Assembly: GCA_038087875.1 (NCBI GenBank)
Contig: CM075987.1
Coordinates: 21,206,001-21,266,000, forward strand
Length of the DNA: 60,000 nucleotides
Origin: Malacoraja senta
Taxonomy: Eukaryota
Reading direction: 5' to 3'
Positions within the stretch are counted from its first letter, which is position 1; every line of letters starts with the position of its first letter. The notes under the pieces are model-generated. The model saw only the letters and a program-made list of their open reading frames with translations. It did not search any database and was not told where the DNA came from. Shown here piece after piece: positions 1 to 60,000 of this stretch. A program made the position numbers and the translations under genes.

Positions 1-105
1 TGGGGGAAAAGCAGGAATGTGGTTCTGATTTTAGATGATCAGCCATGATGGTGGTGCTGGCTCGAAGGGCCAAATGGGCTACTCCTGTACCTTTTTTTTC
101 TATGT
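1..105 (+). mobile_element. CR1-type LINE 3' tail fragment
   Basis: gatcagccatgat...ctcgaagggcc...ctactcctg...ttctatgttt, same tail as the young CR1 copies at 10593 and 44555 (opposite strand). Confidence 0.75.
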
Positions 106-534
106 TTGAGGGATAAATCTTTGCTCCCTTGCCAGGCATAATCCCACCTATCCTCTCTTTGAAATTGTGTCTTGGGATCTTTTGCATCTATTGGTGAAGG
201 CAGCAGATTGCAGTTCAGTGGAGGAAAGTCCATTCCAATCCAGTGGCTGTTGGATGTCTTTTGACGTTGGTACAAAAGTCTCCCGGTGTTTATATTATGG
301 GAAAAGCCGAAATATTGAGAGAAAATGAAGAATGAAAAAAATATTCATTTCTGATCGGCCTTTCATGATTTCAGGGTGGCCCAAAGATCTTTACGGACCA
401 TGATTTGAGCTTACCGCTGAGCTTACCGATCACTGCTGTAACAAGAGAAATCGCACAACAAGATTCCACAAAGTTTGTTTCCAAAAAGAGCCATGTGTCA
501 GCAATGTAACATTGATAATGGAAAATTGTTTAAC

Positions 535-1015
535 ATGGAGGCTTTGGAGGGAGTGCAGAAAAGGTTTACAAGTGTGCTGCCTGGATTAGAGAATATTAGC
601 TAGAAGGAGATATTGAGCAAACATGGATTAGTTTCTGATGGGAGACATGATAGAAGTATGTAAAAATTATGGGAGGCAAAGATAGGGTAAACAGTCAGAA
701 TATTTTTCTCAGGACAGAAATGTGAAATGCTAGAAGGCATACCTTTAAGGCGAGATGGTGAAAGTTTAGAGGAGATATGCGAGGCAAGTTGTTTTTAAGA
801 GAGTGATAGGTGTCTGGAACACACTGGCAGAATGGTGATGGAAACAGATATGATAGAGGTGTTTGAGAAGTGTTTAAATAAGCACATGGAATGGAAAGAT
901 GTGGATCGTGCGCAGGCAGAAGTCATTAGTTTAATTTGGCATCACGCTCAGCACAGACATCGTGAGTCAAAGGGCATGTTTCTGTGCTGCATTGTGCTAT
1001 GTTTTGTGTTTAATA
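535..1015 (+). mobile_element. Degenerate CR1-type LINE 3' fragment
   Basis: ALEGVQKRFT-like coding remnant followed by a CR1 3' UTR; boundaries approximate. Confidence 0.7.
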
Positions 1016-2679
1016 TTTAATATTACCGATATCTCTGCATATTTTGTGTTCATATATTCTAGAGTGGATTAGTTTATAAGGCTTGGAGGAATTAAAGAAT
1101 ATTTGAATTGTGTGAACTAGTTAAAATTATACGATCCTGTGAAAATCCTCAATAAATAATTCTGCTTGTAATACAATTCTGAGTAGAATTAATTCTTCCA
1201 ATGACCTGACTTCATTATGTTGCAGATGTTGGAAAAAAACCTTTATATTTTGTTTATCTAGGTCTAATTGCCATATGCCTTTCTCTGTAATAAAATCAGT
1301 AGTCAAAATCAGTACACCATGACAAGTTAAATCATGAATCCTACACTCTTTGATATTGTCAACACTCAAGCTTTAAAAAAAAACAGGTTTTGTTTGCACA
1401 TTGGTATCTTAGCTTGCATTCACAATTATAACTAATTTGTAACTAATGTATAGTAGCTTGATTCAATGAAATGGTGAGACACGACCATAGATGATATTAA
1501 TCACTTGCATGGCCAGGACCAAGTAATCCCAATCTGAAAAATTAGAATGCGCCCAGAAATAAAATTAATTGCAGAACCAAGGAGCATACAGTAATCACAA
1601 ATTAACGTATTTCTTTGTTACAGACTTGTTGTTTGTTGAATGTTGCATTTAAAAACTGCTGGCTTAGGTTATTGAGTAGTATATGAATTGACAAGTTAAA
1701 ATCATGCAAAGGTGCCCTCGTTTAAACCAAATGACTTGCTGATTACCAAATCTTCACCACTTTTGAATTTGGTAATAGTTCCAGTAACAGGCAGTGAAGG
1801 TTGTACAAAAGACACCACAGATTGAACAGCTCTGGATTTTACCATGCAAACCCACTCATTTGACCATTCATTTGGCTTCTCTTCAAATCGGTTGCCTTGT
1901 ATTTTAGTGTCCATTTTCTCTCTGTGTACTTCCAGACTTCGTTCTGCATAGATTATGTTGTAAACACAGTGGGATTGCAGCAGTTTTACATTAGCACAGT
2001 TTTCTGCACTGCTGCTAAAAATGATCATATGGTATTGTTGATGATATTGATTTTGAAAACAGAACTGTGAGCTTGTGGTTAGCCTTTTTTTCCCCTCTGT
2101 CTGAAAGTCAAGTGGGTCCATTTTTTTCTCCTAGTTAAGTGAACTTTCTTTCAAGTCACTGAGAATTTTTGTCAAATTGGTAATTCCTTTGGCTTTTTGG
2201 AATAAAAATCTGAGCTTGCGGGAGTCTCTTTAGGATATGGTGCCAATTTCTCGGGTAAGAAATGTAGGTGCCTGTATTCAAACAGAATGTTATGGAATGT
2301 CAGAAGATTTGGTTCCAACTGTGCAATTATTTAATTATGATGCAAGTGGCAGCAAACCAGACAAAATGAAAAGAGGAAAGCACTCCCTTCAGCTGTTTTC
2401 TCTCTTTGGGACCCCCTGAGATTAGCTGACTACTGGTTCTGTAAATGCTTCATCCCAACTGTTCAGGGTGTGGAATGTCTGATAAAATTCCTTACAGGGT
2501 GATTAACTGGAGTTTGGAAACTGGTTTGCACTGGAATACAGTCATTCCAAGATGCTGTGTCTGCAGATTCTTCTCTGAACAACATACCATTCTTAGCGGA
2601 GAAGTTTTTTTTTCTGTGTATAAGTTTTACCATTTCAATCCCTTCTGGGTTTTGACTTATTGAAGTCACACACAGGAAT

Positions 2680-3040
2680 GTCAGGATCATGAAGCACCGA
2701 TCTATGAGGGGCATAGAGTAGACAGTCAGAAACTTCTTCCCGGGATGGAAAAAGAAAATGCCATAGGCATAGCTTTAAGGTGAGTCTAAAAAGAGATGCG
2801 TGGGGCAAGTTTTTTTTTTTTTACAGAGGATGGTGAGTGCCTGGAACGTGCTGCCTGGGGTAGTGCTTGAGGTAGATATGACAGTGGCATTTGAGACTTT
2901 TAGATAGGTGTATGGATCTGCAGAGAATGAAGGGATATGGATTACATGCAGACAGACAGGAGTTGGTCTTGGCATGATGTTCGGAACAAACATTGTGGGC
3001 TGAAAGATCTGTTCCTGCGCTGTGCTGTTCTATGTTCTTT
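2680..3040 (+). mobile_element. Degenerate CR1-type LINE 3' fragment
   Basis: Similar to 535-1015; ends ctgtgctgttctatgttct; boundaries approximate. Confidence 0.7.
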
Positions 3041-3489
3041 CATCGTTGATTCCATTGCAGAACGTAGTAACCTTATTAAATAAAACTTTGACAATGCTAA
3101 CGTGAAATCTTGCTGCTTGTGATTATTGGTTGTATACTCGGGAGGAAAAAAAGTTAGAGTTAACACATTCACTTCCTATTTAGGCAAACACATGGAACTT
3201 GCAGCTCTGAAACCGGCGAACGAATGTTTATGGCCACATTGGCCGCCGCCTACTCACCTCGTTTTTATCTAACCTATCAATTAATTCCTTTCCTCTATTG
3301 TATACTCATTTAGCTGTTCCTTTAAATTGAATTTATCCACGTGGAATTTACATTTTCTGGATTGTATCCAGTGACCCTTGCAATACGGAGGAGGAAGAGT
3401 GGAGGTGGGGGTGAAAACTCACGGTTTTCCATAATGTGAAGTCACGTCATCTGCGGTTCATGGGTTATAGGAACAGAATCAAGTTTACT

Positions 3490-3765
3490 CTGCAATTCAA
3501 TCATGGCCAATCTGTCTTTCCCTCTCAACCCCATTCTCCTGCCTTCTCCCCATAACCCGTGACACCCTTACTAATTAAAAACCTATCAATCTCCACCGTA
3601 AAAATATGCATTGACTTGGCCCCCACAGTCTCCTGTGGCAATGAATTCCACAGATTCACCACCCTCTGACTAAAGAAATTCCTCCTCGTCGCCTTTCTAA
3701 AGGCATATCCTTTTATTCAGAGGCAATGGCCTCTGGTCCTGGACTCTCCCACTAGTGGAAACATC
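3490..3765 (-). mobile_element. CR1-type LINE 3' fragment
   Basis: ctgtggcaatgaattccacagattcaccaccctctg matches the CR1 at about 10790; boundaries approximate. Confidence 0.7.
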
Positions 3766-4077
3766 TCTGGTTGTCGAAACGCTTGTTCAAAAAATATATT
3801 ACTTTTTTTTATTTTATTTCCCCACACATTTCGAGAAAACGATTTTTATTATGCATCTCAAATTTTTGGGTGATGATTTGGGAATTCCTGAAGGGTGAAT
3901 TACTGTCACCTGAACAACCGTAACGTCGGAGTACTTTCACTTCTCTCAAAGCTAACTGCATGTGGATGTATTCAAACCCCACTACGAATGCAAAACTGTT
4001 TTATTAGTTCTGTTTTGTGTTTATTTGCAATTGTTTCCTATTTGTTTAATACGGCCATCTTGTCCCTTTTGCTTCTT

Positions 4078-4843
4078 TCAAGGTTTTTTCAAGTTCAGTT
4101 TATTGTCACATGTACCAATTAAGGTACAGCGAAATTCAGATTGCCATACAGTCCTACCAATAAAGGGCAACAAGACACCCAAATACATTTTTATCATGAA
4201 CATCCACCACAGCGACTCCCCCACATTCCTCACTGTGATGGAAGGCAAAACAAGTTAAATCTCCTTCCCTTCTTTGTTCTTCCGCGGTCGGGGCACTCGA
4301 ACCTTCTGTTGTTGGGGTGATCTTGGCTCCCGCATCCGGCGGTCGAGCCCTCCGCATCGGGGCGATCGAGCTCCCGTATCGGGGGGATCTCAGCTCCCCG
4401 CGCCGGGCGATCGAACTCCCGAGTCGGGGCTGGTCGAACCTCCTGCGGCTTGGAGCTTCCCGACATCAGTCTCTGCCCGAGACTGCGAGCTCCTCGATGT
4501 TGAAATCCGCAGGCTTGGAGCAGTGATCCCAGACATGGGATCACAAGCTTCGATGGTAAGTCCACGGCCCCGCGGTGGGGCTAAAAGTCAGCCTCGAGCA
4601 AGGTCGCCAGCTCCATGATGTTAGGCCGCAGAGTGACCGGAGATACAATCCGGGAAAAAAATCGCATCTCCAGAAGGTAAGAGATTGGAAAACAAAGTTT
4701 CCCCCGACCCGACACCCCCCAACCCCCCACATAAAACAAACCAGAAAACATTAGCACAAACTTTTTAAAACACACAAAAAATAACAAAGAAGGCGAAAAG
4801 ACAGACTGTAGGCAAGGCTGCCATCGCTGACGGCGCTACCCCT
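4078..4843 (-). mobile_element. Non-coding CpG-rich retroposon with a Rex1/L2-like 3' tail and internal ~22-bp repeats
   Basis: Minus strand ends gtacatgtgacaataaactgaacttga, like the Rex1-type tail at 19455-19485; GC/CpG-rich core 4280-4660. Confidence 0.55.
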
Positions 4844-6181
4844 TAACGTTAGGTGATTTTTTAATTCATCAAGCCTTTGTCACTTCTCATCCATCACTCC
4901 ACTCATTGTGGGGCAAAGAGCCTGTGCAGTCCTGTTCTCTGTACTGTTCGATGTTCCCTCTTCTTGGCTATACTCTAGTCTCCAACCCCCAATGCTCCCT
5001 GGGCAACTGGCACATGTTCCCCATCCATTGCTCCTTTTGCACATCTGGCCGTGCTCCCATACCTTGGGGAGGTGTGCAGACGGAGCCAGGGTTTCCACTT
5101 ACCATTTTCTAGTTGTTATCCTGCGTCAGTATTGCTAATCTGTCCTTTAGCTTGGTACATATCTTCCCAAATTATTATTCCTACACCACTGTGCAGTGTT
5201 TGTCGTAAACTCAACATTTTTTTGATGTAAAGTAATTACATTGACTCATGCATTTAAATTGTTGTGGCTCTGAGCAAAAGCATTAGAATGTCAGTGTAGT
5301 TGGTTGTGTTACAATCATTATACGGATTTATGAAACAATTTTCCTTTAGCAAGGGTGAAAGCAAAGTTTTACCATTTGTAATTCAACAGTCAGAACCTGG
5401 ATCTTTGAGGCATTTCCAGTATTTCGACAGAACTTCAGTAAAATTCATTCTGGATCGATTTTCAACTTGGCCAACTTTGGTTGTACTGTCCCTTGTTTCA
5501 TGTTGCTGATTTAGGCTCCCACTCTCTTGGACTAAAACATGCAATTAGAGGCTGAAGATCCATGCTGAGGGAGTGCTGTGTTTTTAGACATGCCATTCTT
5601 CAGATGAAGCATTTAAACTAAGACCACTTTTTGCTTCGCACTGGGCATATAGATTGTAATGGCATATTTGAAGTACACTGGCCAGTTCTTCCTCCTCATG
5701 TCAACATTCCTGGTTATTAATCTCATTGTAGTTTTTGTTTCCAGCTTTATACAGCTGTTAAATGCAGCTACTTAGTAGCCCTGCACTTTATGGGTGCTGT
5801 ACAAATGCTAGTCCTCCTTTGAAATCTCTAGGATCTTAGTTGATGGTATGTGGGTGGCATATGCCTATCACCAAGTTGCTTCCTTTCACAGTAGGCCTCA
5901 CATTCACAAGTCTAGCTATGAAACTGGCCAGAGCACTTGCAGAATGTGAACAGCTGCCGGAGGTGGTGGTTGATGCAGTTAAATAGAGGCATTTAAGATA
6001 CTTTTGGATAGGCAGGCATAGATTATGTGCAGGCAGTTATGAGTTGGTCTTGGCATCATGTTCGGCATAAACGTGTGGGCCAAAGGGCCTATTCTTGTGC
6101 TGTTCTGTGTTCTGATATAACAGTGCAATGAAAACTGCAGGAAAGTTTGTGTGTGGCATTGTCTTGATTGGTGCCATGGTA

Positions 6182-6954
6182 CAGTCATAATGTTTGGGAC
6201 AAAGACCCATCATTTATTTATTTGCCTCTGTACTCCACAATTTGAGATTTGTAATAGAAAAAATTAACTTATATCAGAGTGATGGCAAGAGCAAAGTATG
6301 GAGGAGAGAAGGAACTGCCCAAGATCCAAAGCATACCACCTCATCTGTGAAACCCGATGGTGGGGGTGTTATGACCTGGGCATGTATGGCTGCTGAAGGT
6401 ACTGGCTCATTGATCTTCATTGATGATACAACTGCTGATGGTAGCATAATGAATTCTGAAGTGTATAGACACATCCTATCTGCTCAAGTTCAAACAAATG
6501 CATCCAAACTCAATGGCCGGTGGTTTATTTTACAGCAAGACAATGATCCCAAACATACTGCTAAAGCAACAAAGGGTTTTTTCAAAGCTAAAAAATGATC
6601 TATTCTTGAGTGGCCAAGTCAATCACCCGATCTGAATTGAGCATGCCTTTAATATGCTGAAAAGAAAACTGAAGGAGACAAGCCCCCAAAACAAGCATAA
6701 GCTGCAATACATGCCAGGCAGAGCATCACCAGAGAAGACACCCAGCAACTGGCGATGTCCATGAATCGCAGACTTCAAGCAGTCATTGCTTGCAAAGGAT
6801 ATGCAACAAAATACAAAATATGACTACTTTCATTTACATGTCATTGCAGTGTCCCAAACATTATGGTGCCCTGATTTTTTTTCTATTACAAATCTCAAAT
6901 TGTGGAGTACAGAGGCATGATGGGTCTTTGTCCCAAACATTATGGAGGGCACTG
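6182..6954 (+). mobile_element. Internally deleted Tc1-family DNA transposon
   Basis: TA|CAGT...ACTG|TA; TIRs match the copy at 31625; transposase C-terminal remnant (GGGVMTW, QQDNDPKHT). Confidence 0.92.
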
Positions 6955-7481
6955 TATATTTTCCAGATTCCGTAAATCCTGCCACAGGTATAACGTAATC
7001 TATCAGGGTGGTAAAATTGTAACCTCTGGTTACATGAGGCCCAAACCACTGGAACCAGAGACTGAAAACAAAATGGGCTTTCTGAACTAATTTTCCTTGC
7101 GCTCTTTGATGTCTAATACTTCAAAGGCTAGGATTCATGATCGAGCTAGAACACATGAATATGAGATAATCTGCAATATATATTCAAGAGAAGCTTTAAC
7201 TAGAATGGTTGATGTATGAAACTTGCGTTCACAAATGTGTTTGGGGAAAGTGCCTGAGGCGGGAGAGGTGGTGGTTGGGTGGTGAGGGTGTGTAACTCAA
7301 AGAATCTGGAGGGAGAGATCTCTGCAGACAAGGGTGGGGACGAGAAAAGATGACTGGTGGTAGGATCACATTGAAAAGTGATGGCCTGCTAAGTTCCTCC
7401 AGCACATCATTTTTTGCTCAGTCCCGTCATCTGCAATCACTTGTCTCAGCCATCGAACATTCTCAGAATTTATAGTTGTTA

Positions 7482-7580
7482 CTGGACCAAGTGGGACCCG
7501 TTGGGTCCCTGTCACACGGGAGGCCTGGTCCCTCAACGCAATATTTTACCACTCACCCATAGCCCCCAACTATGTAACAC
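7482..7580 (-). mobile_element. Possible Helitron 3' terminus fragment
   Basis: Hairpin GGGACCC-AAC-GGGTCCC (7509-7493), then 7 nt, then CCAG|T (cf. Helitron CTRR|T end). Confidence 0.4.
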
Positions 7581-7704
7581 TTTACATTTGTAAAGCCACC
7601 TTCATAAAATAGTATCTCAGAAAATGTAACAAAAGCAAGTTGTTTTGGAAAAGGTCACGGTAGAGTTGCACAAGGTATATCCAAAGGAATGTCAGGGAAT
7701 ATGA

Positions 7705-8067
<363 letters not shown>

Positions 8068-9019
8068 TAGTAACTTACCTTTCCGACTCTTTCACACAGC
8101 TGGTTGGAATCTTGTGCTGCTAGGTTTCTTGTTTAGAAATTGCAATTTACATACTTAAAACCCATGTAAATTCTTCAAAACTTCTGTTTAAGCCTGGGCG
8201 GTTCTTGATCCTGTATCAGAAGATTATTCATCCATGTTCACTCTACAGTTGAGTTTGACAATCTTTATTAAATTAAAGCACCATTAAATTAAAGCAACAA
8301 TATTTGTTCAAATATTAATCTTGTCCCCAAGACGATGCCTGGTGATGTTTGATGGGTTGTTAGCAGCCTTGCAGCCAAGTCAGTTAGTTTTCTGGTACTT
8401 AATGTTTTAACTTGAGTTTTCAAATTAGATTATCGCAATGTTGAAGTCTTGTGGATCCCCTGTAATCCTTCGGTCCCCTCGAACAGGTTGTAGGGCATCC
8501 TACTGCTGTAGAAGTTTCAATGCACAGTCCATGGTGCATTTCTGATTATTGCTGTGTTTGAGATGAGGTGTTGAACTGGAGCCTCATCTCAGGCGACTGC
8601 AAAAAAAAAACATGGCTTCTTTTGAATACTGGAATTGTCAAACCTTCAGGTATCCCTCGAATAGCATCCATAAAATGGATCATTCAGTCACAATTGCAGT
8701 GCTGTTTGTGGAAGCTGGTCATGCACATTCTCATTTGTATTACTACTTTCAACACAGTTCAAAAGTACTTGATTGCCTGTGGGTGTTTTGGAATGAGTGT
8801 ATTTGGGAAGGTCTGTTCTGCAAGAAATGTTGAATTTGTCATGATTCACATTATCTATTTTTATTAAAAGGCTTTTTTTCTTTCTATAAAAATTGATATG
8901 TGGATTGTTTTCAATAAAGCATTCTATATAGTGCAGTCCTGGTACATTAAAAAAAAATCAGTAATAATTGTGTTATTACTTCATTACTTAATAACTATGT
9001 TATTAATTGATTCTTACTG

Positions 9020-9475
9020 AGATTTATGAGGATGTTGCCAGGAACTCGAGGATCTGAGCAAAGGGAGTGGTTGGGCAGGTTAGGACTTTATTCCTGGTGC
9101 AGGAGGCTGGGGTGTGATCTTATAGAGGAGTATCAGATCATGAGGGGAATTGATGGCATGAATGCACAGAGTCTTCTACCCAAAGTAGAGGAATCAAGAA
9201 TCGGAGAATCTGGATTTAAAGTGAGAGGGTAAGATTTAATGTGAACCCGAAGGTCAGATTTATTACGAACACAGTGGGTGGTGAGCATATGGAACGAATT
9301 GCCAGAAAATATAGTTGAGGCAGGTATTATGACAGCATTTAAAATAAATTTAGACTGGTTCAGAGGTTCAAGGTTTAGAGGAATGTGGTCCAAACACGGG
9401 CAGGTGGGGCATATTGGTTGGCTTGGGCAATTTGGCGAAGGGCCTGTTTCCGTGCTGCATGACTCTTGACTCTCT
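9020..9475 (+). mobile_element. CR1-type LINE 3' fragment
   Basis: RMLPG...RLGLYS...DLIEEYQIMRGID remnant plus tail gaagggcctgtttccgtgctg. Confidence 0.85.
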
Positions 9476-10419
9476 GTATTTAAGGTTTATAATGGTTTGC
9501 GACTAACAGCAAGGAGATGAAAGTTCAGAAAACAATTGTAACCAAGCACAAATATGAAATCTGCTAACTTAATTGAATTCAACACCCTGAATTTGTATAG
9601 TATCGTTAACATGCTAAAATATTCCAAGATGTGACAAGTACAATTAGAATCTGAACAAGGAAGAAACATTTGGAAGATATACTATTTTTTTTTTTTTTTT
9701 TAAGTAGGTTTTAAGATGGTATTTAAAGGTGGAGACAAAGAGTTGCTTGTAGTTGAGAAAAAGGGTGGGTTTTTGAGTGAGAAAGAAACGACACCAAGAT
9801 ACAAAAGTAGGTGGTTTTGCAGATAGTGAAGATGGTTGTGAAAGATCGCAGCAGGATCTTGATCGATTGGCCAGGTGGGCTGAGGAATGGTTGATGGAAT
9901 TTAACACACAGAAATGTGAGGTGTTGCGTTTTGGGACGTCTAACAAGGGCAAGACCTACACAGTGAATGGTAGGCCTCTGGAGAGTGTTATAGAGCAGAG
10001 GGATCTAGGAGTGCAGGTGCTTGGTTCCTTGAAGGTCGAGTCACAAGTAAATAAGGTGGTTAAAAAGACTTTTGGCACATTGGCCTTCATCAGTCATTGA
10101 GTATAGAAGTTGAGAGGTCATGTTGCAGTTGTATAAGATGTTGGTGAGACTGTATTTAGAGTATTGTGTCGAATTCTGGGCACCATGTTATAGGAAAGAA
10201 ACTGTCAAGCTTGAAAGGGTTCAGAGAAGATTTATGAGGATGTTGCCAGGACAAGAGGATCTGAGCTATAGGGAGAGGTTGAGTAGGTTGGGTCTCTATT
10301 CCTTGGAGTGCAGGAGGATGAGGGGTGATCTTATTGAGGTGTATAAAATCATGAGTAGAATAGATCGTGTAGATGCACAGAATCTCTTGCCCAGAGTAGG
10401 GGAATCGAGGACATAAGAT

Positions 10420-10516
10420 AAGATAAGATACGATAACTTTTATTGTCATTTGAACCTAAGTTCAAACGAAATTACGTTTCTGCAGTCATACAAACAAGAA
10501 AAAAAAGGAGAAAAAA
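10420..10516 (-). mobile_element. 97-bp 5'-truncated retroposon tail with (TCTTA)n end
   Basis: Flanked by 9-bp TSD acataagat (10411-10419 and 10517-10525); minus strand has gacaataaaag before the microsatellite tail. Confidence 0.7.
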
Positions 10517-10592
10517 ACATAAGATCAGGGTGAAGGGGAAAAGATTTAATAAGAATCTGAAGGGTAACTTTTTCATACAAAGGGTGGTGGTT

Positions 10593-13500
10593 AGAAACAT
10601 AGAAAATAGGTGCAGGAGTAGGCCATTCGGCCTTTCGAGCCTGCACCGCCATTCAATATGATCATGGCTGATCATCCAACTCAGTATCCCGTACCTGCCT
10701 TCTCTCCATACCTCCTGATCCCTTTAGCCACAAGGGCTACATCTAACTCCCTCTTAAATATAGCCAATGAACTGGCCTCAACTACCTTCTGTGGCAGAGA
10801 GTTCCAGAGATTCACCACTCTCTGTGTGAAAAAAGTTTTTCTCATCTCGGTCCTAAAGGATTTCCCCTCTATCCTTAAGCTGTGACCCCTTGTCCTGGAC
10901 TTCCCCAACATCGGGAACAATCTTCCTGCACCTAACCTGTCCAACCCCTTAAGAATTTTGTAACTTTCTATAAGATTCCCCCTCAATCTCCTAAATTCTA
11001 GCGAGTACAAGCCGAGTCTATCCAGTCTTTCTTCATATGAAAGTCCTGACATCCCAGGAATCAGTCTGGTGAACCTTCTCTGCACTCCCTCTATGGCAAT
11101 AATGTCCTTCCTCAGATTTGGAGACCAAAACTGTACGCAATACTCCAGGTGTGGTCTCACCAAGACCCTGTACAACTGCAGTAGAACCTCCCTGCTCCTA
11201 TAATCAAATCCTTTTGCTATGAATGCTAACATACCATTCGCTTTCTTCACTGCCTGCTGCACCTGCATGCCTACTTTCAATGACTGGTGTACCATGACAC
11301 CCAGGTCTCGTTGCATCTCCCCTTTTCCTAATCGGCCACCATTTAGATAATAGTCTGCTTTCCTGTTTTTGCCACCAAAGTGGATAACCTCACATTTATC
11401 CACATTATACTGCATCTGCCATGCATTTGCCCACACACCCAGCCTATCCAAGTCACCTTGCAGCCTCCTAGCATCCTCCTCACAGCTAACACTGCCCCCC
11501 AGCTTAGTGTCATCCGCAAACTTGGAGATGTTGCATTCAATTCCCTCGTCCAAATCATTAATATATATTGTAAATAGCTGGGGTCCCAGCACTGAGCCTT
11601 GCGGTACCCCACTAGTCACTGCCTGCCATTCTGAAAAGGACCCGTTTACTCCTACTCTTTGCTTCCTGTTTGCCAGCCAGTTCTCTATCCACATCAATAC
11701 TGAACCCCCAATACCGTGTGCTTTAAGTTTGTATACTAATCTCTTATGTGGGACCTTGTCGAAAGCCTTCTGAAAGTCCAGATATAACACATCCACTGGT
11801 TCTCCCCTATCCACTCTACTAGTTACATCCTCGAAAAATTCTATACGATTCGTCAGACATGATTTACATTTCATAAATCCATGCTGACTTTGTCCAATGA
11901 TTTCACCACTTTTCAAATGTGCTGCTATCCCATCTTTAATAACTAACTCTTGCAGTTTCCCCACTACCGATGTTAGACTAACTGGTCTGTAATTCCCCGT
12001 TTTCTCTCTCCCTCCCTTTTTAAAAAGTGGGGTTACATTAGCTACCCTCCAATCCTCAGGAACTACTCCAGAATCTAAAGAGTTTTGAAAAATTATCACT
12101 AATGCATCCACTATTTCTGGAGCTACTTCCTTAAGTACTCTGGGATGCAGCCTATCTGGCCCTGGGGATTTATCGGCCTTTAATCCATTCAATTTACCTA
12201 ACACCACTTCCCGGCTCACCTGGATTTCACTCAGTTCCTCCATCTCCTTTGACCTGCGGTCACCTGCTATTTCCTTTTTTTTTTTGAATAATAGTTTTAT
12301 TGGAGGCAAATACATATCATATTGAAAACATTTCATGCATTTCATTTCTACATTACTAATATTATCAAACGTTATTCGTGTTGTCTCCAATAGTTTTTTT
12401 TAATTTTTTTAATATAGATAAAAAATAATAAAGTAGCAGAAAGAAAGAAAAGAAAAAAAAGACAAAGGAAAAAAAAAAGAGAGATAATAAAGAAGAATGG
12501 AATAACTTACTAAAAATACATCATTAGAGATATATTCGTACATTTCAAAGTATAACTTTTCATCTAATCCTTGGCTCGAGTTTTAGTCAGGTTCTCGTGT
12601 CGAACCAGTCTGACCCTTCAAATAATCAATAAATGGAGACCATGTTCTGATAAATAATTCTTGTTTGTCCATTAGGACAAGTCTAATTCTTTCCAAATGT
12701 AAGGTCTCCGACATTTCTAAGATCCACATTTTAATTGTGGGGGTTATAGGACCTTTCCAAAATTTTAGTATTCATTTTTTTCCAGTTAAAGTTTCTTTGA
12801 GTTGTTGTAAATGTTTGCTTTTGTTCTAATATTCCTAGTATTATTAATTTTGAATCGGGATCCAATTGAGTGTTGACAACTATAGATATTATTCTAAAAA
12901 TATTTGCCCAGAATTTTTTTAATTTTTATACAATTCGCAAATGTATGAGTTAAGTTGGCATCTAAATGCTGACATTTATCACAAATAGGGGAGATATGTG
13001 GGAAGATTCTATTTAGTTTTGTTTTAGAATAATGTAATCTATGAATTGTATTAGAGAGTGTCTGGCATTTAATGAACATTGATGTATGTGTTGTAAACTT
13101 TCTTCCCAAGTATCTTTCGTTATTGTTTGATTTAGTTCCTTTTCCCATGTTTGCCTATATAAGTCCATCGATGGTATCTCACTATCTAATAAAGTATTAT
13201 ATATGTGAGATATTAATTTTTCTGTATTAGGATGTTTATTCAAACAGTCATCAAGGATTTCTGAATCTCTAGTTCTAAAATTTTGAGTATTTGCTTTAAC
13301 ATAATCTCTAAGTTGTAGATATCTGAAAACATCATTTAAGTGGAGTCCATAAGTCTGTTGTAGCTCCTGAAATGAAAGAAATGTGCCTTTCTTATAAAGT
13401 TGTCCCATCATTTTAATTCCATAATTTTTCCATTGTATGAAACCTTTATCCAACCAAGAAGGTTTAAATAAAGGGTTATTCACAATGGGAAGAAAAAGTG

Positions 13501-16500
13501 GTAAATTATCCAATTTTAATGTTTTTTTCAATTGTTTCCAAATTCGCATACCACTGTATATTATAGGATTTTCCCTATAAATTTTGTTGTTCAATTTCGA
13601 AGTAGCAAATGGTATCGAGCCAATTTCAAAGGGTAAACAATCTTCCTTTTCCATTTTTAACCAATCCGGTTGTTGATCTATTTCTTCCGACCAAAAATTC
13701 ATATTTTTAATGTTAACTGCCCAAAAATAAAACGTTGGTCTCCCCACGTTTACAAACACTGTATGAGTATACTTATATTCAACAGAAATTGCCAGATACC
13801 TTAAACAAATCTATAATAACACTTATACCAAAGGCTGATAAGGATCCCGAAGATCCAGGATCATACAGAGCAATTGCTCTTTTAAATACAGATCAGAAAA
13901 TATTAACTAAAATTCTAGCACACAGATTAAGTACAGTGATGAATAAATTTATACACCCTGACCAAACAGACTTTATTCAGAAACGGTATTCATATTTTAA
14001 TTTGAGACGATTATTTAATATAATATATTCAAAGAGAATCACTAACGAAGACCTAACAATAATCTCACTTGATGCTGAGAAAGCATTTGATCAGGTTGAA
14101 TTGCCCTATTTATTTTCGGTGATGGAAAAATTGCAATTGGGTGAGAAATTCTGTACATGGGTAAAACTTTTATATACTAACCCAACAGCTAGAATATTAA
14201 CAAATCAAAGACTATCATCTAAATTTAATTTATCTAGAGGTTGTAGACAAGGATGCCCGTTATCTCTGTTATTATTTGCACTTGCTATTGAGCCACTTGC
14301 TGAAAGAGTTAGGACCCACCCGGAAATCTACGGGTATAACACTAAAGACACAGTGAATAAAATTTCTCTATACGCAGATGATGTATTAATTTACATCATA
14401 AAACCAGAAATTACTATTCCAAATTTATTAAATTTAATAACTCAATTTTGTTTACTCTCTGGATACAGAATTAATTGGAATAAAAGTGAAATTATGCCAA
14501 TAAGGGAACATAATACATATATACTACAACAATTCCCGTTTAAAATAGTAAATGAAACATTTAAATATCTAGGAATTTATGTCACTAAGACATATGCATC
14601 ATTATTTAAATTAAATTTTCCCCCTTTACTGAATAAACTACATAAGAATATTCAGTACTGGAAAACACTTCCTATTTCAATGGTTGGTAAAATTAATGCC
14701 ATAAAAATGATTTTTTTTACCGCAAATATTATACCCTTTTCAAACAATTCCGATATATTTGCCAAAAAACGTCTTCAAAAATTGGATTCCATTATCACTG
14801 ATTTTATCTGGGATTATAAGAATCATAGGATAAGCAAAAAACATCTGTGCAAATCAAAAATAAATGGAGGTTTAGTTTCACCAAATTTTTTGTCCCCTGC
14901 TATTTCCGGCAGATTATTTATGTCTTCCTTAGTGAAGACGGAACCAAAGTACTTATTCAATTGGTCCGCCATGTCCTTGTTCCCCATGATCAATTCACCT
15001 GTTTCTGACTGCAAGGGACCTGCATTTGTTTTAACTAATCTCTTTCTCTTCACATATCTATAAAAACTTTTGCAGTCAGTTTTAATGTTCCCTGCCAGTT
15101 TTCTTTCATAATCTATTTTCCCTATCCTAATTAAGCCCTTTGTCCTCCTCTGCTGGTCTCTGAATTTCTCCCAGTCCTCTGGTCGGCTGCTTTTTCTGGC
15201 TAATTTGTACGCTTCATCTTTTGCTTTGATACTATCCCTGATTTCCCTTGTTATCCACGGATGCACTACCTTCCCTGATTTATTTTGCCAAACTGGGATG
15301 AACAATTTTTGTAGTTCATCCATGCAGTCTTTAAATGCCTTCCATTGCATATCCAACGTCAACCCTTTAAGAATTAATCGCCAGTCAATCTTGGCCAATT
15401 CACGTCTCATACCCTCAAAGTTACCTTTCTTTAAGTTCAGAACCATTGTTTCTGAATTAACCATGTCACTCTCCATCCTAATGAAGAACCCAACAATATT
15501 ATGTTCACTCTTGCCCAAGGGGCCACGCACAACAAGACTGTTAACTAACCCTTCCTCATTACTCAATACCCAGTCTAGAATAGCCTGCTCTCTCGTTGGT
15601 TCCTCTACATGTTGGTTAAGAAAACTATCCCGCATACATTCCAAGAAATCCTCTTCCTCAGCACCCCTGCCAATTTGATTCACCCAATCTATATGTAGAT
15701 TGAAGTCACCCATTATAACTGTTTTACCTTTGTTGCACGCATTTCTAATTTCCTGTTTGATGCCATCCCCAACTTCACTACTACTGTTAGGTGGCCTGTA
15801 CACAACACCCACTAGCGTTTTCTGCCCCTTAGTGTTTCGCGGCTCTACCCATATCGATTCCACATCCTCCAAGCTAATGTCCTTCCTTTCCATTGCGTTA
15901 ATCTCCTCTCTAACCAGCAACGCTACCCCACCTCCTTTTCCTTTCTGTCTATCCCTCCTGAATATTGAATATACCTGGATGTTCAGCTCCCAGCCTTGGT
16001 CACCCTGGAGCCATGTCTCTGTGATCCCAACTATATCATAATCATTAATAGCTATCTGCACATTCAACTCATCTACCTTATTACGAATGCTCCTTGCATT
16101 GAGACACAAAGCCTTCAGGCTTGTTTTTACAACGCTCTTACCCCTTATACAATTTTGTTGAAAAGTGACCCTTTTTGATTTTTGCCCTGGATTTGTCTGC
16201 CTGCCACTTTTACTTTTCACCTTGCTACCTATTGCTTATACCCCCCATTTTACACCCCTCTGTCTCTCTGCTCACACATTTAAGAACCCCACCACCTCTT
16301 ATTCTCTGTTTATTATTGTTTTCTTCTTCCCCCCCCCCCCTACATGTTGGGTCTGAGTGCTTCCCTTCTCTGCCTCCTGCCTCACACACTGTCTACTGGG
16401 TTTCTCTATTTGAGTCCCTCCCCCCAACCGTTCCAGTTTAAAGTCTCCGCCGTAGCCTTTGCAAATCTCCCCGCCAGGATATTGGTTCCCCTCGGGTTCA

Positions 16501-17650
16501 AGTGCAACCCATCCTTTTTGTACAGGTCGCACCTTCCACAAAAGAGGTCCCAATGATCCAGAAACTTGAATCCCTGCCCACTGCACCAGTCCTTCAGCCA
16601 CACATTTATCCTCCACCTCGCTCCATTCCTACTCTCACTGTCGCGTGGTACAGGCAGTAATCCCGAGATTGTCACCTTTGCGGTCCTTTTTAACTCTCCT
16701 CCTAACTCCCTAAATTCTCCTTTCAGGACCTCTTCTCTTTTTCTACCTATGTCATTGGTACATATATGTACCACGACCTCGGGCTCCTCTCCCTCCCATT
16801 TCAGGATATCTTGGACACGTTCAGACACATCCGAGACCCTGGCACCAGGGAGGCAAACTACCATCCGGGTCTCCCGACTGCATCCACAGAATCGCCTGTC
16901 TGACCCCCTAACTATAGAGTCCCCTATTACTAATACCCTCCTCTTCTTTTCCTTAGCCTTCTGAGCAACAGGACCGGTCTCTGTACCGGAGGCCCGGCCG
17001 CTGTTGCTACCCCCAGGTAGGCTGTCCCTCCCAACAGTACTCAAACAGGAGTACTTATTGTCAAGGTGTACAGCCACCGGGGTACTCTCTAGTCCCTGCC
17101 TGTGCCCCTTGCCCCTCCTAACCGTGACCCACTTGCCTGCCTCCTGTGGTCTTGGAGTGACCACCTCTCTGTAACTCCTCTCAATGACTTCCTCGCTCTC
17201 CCTGACCAGACGGAGGTCATCGAGCTGCTGCTCCAGGTTCCTAATACGGTCCCTTAGGAGCCCCACCTGGCGCAGATGTGGACGTCTGGAAGGCTATCAG
17301 ATTCCTTGACCTCCCACATCTGACATCCAGAACAGTAAACTGCCCTGGCACTCATACTCCTCCTGTACCTAGGATACAATACAAAGCACAGTACAATACA
17401 ATCAGCAAGGATCCGACTCCCAATCAGCTGCTCCCTCTTGTCTGCTTCCACCAATCAGCGGCTTCCTCAAGCCCACTTGTTTTGAAATGCGAATGGAACT
17501 TGGAACGTTACAGATTTTGATTCCTCCTCCCTCTGTGACCTCTCCAACGGCTCTTGGGCCTCTGTAAGAAGCAAGCCCCGCGCTCGAGTTTATCTCCTAC
17601 CGCTCGGGTGTAGCTCCTCCCTCTGCGACCGCTCCAACGGCTCTCGGGCC
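10593..17650 (-). mobile_element. Apparently full-length CR1 LINE (~4.4 kb without its insert): ORF1 Zn-finger/coiled-coil/SGNH esterase, ORF2 APE endonuclease-RT
   Basis: ORF1 from ATG at 17355 (CSGC...HICAR, frameshift near 17260, GDSIVRG, HICTND, DGLHLN); ORF2 16220-14892 plus 12274-10681 (NARS, TETWL, GDFN, QGSVLGP, FADD), joined through duplicated EIAGD; 3' tail tttctatgtttcta. Confidence 0.95.
12275..14891 (-). mobile_element. L1/Tx1-clade LINE, 5'-truncated and 5'-inverted
   Basis: Poly(A) 11 nt and AATAAA (12301-12296) on minus strand; 16-bp TSD gtc(a/c)cctgctatttcc at 12259-12274 and 14892-14907; RT (SLDAEKAFD, RQGCPLS, YADD) on + at 13731-14891; C-terminal part on - at 13733-12275. 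Confidence 0.93.
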
Positions 17651-18224
17651 GTTGTATGGAACAAGCTGCCAGAGGAGGTAGTTGAGGCTGGGACTACCCC
17701 AATGTTTAAGAATCAGTTAGACAGGTACATGAATAGGTCAAGTTTGGAGTGATATGGACCAAGCACAGGCAGGTGGGACTAGCGTAGCTGGGACATGTTG
17801 GCCGGTATGGGCAAGTTAGGCCGAAGGGCCTGTTTCCATACTGTATCACTCTATGACTCTAAATAGGTCATCATACAAGTATTGTGCATTCAGCAAGTAG
17901 TTAATGCTTGCTAAAGGAATCTTAGAATCTGCCTTGGCAGGAAAATTCCTTGCTTCATCTAAAAATTCAATGCTAATTTGATTTGGTTGCTTACCTTTAA
18001 ATGAGTAGTTCTTTCCAGTTAATTGGAATGTTCACCCTTGAACAGTTCCACTGCTGGCGTGTTGCTGCTTCATTTATGACCAATGGACATATCCATGGTG
18101 GAATGCAATCTAAGTTTCGTTGAGTTGCTTTCACAGTATAAGTATTTTTATGAAGCTAATATGAAACTGTTCTGTCACTTCATCCAATGGGTCACATTTC
18201 TTGCAGAATGACCCTGCTCTCACC

Positions 18225-18960
18225 TACGATATGATACGATACAATATAACTTTATCCCAGGAGGGAAATTAATCTGCCAACAGTCATAAAACACAAGATA
18301 CATGAAATTAAAGTGACCAGTGGAAAGGACTGGGGATGTGCAAGGGTGGGGGGAGGGGCAGGGGGGGTGGTTGTACAGTTTGATAGCCACATGGAAGAAG
18401 GATCTCCTGTGGTGTTCTGTATTGCATCTTCGTGTAACCAGTCTGTTGCTGAAGGTACTCATCATGTTGACTAGTGTGTCATGGAGGGGGTGAGCTATAT
18501 TGCCCAAGATGCTCTGCAGTTGGAGTCGCATCCTCCCCTCCAAGACTACCTCCCATGAATCCAACTCCGCCCCCTTTGCCCTGCTGCCCTAGCAAACAAC
18601 AGCAAAGAAGATGGCACTGGCTACCACCGATTGGTAGAACATCTGCAGTATCTTGCAGCAGACGTTGAAGGAGCGGAGCCTTCTCAAAAAGTACAGCCGG
18701 CTTTATCCCTTCTTGTACAGGGCCTCAGCGTTCCTGACCAGGTACACTCCAGGGTATTTGTACTCCTTGGTGAACTGCACATCCACGCCATTGATGAAGG
18801 CAGGGGACAGGGGTGTTCCTCTCCTCCTAAAGTCCACCACTAACTCCTTAGTCTTGTCAGTTGAGCTGCAGGTGGTCCACACCACTCCACAAAGTCATTG
18901 ACTACACCTCTGTATTCAGCTTCCCTCCCCTCACTGATGCAGCCCACAATTGCAGAGTCA
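18225..18960 (-). mobile_element. Rex1/Babar-like LINE 3' fragment with (TATCG)n-like tail
   Basis: DSAIVGCISEG, KTKELVVDFRR, HPLHDTL...RRSF remnants; ataaag followed by the microsatellite tail. Confidence 0.8.
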
Positions 18961-19485
18961 TTAAACACCTACTACAGGTGCACAGTAGAGAGCATGCTGA
19001 CCGGTTGCATCGTGGCTTGGTTCGGCAACTTGAGCGCCCTGGAGAGGAAAAGACTACAAAAAGTAGTAAACACTGCCCAAGTCCATCATCGGCTCTGACC
19101 TCCCTTCCATCGAGGGGATCTATCACAGTCGCTGCCTCAAAAAGGCTGGCAGTATCATCAAGGACCCACACCATCCTGGCCACACACTCATCTCCCTACT
19201 ACCTTCAGGTAGAAGGTACAGGAGCCTGAAGACTGCAACGACCAGGTTCAGGAATAGCTACTTCCCCACAGCCATCAGGCTATTAAACCTGGCTCGGACA
19301 AAACTCTGAACTTTAATAGCCCATTAACTGTTATTTGCATTTTTTCAGTATATTGATTCATGTGTGTATATATTTATAGAATGCCTTGTAGTCAATGCCT
19401 ACTATGTTCTGTTGTGCTGAAGCAAAGCAAGAATTTCATTGTCCTATCAGGGACACATGACAATAAACTCACTTGAACTTGAACT
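18961..19485 (+). mobile_element. Rex1/Babar-like LINE 3' fragment of a second family with (TTGAAC)n tail
   Basis: YRCTVESMLTGCIVAWFGN...KRLQKVVNTAQ; tail acatgacaataaactcacttgaacttgaact. Confidence 0.85.
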
Positions 19486-20399
19486 ACTCTCAACTACCCT
19501 CCACCCTGAGCTTTTCGGATTTGGAAGTGTAACATTTTCCATTTAGGCATCCTGCAATCAGGTATGCAGCTCTATCTTGCATCCCCTTCTACCCTTGGAA
19601 GAACATGATCCAAAAGGGTGCAAGTCATTTACTAGAAGTACCCCAAAAATGTAACGTAAATGTAATCAAAAATATTTTTGGCCAAACTTCAAAACAAAAC
19701 ATTGATTTGAAATACAGCTAGGTAATGGTCACCAATGCTGTGCAAAGTGTTCCATTGTCTCCATCTAGTGTTGTGCTTGAGCATAACATGACCTTGCCAT
19801 ATTTGGCCAAAGTCACAGCAGGTAGCACTGGCCAGGAAGTGTTCTCCTTCCCCCCACTACCTCTTGATGGTTTCATGTGAGAAAGATTTTGGGGTCTAAA
19901 AGGGATAAAATCATATGCTGAGCTTTGCTGCTGAGAACGAGTTAGTTCGGAATCTCAGCAACTCCTGCTGTGGGATGGATGAACATGTCATGACCTTCTG
20001 GCTCGCACATCAAAAGAACCAGCTTGCAACCATCATCAGCAAATAAGTTCCAAACCTAGAAACCATACTCTCGACGTTGAGAAGATCTTACCCGGCATCC
20101 CATTGGGAGACAAAATGATTTTCCTATGCTCTTCAGTGCCAGTTCAGATAAGATGGAGAATTCCCTTTAAGCACGATCAGCAAAAAGTGAGTCTGGACAG
20201 GCTGTCCTGTTGAAATAATGTTTGGAACACAATTTTGTCATAATGAAAGCGAGAGAGAGAGAGAGAAGCACATAACCTCAAAGCAACATCGCTGTTCCAA
20301 ACACTGGTTTCAGTTGTAATATGTCATCATCTGAGTGAGAGACCACAAGGATGCCTGTGCCATGATGAGTTGCAATGACTGTTAGCACATTATGGCCTA

Positions 20400-21100
20400 A
20401 TTGACTTGGTTATTGTCATCTACCTGACGGCGGAGCAGTTGCGGCAACAGAAACTCTGGCATATGAAAATCGGCACTGAAGGTTACAAGGATCTTGCATG
20501 GATAGTTCTTGGATTGAAAACTTCACCGTCCTACAATAAAAAAGAGCTACTCCACAGGCAACTGAAGGCCAAAGTCCAACAGAAGATGCGTGACCCAAAG
20601 AATACAGGAGGTCTAGCAAGTTGATTATAACCGCAACATGCACGGATTCCTCAGCATTGTCAAGGCCATCCATGGCCCAAGGTCTGCCCCACTGAGAACT
20701 AAGATTGAAAGTTACCTCGCTAAGGGTTGAGAGGTCATCAATGTTCACTGGAATGATCATGTCAACCTCTGTCCTTCACTCCATTCCACTCCTGAGTAAA
20801 GACCTTAAACTCAGCACAAAGCTTATTGTTTATTGTCAGCAGTGAGCCCAGCACTCCCAGTATACTTCTTTGTCCCAGACCTCTGTCACTGGAGTGATAT
20901 CAACAATAGTGTCTCTGCAAAATTTCTAAATCTAAAGGCAAGAAAAGTGAATAGGCATCACTTTCATCACAGAGGCCAATGTAAAAGTGTTACAGTCCCA
21001 CCATCTCTGACATGTTTAAGAATGCCGCAAATAACTTCAGCTGCCACCTTTGACCTTGTAGATGAAAGTGGCTATACGTTTAATTTAAACGGCGGATCTT
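20400..21100 (+). mobile_element. Highly degenerate RTE-clade LINE fragment
   Basis: LKAKVQQKMRD and KAIHGP...HWNDH remnants with frameshifts; boundaries approximate. Confidence 0.45.
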
Positions 21101-22979
21101 TTCCCAAAACAGCTTTGCCTTTTCACTAATTAGGCATCTAAAAACTTCCCTTTTTCGAATAATAAGGCAGCAGTTTACATACAAAATGCTTCCACAACAT
21201 GAATCTGAAATGGATTCTGCAAGAGTGAATTTCCATTACCCAAAGGGCTGTAATGCAAGGATCCCCTGTAAAGCAAGTTCTCCCAGTGTCCGAATGAGAA
21301 TTCCTTCCTAAATAGTGCTGGGCAGATAACAGTTTTCATCTAATTTGCTCTGTGGAATCCTGCCCAAAGTAACTGCCACATTTCTTTGAAAAATACCAGT
21401 ACCCAGAGTTTTCAGAATAGATGAAATAATGAATTAGTTGTTAAGAGTTTTGGGTATCCTGAGGACTTGAAAACACTGTTCCAATGCTTTTATTCTTATC
21501 AATTTTGACACAAAAAGTGTTTATAAAGTCCTAATGTTAACTGAAAAGGAAAAATCTGGATTGAAAGCAGTATGTTGGAATTGCTAATGAGAGTTCGTTG
21601 ACCTGAACTGTTAACTCTGTTTCGCTATCGGATATTGCTAAGCATTTTTGTTTTACCTTCATTTTGCCAGCATCTGCAGGGCTTTTGTCGTTTCAGAAAA
21701 TGTTTATAATGCTTAATGAGCCAGGGAGCACTTGTGGAGAAACTGGAATCAGTCATTATATTGATGGTGAATTTATAAGAATGCAGGAATGTAGATCTGA
21801 AATTAAGTGCGGTTCTGTTCTCACTGGCCTGACCATCCTTGTACCCAAACGTTAAACCCTCCGTGAGTGGTTCATTTTGCAGATCCTAAATAAGATAATA
21901 TTCTGTGTGCCAGCCCTCTAAGTACATGTAAACACTTAAAGTTTTGTGGTGGTTGTTATATTTGGTAATGCGGCAAGAATGTTACCTTCACCACTGACAC
22001 AAAACAGATCCTGTGGATTAAAGTTTTAGTTTGCTTTCTTAGAAAACAGGATTTAATAGGTTGTGAAAATAATTTAAACCTATTTACATAGGGTATAGTA
22101 TCAAGCCAATAGTATTGATCAATTAAGCAGTTCCAAGCAAGTTGCCTTTCTGAAGGTGGGGATGGGGGAGGGGAGGGTTGGCGGGGAGAGTAATTCGGGG
22201 TTAGTCTGATTTCCTGAAAGGCTTTAAGATTTGAATGTGGCTCAAATTTAGTTTGTATCTTTTTTTTGGGTGTTGTAAAACCCCATTGAAATTTCCTCAT
22301 CATCCACTTCAACCCAGTCAAGGAGTCATACTCCACAGTTTCCACTGCCTTCAGCAAGATACCACCAAATCCTGTCTTCCCCTTTCAATATTCCAAATGG
22401 ATCATAGCCTCTTCGATTCCCTGGGTCACAAATCTGTTATTAATGGTTGTACTCTTCGTGTTAGACTTTTGTAGCCAAGTAAAAGAATTTTGAGAACATT
22501 ATAAATACAAGTTTAACATTTGCATTAAGGTGCATTAGCAAAAGTTGTACAATCTGAATCCTATCTTTGGCCTAAACTATTTCCAAAATTAACATGGAAT
22601 AATCAGTTCTCATAAGTTCTTAATTCACAGGAGCAGAATTAGGCCATTAGTCCCATCAAGTCTATTCAATCATGGTTGATCTCTCTTTCCTTCTCGGCCC
22701 CATTCTCCCGCCTTCTCCCCATTCTCCTTTTGCATTTCTCTTTGATTTACTCATGGAAATCAACCCAAAGCTCAATTCATGAACATGGGGGTGAGCACAG
22801 TGTGAATGTAAAGAGTTCTGTGTATGGTCCAACAGTATCGTTTTTTTAACACAAAACTGTTACTTCACTCTTATGAGCAGAAATACAGTATGATGGTTTC
22901 CGCCATTTTCCAAGTCGTACAGCATTTAAACAAGTCCTTGGACTTGCATGCCATCCATGAAGAACCCATTTGCACAGTT

Positions 22980-23195
22980 CCTGCACTAATCCCACTGTTT
23001 TTAAACTCACATTGCCACCAACTTCTCCCAAGATTTTCCATTCACCTACACATTTCAACTTGCATGTCTTGTGGAATGTTGGAAGAAATCCAATAGTTAC
23101 TGGGAGAATGTGCAAACTCAACACAAACAGCTTTAGAGATCAAGATTGAACTCTAGTCACTGGAGTTGTGAGGTAGAGGTTCCAGCCACTACAGT
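22980..23195 (-). mobile_element. Degenerate tRNA-derived V-SINE-like element
   Basis: gggagaatgtgcaaactc core shared with 43985-44290. Confidence 0.5.
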
Positions 23196-23622
23196 TTTAA
23201 AATTATGTATTTCAGCTTCATAAATTCAGTTTAGTTTATTGTCACATGTACTGAGGTACAGTTGAAAACTTTTGATACGTGCTAACGATTGGGCCTATAA
23301 AGGGGAAAATTGTTTAAAATTGAACGCAACATTGCTCCACGGCCACGAGTGGAAAGAGCAAGAAAATTAGTTTGGAATGCTCTTGGAAAGGCCCAACAGG
23401 TACACGACAGACAGTGTTGTCCCAGATCCTGAGGACAATTGAATACCGGAAAATTGAATTTAAATAATGTTGCTACTCTTAAAACTACATCAGAAATCAA
23501 ACTTCAACGTAACTTGTGCATTTGAACATTTTCTTTTTTTTAATATCAAAAAAAGTCTTACCACATCCAGTTAACAAAAGTCAGAATGGAAAGTGAAGGT
23601 TTCTCCTTAAAGGGACTACTGA

Positions 23623-23874
<252 letters not shown>

Positions 23875-23984
23875 TGATTTGCTGTACTGATAGATATCTT
23901 TGAGCACTCAATGTTTCAGGAAGAAATATTATCTAATTGATTTTGCAGGTCTCTCACCTCTTCCACAGATTAATTAAAATATAG

Positions 23985-25025
23985 TAGCAATGTTACAAAA
24001 TTTTGAGATTTTAAAAATCAAGTCTGTAATTTATCCCATCAGATAAAGCATAAAAAGAAGTTTAATTTGACACCTAATTCACTTTCATATCTACAGTATT
24101 AAAAAAGTTATGGCCATTTTCATACTCGGAAATTAGCATCTTGTTCCCTATTGCTTTTCCATTGACTTAACACAAAAGCTGTGATCGAGGACAGTTAAAA
24201 GCCCATAACTTTCTTAAAAATTAAGAGAACTGAAAGAAATTTTCAGTTATTATAGATTGAAGCATTCTGAAACAAATATGAAACAATCTTACTTAGATGA
24301 CATGAAATTAAAGCATAAAATTAGTTAGTTACCTAATTGTAGCTAATTACAAAATTCAATTACTAGATCTAAACATCTATCAATTTCTTAAGAATAGATT
24401 AACATTTTTAAATAGCCTAAGTGTCCAAATAACATTCACACAAGAATTCACAATATAACATATTTTTTTTATCTCATTGTCATGGATTTATAGGCCAAAT
24501 GGAAGAAATTGAATGTTTAATACCTGTAAATTAATGGGCATTTATATCATCTTGCGAATGGGGATTTCTGGAACGCGATCATTTGGAACGTTAATTTGCG
24601 GTGAATTTAACCCCGTATTGGCATGAAAATTATTGCCGTTAGTTCGGGGGAAAAAATCACCGTGTCGCATGTAAAAATGTGAATTAAAGGCCTCTTAAGG
24701 AGAACGTTTATACATAAAAATAAAGCACTTTCGTTTACCTGTCCCGTGTGTGAAATCCGTCCCCGTTGTTGGCGTTGTCGGGTTCAGAAGATGATTTTAA
24801 AATGATTCCAACGCTGAACTTGTCGGGAGATTTTAAAAACTAAATACTCAAAACGCCCCTCGGAACGATTCTTCCGCAAAAGCTTGTACTCCAACAAAAT
24901 ATAATTCAGGACAAGGTAGGAGAAACCGCGTTTTAACCCCGCCCCCCCTTAAAGGCGCCAAAATCGCGCACACGGCCAGTGACAGAATTACAGCGCGACT
25001 GAAGGCAAGTATTGTAACATACCTA
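23985..25025. mobile_element. Non-autonomous hAT-like DNA transposon (MITE), 1041 bp
   Basis: 14-bp imperfect TIRs TAGcaATGTTACAA / TTGTAACATacCTA; direct repeat aatatag on both sides; no long ORF. Confidence 0.8.
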
Positions 25026-25191
25026 AATATAGGGGGTAAAATAAAGAAAAAACAATGATGGAGTTTTAAAAGTAAATTAATTTTTCATTGACTGCTACTT
25101 GATTTTGGATTGCTTCTCTAGAAGTTTAAGTGGGATAAGAGAAGTGGTTCAATTATCAAGGCACTTGAAAACCAAGTAATCAGTAAAGGTT

Positions 25192-25317
25192 GTGTAAGAA
25201 GCAACTGCAGAAGCTGGTTTAAACCAAAGATAGTCACAAAAAGCCGGAGTAAATCAGGCAGCATCTCTGGAGAGAAAGAATGGGTGACGTTTCGGTTCGA
25301 GACCCTTCTTCAAACTA
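25192..25317 (-). mobile_element. Short Penelope-type terminal-repeat fragment with mutated hammerhead core
   Basis: Minus strand tttgaagaagggtctcgaaccgaaacgtcacc; flanked by direct repeat aatcagtaaaggttg. Confidence 0.65.
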
Positions 25318-26414
25318 AATCAGTAAAGGTTGATGGGTTTTTTAAGTAAAATTATGTTTGAGTAATTTATTGGAGCTCTTTGAAGTAATACTATCTACTG
25401 TGAATAAAGAGGAACCAGTATATGTACTTTCCGCCATTTGGCACTTGATAATTTATCGTATCAAAGGTTATTATGGATAATGATAGCTTCTGGTATAGAA
25501 CATAGTATGTTGGCAAGGATAAATTATTTTCTTGCTAATAAGTCAGGATAAATGTATCTTTTTTGGGTTGGCAAGATGTAATGACTGGTGTGGCACAAGG
25601 ATCAGATGTTGGGACTCAAGTTTTGCCATCTTTATGAATAACTGAGATGAAGCAGCCAAAAGCACCGTTCATAAAGGTAGATTTGGGGTTACATTGGATT
25701 GGCCGTTATCTTATTACATGATGGAGTAGATGCGAGGAAGCCAAATGGTCCAAGCTAGTTCATATGTTTATACTTTATTAATTACCAGATGCAGTTCGGG
25801 GCAATTGTGGAGAAATTAAAAAAAAAATCATGTAATTCAAAGGTTTGGGAACATTGTTTAAAGTTAAAGGTATCAAAGGAGACACGAGAAATATTTATAA
25901 AATGTGTTTTTAATTAAAATTAAGTGCTAAAAGTATTCAGCAGGGCAGGAGAAAAAGCATTCAAGGTTTCATGCTGACTGCTCTTCATCAGAACAATATA
26001 TTGTCATGGTTTTAATAGTTGGATAATAAATAATAGACATGTTGTTCGATCAGCTTGTGTTTTCCTGTCTTCTCATTTTGAATACTCAAGACAAAGTAAC
26101 AAACCCTCTGCAAGATTTTTATTTGAAAATAACTGATAAGGACTGTGGAATTTTGTTCTAAAATCACAGCCAACAAACCAGTGGGGGGTGTGGACAGTTC
26201 AGTTGAAAACTTTGCATTGTTGCAATTTCTTCAACACCCAAAATACCATTTTATAACAAAGTTGGGAAATGTGAATTCAATTGGAAAGAATATTCAAATA
26301 CCTTTATGCATTTTTTGAATTAAACTCTGTTGAGAAAACTTGTTGTAGTTGCACATAGTCTAGACTCTTAGTTACAGATAAAAAATGAATGCGCTGTGTC
26401 CCTTTGCCCCAAAG

Positions 26415-26592
26415 GTGTATGTACTCGGGAGCCTCCATTTTACATCATCACGGAATTCATGACTCATGGAAACCTCCTTGATTACCTCCGTGATTGTAAC
26501 AAAGAGGAGGTGAATGCGGTTGTGCTGCTATATATGGCAACTCAGATATCCTCTGCAATGGAGTATTTGGAGAAGAAAAATTTCATTCACAG
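26415..26592 (+). CDS. ABL1: ABL1 coding exon (exon 6 equivalent), hinge and gatekeeper
   Basis: caaag|GT GTA...CAC AG|gtatgt; 178 nt; [24 protein letters not shown]...KKNFIHR; phases match neighbouring exons. Confidence 0.98.
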
Positions 26593-27739
26593 GTATGTCA
26601 TCCTTGCATCGTAGAAGTTTACATTCTTAACTTCATATTTTGTGATTCACTCCTGCAAACTTTCACACTTAAGCTTAATTTTAAAGACCAATTATTTGCA
26701 GAATGGAGCACAGCATTGAGATCGTGCCTTGAACAACAACTAATTTGAAATGTGAAGTGAGTGTTGACACCACTATTATAATTTAGGTGGAGGCACAGTG
26801 TGCCAAGTATGGCAAGAATCATTGATTCCGATTTGCATAAAATAAACTATGATGATAACAAATTTAAATGCTGTAAATCTGAAATAAAACAAGCATCTGT
26901 GGAGAGAGCAAGCGTTAACATTGCATGTCCGAGAGACACAGGTGCTGCTTGACCTGCTGAGATTTTCCAGCATTTTTTGTACTTGGATGATGCATTGTGA
27001 GCTTCAAAGAACATTCAGTTGAGGCACATTCCTTTGAGTGCCGAAAAAAGAACAAACAAATTCAGAGTTGTGTGGATGCCCAAAAATTAAAAGCAGCTGC
27101 TTGTGGCAAGCATCAGGTTGTAAATATCAGTGAGAACCTAAGCTGATTACATTTGAATCAGAGGAGAAGTGACAATTAAAATGGGAGGCAAAGAGAACGT
27201 ATGAGAAAAGATTGGCTGGCAACATAAATGGGAATCCAAAAGTATTTGCTAAACACATAAATAGTAAAATGGTGATAGTGCAATAGTGAAGGAATATATA
27301 GTTCAGACAGTCGACATTAATATTTGGTAGAATGGCAGTAAGAGGAAAACTGGTTGAACTAGTGAAGTCATTGGGAATGAATGGGATGCACTCAGATTTT
27401 GAGGGAAATATTGGTGGGAAATTGCCAGGTCATTTACCTTAATCAATGTTCTTTGAATATGAGCCTGTTAGCTCTAGAAAAAAAAGCTGAGGGAGATTTG
27501 ATAGAAGAATATAAATGTGGATAGATGTGAAAATGAGGATTCTGGGCAGAGTAGATGGTGTGAGGTTATTCCCCTTGATAGAGAGATTAGACCACAGCTC
27601 ACAGGTACAAATACTAGGAAAGAGAATTATTAAGAAAGACGTCAGAACATTTTCAATGTATTGCCTGCAGTTGCACTGTGATCTTCAGTAGGAAATGAAT
27701 AAATACAAAGAGAAAAAAAAATGTAGATCTAATTGAGCA

Positions 27740-28740
27740 TTTGTTCACCTGTCCAGCCATTCCAGGATCAGTCTAATAAATCTTTGTTGCATTCCCTTCC
27801 TGACAAAAACATCCTCAGATAGAGGCCAAAACTGCATACAAAACCCTAGATGGGAACTTACCCTGTCTCTGCACAGAAACAGCAAGATGCCTCTGCAAGA
27901 ATAATTACACTTCTGAGTAGAAGAGTAATGAAGGCCAACATGCCATCTGCCTTCCTAACTGCTTGCAGCACCAGTGATTGATTTCAGTGACTGACCCATG
28001 CAAAGGCTCCCAATCTTATCGCACCACCTCTTTTCCCAATCTGTCACCATTTGGATAATCTGCTTTTCTGTATTTGAATCAAAGTGGATGTACTCATTTA
28101 TCTTTGTTGTATTAAATCTGCCTTTCAATTAACCATTCACCCAACTTACATAAATCATGTTGAAACCTCTCTGCTTCCTCCTCTTGATGCTCAATCCTTC
28201 TCTCCCCATCCAGGTTTTGTATCCTGTGCAAACTTGGAAATGTTACATTTAGTTCCCTGATCCAAGCTATTGATAAGAGGCTTTTCGATAGATGCCTGGA
28301 TATGGAGGGATATGGATCATGTGAAGGCAGATGAGATTGGTTTATCTTGGCATCATTTTTGGCACAGATATTGTGGGCCGAAGGGCCTGTTCTTGTGCTG
28401 TACTGTTTTATGATACATATTCTGAATAGCAGGGACCCTAAACACTGATCTCTGCAGCATCCACGAGCCACTGCCTGTAACTTGTTCATTCCCACTTCCT
28501 CCGTATGCGTCAACTAATTCTCAATCCATGTCATAATATTATTCCCAATCCAGTGAGCCTTAATTCTGCGCACACATCTTTTGTAACAAAAGCCTTGTGC
28601 AAGTCCATATGCACAACCTCTGGCGCTCCTTTATCTCTTTTGCATGTTACATCACCACAAAAAACTAGTACATTTGTTAGGCATGATTTCCCTTTCATAA
28701 ATTCATGCTGAAATATGAGAAAGATTATTTTCCGAGCAGA
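27740..28740 (-). mobile_element. Old degenerate CR1 fragment with an inserted CR1/SINE tail at ~28275-28410
   Basis: HEFMKGKSCLTN...MDLHKAF and QHDLCKLGEW remnants; boundaries approximate. Confidence 0.65.
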
Positions 28741-29169
28741 TAAACAATTAATCATAAAATGACTATTGTGTGGTATTTATTATTTATGATGATTGGATTT
28801 TGATTTCATTTCTACAGTTCTATTTAATTTCTATGTAGGTGTTGGAATTATAATGTTAATGCAGGCATCCATGTGTCAAAAGTGTTTGACTATCTGTCTT
28901 TTGCTCTGTAGAATGTTTGACCTTTTTATACACTCACTAATGCACAATCTTTGCATCCTTCACAGATAAATGTTGGTTCTTGACAGACTTTGTTTCATAT
29001 TGTTTAATTTGTGCCTGGAATTCTAATTATTCCATGAAACTTAATTGTTCTTTTGAAATTTCATCTAATAGTAATTGTTTCTTGGAAACATGTTTTCCTG
29101 GAAGTTTAACTATTCCTTGCCTGTTTTTGGCGATCTCATTATTCCTTGTACTGTTTTCACTGATTCTAA

Positions 29170-29418
<249 letters not shown>

Positions 29419-29922
29419 TAATAAATGTTGGTTTAGGAAAGATTCTATTAGAAAAATGCTATTTTGAGCCACCTGCTTTATTTCCCTGCCATTGACCATA
29501 TTTACGTTGAGTTTTCTAACATTGACTTCTGAATTGATTTTAAATTTCACCATTAACAAGAAGTTAGTAGCTTTGTGTGTTTGTCAGTTAACCTTTAAAA
29601 GACACTTGGACAGGTAGTAAATGGATGGGAAAGGTTTGGTGGGATCTGGGCCAGAGCAGCCAAGTCAGCCGTGTTCGGTTAGGTAACTTGGTCGGCATGA
29701 ACACGTTGGCCAAAGGTCCTGTCTCTCTGCTGTTTGGCTCGATGATATTTCCCTCCTGTTTCCACATAGCCAACCCCCCCTGAATACCATCTTTAATCAT
29801 TATTGATTTGGGAAAAATAATGAGGAAAAATAATGAGGAATTATCTTTCTCTTATTTTCATTGTAAGTAGTTTTGAGTGTAATTTGTCAGGCTGCCATTA
29901 TTCAGTGAGGATTTTCCAATGA

Positions 29923-30207
<285 letters not shown>

Positions 30208-31394
30208 TAGGAATTAATTCATTTAGACTCTGTATAATACACCAGCTCCTGACAAACATTGGAGAAAGAGGGGGAACAAGTTGTAATGAGTACTGATGTT
30301 TCAGTCACTTAATCAAATGGGTTGCTGTTTAATTGTCATATGTACCACCAATGGAACAGTGATATTTGTGCCGTATAACAGGCCTATAATACGCACAGAT
30401 AATACATAATAAACCAAAACAAACATAAAATAAATAAATTATTAAATTCGCCGAATAGATACATTAATTCGGCCGTGTCTTAATTAGCAACACATTTGAT
30501 TCTAAATCAATCGCTAGACAATCCAAGTGTCAATTTAGAGCACAATAACCAAGGTTGGAGACCCGTTCTGTACTCTGGGACATGCCTTCTTTGACATGGG
30601 GTAAAGCTCTGCCTATCCTCTTAAGATGGAAAAGATCCAAGGGATTAGTGCGTCTGAGAGAGCCTAACCAATATTTATTCTTTAATCAGCAGTTAAACAT
30701 TGATTTGCTGTACATAAAGTTGCTGCTACTTTTCCTATGCTTCAGAAGTAATTATTGACAGAGCTATTGCAAACTCATCTTTGCGTTACAGTATCCAAAA
30801 ATATAATCACTATTGGACAATTTTTTTAGAATTAATTTTTTTTTAATATGTTGCCAGATTATTTCCCTGGTTAGTCATGATCTATAGAATGTAGTTCGGT
30901 ATATCAATGGGTAAATCGCCTGTGGTGTTATGAAAATCTTGCAGGACAATAGGCAGCTGCCTGGGCCCTGGTGACCATGCTAAATTGTTGGAAAAAGAAG
31001 TAGTGATTTGGATGAATAAAAGATAATTTGAAAGATTTATTTTCTAAAATACTTGATGCAGACTTGTGTAATTCACTGGAGCTCATGGCCTGTAACTCCA
31101 TCGTAACTGATGGGACATAACTGAACAGGAACTGTTGACATAAGAATCTGCAAAGTTGATAATAAAGGATGTCCACATCACAGCAACTGAAACTCTGCTC
31201 TCAATTACAGATTTTAATACTATGTAGATAAATGAATGTGTATCGTGCTTTAAATGGACCACTTCATTGAGAATATGCACCTTATTTGGCTCAAAAGGCC
31301 CATGACAGTATATTCCATTCACCCGCTGCACCTTCCCCATACTTTTGCCTTGCAAGAAATACCTTGCCTTCTCTTAAATGTGTCTCTGCACTTC

Positions 31395-33480
31395 AATGAC
31401 TTGGAGGCCTGAGCAATAGGAAGAGACTGGGCAGATGAATACAGGAGGCTGAAAGATGAATTTATAAAGGTGTAAAAAATCCATAAGGGGAATAGATAGG
31501 GTGAGTGCAGAGTCTTTATTCCAGGCAGAGGAATGCAGAACTACATGGAATAGTTTTAAGATGAGAAGGGAAAGATTTAATAGGAATCTGAGGGGCAATC
31601 TTTTCCCACAGAGGGTGGTGGATACAGTACCCTCCACAATGTTTAGGACAAAGACCCATCATTTATTTATTTGCCTCTGTACTCCACAATTTAAGATTTG
31701 TAATAGAAAAAATCACGTGGTTAAAGGGCACATTGTCAGATTTTATTAAAGGCCATTTTTATACATTTTGGTTCCACCACATATAAATTGCAGCTGTGTT
31801 TATACATAGTCCCCCCCCCATTTCAGGGCACCATAATGTTTAGGACACATGGCTTCACAGGCGTTTGTAATTGCTCAGGTGTGTTTAATTGCCTCCTTAA
31901 TGCAGGTATAAAAGAGCTCTCAAGCACCTAGTCTTTTCTCCAGTCATTCCATCACCTTTGGAAACTTTTATTGATGTTTATCAACATGAGGACCAAAGTT
32001 GTGCCAATGAAAGTCAAATAAGCCATTATGAGACTGAGAATCAAGAATAAAACTGTTAGAGACATCAGCCAAACCCGAGGCTTACCAAAATCAACTGTTT
32101 GGAACATCATTAAGAAGAAATAGAGCACTGGTGAGCTTACTAATCGCAAAGGGACTGGCAGGCCAAGGAAGACCTCCACAGCTGATGACAGAAGGATTCT
32201 CTCTATAATATAGAAAAATCACCAAACACCTGTCTGACAGATCAGAAATACTCTTCAGTCAGGTGTGGATTTGTCAATGACCACTGTCCGCAGAAAACTT
32301 CATGAACAGAAATACAGAGGCTACACTGCAAGATGCAAACCACTGGTTAGCCGCAAAAATAGGATAGCCAGGTTACAGTTTGCCAAGAAGTACTTGAAAG
32401 AGCAATCACAGTTCTGGAAAAAGGTCTTGTGGACAGATGAGATGAAGATTAACATAGAGTGATGGCAAGAGCAAAGTATGGAGGAGAGAAGGAACTGCCC
32501 AAGATCCAAAGCATACCACCTCATCTGTGAAATACGGTGGTGGGGGTGTTATGGCCTGGGCAAGTATGGCTGCTGAAGGAACTGGCTCACTTATCTTCAT
32601 TGATGATACAACTGCTGATGTTAGTAGCATAATGATTTCTGAAGTGTATAGACACATCCTATCTGCTCAAGTTCAAACAAATGCCTAAAAACTCATTGAC
32701 CGGCGGTTCATTCTACAGCAAGACAATGTTCCCAAACATACTGCTAAAGTAACAAAGGAGTTTTTCAAAGCTAAAAAATGGTCAATTCCTGAGTGGCCAA
32801 GTCAATCACCCGATCTGAACCCAATTGAGCATGCCTTTTATATGCTGAAGAGAAAACTGAAGGGGACTAGCCCACAAAACAAGCATAAGCTAACGATGGC
32901 TGCAATACAGGCCTGGCAGAGCATCACCAGAGAAGACACCCAGCAACTGGCGATGTCCATGAATCGCAGACTTCAAGCAGTCATTGCATGCAAAGGATAT
33001 GCAACAAAATACTAAACATGACTACTTTCATTTACATGACATTGCTGTGTCCCAAACATTATGGTGCGCTGAAATGGGGCATACTATGTATAAACACTGC
33101 TGTAATTTCTACATAGTGAAACCAAAATGTATAAAAATGGCCTTTATTAAAATCTGTCAATGTGCACTTTAACCACATGTGATTTTTTTTTAAATTACAA
33201 ATCTCGAATTGTGGAGCACAGAAGCAAATAAATAAATGATAGGTCTTTCTTTGTCCCAAACATTATGGAGGACACTGTGTATGGACGTGCTGCTAAAGGA
33301 AGTATTTGAGGCAGAAATACAATAACATTTAAAAGACATTTGGACAGGGCTAAGGAGGGGAAAGGTTTAGAGGGATATGAGCCAAACGCAGATAACGGGG
33401 ACTAGTTTAGATGGGGCATCTCGGTTGGCATGGACGAGTAGTGACAAACAACTTATTTTCAGCTGTAAGACACTACAGGA
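31395..33480 (+). mobile_element. CR1 3' fragment interrupted by a Tc1 insertion
   Basis: RFNRNLRGNLFPQRVV before 31625 continues as tatggacgtgctgc after 33277. Confidence 0.7.
31625..33277 (+). mobile_element. Full-length but inactivated Tc1-family (IR/DR type, DD34E) transposon
   Basis: TA|CAGT...CACTG; ~220-bp inverted repeats with inner direct repeats (31822-31848 and 33047-33079); transposase pseudogene 31986-33016 with GRPRKT, WTDE, QDN-x34-E (DLNPIE) and several stops. Confidence 0.95.
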
Positions 33481-33936
33481 GTGATGGGAAGCTCTGCAAT
33501 CACACTCTGCAGCATAAATTACTCATTGCCCTCATTGCCTTTTCGAAACAGCCATAACCCTGCAAATTAATACTCTTCAAGCACATTTCACGGACTGTTA
33601 AAAGTTGTTGTGGAATCACTATCCTTTATTGCATTCGAGATCTTAATATGCCCTCGTTGTGAAGAAGTTTGTCAATTTCCCTCGACTGCTACTATTGAAA
33701 ATCTGTAACCTCCTGTTACTCACCCCTTCACATAACTGAATTCCCTCATCCCTAATTCTGGTGTGAGAAAAGTGTGATCACACCTCGGGTAAAGGTGCTC
33801 ACTGAAACTGCCACTGTTTTATTAAATCACAAAGGCTTGGCTATTGAGAATTAGAATAGACAGCCAAGTATCAAAGTGGAGATTTGCTTTCCGTCAGCAG
33901 TTCTTGACCTGACATAGGTTAGCAATCTTTTCTGTC

Positions 33937-34050
33937 AGAGGTTCTGATGAAGGATCTTCAACCTGAAACATTAACTCTCCACAGGTACTACCTGACCTGT
34001 TGACTGTTTCCAGCATTTTTGTTATATTTCAGATTTCTAGCATCTGGAGT
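33937..34050 (+). mobile_element. Penelope-type terminal-repeat fragment with hammerhead-like motif
   Basis: agaggtt-CTGATGA-aggatcttcaacct-GAAA-catt-aactct. Confidence 0.55.
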
Positions 34051-34148
34051 TTATGAAATTAATGCTAGTAAATCAGTGGGCATGCTGTTGGATGGAAATA
34101 TTTTTTTCTTTTTTAACGAACTTATAACTGTGATACTTGTACTTCTAG

Positions 34149-34238
34149 GTTGGAAGTGGAACCCTGGAGATCGACCATCATTTGCAGATGTCCATCGAGC
34201 ATTCGATACCATGTTTCAGGAGTCCAGCATTTCGGAAG
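34149..34238 (+). CDS. ABL1: ABL1 coding exon (exon 9 equivalent), kinase C-lobe and alphaI
   Basis: ttctag|GT TGG...GAA G|gtgagt; 90 nt; [29 protein letters not shown]. Confidence 0.97.
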
Positions 34239-35283
34239 GTGAGTGTTGGTTGTGCAGTACATACTGGGGCTCTTTGGCTGGCCCTGTATAAGCTATCGTG
34301 TCCTGAACTGCAAACAATACCCCCAGTTTTAAAGATGGATAAAATCCATATTTATCTATATTCATTTGCACTATATCTATTCATTTGCTGTAATAAATCA
34401 TGTCTTTGGAACCAGGTCGGTATTTTTTGAGAGACAATGAACCGCAGGTGATGGAATCTTGAACAAAACAGTGCTGCAGGAACTCAGCGAGTCAGGTAGC
34501 ATCTGTGAAGGGAAAGGATAGGCGACATTTCACGTCAGGATGGTTCTTCAGAACTTTGAGTTAGCAAGGAAGTGCATGGGTTTTCACCAGAAGCCTCCAA
34601 GCCTGCAGCCAATACTTGCAGGGACTCTGCCCGGTATTTGCGTGGATGACCTGAGAGTTTGCCAGTATTTGCTGCACTAAACTTTTGTGGCTAATGAGCT
34701 GACTTCGTCATTGTAAGTTCAATTTTGTAGATGAAATGTGGCCTGTAGGTCAAACGTCAGCCTGTAGGTCAAATGTTAAAGCACTAAATATCTTCCACTG
34801 TCCTAATTAATCTGTGGTAAATGTCTGGATGGATACTGGTCGAAACAGTGAGCTGATTGCTGATCATATGGATATAGCCACCCAACTGGCAACTGCACCT
34901 ATTGTCAACTGGCAATAGACAATAGGTGCAGGAGTAGGCCATTCGGCCCTTCGAGCCAGCCATTTAATGTGATCATGGCTGATCATCCCCAATCAGTACC
35001 CCGTTCCTGCCTTCTCCCCATATCCCCTGACTCCGCTATTTTTAAGAGCCCTATCTAGCTCTCTCTTGAAAGCATCCAGACAACCTGCCTCCACTGCCCT
35101 CTGAGGCAGTGAATTCCACAGACTCACAACTCTCTGTGAGAAAAAGTGTTTCCTCGTCTCCGTTCTAAATGGCTTACTCCTTATTCTTAAGTTGTGGTCC
35201 CTGGTTCTGGACTCCCCCAACATCGGGAACATGTTTCCTGCCTCTAGCGTGTCCAAACCCTTAACAATCTTATATGTTTCAAT

Positions 35284-35421
35284 CTTCTTCTTGCATATGG
35301 TGTGCACAGCCTAAAGTTGTAGGACAACTTGTTCTATTTGATCTTATTTGATTGTGCACGCCGGGTTGATTGCATTCGTCGAAACAGGGCGGACCACGTG
35401 AAGTTTGCAATCTTCCACCCC
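35284..35421 (-). mobile_element. 138-bp SINE-like element with a 5' HDV-like ribozyme and (AAG)n tail
   Basis: Perfect 12-bp TSD atatgtttcaat (35272-35283 and 35422-35433); starts GGGGTGG, ends gcaagaagaag. Confidence 0.85.
35368..35421 (-). ncRNA. Minimal HDV-like self-cleaving ribozyme fold (54 nt; one P3 mismatch in this copy)
   Basis: P1 GGGGTGG/CCGCCCT with G1-U wobble; P2 GATTGCA/TGCAATC; P3 AAC/GGT; L3 TTCACGT; short P4 around TTCG; J4/2 CGAA. Confidence 0.75.
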
Positions 35422-36232
35422 ATATGTTTCAATGAGGTCCCCTCTCATCCTTCTGAACTCCAGAGTGTACAAGCCCAGCCGCTCCATTCTCTCAGCATAT
35501 GACAGTCCCGCCATCCCGGGAATTATCCTTGTAAACCTACGCTGCACTCCCTCAATAGCAAGAATGTCCTTCCTCAAATTAGGGGACCAAAACTGCACAC
35601 AATACTCCAGGTGTGGTCTCACTAGGGCTCTGTACAACTGCAGAAGGACCTCGTTGCTCCTATATTCGACTCCTCTTGTTATAAAGGCCAACATGCCATT
35701 CGCTTTCTTCACTGCCTGCTGTACCTGCATGCTTACTTTCATAGACTGATGAACAAGGACCCCCAGATCCCGTTGTACTTCCCCTTTTCCCAACTTGACG
35801 CCATTTAGATAGTAATCTGCCTTCCTGTTTTTGCTACCAAAGTGGATAATCTCACATTTATCCGCATTAAACTGCCTGACAAGCTTCCACTGCATGTCAC
35901 CATCATTGGGCTTTTCCAAATAATTGTAAGTCTACAGGCTTGGGGAAGATTGAGTTTGCAATTTCTTTATGACTAAACACATTCACACAGTATTGGACAT
36001 ATGTTGACTTGGAGCTGAGGGTGGCTCAGTGCCGTGCAGAGTGGACCAGAGTGCGATTCTTTCCAACAGTCCGATCCGATAATAAAACAATTGCAGGTCA
36101 TGCCAGGTTCAGGTTGAGTGTTAATCTTGTACCCAACCTATCCTCTATCCTCCTTCATTCGTATTCTGAATTCTTCGCTTGAAACAGTGTTGACCAGCAA
36201 TATAACGGTAATCTTTGTCATGTGCTTTGCAG

Positions 36233-36403
36233 AGGTTGAAAAGGAGCTAGGGAAGAAAGGAGGGAAATGCTGCGGCAGTAGTAAGCCACAAGCTCCAGAA
36301 TTGCCGACAAAAACGCGTACCCTTCGCAGAACCACTGAGAACAAAGAACCAAGCGAGATCCAGGAGACGACCCATTCGATATTTAAAGCCACAAGTGAAT
36401 TTG
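36233..36403 (+). CDS. ABL1: ABL1 coding exon (exon 10 equivalent)
   Basis: ttgcag|AG GTT...TTT G|gtatgt; 171 nt; EVEKELGKKG...QAPELPTKTRT; phase 1 at both ends fits exons 9 and 11. Confidence 0.93.
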
Positions 36404-37411
36404 GTATGTTTCACATTGCACGAGGTGGGAGTAAGAAAGCAGGAAGTGGCGTGGAGGTTTGGAAGGTTGTTCATTGTAGGTGACCCCCCACATAATAGCA
36501 TTTGTGTAACAGAAATCCCCCCCATGTGATTCACAAATCATTCCAAAAATCATTCCATGAAATTTATGTAGGGAGATAAATCTAAATAAATACAAATATT
36601 TTTCGACTCCCATTTTGTGATGTGCAGATGGTGTGGCTTTGTGTGTTTGCAAGAACACAACTGCTTATAAGGTGGGAGTCACCAACATGAGGAGCAATTC
36701 ATTGCTGTGGGCCAACATGAATTTGTAGCTGAACTGAGTGGATTTGGATTTGTTTCAGAGCAGGCTCTTCAGAATAATCATGAGTCAGATTTGCAAACAA
36801 ATTTCCCTCTTCACCAACAACCTTCCCCTACCCCTACCGCACATACAGCGACCATAACGCATTATCCCTTTGCAGCGGTGATGCAACCAAGCCTTTAACA
36901 GACTTGTCCTTGCATTCTTTCAATTCTGTGGCATCTCAACTCCAACACAAACATGCATTCTCAGACCCCAACCCAAGTACGTGTATGCTCATTGCACAAA
37001 CCAGGCCCTCCCTCTTTCCCTGCCTCCACTAATGTCCCAACCACATGCCTGCATCTTCATCAACAGCACTGACTTGCCACCCCACCACAGACCTCCACCC
37101 CCAGACATGCCCAACACTATTATTAAAACTTATTATTAAGCCTGCTTTCCCAGTCACAGTGTAAGGAGCAGAATTAGGCCATTTGGTCCATTGAGTCTGC
37201 TCTGCCATTCGATCATGACTGATCTATTCTTCCCTCTTAACCCCATTCTCTTGCATTCTCACCATAACCTTTGACGTCTTCATAGCACTGAAGGCAATCT
37301 GATCCAGGCGATAATTTGTTGGAACAATTGGAATAGCACTTGCTGGTCCAGAGAGTTGAGATCTTGTGATGTGTTAGAAGTACACGTACTTATGTTTGCC
37401 TCTGCCTCCAG

Positions 37412-39162
37412 ATTCTGCGGACCATGAAATGGCCATTTCTCCAATGCTGCCACGGAGAGACAAAGACACAGATGGCACCTTGGACGATGATCGTTTACAG
37501 TCTTCCACCAAAGAGAAAGGCAAATCCAGTTCAATCTTCAGCTCTTTCATTAAGAAGAAGAAAAAGACTGCACCCACACCACCAAAGCGCAGTAGCTCAT
37601 TCCGCGACATGGACGGGCAGGTGGACAAAAAGGAAGCGGCAGAGGACATCAGCATAGTTACTAAAGATACTAACAATGGAACTTGTGTGAACAGCATGAT
37701 GCCTCCCGACACAATAGATCCTGGAAAATTTCAGCACTCGCTTAGCACTGGGCCACAAAGTACAAACAATGGAGCCGGAGGGGTTGCCAATGGCAGTTTC
37801 TTGGGAACAACAGGGTTCTTTCTGCATTCGAAGAAGTCCAGTACATTAGCTGCAGGCAAACCAGTTGGGAATGAAGAGGAACTGCTCTCAAATTCAAAGC
37901 GCTTCTTGAGATCTTGCTCTGCATCATCGATGCCTCCTGGAAACAAGGACACGGAGAGGAAAGCATTGACACTCCCTCGAGACCTCCAGTCTGCAGGGAA
38001 ACTGTCCGATCCTGCCGGGATCTTAAGTTGCGACAGGAATGAGAAGCCAGCCTTGCCTCGAAAGAGGACAAATGAAACTAAAGTGGACATTGCTCCTCGG
38101 ATAAGCCAAACTGCACCATCTCGACTACCGAAAAAGACTGACGAATTAAATGATGATGTTTTTAATAATGTGGAGTCCAGTCCGAGCTCAAGCCCACCGT
38201 CATCCACTCCAAAGATCGTCCGCAGGCAACCCACAGTCATTACATCAATCAGTCTCATCCCGAAGGACAAGGATGACGGTGGGAAGACTTGTGCCTTAAG
38301 TTCTGCTTCCCAACAGGACCATATCTCCTCTAGTGTTGCTGCTTGCACATCCAAACACAGCTCCACGTCGATCCTGGGCGGGGTGAAGCTGCTGAACGCA
38401 GATTCCAAGGTACGAAGGTTCAGGCAGCCTCCCGACCAGCTCCTGTCGGCCCCCGTAAGAGACCGGGGTAAATTGCAGAAATCTAAGCCAGCTCCTCCTC
38501 CGCCACCAGGTGTGAAATCTGTTCGACCGTCTCGAAGCCCGACCCACGAGACAACGGGCGAGACTTCTGTGAGCATCAAGCTCAAGCAGTCCACCCAGGG
38601 TGCCGACCCTGTGAACAGTGATGCTTCGAAGCCCGGTCACCCTGGGGATGTGGCGAAAAGACCTGCCCTCCATTCGGTAGCAAAGTCTCAATCATCCACG
38701 AAGACATCGACCCCCAACTCAACCGCATCCTCACTCTCTGCACAGTCTGCCCTAGCAAGCCCCAGTAGTGACCAGCAGTCCTCCGCAACCACAGCCTTCA
38801 TCCCGCTCATCTCCACCAGAGTGTCCTTACGCAAGACACGACAGCAGCCAGAGAGGATCACCAGTGCCAACATTACCAAGGACACCGTTTTACAGAGCAC
38901 CGAGGCGTTGCGGGTCGCCATTGGAAAGAACTCTGAGCAGATGGCCAGCCACAGTGCGGTGCTGGAGGCGGGCAAGAATCTATACACCTTCTGCGTTAGC
39001 TACGTTGACTCCATCCAGCAAATGCGCAATAAGTTTGCCTTTAGGGAGGCCATCAACAAGCTGGAGTGCAACTTACGGCAGTTACAGATCTGCTCAGCCA
39101 GTCAGGACTTCACAAAACTGCTCTCATCTGTGAAAGAAATCAGTGACATTGTCCAGAGGTAG
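37412..39162 (+). CDS. ABL1: ABL1 last coding exon (exon 11 equivalent): NLS, PxxP motifs, DNA-binding region, F-actin-binding domain, stop
   Basis: ctccag|AT TCT... to TAG at 39160-39162; IKKKKKTAPTPPKRSSSFR, TLPRDLQS, KPALPRKR, C-terminus LLSSVKEISDIVQR (ABL1-type). Confidence 0.97.
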
Positions 39163-42100
39163 CAAAGGCTCAGGGGGTGTGGGCGCGAGGGGAAAAAAGT
39201 ATATTGTCAAAAAGCTGCTCCCAGACTCCAAAACAGTGTGATAGAATCAGGGGAAAGACTTGAATTGGGCTGACTGCCAGGAGTGTATGTGGAAGCATGG
39301 CTTTCATTGCTTGGTAGCCCTGTTAATTCCCCATGTTTGCTTCAGTTTCCTCTTGTCAGAGTTTTGTTATTGCATTGTATTTTATAACACAGAAACAGGA
39401 GTCAGCCAACCGGATCTGTGCCAGTATTTAGACTTCACACAAGCCCTTACTCACCTTTCTGCATCTTGACCATTTACATCTATTCATTCCTCACTCGTGC
39501 TTATTCACATCAGTTGGGTCTGAAGGAATTTCTGATTCCTTGATGCAGAGTGTAAACTCTGAGAAGCCATTGTGGTCATTTGCCTGTTATGATTTGAGGT
39601 TTGTAAACTGTTAATTAAGCCTCCTGCCCTTGGTGTGATGCAGTACCCGCACTGAATCAACTGCATTAATTTCACCTTGAAGCACAAGTTCCACTTGGGA
39701 GCAGCTGTGATCATTAGGATGACGTGCCAGCGCTGCTCCCTCTTCCTTAGAAAACTAGTTTTTCACTTGTTCAAGGCCTTTCATAATTATTTTTGGAAAA
39801 TGTATTCCTCATGATCAAATTAGTCATTAGAAACATTGGCATGCTTACGCACCTCGCATCTTTTGCCATTCACCACCCTCTGTCTGGAATATGTCTGACT
39901 TCATTCTCATTCCATTACCCACTCCCTCCCTTGACTCTGTCCCTATTAAACATTTCCTTAGAGCGTTCCAAATAGATCATTGTGGATCTGCCTTTCTTAT
40001 CCTGATAGTTATAATATAAATATAATAGGATATAGAATCAGGAATAAAAACTAAGCTATGCCAGGAGTTTCTCAATAGTTTATCTCCATTACTGATACAC
40101 TGCAGTTTGAAGGCTTCGGAAATGGAGGCTAGTGGAAGGTAGGGGCAGGGGACTAACTAAAGTTTAGGCCCATGCAAACCATTGAGCTGCAGATATTGGT
40201 TGATTTTATCCCATTAATTGGAAGTAAGTGGTTTGGAAGTTCTTTCATATATATATATTTAGAAACTGGGCAATAAAAATCAAACCAAACTAATTATGCC
40301 GTACCCCTCGATCAAGTTAATTGAAACAATTCTGAGTGACTATGGCATCATTAAATCTTTTGTGTGAGTTACTGAGTTGGAGAAAGGACAGGACTTGTAG
40401 TAAACAAATTTGCACTGAAAGTGATTTCCATTTAAGAAGCAGCTCATGGCAAACTATATTCTCCCATCGGAATAAGGCATCTTACCCAGAGAAATGAGTG
40501 GAGGATAATTGCATATAAATTATGTGCGTGACATTGATCTCAGTCACTAAACAGTAAAGATGGACCACAAGCTTCATTGAATGGGAATTATGCAGTTGTT
40601 ATCTCTGTTTCAATAGTGTTAGCACAGTACGCAGCTGTACTGGTCATCTGCCCACAATCTCATTGAGGGATTTGGCCACATTTTCTGCAATGCAAAATTA
40701 CACAGTTACCCGTCGTGTGCAAAACAATGTCCTGAGGATTTTAAGGGTATAATACAAATGCAAGGTCTTCTACAACAAAAACGCTCGCTATTTCTCTCAA
40801 CCTTCTTAGTGCAGTGCGTATGATCCCTGCATTAATTTAAAATGTGTCCAGGGGAAATTAACAGAGCCTAATCTCCATTGAAGATTATATATTCCTTGCC
40901 AAATCAATATTACTGACATTCAGCAATGTGAGTGTAATGGATATTTTAATCAATGTCAAAATTGGTTCTGAGAACTAATAAGTAACATTAACTTTGGTGA
41001 CTGAAGCAAACATGGGGACATGGCCCATCATTCAATATTTACATTTTGTCTCAGTCCTGCTAAAACTGAGATCTATTCACAGGGCTTGAATGCAATATTT
41101 CTCATAAGTGGTAAAGTTTTATGTGTTCTCTTCTGCAATTAAAATTGCTACCAGCAGTAAATGTATTTTTCCAATCACTAAACTCACTCAAGCAAACTAA
41201 GTCAAGTCATTTGAAACAAATGGAACACTTTGACTTAGCCTGTGAATTTCACCAACCAGAGCCTTTCTAATGAATGCAGAACTTGCCCGTAAAAATTGAA
41301 AAATTTGTAAGTATTTTGTTAATTGCTGGGTTGAGTCAAGACCTTTGATCAAGGCCGCCCGCTGATAATCTCATTCCTGGTGACAGTGTGAACTCACAGT
41401 TTAATGAGTTTGTTTTGGGGTTGGGATAAGGTGGGGGGTGAGCTGGGTGTGCCAGTGGATAGGGGAAGAACATTCTGTTTTAATTTGATGGCATCACACA
41501 GACGCAGCCTGTAATAAAGCTGGTAAAGTGTATGCTATGCACTGCTTCTGGGGCAGTCGTCTTTTGTCATAGCTGGCTTAGCATATGTGACACTTCTCAC
41601 TCTGAATCATTAAGGGCTTGGAAAAGAGACCCATAGAAGCACAATGTGAAATATCAAGATGGTCTAGATGTGAAGTTTACCTTTACACTTTAGTTTTATT
41701 AAGTATTGCCTTAAATTCCTCCATACAGCAGTTAAAGATTGATTCAGCCAAACATGTTTTTCAAAGTTTGTTATCCAGTTGTGTAATGACTTCAGCATCC
41801 ACCAAACTCTTCAACTATAAAGTTATTTTTTTGTTGGTTCTTAGAATGAGATTTATTTGTATTATAATTGTAGAACTGCACTGCGTCAAAATCTGGAGAA
41901 GGAAGGCTAAATGTGGCACATCAGAGTCAAAACTGTATGTTAATCTGAGGGTTTGCCTCTTTATTTTTATTCCACTTAATGATCTGAAAAGACTTGAAAA
42001 GTAATCGAATACTTGTATATTTTCTACGCTGAGGTCTAGCTTCATTGCTAAGGCTCCTGTATAAACAGTTCGGAACTGTTCTTTATTCTCTTGTGATTCC

Positions 42101-43984
42101 CTCATCACAGTGATGATCACTGAAGATTTACTAGCCTCCGAAATAACCAGTCGGGAAACACCTGATTCTCCTGACACTGGTTGGATTTCCAAAGCTGCTC
42201 TATTTTCATTCTGTACGCTGTAGCAGTATTCATTATGTACAAAGAGATTTTCAGTTTCCAAATACAATGTGACAGGGAAGAAGGCACAATGTTGGCGAGT
42301 ACAGACTCTATTCTTTCACCCCTCCAAACAATACTACAAATGCTCTTAAGTTAAACTTTACAATTGTTTTGATGGATCCCCTCGGCATCGGAATTGGAGA
42401 TTTGATTGCAAGCATAATATCAGCGTACACGAATGCTTTAAAAATATGCCACCAGCTTCTTGTGCATGGATTTGCATGGACACCAGTAATATCCTTATTG
42501 TAAACTTGTGTCAGATTAAAAAACAAGATCATCACAAAATTATTACCAGGAAGCAGATTATAGAATTAATTTATCCATTTGTCCACTGTGTCTGGATTTG
42601 AACTGTTAGGAACAAGAATTGGCTATTCATCATCTATCCATTTGTTTCTGTTTTGGTTTATCCATGCTTCAACACCTTTGTTTCATATCCCTGAACTCTC
42701 ACTCAACAAAAATCTATTGAATTTAGTCTTAAATTGCAGTTGCCCTTCTTTCCCCAGCATCCACAACATTTGCAGGGTTGGACCACAAGACCTCTCAACT
42801 TTGCATGAAAACGTGCTTGCAGTTTTTCCTCAATTGTTATGGATTCTCCTCCAATTGTTGATTTATAAAACCTCTTTATAATTTTAAACTCCAGTGTTCA
42901 AGTCAACCTTCAATATTCTCTCAAAATGATATATTTTATGAAACTTGTCCCACAAAATGATTCCATAAAACCTATTGTAATTTAGGTGAAAAGAAGCTTT
43001 CAAAGGTTTATGCTGAGATGCTAAACCCAGAATAGCATGTGTTTGCACAGTGTTTATGAGGAATGCAGACTGGTTAGAAATCCATGTCAGAGGTATTTTA
43101 ATCTATCTTGGGGTTTATTTTGCTTAGTTATTTGCTGGTACCATCTATCAGGACCAGAATGGCAGAATAATGAGTGTTGGTGTTCTTGTCATTGCATCTG
43201 ATTTTAGAAACCTAGCACTGTACAACCACAAGATGGACAGTTAAAATATCTAATTGGTAACAATTGATAATCTATCAGCACCAATAAGATACTTCTCCTT
43301 GCATCTTATTTCCATAAATCTTGTCCTTTTATCAACTCTGGTTACTTCATTCACTCACCAGAGTTCTTTTTTCCAGGGGAACAGAATGTAATTAGCTGGT
43401 TTTGTTTTGCCAGGATGTTATGGAAACGATTTCAAAGCAGAAAATTGGAGAAGCAAAGATAATCTACCACCCTGCTTCATTTCATCATAACTTTAACTTC
43501 CTTCCTGCCTGTTTATCTAACCTTCCCCTAAAAGTGTCAATCCTCTCTTCTAACTCTAGCACAATCTGTTCCATTCTCTCCCCAGTGTTTTTAGACAGGC
43601 GCGAGCCTCAGTTAAGTCGGACTTTCAGGGAGAGCCATTACGTTCTGATGTTGCCTCTTGATTGTGTGCTTGAAGTCTGGGATTCCGGATGTTTGGGACC
43701 AAGCACGTACACTCGCAATTTCCTATCAGAATGTAGTCAGACCTATTATGTGCAGAGGTGGTAATATGACCTTTTAAAATAACATGATTAAAGTCTGATT
43801 CGTTCCATTATTTCTCCCTGGTGTCAAGTGCCACCATCACGAGGTAGATAAATTGATTACTTTTTGAGTGTTAACAAAAGGAGGGTTTTTTATTTTTTAG
43901 GATGTAACAGAAAACTAAGACTATCTGGAAACACTTAACTGGTGGGCTGCTTGTGACTTTGCTCAGGGTTGGTGGAGCTTTGCT

Positions 43985-44290
43985 TTAGATTTTAGAGATA
44001 CTGTGTGGAAATGGGCCTTCGGCCCACTGAGTCCGCACCAACCCGCGATCGCCTCCTGCACTAGCACTATCCTACACACTAGGGGCAATTTACACTTCAC
44101 AGAAGCAAATTAATCTACAAACCTATACATTTGTTGTCTTTGGAGTGTGGGAGAAAACCAGAGCACCCAGGGAAAACCCAAGCAGTCACAGGGAGAATGT
44201 TAAAAAAACAGTACAGATAGCAACCGTAGGTAGGATTGAACCCAATTGTGTCTGGCGCTGTGAGGCCGCAACTCTACCGCTGCACCACTG
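43985..44290 (-). mobile_element. tRNA-derived V-SINE-like element with CR1-type 3' tail
   Basis: Minus strand cagtggtgcagcggtagagttgc (A box), ggttcaatcc (B box), ctccctgtgac...ggtttctccc core, ggccgaaggccc tail. Confidence 0.8.
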
Positions 44291-44554
44291 TTGTGTATTA
44301 CAGGATGATATGTGGTGTACTGTGTATCCTGCAGTAAATAAACAACTAGCTGACTACTGGAAAGATCGCAAGTTTAATTCAGTATAGAGCAGACGTGTTG
44401 GAGACTAATTGTGCTTGAGAAGGTTTAGAAAAATTATGTTGTAAGGCTACTGTGAGCTAGACTGTGAGATCATAATGACGAGGTTAGTTGGGCCCTCCAA
44501 TAGCTGAAGAAATTAAAGGATCGGACCAAAAAGTTGACAGCTTTTTGTGTCCAC

Positions 44555-45692
44555 ATAGAAACATAGAAAATAGGTGCAGGAGTATAGGCCATTCGGCCCT
44601 TCGAGCCTGCACCGCCATTCAATATGATCATGGCTGATCATCCAACTCAGTATCCTGTACCTACCTTCTCTCCATACCCCCTGATACCTTTAGCCACAAG
44701 GGCCACATCTAACTCCCTCTTAAATATAGCCAATGAACTGGCCTCAACTACATTCTGTGGCAGAGAGTTCCAGAGATTCACCACTCTGCGTGAAAAATGT
44801 TTTTCTCATCTCGGTCCTAAAAGATTTCCCCCTTATCCTTAAACTGTGACCCCTTGTTCTGGACTTCCCCAACATCGGGAACAATCTTCCTGCATCTAGC
44901 CTGTCCAACCCCTCAAGAATTTTGTAAGTTTCTATAAGATTCCCCCCTCAATCTTCTAAATTCTAGCGAGTACAAGCCAAGTCTATCCAGTCTTTCTTCA
45001 TATGAAAGTCCTGACATCCCAGGAATCAGTCTGGTGAACCTTCTCTGTACTCACTATGGCAAGAATGTCTTTCCTCAGATTAGGAGACCAAAACTGTATG
45101 CAATACTCCAGGTGTGGTCTCACCAAGACCCTGTACAACTGCAGTAGAACCTCCCTGCTCCTATACTCAAATCCTTTTGCTATGAATGCTAACATACCAT
45201 TCGCTTTCTTCACTGCCTGCTGCACCTGCATGCCTACTTTCAATGACTGGTGTACCATGACAACCAGGTCTCGTAGCATCTCCACTTTTCCTAATCGTCC
45301 ACCATTCAGATAAGTCTACTTTCCTGTTTTTGCTACCAAAGTGGATAACCTCACATTTATCCACATTATACTGCATCTGCCATGCATTTGCCCTCTCACC
45401 CAGCCTATCCAAGTCACCTTGCAGCCTCCTAGCATCCTCCTCACAGCTAACATTGCCCCCCAGCTTCGTGTCATCCGCAAACTTGGAGATGTTGCATTCA
45501 ATTCCCTCTTCCAAATCATTAATATATATTGTAAATAGCTGGGGTTCCAGCACTGAGCCTTGCGGTACCCCACTAGTCACTGCCTGCCATTCTGAAAAGG
45601 ACCCGTTTACTCCTACTCTTTGCTTCCTGTCTGCCAGCCAGTTCTCTATCCACATCAATACTGAACCCCCAATACCATGTGCTTTAAGTTTG
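44555..45692 (-). mobile_element. CR1 3' fragment, near-identical by eye to 10593-11730
   Basis: Same tail and RT segment (SGVPQGSVL, KFADDTKLGG) with a few frameshifts. Confidence 0.93.
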
Positions 45693-45699
45693 CATCACT

Positions 45700-45860
45700 G
45701 TCTATATCTTTCGTTTCCCTGATGCCAAACCAGTCTGAAGGGTCTTGATCTGAAACATCACCCATTCCTTCTCTCCAGAGATGCTGCCTGCCCTGTTGAG
45801 TTACTCCAGCTTTTTGTGTCTATCTTCGGTTTAAACCAGCATCTGCAGTTTCTTCTTGCA
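45700..45860 (+). mobile_element. Penelope-type terminal-repeat fragment
   Basis: agtctgaagggtcttgatctgaaacatcacccattccttctctccagagatgctgcc, same family as 25192 and 48250. Confidence 0.6.
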
Positions 45861-48249
45861 TAAAATGTTGCTTGGTTCTCAGCCATGGTGTAACCCAGCC
45901 TGTCAATTACTGGAGACGGCCTCATGATTTTGCTTCAACCTCTGTCGTCCAGATTATGTTCCAGCCCTTTGCAGTTGGTCATGTTATAATCAGATTTTTA
46001 AAAACATAGCCAAACACAATATTTCCTGTTAATGTAGGCTAAAAAACAAATTTCCAGCTAAGCACTTGTTTTATATCAAAAGATGTGGATGAATATATAT
46101 TTGATAGAGGTGACATGCCAGTAAACCAAAGGCACATTTGAGAAGATAGTTAGGAATTTGTTCAGTTTATGGTTAATATTACTCACGTAGCAAGGAAGCA
46201 GGCTCATTCATGCCGACCAGGATGCCGTCAAATTTAGTCCCATTTGGCCCATATCCCTTTAAACCTTTGCTGTCCATATAACGGTCCAAATGTCTATTTT
46301 ATTGTTAAATAGGTGCACATAATTGCAATTTAGTTTGTGATATAAAACGTTGTTGGTCCAGCAGTTGCACTGGAAGAAATTCCCTTCCAGAGACCAGTTG
46401 AAGTGTTAAAACACCTGCTTGATTTTTTACAACCAAGATTCCTCATTATGATCAGATTTCCCCCTCTTTCTGCTTCCCACCCTCCCCCCACATAAAGAAA
46501 AACTAATTCACGATTAGAGCTTTCAGAGTGATTCTAGTTTTCTATCCTGACTATTTGTGTGTAGTTGTTATTCTAATAACATTATGCAAAAACATGGCTA
46601 CATTTCAAAATACTACGCAATTAAAAAAAAAAAAATACATTAAGCACTTGAAATGAAATTACGGTGTTTTGTAAAGGGAGGCAAGGATGTGATCTGGAAT
46701 AATTCCCTTTATCCTGTCTTAAAAAGCCTATGTTAGGTTGTTTTTTGTGGGAGCTGTTGAATGGGCTTGGAACCTTGTAGCTTGAAACTGAGGAAGACAT
46801 TCAGTCTGTTGTGATGATTCAAGAAGGGAATTTAAAATAATAAAGCAGGTTGATGTTGCCACAAAATTAATCCAGTGTCCTTCCAGCAGTTTATCTTTTG
46901 CAGTCATGGCTGTGAATTATCCTCTGCACCTAATATAATACAGGTCACGCTGTGTGTGGTGACCAGAGTATGGTGGGTGTGTATGGTGAGCACATTATTT
47001 ATTTATTTATTTATCTCAGGTTTTACGGCTTTATTTTTCCCTGGCCTCCTCTTCCCATTGTCACTCACTTGTACACATCTGTCAGTCTAACGAGCTCCAG
47101 GCATTCAGACACCCTAACCTGGTGACTGACGTTTTAGAGATAAATATCCCCAAAGAATATCATGTCCTCAAACAAATCCTTTTGAGATGGTATCGGTTGA
47201 CCAATGTAGGCAATCTCAGTCCCAGCTTCCTATATCAGTGTCTTTTCCAGAAATAACCTGTTTTTTTAATGAGTACTGTGAGACATCTAATGGGTGTAGG
47301 CTTCAGCTTAAGCGAGGAGATGTTTGGCAGTATCATTCTTCAATAGGGTGCCGTACAAATGTGTGGCTCCAACTCCCCTCTTCAAAACTTTAGTCTCAAA
47401 TCATTCGCCCTTCCTGACATGTGCTTTTCTTATCCTCCATGCTTGCAGTCTGGAGACAGCAAATAAATTATTGATCCTTCTTTAGAAATAAATAATTCCA
47501 ACATCAAGTGCGACATGCAGCTGCTACCTGTGCTCAGCGTGATTAAAATTCTGCCAATTCTGAAACCGTTGTTTGCCATGAATTTGGAATTGTTTACTGT
47601 TCTCTAATACCCAATGTAAAGACACGCAGTAACAATTGAGTCCTGAATGTTAATGTGGCCACACACTGGCTCCTGGGCCAGTGGACACACACTGTCTTAT
47701 AAATATTGTGAGGCAGACCTTTTTTTCAAAACTTGCTCAGAACACACTTTGTAATTAACCCCTCAAAATAAAACCTCTCTGCAATATGATTGTGCGTACG
47801 GTATTATTTGCAATCGCATTGGTTCAAATTTAGTTTTAAAGACATTTTCAGTATTAGTATCATGTTCTGACCTCTTATCACTCTAGGCCTTACTGTGAGT
47901 TGGAAACGAAAATTAAAATCGCACGCAAGTTGCCTTTTCTTAAGAACAGAATCTATTCTTTTTTGCCAGGGTACGGTTTTATTTTATTTGGACAACATAA
48001 TGTGCCACTATTACCATTGATTTTTCTCTCTTACCAGCAATGTGTTGGGTGATTAATGTATTCCTTGTATGTGTAAGTGTCTTTTTGTATCTGTAACATC
48101 TATGGTGCAATTTTAATTTCTGGTCAAATACAGTTTGTTTATGTACATGATGATTCATGGCTTTTTACTTATTCCAAATGAAACACTCAAGTGATACACA
48201 CCTCTCCAGCTGTCTCTCATTGCATAATGAACATCTGGTTCCTCAGAGA

Positions 48250-48343
48250 ATCTGAAGAAGGGTCTCGACCCGAAACGTCACCGATTCCTTCTCTTCAGAG
48301 ATGCTGCCTGTCTTGCTGAGTTACTCCAGCATATTGTGTCTTA
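48250..48343 (+). mobile_element. 94-bp Penelope-type repeat with an intact hammerhead core
   Basis: CTGAAGA-a-GGGT(ctcg)ACCC-GAAA-C-GTC at 48252-48279; 10-bp TSD tcctcagaga (48240-48249 and 48344-48353). Confidence 0.7.
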
Positions 48344-49221
48344 TCCTCAGAGACCTATTGGCTGATTGAGTATCAGCCAGGGTTCAATGAGTAGCTCTCC
48401 TGAGTCAGAAAGCTGCTCAAGTTTTGCTGAAGAAAACAATGCAAATGATGTGCTCAGTCTTTGTATTGAGTGGTATAGTACACTAATCAGGTGAGACATG
48501 TCATCTTACATGGATGTAAACTGCATTACACTATATTGAAGAAACTTACTGTCACTAAAAACTGATTGCATTTACAGTATTTTAATGGCCTGCGGGTGGT
48601 AAAGCATCCCATACAAAAACAAATTGTCCTCTCTTGCCATTCTTGAGTTAAAATTTATTACTTGGAATTGAAGCTAATGGACTGTTACAAACAGAGCAGC
48701 TAACTCAATCTCTGCTACAATTTTTGATCAGTAAATCGGAGCCAGAGAAAGTAAAGGATATTGTCCACCACTCCAGTGACTGTTCAAAAAATAAATCAAA
48801 CTTAATCAGGTAATATTCTAAACTACTCTGATCAACATGAAATTTCAAAGTCAGTCTTTCCCTAATTATAAACTTTTTTCCCCAACAACAGATGTTAGGC
48901 TAATTGATCTATAGTTTCCTGGTTTCACTCTGTCACTTTTTTTTAAACCACTAATTGCAAGATCAGGCCAGGGCTGGCTTTCCTGCAGTTAAAGACTCGC
49001 CTCCTGCCACCTAAGAGGTTTTCCACAATCTGCAGTTATAAGTTAGGATTTGCCTGGAGAAGTACACCTCCAACACCTCTCAAGAAGCCCAAAACTAACC
49101 TACACCTGCTCGCTTAATTTCCTCCTCCCTCCCCAACTGGCAACATGGCTGTAATGAGTACCATCTAAAATATATTAGCTTTACACACATATGCTACTCA
49201 AATCCATGCGCTCTACCACTG

Positions 49222-50652
49222 AACGTCTGGTGAAACCCCACATTACTGCCAGCCTCCCCTCATCGTTAGACCCCCTCCAGTTTGCCTATCGCCCCAACCG
49301 TTCTACAGAGGATGCCATCTCTACCACGCTGCACACAGTGCTAACGCATCTGGAAAAAAGAAACACATACGCCAGAATCCTGTACATTGACTTCAGCTTT
49401 GCGTTCAACACCATCATCCCACAGAGACTTGTGGAGAAACTAACCCTGCTGGGCCTCAACACCACCCTGTGTCACTGGATCTTGGACTTTCTGACAGAGA
49501 GACCACAGACAGTCCGTGTGGGCAAGAACACTTCAGGCTCGATCACGCTGAGCACCGGCTCCCCTCAAGGCTGTGTGCTCAGCCCGCTGTTGTTCACATT
49601 GCTCACACATGACTGCTGCCAGATTCAGGGACAATAAGATCATAAAATTCACGGATGACACAACAGTGGTGGGACTCATCAGCGGAGATGATGAATCAAT
49701 GTACAGGGAGGAAGTAAAACAACTAGTGGACTGGTGCGGCAAAAATAATCTTGAATTAAATGTCGACAAAACAAAGGAGATGGTTGTCGACTTCAGGAGG
49801 GCGCAGCCAAAGCATGCACCCCTTAACATCAGTGGCGCCACAGTGGAGAGAGTGGAGAGCATAAAGTTCCTCGGGGTGCAAATTACAGACAGCCTCACCT
49901 GGTCCAGAAACACCACTGGGACCGTAAAAAGGGCCCATCAGCGACTGCACTTCCTGAGGAAACTAAAACAGGCCTCACTCCCCACCAACATCCTCAGGAC
50001 TTTCTACAGGGGTACGGTGGAATCTGTACTCGCGTACTGTTTAAATACGTGGTACTCCACCTGCAACTGCTCGGACAGGGAGGCTCTGCAGAGGGTAGTG
50101 AGGGGAGCAGAGAAGATCATTGGCGTCTCCCTACCCTCGGTACAAGAACTGTTCCTGAGCCGCTGTCGGAAAAAAGCTCAGCGAATTGCTAAGGACAAAC
50201 TGCACCCCCTTCACATACACCTGGATCTCCTGCCATCAGGCAAGAGATATTGCAGCATCAAAGCCCGGACTACAAGACTGCTAAACAGCTTCCTGCCATA
50301 TGCTGTGAGGCTGCTAAACAGCCACTCCCTACTCAGTCACCTGATTCTGCGGCTTGGCACGGACACTATAATAACTGGCACTGGCCACTTCAATAACTGG
50401 CACTGGCCACTCAAATCAGCCACCCCGGACATGTTTATGATTGGTCTTACTGTATTTTAACGTTGTCTTTATCTATTTCTTAACTTTATACTGTTCCATC
50501 AGGGACTGGATTGTTTTTAGTGTTGTTATTATTTGTGAAATGTTTTAAACTTCATGTGCGATGCTCCAGTATTCCCTGGGAAACGTCTTTTCGTTTTGCA
50601 CTGCACAACTGTTGCTTGCAAGATGACAATAAAGGAATTGAATTGAATTGAA
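49222..50652 (+). mobile_element. Rex1/Babar-like LINE, 5'-truncated RT fragment with one frameshift
   Basis: [51 protein letters not shown]; tail gacaataaag followed by (GAATT)n. Confidence 0.92.
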
Positions 50653-51080
50653 GTGCAGCAGAACACCACCAACTGCAGCTTCATGTCACACACAATACTG
50701 ATCGGAAACCAGTCCCCTATTGCTGGATCTAACTTCTGCACTAATGAGTTCTCAAATACCAATAAATAAAAAAGTGTTTTATGCAATTCTTACAATCCGA
50801 AGGAATGGTTGCTAGGCTGAGATAATTTGCAAATGATTTCATCAAAATTAAAGTGCAAGATGGTAGTGCACAGATATCTTAAAGGAGATTTCAACTTTCA
50901 AACTAAAACCTTCATGGTTATTCTCAATAGGCCTACCACACAGCACAAAGGAAGCTCATTCTTTCAATGGGTCAATATTCAACTTTATGGTAATGTAAAT
51001 GGATTTTTACTACATTAGACAATTTATGAATGTCAGTTATGTATTACTCTGGTAGAGACAAACCCAGTCTATTACAATAT

Positions 51081-51086
51081 TTTATT
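51081..51086 (-). terminator. EXOSC2: Candidate EXOSC2 polyadenylation signal AATAAA
   Basis: AATAAA 35 nt after the stop codon, followed by GU-rich TGGGTTTGTCT. Confidence 0.6.
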
Positions 51087-51121
51087 CAAAATATTTAACA
51101 AAAATAAAGTTGGTGTTGACG

Positions 51122-51202
51122 TTATCCCTCCTGATTGATTAAGCGTTGCCTCGTCTCAAGCACTATTTCTTCCATTATTTCTGGCTTCAAAATATCTTTA
51201 AT
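51122..51202 (-). CDS. EXOSC2: EXOSC2 last coding exon 9 with TAA stop
   Basis: ttacag|ATT AAA GAT...GGA TAA; IKDILKPEIMEEIVLETRQRLINQEG*. Confidence 0.96.
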   Translation of the reverse strand: MKDILKPEIMEEIVLETRQRLINQEG

Positions 51203-52223
51203 CTGTAATTTAAAAAAAATAACACGAGGAAAACAAATGTATGTTGTTGACATGTTTCCATCAGATTGTGTAGGTCCACAGTCACCACATTAAACATTTA
51301 TTCGTGTTTAAAGAGAACTAAATATAACGTTTCACTAACTTTTACAAATGCTCATTCTCAATTAAATGCATGTTTTTAAATATGAAATGGTGATTTTGCA
51401 GTTACACAAACCAACTAAGGTGTCTTTTCCCTTAAATGTTTGGTTTTGACTGGTTATACCCTTGCATACATGCACATTCAAATACACACAGAAAGAGAGA
51501 TTGAAAGATCATTAAATTAGTTTGAGAGATCGGTTTTATAATCATAGACAAAAGTTTGTTAAACTAACAGAAGTTATTTGATTTACAAAATATTTATTGT
51601 CATTATACAAGCAGAGGCACGCAAGATGGTACTAAGAAACCTTGAATTCCTGCATTGCAGGAACATGGAATCCCTGCCTAAATGATAGAAGTCGCACACC
51701 ACCTCAAAAACATTGCTCCTCCATCTATCCCACCAGGTACTTCCCACCCATCTGTGGCCTCCTCCACTACCTCAGAACACTCAAAACCAGATGAAAGCAA
51801 GTCATTCTCCATCCCGAACTATTGTATATTGTTGTAAGTGACTGATTCATTTTATCAAGGGAATTTATTTAACTATTCTGTACTCACGACATCTTTAATG
51901 CTTTTATTCTGAGAAGTTGCGGTCGGATCTTTTCCCTCAGCTCGTCAAACTGATACCATTTTCCAAGTAAATTGACTCCACTTGGTGCGAATCATACATG
52001 TTGGCCTCCTCAATGGTTGATGTTGTGCCGCAATACATATATACATTAACTGGAACAGTGCCTCCCCTAAAATAACCAATTGGCCTTTGAAATTCTGTAA
52101 ATCATTACTTGGAATGCGTGACAGTGGTTTATACTTGAATATGTTAATTTCAAACTGAGAAAAATAGTTAAATGCGAATCTAAGCCATGCTGTGCCAAAG
52201 CCATTCTACTTTGGATATATTAC

Positions 52224-52352
52224 CTGGTAATGCAGTGATGCCTCATAGCAATAGAGAACGCTGGTGTCATAAAGCAACATTTTGTGAATATTCAGGATTA
52301 AGATGCAATTGTGGAGTCGTGAGATGACCTCTCTATCCGATAAAGAAACCGG
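52224..52352 (-). CDS. EXOSC2: EXOSC2 coding exon 8
   Basis: ttacag|CCG...CAG|gtaata; 129 nt; PVSLSDREVISRLHNCILILNIHKMLLYDTSVLYCYEASLHYQ. Confidence 0.96.
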
Positions 52353-52761
52353 CTGTAATCAGGAAGAACGGGTGCACCAAGATTAAGATATATTCTAGCT
52401 TTCAAACAGTTAAAACTATAGTCAGTGTCATTGTAGTAAAATGGAGTCACAGAGAACAGCAAGTGGTGGAATCTACTGCCTCCTCATCCCCATCCCCTGC
52501 AGTTGCAAACATCTTCCAAGGGGGAAAAGGTTCTAACTGTTTGCCCTATCTATGCCTTTCGTCATTTTCTATACTTCTATCAGGTCTCCCCTCAACCTCT
52601 GAAATTTCAGGAAAAACAATCTAAGTCTATCCAAACTCTATGGGCAATGCCCCCTAATTTAACTCTCAATTTTAAGAAATAAATCCCTGTTTTTTGCATC
52701 CCTGGCAACTGAACTATTAACTCTGCATCTATCCTGTCAAGCCGAAGTAAATAAAAATGTT

Positions 52762-52947
52762 AGGTAGACAAAAGTGCTGGAGAAACTCAGCGGGTGCAGC
52801 AACATCTATGGAGTGAAGGAAATAGGCAATGTTTCGGGCCGAAACGTTGCCTATTTCCTTCGCTCCATAGATGCTGCTGCACCTGCTGAGTATCACCAGC
52901 ACTTTTGTCTACCTTCGATTTTCCAGCATCTACAGTTCCATCTTAAA
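52762..52947. mobile_element. Penelope-type fold-back element (76-bp inverted arms) in EXOSC2 intron 7
   Basis: Arms 52762-52837 and 52839-52914 around gtttcgg-g-ccgaaac; 14-bp TSD taaataaaaatgtt (52748-52761 and 52948-52961). Confidence 0.8.
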
Positions 52948-53144
52948 TAAATAAAAATGTTGTATATTTCACCTTTAATTCTTGTAAACCCCAAAAATTG
53001 CTCAAACTCTTTTCATGACAACAAACCCACTTTTCAAAGAAATATACAAGCAAACCTTTGTTGCATTCCCTCTACTGCAAGGTAATCCTTCTTTGGGTAG
53101 GCAGTCCAGATCTATACACAATATAGTCAGTCATGGTTCCTCAC

Positions 53145-53321
53145 CTCAAAATTAGTCACAAATCCTCCTGCTTCATCCTCCTTCTGTTCAGCGACAGGAT
53201 AAATCCAAATATAGCCGTTATTTCCAAGAATGATGGCTGCTCCACAAGGCAGGTTGTGAAAATGAGTCTTTCGACGTTTTACAAGGGAAGGGGAGACTTG
53301 GACCAGAGTACCTTGTCCCAG
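53145..53321 (-). CDS. EXOSC2: EXOSC2 coding exon 7 (KH domain, GNNG motif)
   Basis: ggtgag|CTG...GAG|gtgagg; 177 nt; LGQGTLVQVSPSLVKRRKTHFHNLPCGAAIILGNNGYIWIYPVAEQKEDEAGGFVTNFE. Confidence 0.95.
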
Positions 53322-53764
53322 CTCACCAAAGAGAGATTAGAAAGGGGAAAAATGCATGTGGGATTAACTCCAGTGCATCACACAGGGACAAGCGTTGATA
53401 AACAATGCCTTAAATCCCTTAATTTCTGCAATATAAAAATCCCTGAGCTCCTCCAATTCTTTATATCCCCGATTTCTGCCCCTTCAAGGCTGATGGCCTT
53501 AATTTTAGTTGATATTCCCACCGCAAACATCTCTATTCCTTTCCTCCATTAAGATGCACCTTCAAAGCTGTATTCATGACTATGTTTTTCATCACCTATC
53601 CCAATGTCTAAAATGTTCCCCTTGCATACAGATGAGACTGTTTGGAACACTTTAATATGTGAAAAATGTGTGTAAATGAGAATAGTGTGGAAATTCCAAC
53701 CATTTAATGTGGTGTGGAAATTTCACTTTTGTAAATAAATGGACTCTGCATCTCCTAACCTTAC

Positions 53765-53833
53765 CTTTCCATACTTTAGGCTCCTGGTATGCAAGGACAA
53801 AGCACCATCAGCAAACACAGCTTGTACCTCTGC
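53765..53833 (-). CDS. EXOSC2: EXOSC2 coding exon 6
   Basis: attcag|GCA...AAG|gtaagg; 69 nt; [23 protein letters not shown]. Confidence 0.96.
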
Positions 53834-55572
53834 CTGAATGCATGATAAGGAACATTATGAACAAGCAAAAAGAGCATAAGAAAAATTAGTATGCTTTTTT
53901 TTAATGTATGGATTTTGCAGTAGTCATTGCTTGTTATAAATACCTAATCCATCACAAGTGAAAAAATATTGAATACAAATCCAATTACTAATAAATGATT
54001 GATCCCTTTATTGTAAATTACAAGAGCGTTTTGCATAAACCGCGCTGTCTTCCCAATTGTACAAGAGTAAAGGAATGATCAATTAACCTTTATGATTACA
54101 GTTGATGAGGTGGTTACAGAAATGAGAATAACCTTAAAAGTACAGGTATCGGTTTTGAAGATTCTGTGCATTTTGCAGAAGTAGAAATTTGGAACATTCT
54201 TCCCTCAGGCTGGGAGTCAATTGAAAACTTTAAAGCAGAGATCAAAGCCAAGCGAACAAAGGCAGGTAAATTAAGTTGAGGTATAGGTCTACCAAACTGA
54301 ATGGCAGCAGAGACTTGAAGGGCTGAAGGTCACCTTGGTCCAATTAATGGTGTGTGTGAGATAAAGGGATTCCAAACACTGCTGCAGTACATTGTTCACA
54401 AATGGGACAAAGGGACTGACCCTTTTATTTGTGTGATGTCTCACTGATTGTTACTGTGGTTTTGCATTGATAACCAGAGTCTGAACAAAACCTTGTGTTA
54501 ATTTATGGCTGGACATGACAATTTCACATTGTGAGTGCGGTGGGGAAAACAGCCAGAAGGTGATCTGATTCTTGAGCTGCTGCCTCACAGCACCAGAGAC
54601 CTGGGATCAATCCTGGCCTCTGGTACTGTCTGTGTGTAGTTTACATGTTCTCCCTGTGACCGCATGGGTTTCCCCTGGGTGCTCCGGTTTCCTCCCATAT
54701 CCCAAGGACGTGCGGGTTTGGAGGTTAATTAGCCTCTGTAAAATTCTCCTCGTGTGTCAAGAGCGGATTAGAAAATGGGATTACACAGAACTCGGGTGAT
54801 CGTTAGTTGACATGGATTTGATGGGCCAAGTGTTTCCATGCAGTATCTCCAAAACAAAATGTAGCCACATCTATTCTGATTATTGCTGTTGAATTTACTT
54901 TCACTATTCTTTCAGACAGCACATTCTCAATCACAACAGCCTTTTAGGTGTCGTCTCCCCCCCCTCCCCATATCACCTATATTAACTTAAAGTATCCTGC
55001 TCATCAACCCTTTTGTGACTAAAAACAATTTCAGATGACTTGCTCCTTCCTTCTGTTTATATCAAGATTACTATTTGTATATACCAATTCTCTCCCCCTT
55101 TTGTATATTCAGGCCTACTCCACATGTCCAGAAGGCTGGACTATACACCATCACCCAGATTTCCCAACATCAGCAACACATTACACTGAGTATAATTATT
55201 TACTTTATGTCTGTCTATATTTGACCCATTACTGACATTCTCTTTGTTCCATCCTTTGCCTTCCCACAACTTGTTACTTAGACTAACTTGATTTCCATGA
55301 TGCTCAGTTCTTATTAAAGGTCGTTGACCCAAAATGTCAGAGGATTTCTCTTTCAACTGATGTCCTAGTCCATGACTGTCCAAGTTCTTTTGGCATTTCT
55401 TTTTAATTTTGGAAATTTTAACCCAATCCTGCCAGCTGGCTGTTTAAATTAAATGGCAGCAAAAGAGTATCTCTTCTAGACCATGGTTTACTGAGTTGTG
55501 CCATTTTATACTGGGAGCATCCAGTGGAGAAATCGGCCCTTTGAGCTCCATGCTGGTCAGTAAAAAGGATAC
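53834..55572 (-). other. EXOSC2: U12-type (minor spliceosome) GT-AG intron, EXOSC2 intron 5
   Basis: 5' splice site GTATCCTTTT (55572-55563); branch-site-like TTCCTTATC (53852-53844) ending 10 nt before the exon; no long polypyrimidine tract. Confidence 0.9.
54570..54860 (+). mobile_element. V-SINE-like element inside the U12 intron
   Basis: gctgcctcacagcaccagagacctgggatcaatcc...gttctccctgtgaccgcatgggtttcc...ggtttcctccc. Confidence 0.8.
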
Positions 55573-55638
55573 ACTGATCAGGTCTCCCTCCTGCAAGTAG
55601 TCCCTCATCATCAGTTCATCCTCAGCAGACCTCCTCCT
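55573..55638 (-). CDS. EXOSC2: EXOSC2 coding exon 5
   Basis: ttgcag|AGG...AGT|gtatcctttt; 66 nt; RRRSAEDELMMRDYLQEGDLIS. Confidence 0.96.
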
Positions 55639-56003
55639 CTGCAAGGATAAAAAGTTTGCATAAAAAATACAGAAAGAAGTGCTTTAAGACTAACATTCTT
55701 CTCCCAAAAGACGGTACTGCATAACCGGGTTCTGTCTTCCTCCGGAGAATTCAAACCCAAGGATGGTGAAGATTTCTCAATTTTATTTCAAAGATGTGCA
55801 GTGAGAGTCTTAACCAAACCATAACAACATAACTAAAATAGTTATCTGATCATTATCATGTTGCTGTTTGAAAAATCTTGCAACGTATAAATTAACTGTC
55901 ACATTCTTACATTATATCAGTGATTATATTTAAAGTAGTTCATTGAGAACTTTGGGCTAATATAAAAGGTTACTATAGAAATGCTAATACTTAATTTACT
56001 CAC

Positions 56004-56093
56004 CAGTTCTCCTCCAGGAAGATTAACAGAAGAGAGGAGGAGCACAGAGTCTAGTCTGGAGTTCGTTTCCACTTTCCAGCGCTTCTGTTGAAC
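56004..56093 (-). CDS. EXOSC2: EXOSC2 coding exon 4
   Basis: ctgtag|GTT...CTG|gtgagt; 90 nt; VQQKRWKVETNSRLDSVLLLSSVNLPGGEL. Confidence 0.96.
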
Positions 56094-57127
56094 CTACAGA
56101 TTTAAGAAGGAAACGTTTTTGTAGGATTTTAAAACCAGGAAAAGGGCTTGATGAGACTCTGCTGAAAGAGGCCATGCTGATATATTAGTAATGTTGAAAC
56201 TTAGGGAGCACTGGAGGGGATCAAGATATAGTCCAAGTAGCTGGAAGTACATGTGCAAGGTGATTGCCCAGGTAAAAGTGCAGTACACTTATTAAATCGA
56301 TAAGTAGAAGGCAAATGGTTGGGTTTTTGAGGTCTTAAATATGGAAAATAACAATAATTTATAAAAATCGTGCCTTATTACATTTGCACCATGTGATAGC
56401 AAACAGAACTAATTTGTTAATGAATAAATTCAGATTTTTTTCACCTTGTATGAAGAACCTTCCTTCAGGAGACTGAAGTTAGGCTCATTGTTACAAGCTG
56501 GTTCTCTGAAGGAGCAATCAGACTCACCCCCATACTCCCAATTTTTCTGAGGTATTTGATGAGGAATTTATTAAATTACATTTAACTCCATTTTAAAATT
56601 ATGATGAAATCAGCTACATCACCTTTCCAAATCTGTAATTTCTCAGAATAAGTAATATTTAATCTCCTAAATCTTTTTGAGTCCGTTGTCAGCTATTTCA
56701 TCACTAACAAAATAGAATTCCTGTAAACTATCTAATTAAAGCTAAACCCTCCACAAGAAGCCCGATTATGTTGCTTCAAGTACCTTTGCCGATGGTTCAC
56801 AATCCTGAACCAAATTTTCTTTGCTAGTTGAAACACATCAAGTTGCAGTGACCAGTTAAATTTGCACTGGAACTGTGGCCAAATCACAGGACTTTATCTA
56901 TGACTTTGATACTATTAACTTCAGTTCTACTGCCTGCCCTATCCCCACATTACACTAAAATATATTTTCCTTTTAAATGATTATAACTTTTTGACAACAT
57001 AAATTCCCCATTTAGCAATGAACCTCTGGGATATGCTACTAATTGGTGCAATGGGTGCTAATTCTAAGCTTCAAGATATGTCATTAAACTCATTTAAACT
57101 AATTAAAAAACATGAGTTTGATCATAC

Positions 57128-57173
57128 CTCAGTGATCCTGCCCACAACGACATCACCAACTTCTCCGTTATAT
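57128..57173 (-). CDS. EXOSC2: EXOSC2 coding exon 3 (start of S1 domain)
   Basis: ctgtag|A TAT AAC...GAG|gtatga; 46 nt; YNGEVGDVVVGRITE. Confidence 0.95.
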
Positions 57174-57894
57174 CTACAGGGGGAAATATGAAATGCAAAG
57201 CAATAGTTATTTTAGTGATTGAGAACCCTCTTTCCATGGCATTTAATCACACAAATAAAAGAACATTTCAGCATCAGCTAAAAAGGAAAGGCATTGGACA
57301 AACTGCATTGCTTTCTAAGGATCTGTACAAGCACAAAGGGACTGATTGCATCCTTCAGGTACAAATTTACTGAATCTTCCATAATTATTGCCTGTCAAGA
57401 CATTTATATTTTCCAGACCATAGAACTGCATTATGGGGTTTATAAGAGTAATGAGGTGATCTATTAGCCAATAAAATTATAAACACTTGGAATTTGTGAA
57501 TTGAAAAAACTTTTGTGATAAAGGGCAAATGAAAATCTCATTCTTTCAATGGTCTCACCTCACTTTACTCTCCAATATATTTGCCGCTGGAATGAAGCTA
57601 TCTACGTGGGAAACTGTTCAACATTCCTCACTTCCACTGCAAAACCAGGACCCATCCAATGCAGTCATAAGCTGCAAACAATGCTTGCATTAATGTACAC
57701 TCAGAAACCGCACTGTAAACCATCAGAAAGTCCTTCAATATATGAGAGGATGATCAGAAAAGTAAATATTTAAAAAACAAAGGCACCAACTTCCCCCCTG
57801 CCACGCAGCACTACTCCATGACAACCAAGGTCCAGGATGACATCTTGGTCACCTTGCATTACTTCCCATATATTGGGAGCCACTGCTTTGCAAG

Positions 57895-58135
57895 AGGTGG
57901 TACAGCGGTAGATACAGGTTTGATCCTGACTACGGTTGCTGCCTGTATGGAGTTTGTAAGTTCTGCTATGATCATGTGGGTTTTCTCCGGGTGCTCTGGT
58001 TTCTTCCCACATTCCGAAGACATGCAGGTTTGGAGGTTAATTGGTTTTGGTAAGTAGTAAAATTCTCCCTAATGTGGAGGATAGTGTTAGTGTAAGGGGT
58101 GATCGCCTATTTCCGCACTCTATCTCTAAAATCTA
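57895..58135 (+). mobile_element. V-SINE-like element
   Basis: gtggtacagcggtag...ggtttgatcc...gggttttctccgggtgctctggtttcttcccac. Confidence 0.75.
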
Positions 58136-58239
58136 TAGAGATCAGGTCAATTTTCAAGGACAATCTGTAACAAAATCCGCCAATACCAGGGCGAAACCAG
58201 GAGCCATGCAGGATCGAAGACTAAAACCGAGTATGAACA

Positions 58240-58760
58240 ATAAACAACAGTCACTTCAAAGCAGTAATGAAATACCACCAATGTAGCTCAACAAAAATCG
58301 TCCAAAGCCATGGAACGATACACGTACCAATAACCATATCCTCTCCAGCAACACAAGCATTGAGGATTTTATCATTCTCAACTAGCTTCGTAAAGAGGGC
58401 CACATCATCCGTACACCTAACGTTTTCCCCTGAAACAAGCACCATCACATCAAGAAAATCCCAGAACCCTGGAACAGTGCTTCAAGGATGTTGTCAAAGC
58501 CTCAGAGGAAATATAACATCCTCAATTACATGCGGGAATCCTTGGCCCAAGATTGCTCAACCTGGCAAATAATCACAAGGGAAGGCATCAAAGTCTCTCC
58601 AATGGGAGCATACAGAGATCAGGAACAAACACCAGAAGCAGTGCATAATATGCCAAACAACCTATTAACCAGCCATCTGTGAAGGAATCTGCAAGATTCA
58701 TTAGTTGCCCCAGAACTATAGTGGAGGCAAATCATTCTTGGTCTTTAAAGACTACCAAGA
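58240..58760 (+). mobile_element. Degenerate RTE-clade LINE 3' fragment
   Basis: FKDVVKAS...ESLAQDCSTWQ remnant resembling an RTE ORF C-terminus; boundaries approximate. Confidence 0.5.
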
Positions 58761-58879
58761 GAAAAACTTTGAATGTCACTTCACCTAATCCTACATACAA
58801 TATTTGGGAATCAAGAGTGGTTCATTATTTTTGTGTGTATGGTTTGCTTAAATCTTTCCTCAATAGTACACACACACAC

Positions 58880-59160
58880 ATGGTGACACATCTGGTAGAG
58901 TTGCTGGCTTACAGTGCCAGAGACCCGGGCTCTATTGTGATCTCGGGTGCTGTCTCTGTGGTGTCTGCATGGTCTCCCTGTGACCACATGGGTTTCCTCC
59001 GGATGCACATCCCAGACATGCTGGTTTGTAGGTTAATTGGCCTTTGTAAATTGCTCCTAGTACGTATGGAGTGGATGAGAAACTTTCTCAGAGAAAGCAC
59101 AATAACAGACTCAGCGAGCCCAAGGGCCTGGTTCCATGTTGTATCTTTCAATTCAATACA
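58880..59160 (+). mobile_element. V-SINE-like element
   Basis: ggtagagttgctggcttacagtgccagagacccgggc...ctccctgtgaccacatgggtttcctccg. Confidence 0.75.
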
Positions 59161-59184
59161 TAGAAATGTATGTTAAGTTCTTAC

Positions 59185-59286
59185 CTTGTGTGAAGTGGCT
59201 TGACACATATCAGCTTGTTCACTCTTTCCACAGCCCCAGCAACTGATGCAATGAGCTTTTCATCTTCCATGTAGGTACCATGGCCT
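59185..59286 (-). CDS. EXOSC2: EXOSC2 (RRP4) coding exon 2; exon 1 not seen, presumably beyond the window end
   Basis: ttctag|A GGC CAT...ACA AG|gtaag; 102 nt; GHGTYMEDEKLIASVAGAVERVNKLICVKPLHTR. Confidence 0.95.
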
Positions 59287-60000
59287 CTAGAAAAACAGGA
59301 TGAAAAATTGCACAGGATCATAACCAGGAAAGAGTTGTTTCAGCATCAATGTAGTCTCTTGTTCCTATGTTCTCCAAGAATTAAAGATGAAGGCGCAAGA
59401 AACCGATTTAAAAACTCAAAAGTAAAAATCAAAAGAAGCTCTGGAAATGGAAATTGTGCTTATCTCTTCGGACAATTTTACTAGTTACAAAAACATTGGC
59501 AATTGAAAGAATCTTTTGATTTTGGAAGGGTCAGTACCAGGTTTGAAGCAGGATCCTAACCCAAACAGTTGTATGTCCCATTTCCCTCCAGATGCTGCCT
59601 GACCAATGGAGTTCCTCCAATACATTGTTTAGCTCAGTCTCAGGTCCCTTGCTTTTCATGGTTCATTAATAATTTCAATTTAAATGGCAAGATCATAATT
59701 TAAAAATTTACTGGCTACACCAAATCTAGCAAAGAAGATAGGTAGACATCAATGGGCCAGTTGGATGGTATAAAAATGACAAATTTGACCCTGGGAAACG
59801 TGATGCAAAGCATTTCTTGAGTGAAAACGTGATAAATGATAGGTTATTCATAAATGTAGATTAACAGGAGACATTTTATATCTAGACCTCTTAGAGGACA
59901 GAAGAATAGACAGATAAGGTGACAAGAACGCATAATAAACTGTATACAATTCCGTTTAAGCCTCAAATGAAATACTGTGTACCCTAACGGTTTTATAACA

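Follow-up and report, generated by a model that had tools for sequence, protein, structure and literature searches.

Twin priming, in which each of the two broken target ends starts a cDNA on one RNA, is the model for 5′-inverted L1 copies that reportedly goes back to Ostertag and Kazazian in 2001. Nearly all documented cases are of mammalian L1. Inversions of fish L1 may already be on record in work by Ichiyanagi and Okada from 2006 (zebrafish L1) and 2008. Our literature search, with incomplete coverage of the likeliest papers, found no published twin priming in cartilaginous fish, and the term 'twin priming' was not found in the fish and shark papers listed. An account of L1 evolution in vertebrates (PMC5381506) does not mention inversion, and PMC5389967, PMC6007223 and PMC3747384 carry 'twin priming' or 'inversion' in their reference lists only.

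The accessible sections of the 5′-inverted L1 literature (PMC2912911, PMC4245944, PMC12016303) count 639 of 2,068 recent human and chimpanzee L1 insertions as 5′-inverted, and those of a long-read study 165 of 897 germline L1s (PMC12016303). The same sections describe target-site duplications (TSDs) of 10–20 bp for the human copies (PMC4245944), 2–5 bp microhomology at the 5′ junctions of about 70% of human inversions (PMC2912911), and cDNA ends within 20 bp in 132 of 287 human cases (PMC12016303). The human nick consensus (TTTT/A, TTTT/G, TTTC/A) applies to 569 of the 897 germline L1s (PMC12016303); it is a hallmark, not a requirement. For cultured chicken DT40 cells, the accessible text of PMC4245944 describes one 5′ inversion of Nimb-2_DR (zebrafish, Nimb clade) and no inversions of human L1, its authors concluding that whether inversion occurs depends on the host as well as on the element.

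Results

Structure of the insertion

The copy described here lies in a 60,000-nt stretch of Malacoraja senta DNA (the window), where a first-pass annotation had read it as a twin-priming product. Its parts and surroundings, by window position, are:

10592–12274, minus strand: host CR1 LINE, 3′ part (RT domain and 3′ end), with an RVT_1 match
12259–12274, no strand: TSD copy on the poly(A) (3′) side of the L1, from the 16-mer repeat and contigs
12275–12285, minus strand: poly(A) tail, 11 nt (T11 on the plus strand)
12286–12582, minus strand: low-complexity 3′ UTR of the L1; ORF2 stop at 12585–12583
12296–12301, minus strand: AATAAA polyadenylation signal, 10 nt ahead of the tail
13733 to 12275, minus strand: non-inverted, putatively poly(A)-primed segment, 1,459 bp; coding part 12583–13733
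13731–13736, no strand: inversion junction; 13732–13733 is GT in element sense
13734/13735–14891, plus strand: inverted, putatively internally primed segment, 1,158 bp, containing the RT domain
14892–14907, no strand: TSD copy on the 5′ side of the L1; first two bases match the L1 RNA where internal priming presumably began (microhomology)
14892–17293, minus strand: host CR1 LINE, 5′ part; endonuclease part of ORF2 to 16235, GDSL-esterase ORF1 at 16406–17293

A single 5′-truncated L1-clade copy of 2,617 bp (12275–14891) sits between 16-bp TSDs, in agreement with the one bracketing TSD first annotated. The two TSD copies agree at 15 of 16 bases, and no other 16-mer within one mismatch occurs on either strand of the 60-kb window; the mismatch, at the fourth base on the plus strand, is silent, lying in a glycine codon of the host CR1. 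Poly(A) and AATAAA adjoin the TSD as annotated, with T11 at 12275–12285 and the signal at 12301–12296 on the minus strand. Summed contig depth over the L1 reaches its minimum in the bin 12344–12440, within the 3′ UTR. No second copy of this L1 was found within the window.

Relative to the full-length ORF2p homologues listed, the minus-strand segment covers residues ~882–1262 and the plus-strand segment residues ~496–881. The former exists as annotated, with a shift of one base at its start: the first F codon of FYFWAVNIK lies at 13732, not 13733. Its frame breaks near 13043 and 12789, and contigs have loose ends at 13040, 13043 and 12788. The plus-strand segment, annotated as RT sequence ending against the TSD at 14891, indeed contains an RVT_1 match (E = 7.9e-37); a compensated pair of frameshifts near 14711 and 14776 is seen as indels against contigs. 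In element sense, composition is alike in both segments (A 38/40%, T 32/31%). ORF1 is absent from this truncated copy, as is the endonuclease domain, and with its frameshifts the element is therefore dead.

Target site in a resident CR1

The L1 is nested in a CR1 LINE, itself inside an intron of an ABL-family gene. The 5′ part of the CR1 has Exo_endo_phos and Lipase_GDSL_2 domains (the latter at E = 2.3e-10), and the 3′ part is 95% identical to a second copy at 44556–45695. Its closest named relative is from Leucoraja erinacea: it is 92% and 86% identical to proteins of L. erinacea and 86% to one of Mobula, versus about 53–55% to turtle, frog and the best bird matches, which bears out the cartilaginous-fish origin suggested from the letters.

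Excising the L1 gives back a 973-codon CR1 frame without stops that is gap-free at the insertion site against the Leucoraja CR1 protein P0267. A stop-free frame cannot alone fix the breakpoints, because 1,225 of 3,721 control deletions with shifted ends are likewise free of stops; the TSD call therefore rests on the 16-bp repeat, the gap-free P0267 alignment and contigs. The empty site is itself seen: contigs from all four runs examined skip the insert, and those running from 12274 straight into 14908 onward number 34 in run X1 and 33 in X2. On the plus strand the nick reads TTTCC/GG (14907/14908), equivalent to the target CC/GGAAA annotated on the minus strand; none of the human consensus sites (TTTT/A, TTTT/G and TTTC/A) matches it.

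Two features had escaped the first-pass annotation: the CR1 frame hit by the insertion is otherwise open, and several frameshifts interrupt the L1 copy. Nesting in this open frame defines the target site unusually well.

The inversion junction

Uninverted family contigs join 13731 to 14893, on opposite strands and with two letters in common. The join appears in contigs of two of the four sequencing runs, among the 15 joints listed out of 119, and is carried by two contigs in X2 (31 letters on the shorter side) and one in X4 (34 letters); the joints listed for X1 and X3 do not include it. It follows that nothing is lost at the internal break, and that GT is common to both breakpoints and matches the TSD end. 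In the re-inverted protein, 116 of 120 homologues give a single HSP across the join, ungapped to 8 residues on either side. The continuous reading that re-inversion had seemed to restore is thus found at base level in family contigs as well as in protein alignments. The segments, whose origin in different families or in separate parts of a consensus had been named as grounds for refuting the reading, are contiguous at both levels. The 'gt' thought to be shared between element and TSD is likewise present, 13732–13733 recurring at 14892–14893.

In assembly sequence and family contigs together we observe the TSD, the tail, segments in opposite orientation, a break at which nothing is lost, and a match of 2 nt. 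The annotated order of TSD, inverted segment, poly(A) segment and TSD gains from the family contiguity at base and protein level, and we regard twin priming in a single retrotransposition event as very probably the best explanation of this inverted L1.

Also in favour of this reading, GT occupies 2.8% of positions in the element. Three more G:U-type pairs are possible beside the 2-nt match, and 0.5% of positions reach the same score, which was chosen post hoc. G13734 at the junction may be either a family base or an untemplated one. Twin-primed L1 copies often, though not always, have microhomology between their two cDNA ends at this point; for the family sequence upstream of 13734, the proteins P0121 and P0122 supply the context here. 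The palindrome aacgtt occurs at 13731–13736 as annotated, and was considered and rejected as evidence for mechanism: it is not microhomology, and because 61 of 2,612 six-base windows in the insert (2.3%) are palindromic, its evidence is weak.

The 2-nt microhomology could equally come from end-joining or a later inversion, and an ordinary 5′-truncated insertion in which DNA repair turned round the first 1.16 kb, during or after insertion, has therefore to be weighed. Resection and self-annealing of the cDNA end followed by end-joining would give an identical final sequence, 2-bp match included, and a later flip could use the TSD end and the internal GT, which together make a 2-bp inverted repeat. 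In human cells, inversions do arise when break ends made by L1 are remodelled, according to the accessible part of a preprint (bioRxiv 10.1101/2024.12.14.628481). A later inversion, however, needs a breakpoint exactly at the element/TSD edge, with which one side of the inversion here coincides, and no loss at either end. The self-annealing example in the same part of that preprint had 14 bp of homology, whereas no inverted repeat of at least 12 bp links the two breakpoints of our copy. Simple snap-back, as set out in the available text of PMC11371274, would mirror first-cDNA sequence, and the overlap here is only 2 nt. On balance, we find a flip by repair improbable.

More improbable still is that the two ends of a single break each primed the copying of a different RNA of one family, or that two insertions at one site came to abut by chance. 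Twin priming on two RNAs has been proposed for snRNA/L1 and tRNA/L1 chimeras (PMC4476161 and PMC13174262, in their accessible parts), but both pieces here meet at the same 2 nt of family sequence, which is not expected of independent templates, and there is one TSD and one tail.

Least credible is an assembly artefact in which a chimeric read or mis-join flipped part of an ordinary copy. This copy's junctions are known from the assembly sequence, the matches listed for the four runs including no contig or read that spans them, and one frameshift pair falls in homopolymer runs. Yet an overlap mis-join would need far more than the 2 nt shared at the break; fold-back chimeras yield mirror copies, and 12275–14891 has no self-match at E < 1e-10; and one breakpoint is exactly at the TSD.

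Classification and relatives of the element

Against solved non-LTR proteins, the RT matches human L1 ORF2p at E = 6e-68 and R2 at 3e-16. In an RT tree that lacked a named Tx1 reference, and from which the CR1 rows P0267 and P0288 were dropped, it falls in a 12-row clade with teleost and amphibian L1 lineages (support 100/99) and, apart from CR1, in a 25-row group with proteins named LINE-1 ORF2 (support 100/99). An L1-type ORF1 has a coiled coil, an RRM and a CTD. Also in the 12-row clade is L001, a full-length relative (58% RT identity) whose ORF1 matches human L1 ORF1p structures (E = 4e-10), with no L1 ORF1 Pfam match. L1 ORF2p has a Cys/His motif near its C terminus, and a C-x2-C...H...C motif occurs in the ORF at 12894–13154, near the ORF2p C terminus. 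In the Tx1 clade, by comparison, the RT groups with Tx1 elements and ORF1 is not L1-type. Assignment to the L1 clade is supported by these sequence comparisons; Tx1 appears less likely, the ORF1 of L001 pointing to L1 in a comparison whose tree had no named Tx1 sequence.

The closest proteins to the copy are P0121–P0123 (72–80% identity). A single-protein query found no close family DNA in metagenome and viral contig collections, and an alignment query gave 79 + 8 distant loci. None of these 87 holds an inverted piece of the same element, a result that says little because the loci were chosen for intact RT. Minus-strand ORF2p matches in 2 of the 87 were considered as inversions and rejected, being weak and beside a complete plus-strand element.

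Proposed mechanism

On the twin-priming reading, the L1 endonuclease would have nicked the plus strand of the resident CR1 at TTTCC/GG (14907/14908), and the nicked end would have served as primer for a first cDNA begun at the poly(A) tail. Before that copying was complete, the opposite strand would have been cut 16 nt away, leaving a second target 3′ end (ending AC) that could pair with a GU inside this RNA, at codon ~881 of ORF2. From there a second cDNA of ~1.16 kb would have been primed towards the RNA 5′ end, stopping near codon 496, while the first cDNA (1.46 kb) reached and passed the same GU. The two cDNA ends would then have been joined at 13733/13734 and the gaps filled. The order of these events, and the use of a single RNA as template for both segments, we infer from the final product.

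Discussion

Read in this way, the locus cleanly exemplifies, in a new host, a known process that is common in human L1. A natural, base-resolved case from a cartilaginous fish indicates that such an outcome can arise far from the mammals. The frequency of twin priming cannot be judged from one copy, and a single dead intronic copy alone changes no model; a genome-wide count in elasmobranchs would reveal which of the two, element or host, the pathway goes with. That twin priming is routine for skate and ray L1, at a rate approaching the mammalian 18–31% and still unpublished, is a speculation we think rather unlikely to hold. If true, it would make twin priming an ancestral trait of L1 proteins in jawed vertebrates; mammalian host factors would then not be its source, contrary to what the human-versus-chicken cell results in the available text of PMC4245944 suggested.

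Compared with the 5′-inverted L1 copies of human and chimpanzee, the skate copy has the same order of TSD, inverted segment, poly(A) segment and TSD, a 16-bp TSD within the 10–20 bp range, short microhomology at the 5′ junction, and cDNA ends that are close or overlapping. It differs from them in its cartilaginous-fish host, its fish-type L1 lineage and a nick, TTTCC/GG, off the consensus. With teleost and amphibian L1 (for example P0001 of Salmo trutta, and L001) it shares the ORF2p layout and 55–60% identity over the RT segment. In the Nimb-2_DR case, too, a LINE from fish underwent 5′ inversion in cells that are not mammalian; that event was engineered, in cultured cells and with an element of another clade, whereas the copy described here is natural and germline.

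A truncated L1 between target-site duplicates

The 5′-truncated L1 lies between copies of a 16-bp direct repeat with one mismatch (window sequence, repeat search), as the first-pass annotation had stated, and no further site within one mismatch of this target-site duplication (TSD) occurs elsewhere in the window. The poly(A) and AATAAA that it described inside the TSD were likewise located. The arrangement is as follows:

12259–12274: left TSD copy
12275–12285: T11, left end of the insert, inside the TSD
12301–12296, minus strand: AATAAA
up to 13733, minus strand: minus-strand segment
13734–14891, plus strand: plus-strand segment, holding the RVT_1 domain
14892–14907: right TSD copy

The insert is 29% G+C and its flanks 42–45%. 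Twin priming predicts such a layout (extracts of PMC2912911), and the insert is very probably its product. Flipping of the front part by repair or by a later inversion would give an identical final sequence, but requires a breakpoint exactly on the TSD edge, and the repeat search found no inverted repeat of 12 bp or more connecting the two breakpoints; we consider this unlikely.

Both segments read as one element

Against the homologues listed, ORF2p residues about 496–881 fall in the plus segment; the minus segment continues from 882 to about 1262. Motif spacing agrees with the re-inverted reading of the first-pass annotation in 83 of 120 homologues (of the remainder, 30 lack the regex motif and 7 the second motif). 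After computational re-inversion, 116/120 span the join in one HSP, gapless within 8 residues. Two of four public sequencing runs include, among their listed joints, one that links 13731 and 14893 in opposite orientation, where two letters fit both sides: X2 (two contigs, summed depth 777, shorter side 31 letters) and X4, which has a different organism code (one contig, depth 70, shorter side 34 letters). It does not appear for X1 or X3 among the 15 of 119 joints listed. The X2 and X4 contigs are ordinary uninverted family members, so zero bases were lost at the break; they also show the same GT at the start of the minus segment (13733–13732) and at the TSD edge (14892–14893). The continuous reading, the near-absence of loss at the internal priming point and the 'gt' common to element and TSD, all proposed earlier, thus hold at base level. 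Base-exact abutment is left unexplained both by copying from two templates, which is very improbable, and by mis-assembly, which is more improbable still.

The palindrome aacgtt noted earlier at the inversion junction is present; we reject it as evidence, since 61 of 2,612 six-base windows in the insert are palindromic and a join-centred palindrome is not complementarity between cDNA ends.

Contigs from each of the four runs reach all 30 bins, and most are 90–99% alike; as a rough inference, the family is therefore widespread in those organisms and the window copy a few per cent diverged. Over 12344–12440 (3′ UTR), summed contig depth is far below that of the coding part in all four; this low-complexity region may vary between subfamilies. 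The copy is dead, because it lacks ORF1 and the endonuclease domain and its frame is broken (near 13043 and 12789, plus two frameshifts near 14711 and 14776 that compensate each other).

Searched against solved structures, the reverse transcriptase (RT) hits human L1 ORF2p at E 6e-68 and R2 at 3e-16. In a 36-row tree it joins three unnamed proteins (72–80% identical) in a 4-row group, nested in a 12-row clade that also holds a Salmo protein and L001, a locus with a full-length relative; around that clade lies a 25-row group containing proteins named LINE-1 ORF2. The L001 ORF1 matches human L1 ORF1p at E 4e-10, with no Pfam match to the L1 ORF1 family. Sequence comparison thus supports the L1 half of the earlier 'L1/Tx1-like' label, in a tree without a Tx1 reference.

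The host element and its empty site

The left and right flanks are parts of a single minus-strand LINE, with an endonuclease-bearing frame to the right, the RT frame to the left and a GDSL-esterase ORF1 farther right. Deleting the insert and either TSD copy restores a host ORF2 of 973 codons without internal stops; 1,225 of 3,721 shifted deletions are likewise stop-free, so this is weak evidence alone. The Leucoraja erinacea protein P0267 aligns gap-free across the insertion site (94% in that HSP). Contigs from all four runs skip the insert, and contig loose ends at 12274 and 14892 continue into the opposite flank.

The host RT clusters with turtle, frog and elasmobranch proteins, which we take to be CR1, partly on account of the esterase ORF1. 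The named proteins that resemble it most come from Leucoraja (92% and 86%), Mobula (86%), Chiloscyllium (76%) and Hypanus (74%), compared with about 53–55% for turtle, frog and the best bird matches. These identities point to a batoid genome, probably that of a skate. This CR1 (10592–17293, minus strand) is nearly intact save for the L1; further CR1 3′ fragments lie at 44556–45695 (95% to the host element) and 34915–35875 (about 77–81%).

Gene setting and other elements

Plus-strand exons across 7990–39162 are assigned to an ABL-family tyrosine kinase gene, partly on kinase motifs: presumptive kinase exons lie at about 7990–8055, 23790, 26440, 29250, 30100 and 34170, and the last exon (37378–39162) carries an F-actin-binding domain. 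On this gene model, both LINEs fall within a single intron, from about 8055 to 23775. A 1.65-kb element at 31624–33278, presumably of Tc1/mariner type, has terminal inverted repeats of about 225 bp with internal direct repeats; a shorter relative at 6186–6957 has perfect inverted arms. Another LINE RT left a 3′ fragment at 49552–50460 (plus strand; partial RVT_1 and ALKBH8_N profile). LINE-type RTs on short contigs in Rhizobiales, Turicibacter, Sphingobium and Sedimenticola genome records (L080–L087) are probably host DNA within those bacterial assemblies.

Comparison with known twin-priming inserts

At 16 bp, the TSD fits both the 10–20 bp range seen in human inverted inserts and the 13–15 bp peak for L1 across several hosts including zebrafish (both from extracts of PMC4245944), and the 2-nt match falls within the usual microhomology of 2–5 bp (extracts of PMC2912911). 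Human cases often have cDNA ends that, as here, nearly abut or overlap: 132 of 287 lie ≤20 bp apart, 54 of those overlapping (extracts of PMC12016303). Beyond the GU, the 5′ TSD end could pair with the following U run at three further G:U-type positions; with such pairs 0.5% of element positions score equally well, on a score picked post hoc. In the close relatives P0121 and P0122, Asp precedes the codon that opens the inverted segment, which hints that G13734 was not templated. The first nick, TTTCC/GG, differs from the human L1 consensus, with two terminal C facing poly(A); human L1 accepts terminal mismatches, C best (extracts of PMC3649969).

A literature search, which did not reach the papers likeliest to treat fish L1 junctions, found no report of 5′ inversion in cartilaginous fish. 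In chicken cells, a zebrafish Nimb element gave a single inversion and human L1 none (extracts of PMC4245944). For mammalian L1 such inversion is a hallmark (639/2,068; extracts of PMC2912911), and the window insert is a real, unusually well-resolved case of a known process, here in a new host lineage.

What the first reader, a model, noticed from the sequence alone, without database searches (positions are those of the whole stretch)
35284..35421. 138-bp ribozyme-headed SINE: the insertion starts exactly at G1 of a minimal HDV-like ribozyme
Seen: a 138-bp insert splits a CR1 ORF2 and is flanked by a perfect 12-bp TSD. Its minus strand reads GGGGTGG-AA-GATTGCA-AAC-TTCACGT-GGT-CCGCCCT-G-TTTCGA-CGAA-TGCAATC, which maps onto the HDV nested double pseudoknot: 7-bp P1 with G1-U wobble, 7-bp P2, P3, L3 UUCACGU, vestigial P4, and J4/2 CGAA with the putative catalytic C at 35378. 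The element's first base is the predicted cleavage-product 5' end. The rest forms a stem (GTGCACA/TGTGCAC) enclosing a hairpin (AAGTTGT-CCT-ACAACTT), then an AAGAAGAAG tail; no tRNA A/B boxes are visible. Established: HDV-like ribozymes process the 5' ends of R2, RTE and related LINE RNAs. Inference: a promoter-less non-autonomous retroelement that cuts itself out of host transcripts and is mobilised by a LINE, possibly RTE (RTE remnants occur at ~20400 and ~58240). This copy has an A-G mismatch in P3 at 35404 and may be crippled. It lies antisense to ABL1, so it would not cleave the ABL1 pre-mRNA.
Basis: partly seen in the sequence, partly recalled or inferred. Interest (0 to 1): 0.85.

Follow-up and report, generated by a model that had tools for sequence, protein, structure and literature searches.

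The report
Ribozyme-headed short retroelement, CPEB3/HDV type
This 138-base insert is one of over a thousand copies of a short mobile element whose first 54 bases have the fold of a self-cutting RNA of the hepatitis-delta/CPEB3 type; this known trick of some jumping genes appears here in a stripped-down form, though cutting itself was not tested.

Summary
A 138-nt element on the minus strand (35284-35421) splits a CR1-like ORF2 remnant and has a perfect 12-bp target-site duplication. It lies in an intron, antisense to an ABL-like gene.

The genome holds 1,032 exact copies of its 35-nt core. In 50 of 50 copies examined, similarity starts at the same first base, mostly next to a duplication, and ends in a variable (AAG)n tail.

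The first 54 nt map onto the HDV/CPEB3 double pseudoknot.

The same genome has at least 39 loci above Rfam's cut-off for the CPEB3 ribozyme. They include an RTE-like LINE and a second short element, both with G1 starts and (AAG)n tails. Across these families P1, P2 and P3 covary while the catalytic residues stay fixed. A model built without this family finds it at E = 1.7e-5.

Self-cleavage was not tested. Unstranded poly(A) RNA reads show no pile-up of ends at G1. No LINE sharing the element's own sequence was found.

The kind is known (NARTc, R2 SIDEs, bipartite RTE derivatives). The P4-less CPEB3-type head is a new variant.

The parts
35284..35421 (-). Whole 138-nt non-autonomous retroelement (my label: family A): 54-nt ribozyme head, 75-nt body, (AAG)3 tail
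   Evidence: 40 scored genomic matches at 97-100% identity; 37 of 40 cover positions 1-138.
35422..35433 (.). Target-site duplication ATTGAAACATAT (minus-strand reading), copy next to G1
   Evidence: The empty-site joint 35271->35422 is seen in reads.
35272..35283 (.). Target-site duplication, copy next to the (AAG)n tail
35368..35421 (-). HDV/CPEB3-like ribozyme core, nt 1-54; predicted cleavage immediately 5' of G1 (35421)
   Evidence: Model R1, built without family A: 28.6 bits, E = 1.7e-5, model positions 1-68 of 68. Covariation.
35415..35421 (-). P1 5' strand GGGGUGG (nt 1-7); G1 pairs with U36 as a wobble
   Evidence: Sequence. Pairs at columns 5, 6 and 7 carry compensatory changes across families.
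35386..35392 (-). P1 3' strand CCGCCCU (nt 30-36)
   Evidence: Sequence, helix 1 has 91.1% of cells paired.
35406..35412 (-). P2 5' strand GAUUGCA (nt 10-16)
   Evidence: helix 2: 6 of 7 pairs carry changes on both sides; 94.9% of cells paired.
35368..35374 (-). P2 3' strand UGCAAUC (nt 48-54)
35403..35405 (-). P3 5' strand AAC in this copy (nt 17-19). Most family copies read ACC, so A18 (35404) is a private mismatch.
   Evidence: C18 in 27 of 30 copies; 19 of 20; 35404 T>G in 96-99% of reads.
35393..35395 (-). P3 3' strand GGU (nt 27-29)
   Evidence: helix 3: 2 of 3 pairs compensatory.
35396..35402 (-). L3 UUCACGU (nt 20-26): U20 and G25 (metal-site wobble in CPEB3/HDV); C22 pairs with G37 as P1.1
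   Evidence: U20, U21, C22, C24 and U26 are invariant in 40 of 40 aligned sequences. L3 is identical to the Rfam CPEB3 consensus L3. Residue roles come from passages of PMC4836649.
35385..35385 (-). J1/4 G37, the P1.1 partner of C22
   Evidence: Invariant column.
35379..35384 (-). Vestigial P4: UUUCGA (nt 38-43), at most one U-A pair, in place of the 8-bp P4 of the LINE version
   Evidence: Alignment A1: a 24-column gap relative to families C to G.
35375..35378 (-). J4/2 CGAA (nt 44-47); putative catalytic C44 at 35378
   Evidence: C44 and A46 are invariant and A47 nearly so. Matches the CGAA of the Rfam CPEB3 consensus.
35302..35359 (-). 3' body: outer stem GTGCACA/TGTGCAC enclosing the hairpin AAGTTGT-CCT-ACAACTT; a possible reverse-transcriptase recognition structure (inferred)
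   Evidence: MFE fold.
35284..35292 (-). (AAG)3 microsatellite tail; its length varies between copies
   Evidence: The same kind of tail ends 4 of 4 3' ends of the RTE-like LINE examined.
34993..35931 (-). Host CR1-like ORF2 C-terminal remnant, split by the insert
   Evidence: ORFs 35344..35931(-) and 34993..35310(-).
37378..39162 (+). ABL-like last exon (ends ...KLLSSVKEISDIVQR). Together with the end of the kinase-domain exon at about 34004-34291(+), it places the element in an intron, antisense.
   Evidence: translations. Assignment to ABL rests on recalled motifs. ABL1 versus ABL2 was not tested.

Best explanation
The insert is a copy of a young, high-copy, non-coding retroelement (family A, 138 nt). 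Its first 54 nt are a P4-less self-cleaving ribozyme of the HDV-like class, CPEB3 subtype.

Proposed life cycle:
1. A copy is transcribed as part of a longer host transcript.
2. The ribozyme folds (P1, P1.1, P2, P3) and cuts just 5' of its own G1, so the RNA begins exactly at the element's first base.
3. The reverse transcriptase of an RTE-like LINE of the same genome, which has the same kind of ribozyme head and the same (AAG)n tail, primes on the (AAG)n 3' end at a nicked target and copies the RNA to its 5' end.
4. This gives full-length copies with 7-15 bp target-site duplications.

Shown here: the element's anatomy, copy number, uniform 5' ends, structural and covariation fit to the ribozyme class, and the existence of the LINE.

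Inferred: cleavage itself, dependence on read-through transcription, and the identity of the mobilising LINE.

The window copy carries a P3 mismatch (A18), lies antisense in an ABL-like intron, and is probably inert.
For: ANATOMY AND SPREAD
- 138-nt insert with a 12-bp TSD in a CR1-like ORF2 remnant. The empty site is seen in reads.
- 1,536 first-look candidates; 40 scored at 97-100% identity. 1,032 exact copies of the 35-nt core versus 0 for the control.
- 30 of 30 best copies and 20 of 20 unselected copies start at position 1 (within one base), with unrelated upstream flanks. TSDs abut position 1 in about 18 of the 20 unselected copies (14 by script, 4 by eye). Tail length varies.

RIBOZYME
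- RF00622 (CPEB3 ribozyme) finds 39 loci above its 35-bit cut-off in this genome, best 64.2 bits; 0 of 14 control genomes are over the cut-off.
- These loci include an RTE-like LINE (family C) and a second short TSD-flanked element with an (AAG)n tail and a vestigial P4 (family B, 36-44 bits).
- In a 40-sequence alignment of families A, B, C, D, E and G, 92.5% of cells pair in the P1/P2/P3/P4 scheme, against 39-48% when partners are slid. 17 of 25 pairs change on both sides. The covariation score is 0.447 against 0.04-0.10 slid, and 0 of 500 shuffles reach it.
- U20, C22, G37, C44 and A46 are invariant. G25, U36 and A47 are nearly so.
- These are the residues that passages of PMC4836649 name in CPEB3: the G1-U36 wobble, the U20-G25 wobble, a P1.1 of one G-C plus a U-U, and a 4-nt J4/2 with the catalytic C and two A.
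- A model built without family A finds the window element at E = 1.7e-5.
- P4-less HDV-like ribozymes exist in nature (passage of PMC10879173).

NOT A POL III SINE HEAD
- ARAGORN finds nothing. Rfam finds no tRNA, 7SL or 5S hit.

LINE PARTNER
- Locus L041 has the ribozyme, then 30 nt later a 934-aa ORF with Exo_endo_phos and RVT_1 domains.
- It has a ~220-nt 3' UTR, an (AAG)n tail, and TSDs abutting G1 and the tail. 4 of 4 family C 3' ends carry (AAG)3-4.
Against: - No cleavage assay was run.
- RNA reads (two oligo-dT, apparently unstranded runs of 'organism C', about 5% of each run read) list no place where many molecules begin or end.
- Reads running on past G1 into diverse flanks are as common as at the 3' end (5' end: X23 396, X24 279; 3' end: X23 313, X24 407). 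There is thus no sign of efficient cleavage of the bulk of transcribed copies. Antisense copies and unstable 5'-OH fragments could hide it.
- Rfam's own models do not reach family A. There is no HDV or CPEB3 hit at E <= 10 on the window copy, nor at E <= 1 on L002, a copy with C18.
- The nested MFE of the whole element is unremarkable (z = -0.68). Pseudoknots are not modelled there.
- P4 is reduced to at most one pair, and activity of this particular minimal form is unknown.
- No LINE shares family A's head sequence or its 3' 84 nt. The link to the RTE-like LINE therefore rests on ribozyme type, tail and TSDs only.
- The LINE's placement in the RTE clade rests on its architecture, not on a tree (one search was uninformative).
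- Covariation counts are between about 6 families, so independent events are far fewer than cells.
Confidence: 0.75

Rival explanations
1. The head is a true relic of an HDV-like ribozyme, but the uniform 5' end is set by transcription initiation at G1 from an internal promoter. That promoter could be Pol II, or dual-function like Pr77 of L1Tc/NARTc. The P4-less ribozyme would then be weak or inactive and not needed for propagation.
For: - No pile-up of RNA ends at G1 and many read-through reads.
- P4 is vestigial.
- Rfam models miss family A.
- In trypanosomes the same 77 nt act both as promoter and as ribozyme (abstract of PMC3383444 in the listing).
Against: - All catalytic and structural positions are kept, and P1, P2 and P3 are perfectly paired in the majority form of a family that made over 1,000 copies.
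- A second short family (B) independently keeps the same minimal ribozyme.
- No Pol III-type head is present.
- The 5' end coincides to the base with the predicted cleavage product in families A, B and C.
Confidence: 0.15
2. It is simply a short internally deleted derivative (a SIDE, or bipartite non-autonomous LINE) of a specific autonomous LINE whose 5' and 3' ends it still carries. That parent was missed here. The element would then be an ordinary, already catalogued RTE derivative rather than a separate lineage.
For: - This is how R2 SIDEs and RTE/Ingi bipartite elements arise (abstract of PMC3414825; section 23 of PMC5786205).
- Repeat libraries (Repbase, Dfam) could not be consulted.
Against: - Pattern searches for the family A head followed by anything other than the family A body gave 119 places. 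Nearly all are indel variants of A, with no recurrent foreign continuation.
- The family A 3' body preceded by non-A sequence gave 10 places. Nine are A variants and one is a possible truncation.
- A family A-type ribozyme with a long P4 gave 1 place, a small duplication.
- The tails of A and B show no similarity to the family C LINE.
Confidence: 0.08
3. The resemblance to an HDV-like ribozyme is chance in a GC-rich SINE head.
For: Nested MFE z-score of -0.68. No Rfam hit.
Against: - Independent model hit at E = 1.7e-5, aligned end to end from G1.
- 17 of 17 P1/P2/P3 pairs are formed in copies that carry C18 (sequence).
- Invariant catalytic positions and compensatory changes against Rfam-validated relatives in the same genome.
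Confidence: 0.02

Closest known systems
NARTc / L1Tc with the L1TcRz ribozyme (Trypanosoma cruzi)
   Same: A non-autonomous non-LTR element carries at its very 5' end the HDV-like ribozyme of its autonomous LINE partner. Cleavage frees the element RNA from co-transcripts (abstracts of PMC3383444 and PMC3185411 in the listing; passages of PMC8256844).
   Different: NARTc shares its first 77 nt with L1Tc (Ingi clade), and those 77 nt are also a promoter. Here the host is a vertebrate-type genome and the partner is RTE-like. The head has diverged in all three helices from the LINE's and has lost P4. No promoter function is known.
R2 SIDEs and R2/R1 hybrid SIDEs (Drosophila)
   Same: Short elements made of a 5' self-cleaving HDV-like ribozyme plus a 3' end recognised by a LINE reverse transcriptase, propagated by TPRT (abstract of PMC3414825).
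   Different: SIDEs are rare, are site-specific in rDNA, and are recognisably deletion derivatives of R2 and R1. Family A is dispersed, has over 1,000 copies, and no parent sequence was found.
Bipartite ORF-absent non-autonomous LINEs of the RTE clade (e.g. WALLSI3, RTESINE2)
   Same: Short RTE-dependent elements that keep the LINE's extreme 5' end. The presence of a 5' self-cleaving ribozyme in RTE is given as the likely reason (section 23 of PMC5786205).
   Different: Those are defined by sequence identity to both ends of a known RTE. That feature was tested here and not met for the LINE I found. The paper infers the ribozyme from Ruminski et al. 2011, which I could not read.
Mammalian CPEB3 ribozyme (Rfam RF00622)
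   Same: Same numbering and residues: G1-U36, L3 UUCACGU, CCCUGU, J4/2 CGAA followed by U, and a P1.1 of C22-G37 plus U-U (Rfam consensus; passages of PMC4836649). The LINE version in this genome scores 61-64 bits on the mammalian model.
   Different: CPEB3 is a single conserved intronic copy with an 8-bp-class P4 and no known mobility. Family A has no P4, has different P1/P2/P3 sequences, is repeated over 1,000 times, and does not reach the Rfam cut-off.
Minimal HDV-like ribozymes (drz-Mtgn-1; theta ribozymes of gut phages)
   Same: Natural HDV-like ribozymes that lack the P4 domain (passage of PMC10879173).
   Different: Those come from metagenomes and phages and sit next to tRNAs. The paper says that for minimal variants in general the origin and function remain to be determined. 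Here the minimal form heads a eukaryotic retroelement.
Other ribozyme-bearing short retroelements: Schistosoma SINE-like elements with hammerheads, and twister variants in S. mansoni non-LTR elements
   Same: A small self-cleaving ribozyme is used to process retroelement RNA (passage of PMC6765202; abstract of PMC8501958 in the listing).
   Different: A different ribozyme class. The schistosome SINE-like elements appear to be transcribed by Pol III.

Membership tests
HDV-like (drz) self-cleaving ribozymes, CPEB3 subtype | Nested double-pseudoknot topology: P1, P2 and P3 in the order P1-P2-P3-L3-P3'-P1'-(P4)-P2' | tested here: met
   7-bp P1, 7-bp P2 and 3-bp P3 (perfect in copies with C18) at the expected spacing. 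92.5% of cells paired against 39-48% slid; 17 of 25 pairs compensatory.
HDV-like (drz) self-cleaving ribozymes, CPEB3 subtype | G1-U wobble at the cleavage site, at the base of P1 | tested here: met
   G1 with U36. GU in 20 of the 28 cells with letters at column pair 1/36. Named for CPEB3 in PMC4836649.
HDV-like (drz) self-cleaving ribozymes, CPEB3 subtype | Catalytic cytosine opening a short J4/2 linker, followed by adenines | tested here: met
   C44-G45-A46-A47. C44 and A46 invariant in 40 of 40 sequences, A47 in at least 90%.
HDV-like (drz) self-cleaving ribozymes, CPEB3 subtype | L3 with U20 and G25 (metal-site wobble), and a C pairing with J1/4 to form P1.1 | tested here: met
   L3 is UUCACGU. 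U20, C22 and G37 are invariant and G25 is kept in at least 90%. P1.1 is C22-G37 plus U21-U38, as described for CPEB3.
HDV-like (drz) self-cleaving ribozymes, CPEB3 subtype | P4 helix | tested here: not met
   Only UUUCGA lies between J1/4 and J4/2. P4 is dispensable in natural minimal drzs (PMC10879173), so this does not exclude the class.
HDV-like (drz) self-cleaving ribozymes, CPEB3 subtype | Score at or above the Rfam gathering cut-off (RF00622 or other HDV-clan models) | tested here: not met
   No hit at E <= 10 on the window copy, nor at E <= 1 on L002, a copy with C18. Families B to G of the same genome do pass.
HDV-like (drz) self-cleaving ribozymes, CPEB3 subtype | Site-specific self-cleavage 5' of G1, dependent on divalent metal and on the catalytic C | not testable with these tools
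   Needs a transcription/cleavage assay. RNA reads gave no pile-up at G1, which does not decide the matter.
Canonical SINE (Pol III head derived from tRNA, 7SL or 5S) | Head homologous to a Pol III-transcribed small RNA with A and B boxes | tested here: not met
   ARAGORN finds 0 genes. Rfam at E <= 10 has no tRNA, 7SL or 5S hit. The element is SINE-like in size and behaviour only.
LINE-mobilised retroposon (TPRT product) | Dispersed copies with variable-length TSDs and a 3' simple-repeat tail of variable length | tested here: met
Bipartite non-autonomous LINE / SIDE of a given autonomous LINE | 5' and 3' ends identical or clearly homologous in sequence to those of the autonomous parent | tested here: not met
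   The 5' end has the same ribozyme type but different P1, P2 and P3 sequences and no P4. The 3' 84 nt have no similarity to the family C LINE or to any other locus held, beyond (AAG)n. No parent was found by pattern searches.
RTE clade (for the putative partner LINE, family C) | About 3.2 kb, a single ORF with an N-terminal AP-endonuclease and RT, no ORF1, short 3' UTR with a simple-repeat tail; RT grouping with RTE in a tree | tested here: inconclusive
   The architecture is met. The defining list itself is recalled. No tree was built, and the atlas search gave only generic RT/endonuclease clusters.

The most novel reading that the evidence does not exclude
This genome holds a living radiation of CPEB3-type ribozymes at the 5' ends of retroelements: an RTE-like LINE scoring 61-64 bits on the mammalian CPEB3 model, several further families, and two P4-less short parasites.

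The boldest reading not excluded has three parts:
- The single-copy 'mammalian' CPEB3 intronic ribozyme is a domesticated head of this retroelement lineage.
- Family A shows that an HDV-like core stripped to about 54 nt is enough, in a vertebrate cell, to define an RNA 5' end.
- Together with an (AAG)n 3' end, that core would sustain amplification to over 1,000 copies with no promoter of its own.

Whether the host is outside mammals was not established here.
Probability: 0.35. Interest if true: 0.8.

Novelty: new variant of a known kind. Interest (0 to 1): 0.62.

Why it matters
Ribozyme-processed LINEs and a few ribozyme-headed non-autonomous derivatives are known from insects and trypanosomes. 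If the cleavage is confirmed, this element would add three things.

- **A high-copy, recently active example in a vertebrate-type genome.** It would be a natural experiment on how little RNA a retroelement needs: a 54-nt cutter, a small 3' structure and a microsatellite tail.
- **A biological setting in a eukaryote for P4-less 'minimal' HDV-like ribozymes.** Passages of PMC10879173 describe the origin and function of these as undetermined.
- **A sequence-level bridge between the CPEB3 ribozyme and retrotransposon heads.** This would make the origin of the CPEB3 ribozyme testable by comparative genomics.

In practice, sense-oriented copies in genes would be potential transcript-cutting sites. 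Orientation bias in introns is therefore a cheap prediction to check. Genome annotators should also expect Rfam 'CPEB3 ribozyme' hits that are really repeat heads.

Tried and rejected
- **Rfam on the element** (again on L002, a copy with C18). No HDV or CPEB3 hit. The two hits (sR52, CRISPR-DR9) lie in the flanks or tail, are far below cut-off, and are discarded.
- **Nested MFE fold**. z = -0.68. Uninformative for a pseudoknot.
- **Earlier findings of this scan**. Nothing returned.
- **Search for the parent LINE.**
  - 3' body preceded by non-A sequence: 10 places, 9 of them A variants and one (L073) without an A head.
  - A-type ribozyme with a long P4: 1 place, a small duplication.
  - A head followed by a non-A body: 119 places, nearly all indel variants.
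  - blastn-short of the A and B tails against all loci held: only other SINE copies.
  - Rejected: a simple deletion derivative of LINE family C.
- **RTE remnants in the window.** Family C gives no blastn hit, and its tblastn hits are distant RT matches elsewhere. The ORFs around 20400 and 58240 were listed but not scanned against Pfam.
- **Sequencing runs**. No RNA holder listed. The two raw-read RNA runs came only by species label.
- **Clade of the LINE.** The protein atlas gave only generic RT/endonuclease clusters.
- **B-box idea.** GTTTCGAC resembles a Pol III B box (consensus recalled). It is rejected because family B has TTTCCAC at the same place and ARAGORN finds no tRNA.
- **Literature.** Ruminski et al. 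2011 is not held, and two CPEB3 papers did not contain the sequence. Searches for prior description returned nothing on CPEB3-type ribozymes heading vertebrate short elements. The terms used were 'HDV-like ribozyme'+SINE+retrotransposon, 'CPEB3 ribozyme'+non-autonomous, HDV-like+ribozyme+RTE+vertebrate+LINE, 'CPEB3 ribozyme'+retrotransposon+fish, +exapt, 'HDV-like ribozyme'+shark, +origin+mammals+LINE, and CPEB3+ribozyme+RTE. Subscription journals, Repbase and Dfam were not searchable.
Full report
**1. What is in the window**

Searches show a 138-nt insert (35284-35421). Read on the minus strand it runs GGGGTGG...GCAAGAAGAAG. It sits between two perfect copies of ATTGAAACATAT (35422-35433 and 35272-35283).

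The interrupted frame on the minus strand reads ...LEFRRMRGDLIETY | KIVKGLDTLEAGNMFP..., the C-terminal part of a CR1-like ORF2 remnant.

Reads from other copies of that host repeat join 35271 directly to 35422, skipping 150 = 138 + 12 bases (186 reads in X23, 215 in X24). This is the empty site.

On the plus strand, 34004-34291 encodes ...[27 protein letters not shown]. The ORF 37378-39162 ends ...KLLSSVKEISDIVQR. From recall, these are the end of the kinase domain and the last exon of an ABL-type kinase. ABL1 versus ABL2 was not tested.

**2. It is a repeat with a fixed 5' end**

A search of the window's own 1.94-Gb genome gave 1,536 first-look candidates. The 40 that were scored are 97-100% identical. 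37 of the 40 cover 1-138, one covers 1-137, and two cover 3-138 because of a mismatch at position 2.

In the 30 loci returned, every copy starts at the same base (27 GGGG, 1 GGAG, 2 GAGG). The upstream sequence is unrelated between copies. TSDs are visible, and the (AAG)n tail varies in length.

Those 30 loci are the best hits, so I also took an unselected sample: the first 20 genomic places that hold the exact 35-nt core (nt 20-54), which says nothing about nt 1-19.
- All 20 carry the 19-nt head.
- In none does similarity continue upstream of position 1.
- 17 have G at position 1.
- A TSD abuts position 1 in about 18 (14 found by script, 4 by eye). L106 and L109 are unclear.

The exact 35-nt core occurs 1,032 times (508 forward, 524 reverse), and the reversed control 0 times.

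**3. The head fits the HDV/CPEB3 ribozyme, and the fit is not chance**

The mapping, numbered from G1 (= 35421):

| Element | Positions | Sequence |
|---|---|---|
| P1 | 1-7 / 30-36 | GGGGUGG / CCGCCCU, with G1-U36 |
| J1/2 | 8-9 | AA |
| P2 | 10-16 / 48-54 | GAUUGCA / UGCAAUC |
| P3 | 17-19 / 27-29 | see below |
| L3 | 20-26 | UUCACGU |
| J1/4 | 37 | G |
| P4 vestige | 38-43 | UUUCGA |
| J4/2 | 44-47 | CGAA |

The window copy has A18, which gives an A-G mismatch in P3. 27 of 30 copies have C18, as do 19 of 20 unselected copies and 96-99% of reads in four runs (35404 T>G).

Rfam's own models do not reach the element, and the nested MFE is unremarkable. The decisive evidence came from the rest of the genome. 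RF00622, the mammalian CPEB3 ribozyme model, finds 60 listed matches there. 39 are above its 35-bit gathering score and the best reaches 64.2 bits. None of 14 control genomes is over the cut-off.

Inspection of 30 of these loci shows several families, labelled here B to G. All share this layout: GGGG.. - AA/AU - P2 - GCG - UUC(A/U)CGU - CGC - ..CCCU - G - P4 - CGAA/CUAA/CCAA - P2'.

The Rfam consensus printed reads GGGGGCCAcaGCAGAAGCGUUCACGUCGCGGCCCCUGUCAG...CUGCGAAUUCUGCU. Family A shares with it G1-G4, the whole of L3, CCCUGU, and CGAAU.

I aligned 40 sequences: 12 of family A, 12 of B, 9 of C, 2 of D, 3 of E and 2 of G. I then counted pairs for P1, P2, P3 and P4 written as a pseudoknot.
- 92.5% of 788 cells pair, against 39-48% when the 3' partners are slid by 1-3 columns.
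- 17 of 25 pairs show changes on both sides (2-6 when slid).
- The covariation score is 0.447, against 0.04-0.10 slid, and 0 of 500 shuffles reach it.
- Family A differs from the LINE family C by compensatory changes at P1 positions 5-7, at five of the seven P2 positions (11-15; across all families six of seven P2 pairs change on both sides), and at two of three P3 positions.

The single-stranded residues are fixed. U20, U21, C22, C24, U26, G37, C44 and A46 are invariant. G25, U36, U38 and A47 are kept in at least 90% of sequences.

Passages of the CPEB3 NMR paper (PMC4836649) name the same features: the G1-U36 wobble, the U20-G25 wobble that holds the catalytic metal, a P1.1 of one G-C and one U-U pair, and a 4-nt J4/2 with the catalytic C and two adenines. 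Family A has all of them at the same numbering.

One caveat applies. The sequences fall into about six families, so the number of independent compensatory events is far smaller than the cell counts.

As a test that does not use family A at all, I built a covariance model from the 28 non-A sequences, with P2, P3 and P4 nested. I searched the 60-kb window with it. The only significant hit is 35368-35421 on the minus strand at 28.6 bits, E = 1.7e-5. It is aligned from model position 1 to 68, that is, from G1 to the end of P2. The next hit scores 9.4 bits, E = 3.

**4. What is missing: P4**

Families C to G have a 4- to 8-bp P4. A and B have only UUUCGA or UUUCCA there.

Natural HDV-like ribozymes without P4 are on record ('minimal drzs ... 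lack the P4 domain', a passage of PMC10879173). The loss therefore does not exclude activity, but activity of this form is untested.

Family B, which has the same vestige, still passes Rfam's cut-off (36.3 bits for L060; 35-44 bits).

**5. The relatives in the genome**

*Family C* is a LINE. In L041 the ribozyme ends 30 nt before a 934-aa ORF with Exo_endo_phos (2.3e-8), Exo_endo_phos_2 (1.5e-8) and RVT_1 (3.1e-32) domains. A ~220-nt 3' UTR and an (AAG)n tail follow.
- L043 has the TSD ACCTTAGTAAT abutting both G1 and the tail. L041 has ACAGAACAAAA.
- 4 of 4 family C 3' ends examined carry (AAG)3-4.
- A single ORF with an N-terminal endonuclease, a length of about 3.1 kb and a microsatellite tail make up the RTE architecture. 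That attribution is recalled knowledge. No tree was built, and one search did not help.

*Family B* is a second short element of about 170 nt. It has TSDs abutting GGGG and an (AAG)n tail. It is older: only 10 exact copies of its 35-nt core remain.

A LINE and two short elements thus share three features: a CPEB3-type head that starts at G1, TSDs, and an (AAG)n tail.

**6. What I could not find**

No LINE carries family A's own head or body.
- The A body preceded by non-A sequence gave 10 places. Nine are A variants with internal deletions and one has no A head.
- An A-type ribozyme with a long P4 gave one place, a small duplication.
- The A head followed by something other than the A body gave 119 places. 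Nearly all are indel variants, including a recurrent 17-nt-deletion subfamily that makes up about 20 of the 100 listed.
- The A and B tails match nothing in the family C LINE or the other loci held, beyond other copies of themselves.

Family A is therefore not a simple internal-deletion derivative of the LINE I found. The link to that LINE is by ribozyme type, tail and TSD only.

**7. RNA evidence**

No run is on record as an RNA holder. Two raw-read oligo-dT RNA runs of 'organism C', found by species label, and contigs of two other coded organisms were laid on 35234-35471.
- The element is present in all four runs, at 90-99% likeness. The family is therefore shared by several organisms.
- The two mate orientations have equal depth, so the libraries behave as unstranded.
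- The table of places where many molecules begin or end is empty.
- Reads that run on past G1 into diverse flanks number 396 (X23) and 279 (X24). At the 3' end the counts are 313 and 407.

There is thus no sign that most transcribed copies are cut at G1. This is weak evidence against efficient cleavage. It is not decisive, because half of the copies should be antisense, cleaved 5'-OH fragments may be unstable or poorly captured, and only about 5% of each run was read.

Variation of 10% or more within the core is confined to five positions: A8 (J1/2), A18/C18, nt 41-42 (the P4 vestige), and G45 (CGAA to CUAA, the J4/2 also seen in family D). P1, P2, L3 and C44 show none.

**8. Comparison with what is known**

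Ribozyme-headed non-autonomous non-LTR elements are in print:
- NARTc with L1TcRz in T. cruzi (abstracts seen; passages).
- R2 SIDEs and R2/R1 SIDEs in Drosophila (abstract).
- Bipartite ORF-absent non-autonomous LINEs of RTE, Ingi, Vingi and R2. For these, Kojima (PMC5786205; section 23 read) links retention of the LINE 5' end to the 5' ribozyme predicted in RTE by Ruminski et al. 2011. I could not read that paper.

The following points were not found in eight literature searches (subscription journals, Repbase and Dfam were not covered):
- a CPEB3-type ribozyme at retroelement heads in a vertebrate-type genome;
- a P4-less version serving as the head of a short element with over 1,000 copies;
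- the 61-64-bit match between a LINE head and the 'mammalian' CPEB3 model.

**9. Verdict**

The head belongs structurally to the HDV-like class, CPEB3 subtype, lacking P4 and below Rfam's cut-off (confidence about 0.9).

That self-cleavage defines the 5' end and that an RTE-like LINE mobilises the element is the best-supported mechanism. Overall confidence in the whole statement is 0.75.

It is a new variant of a known kind, and interest is moderate to high. The window copy itself is a P3 mutant lying antisense in an intron, and is most likely inert.

Noticed in passing
Own genome, loci L031-L064 (e.g. L041 = G000:C1:217550300-217559300): RF00622 (the mammalian CPEB3 ribozyme model) has 39 hits above cut-off in this genome, up to 64.2 bits. 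They fall into several families (my labels C to G) with P4 stems of different length. Family C heads an RTE-like LINE with an intact 934-aa ORF in L041. This may bear on where the CPEB3 ribozyme came from.
   Followed up: partly
L045-L050, L057-L060, L015, L026: A second short ribozyme-headed element (family B, about 170 nt). It has TSDs, an (AAG)n tail, a vestigial P4 and J4/2 CCAA. Only 10 exact copies of its 35-nt core remain, so it is older than family A. Copies differ in having CCC or CCCC in the P1 3' strand, which shifts whether G1 pairs with U or C.
   Followed up: partly
Genome-wide; e.g. L078, L081, L095, L097: A recurrent subfamily of family A lacks 17 nt just after P2 (...TGCAATC directly followed by AAATAAGATC...). 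It makes up about 20 of the 100 places listed. The major, older A subfamily has G8 and ...CATACGCAAG. The window copy belongs to a younger A8 / ...CATATGCAAG subfamily.
   Followed up: partly
window 35377 (nt 45 of the element), seen in reads: A variant with J4/2 CUAA instead of CGAA makes up 10-17% of RNA reads and about half of the contig depth in the coded organisms A and B. It is linked to a different spacer after P2 (loose end at 35345). Family D also has CUAA.
   Followed up: no
L033:1670-1796: A near-perfect ~127-nt inverted repeat about 100 nt upstream of the 5' end of a family C LINE hits several miRNA-precursor models on both strands, all below their cut-offs (best 70.8 bits against a gathering score of 90). 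It looks like a hairpin-forming repeat (MITE-like) rather than a miRNA gene.
   Followed up: no
window 34004-34291 (+) and 37378-39162 (+): Exons of an ABL-type tyrosine kinase: the end of the kinase domain, and the long last exon ending ...KLLSSVKEISDIVQR. The (AAG)3 run at 37552-37560 lies inside this exon and is coding, not a retroelement tail.
   Followed up: partly
window 11233-12192, 45314-45637, 49221-49613: Distant reverse-transcriptase similarities (26-32% identity) to the family C LINE ORF. These are other LINE remnants of a different clade.
   Followed up: no
L044:68-3859 (+): A 1,263-aa ORF with Exo_endo_phos and RVT_1 domains, belonging to another LINE family. It lies in the region downstream of a family D ribozyme head and on the opposite strand to it.
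   Followed up: no
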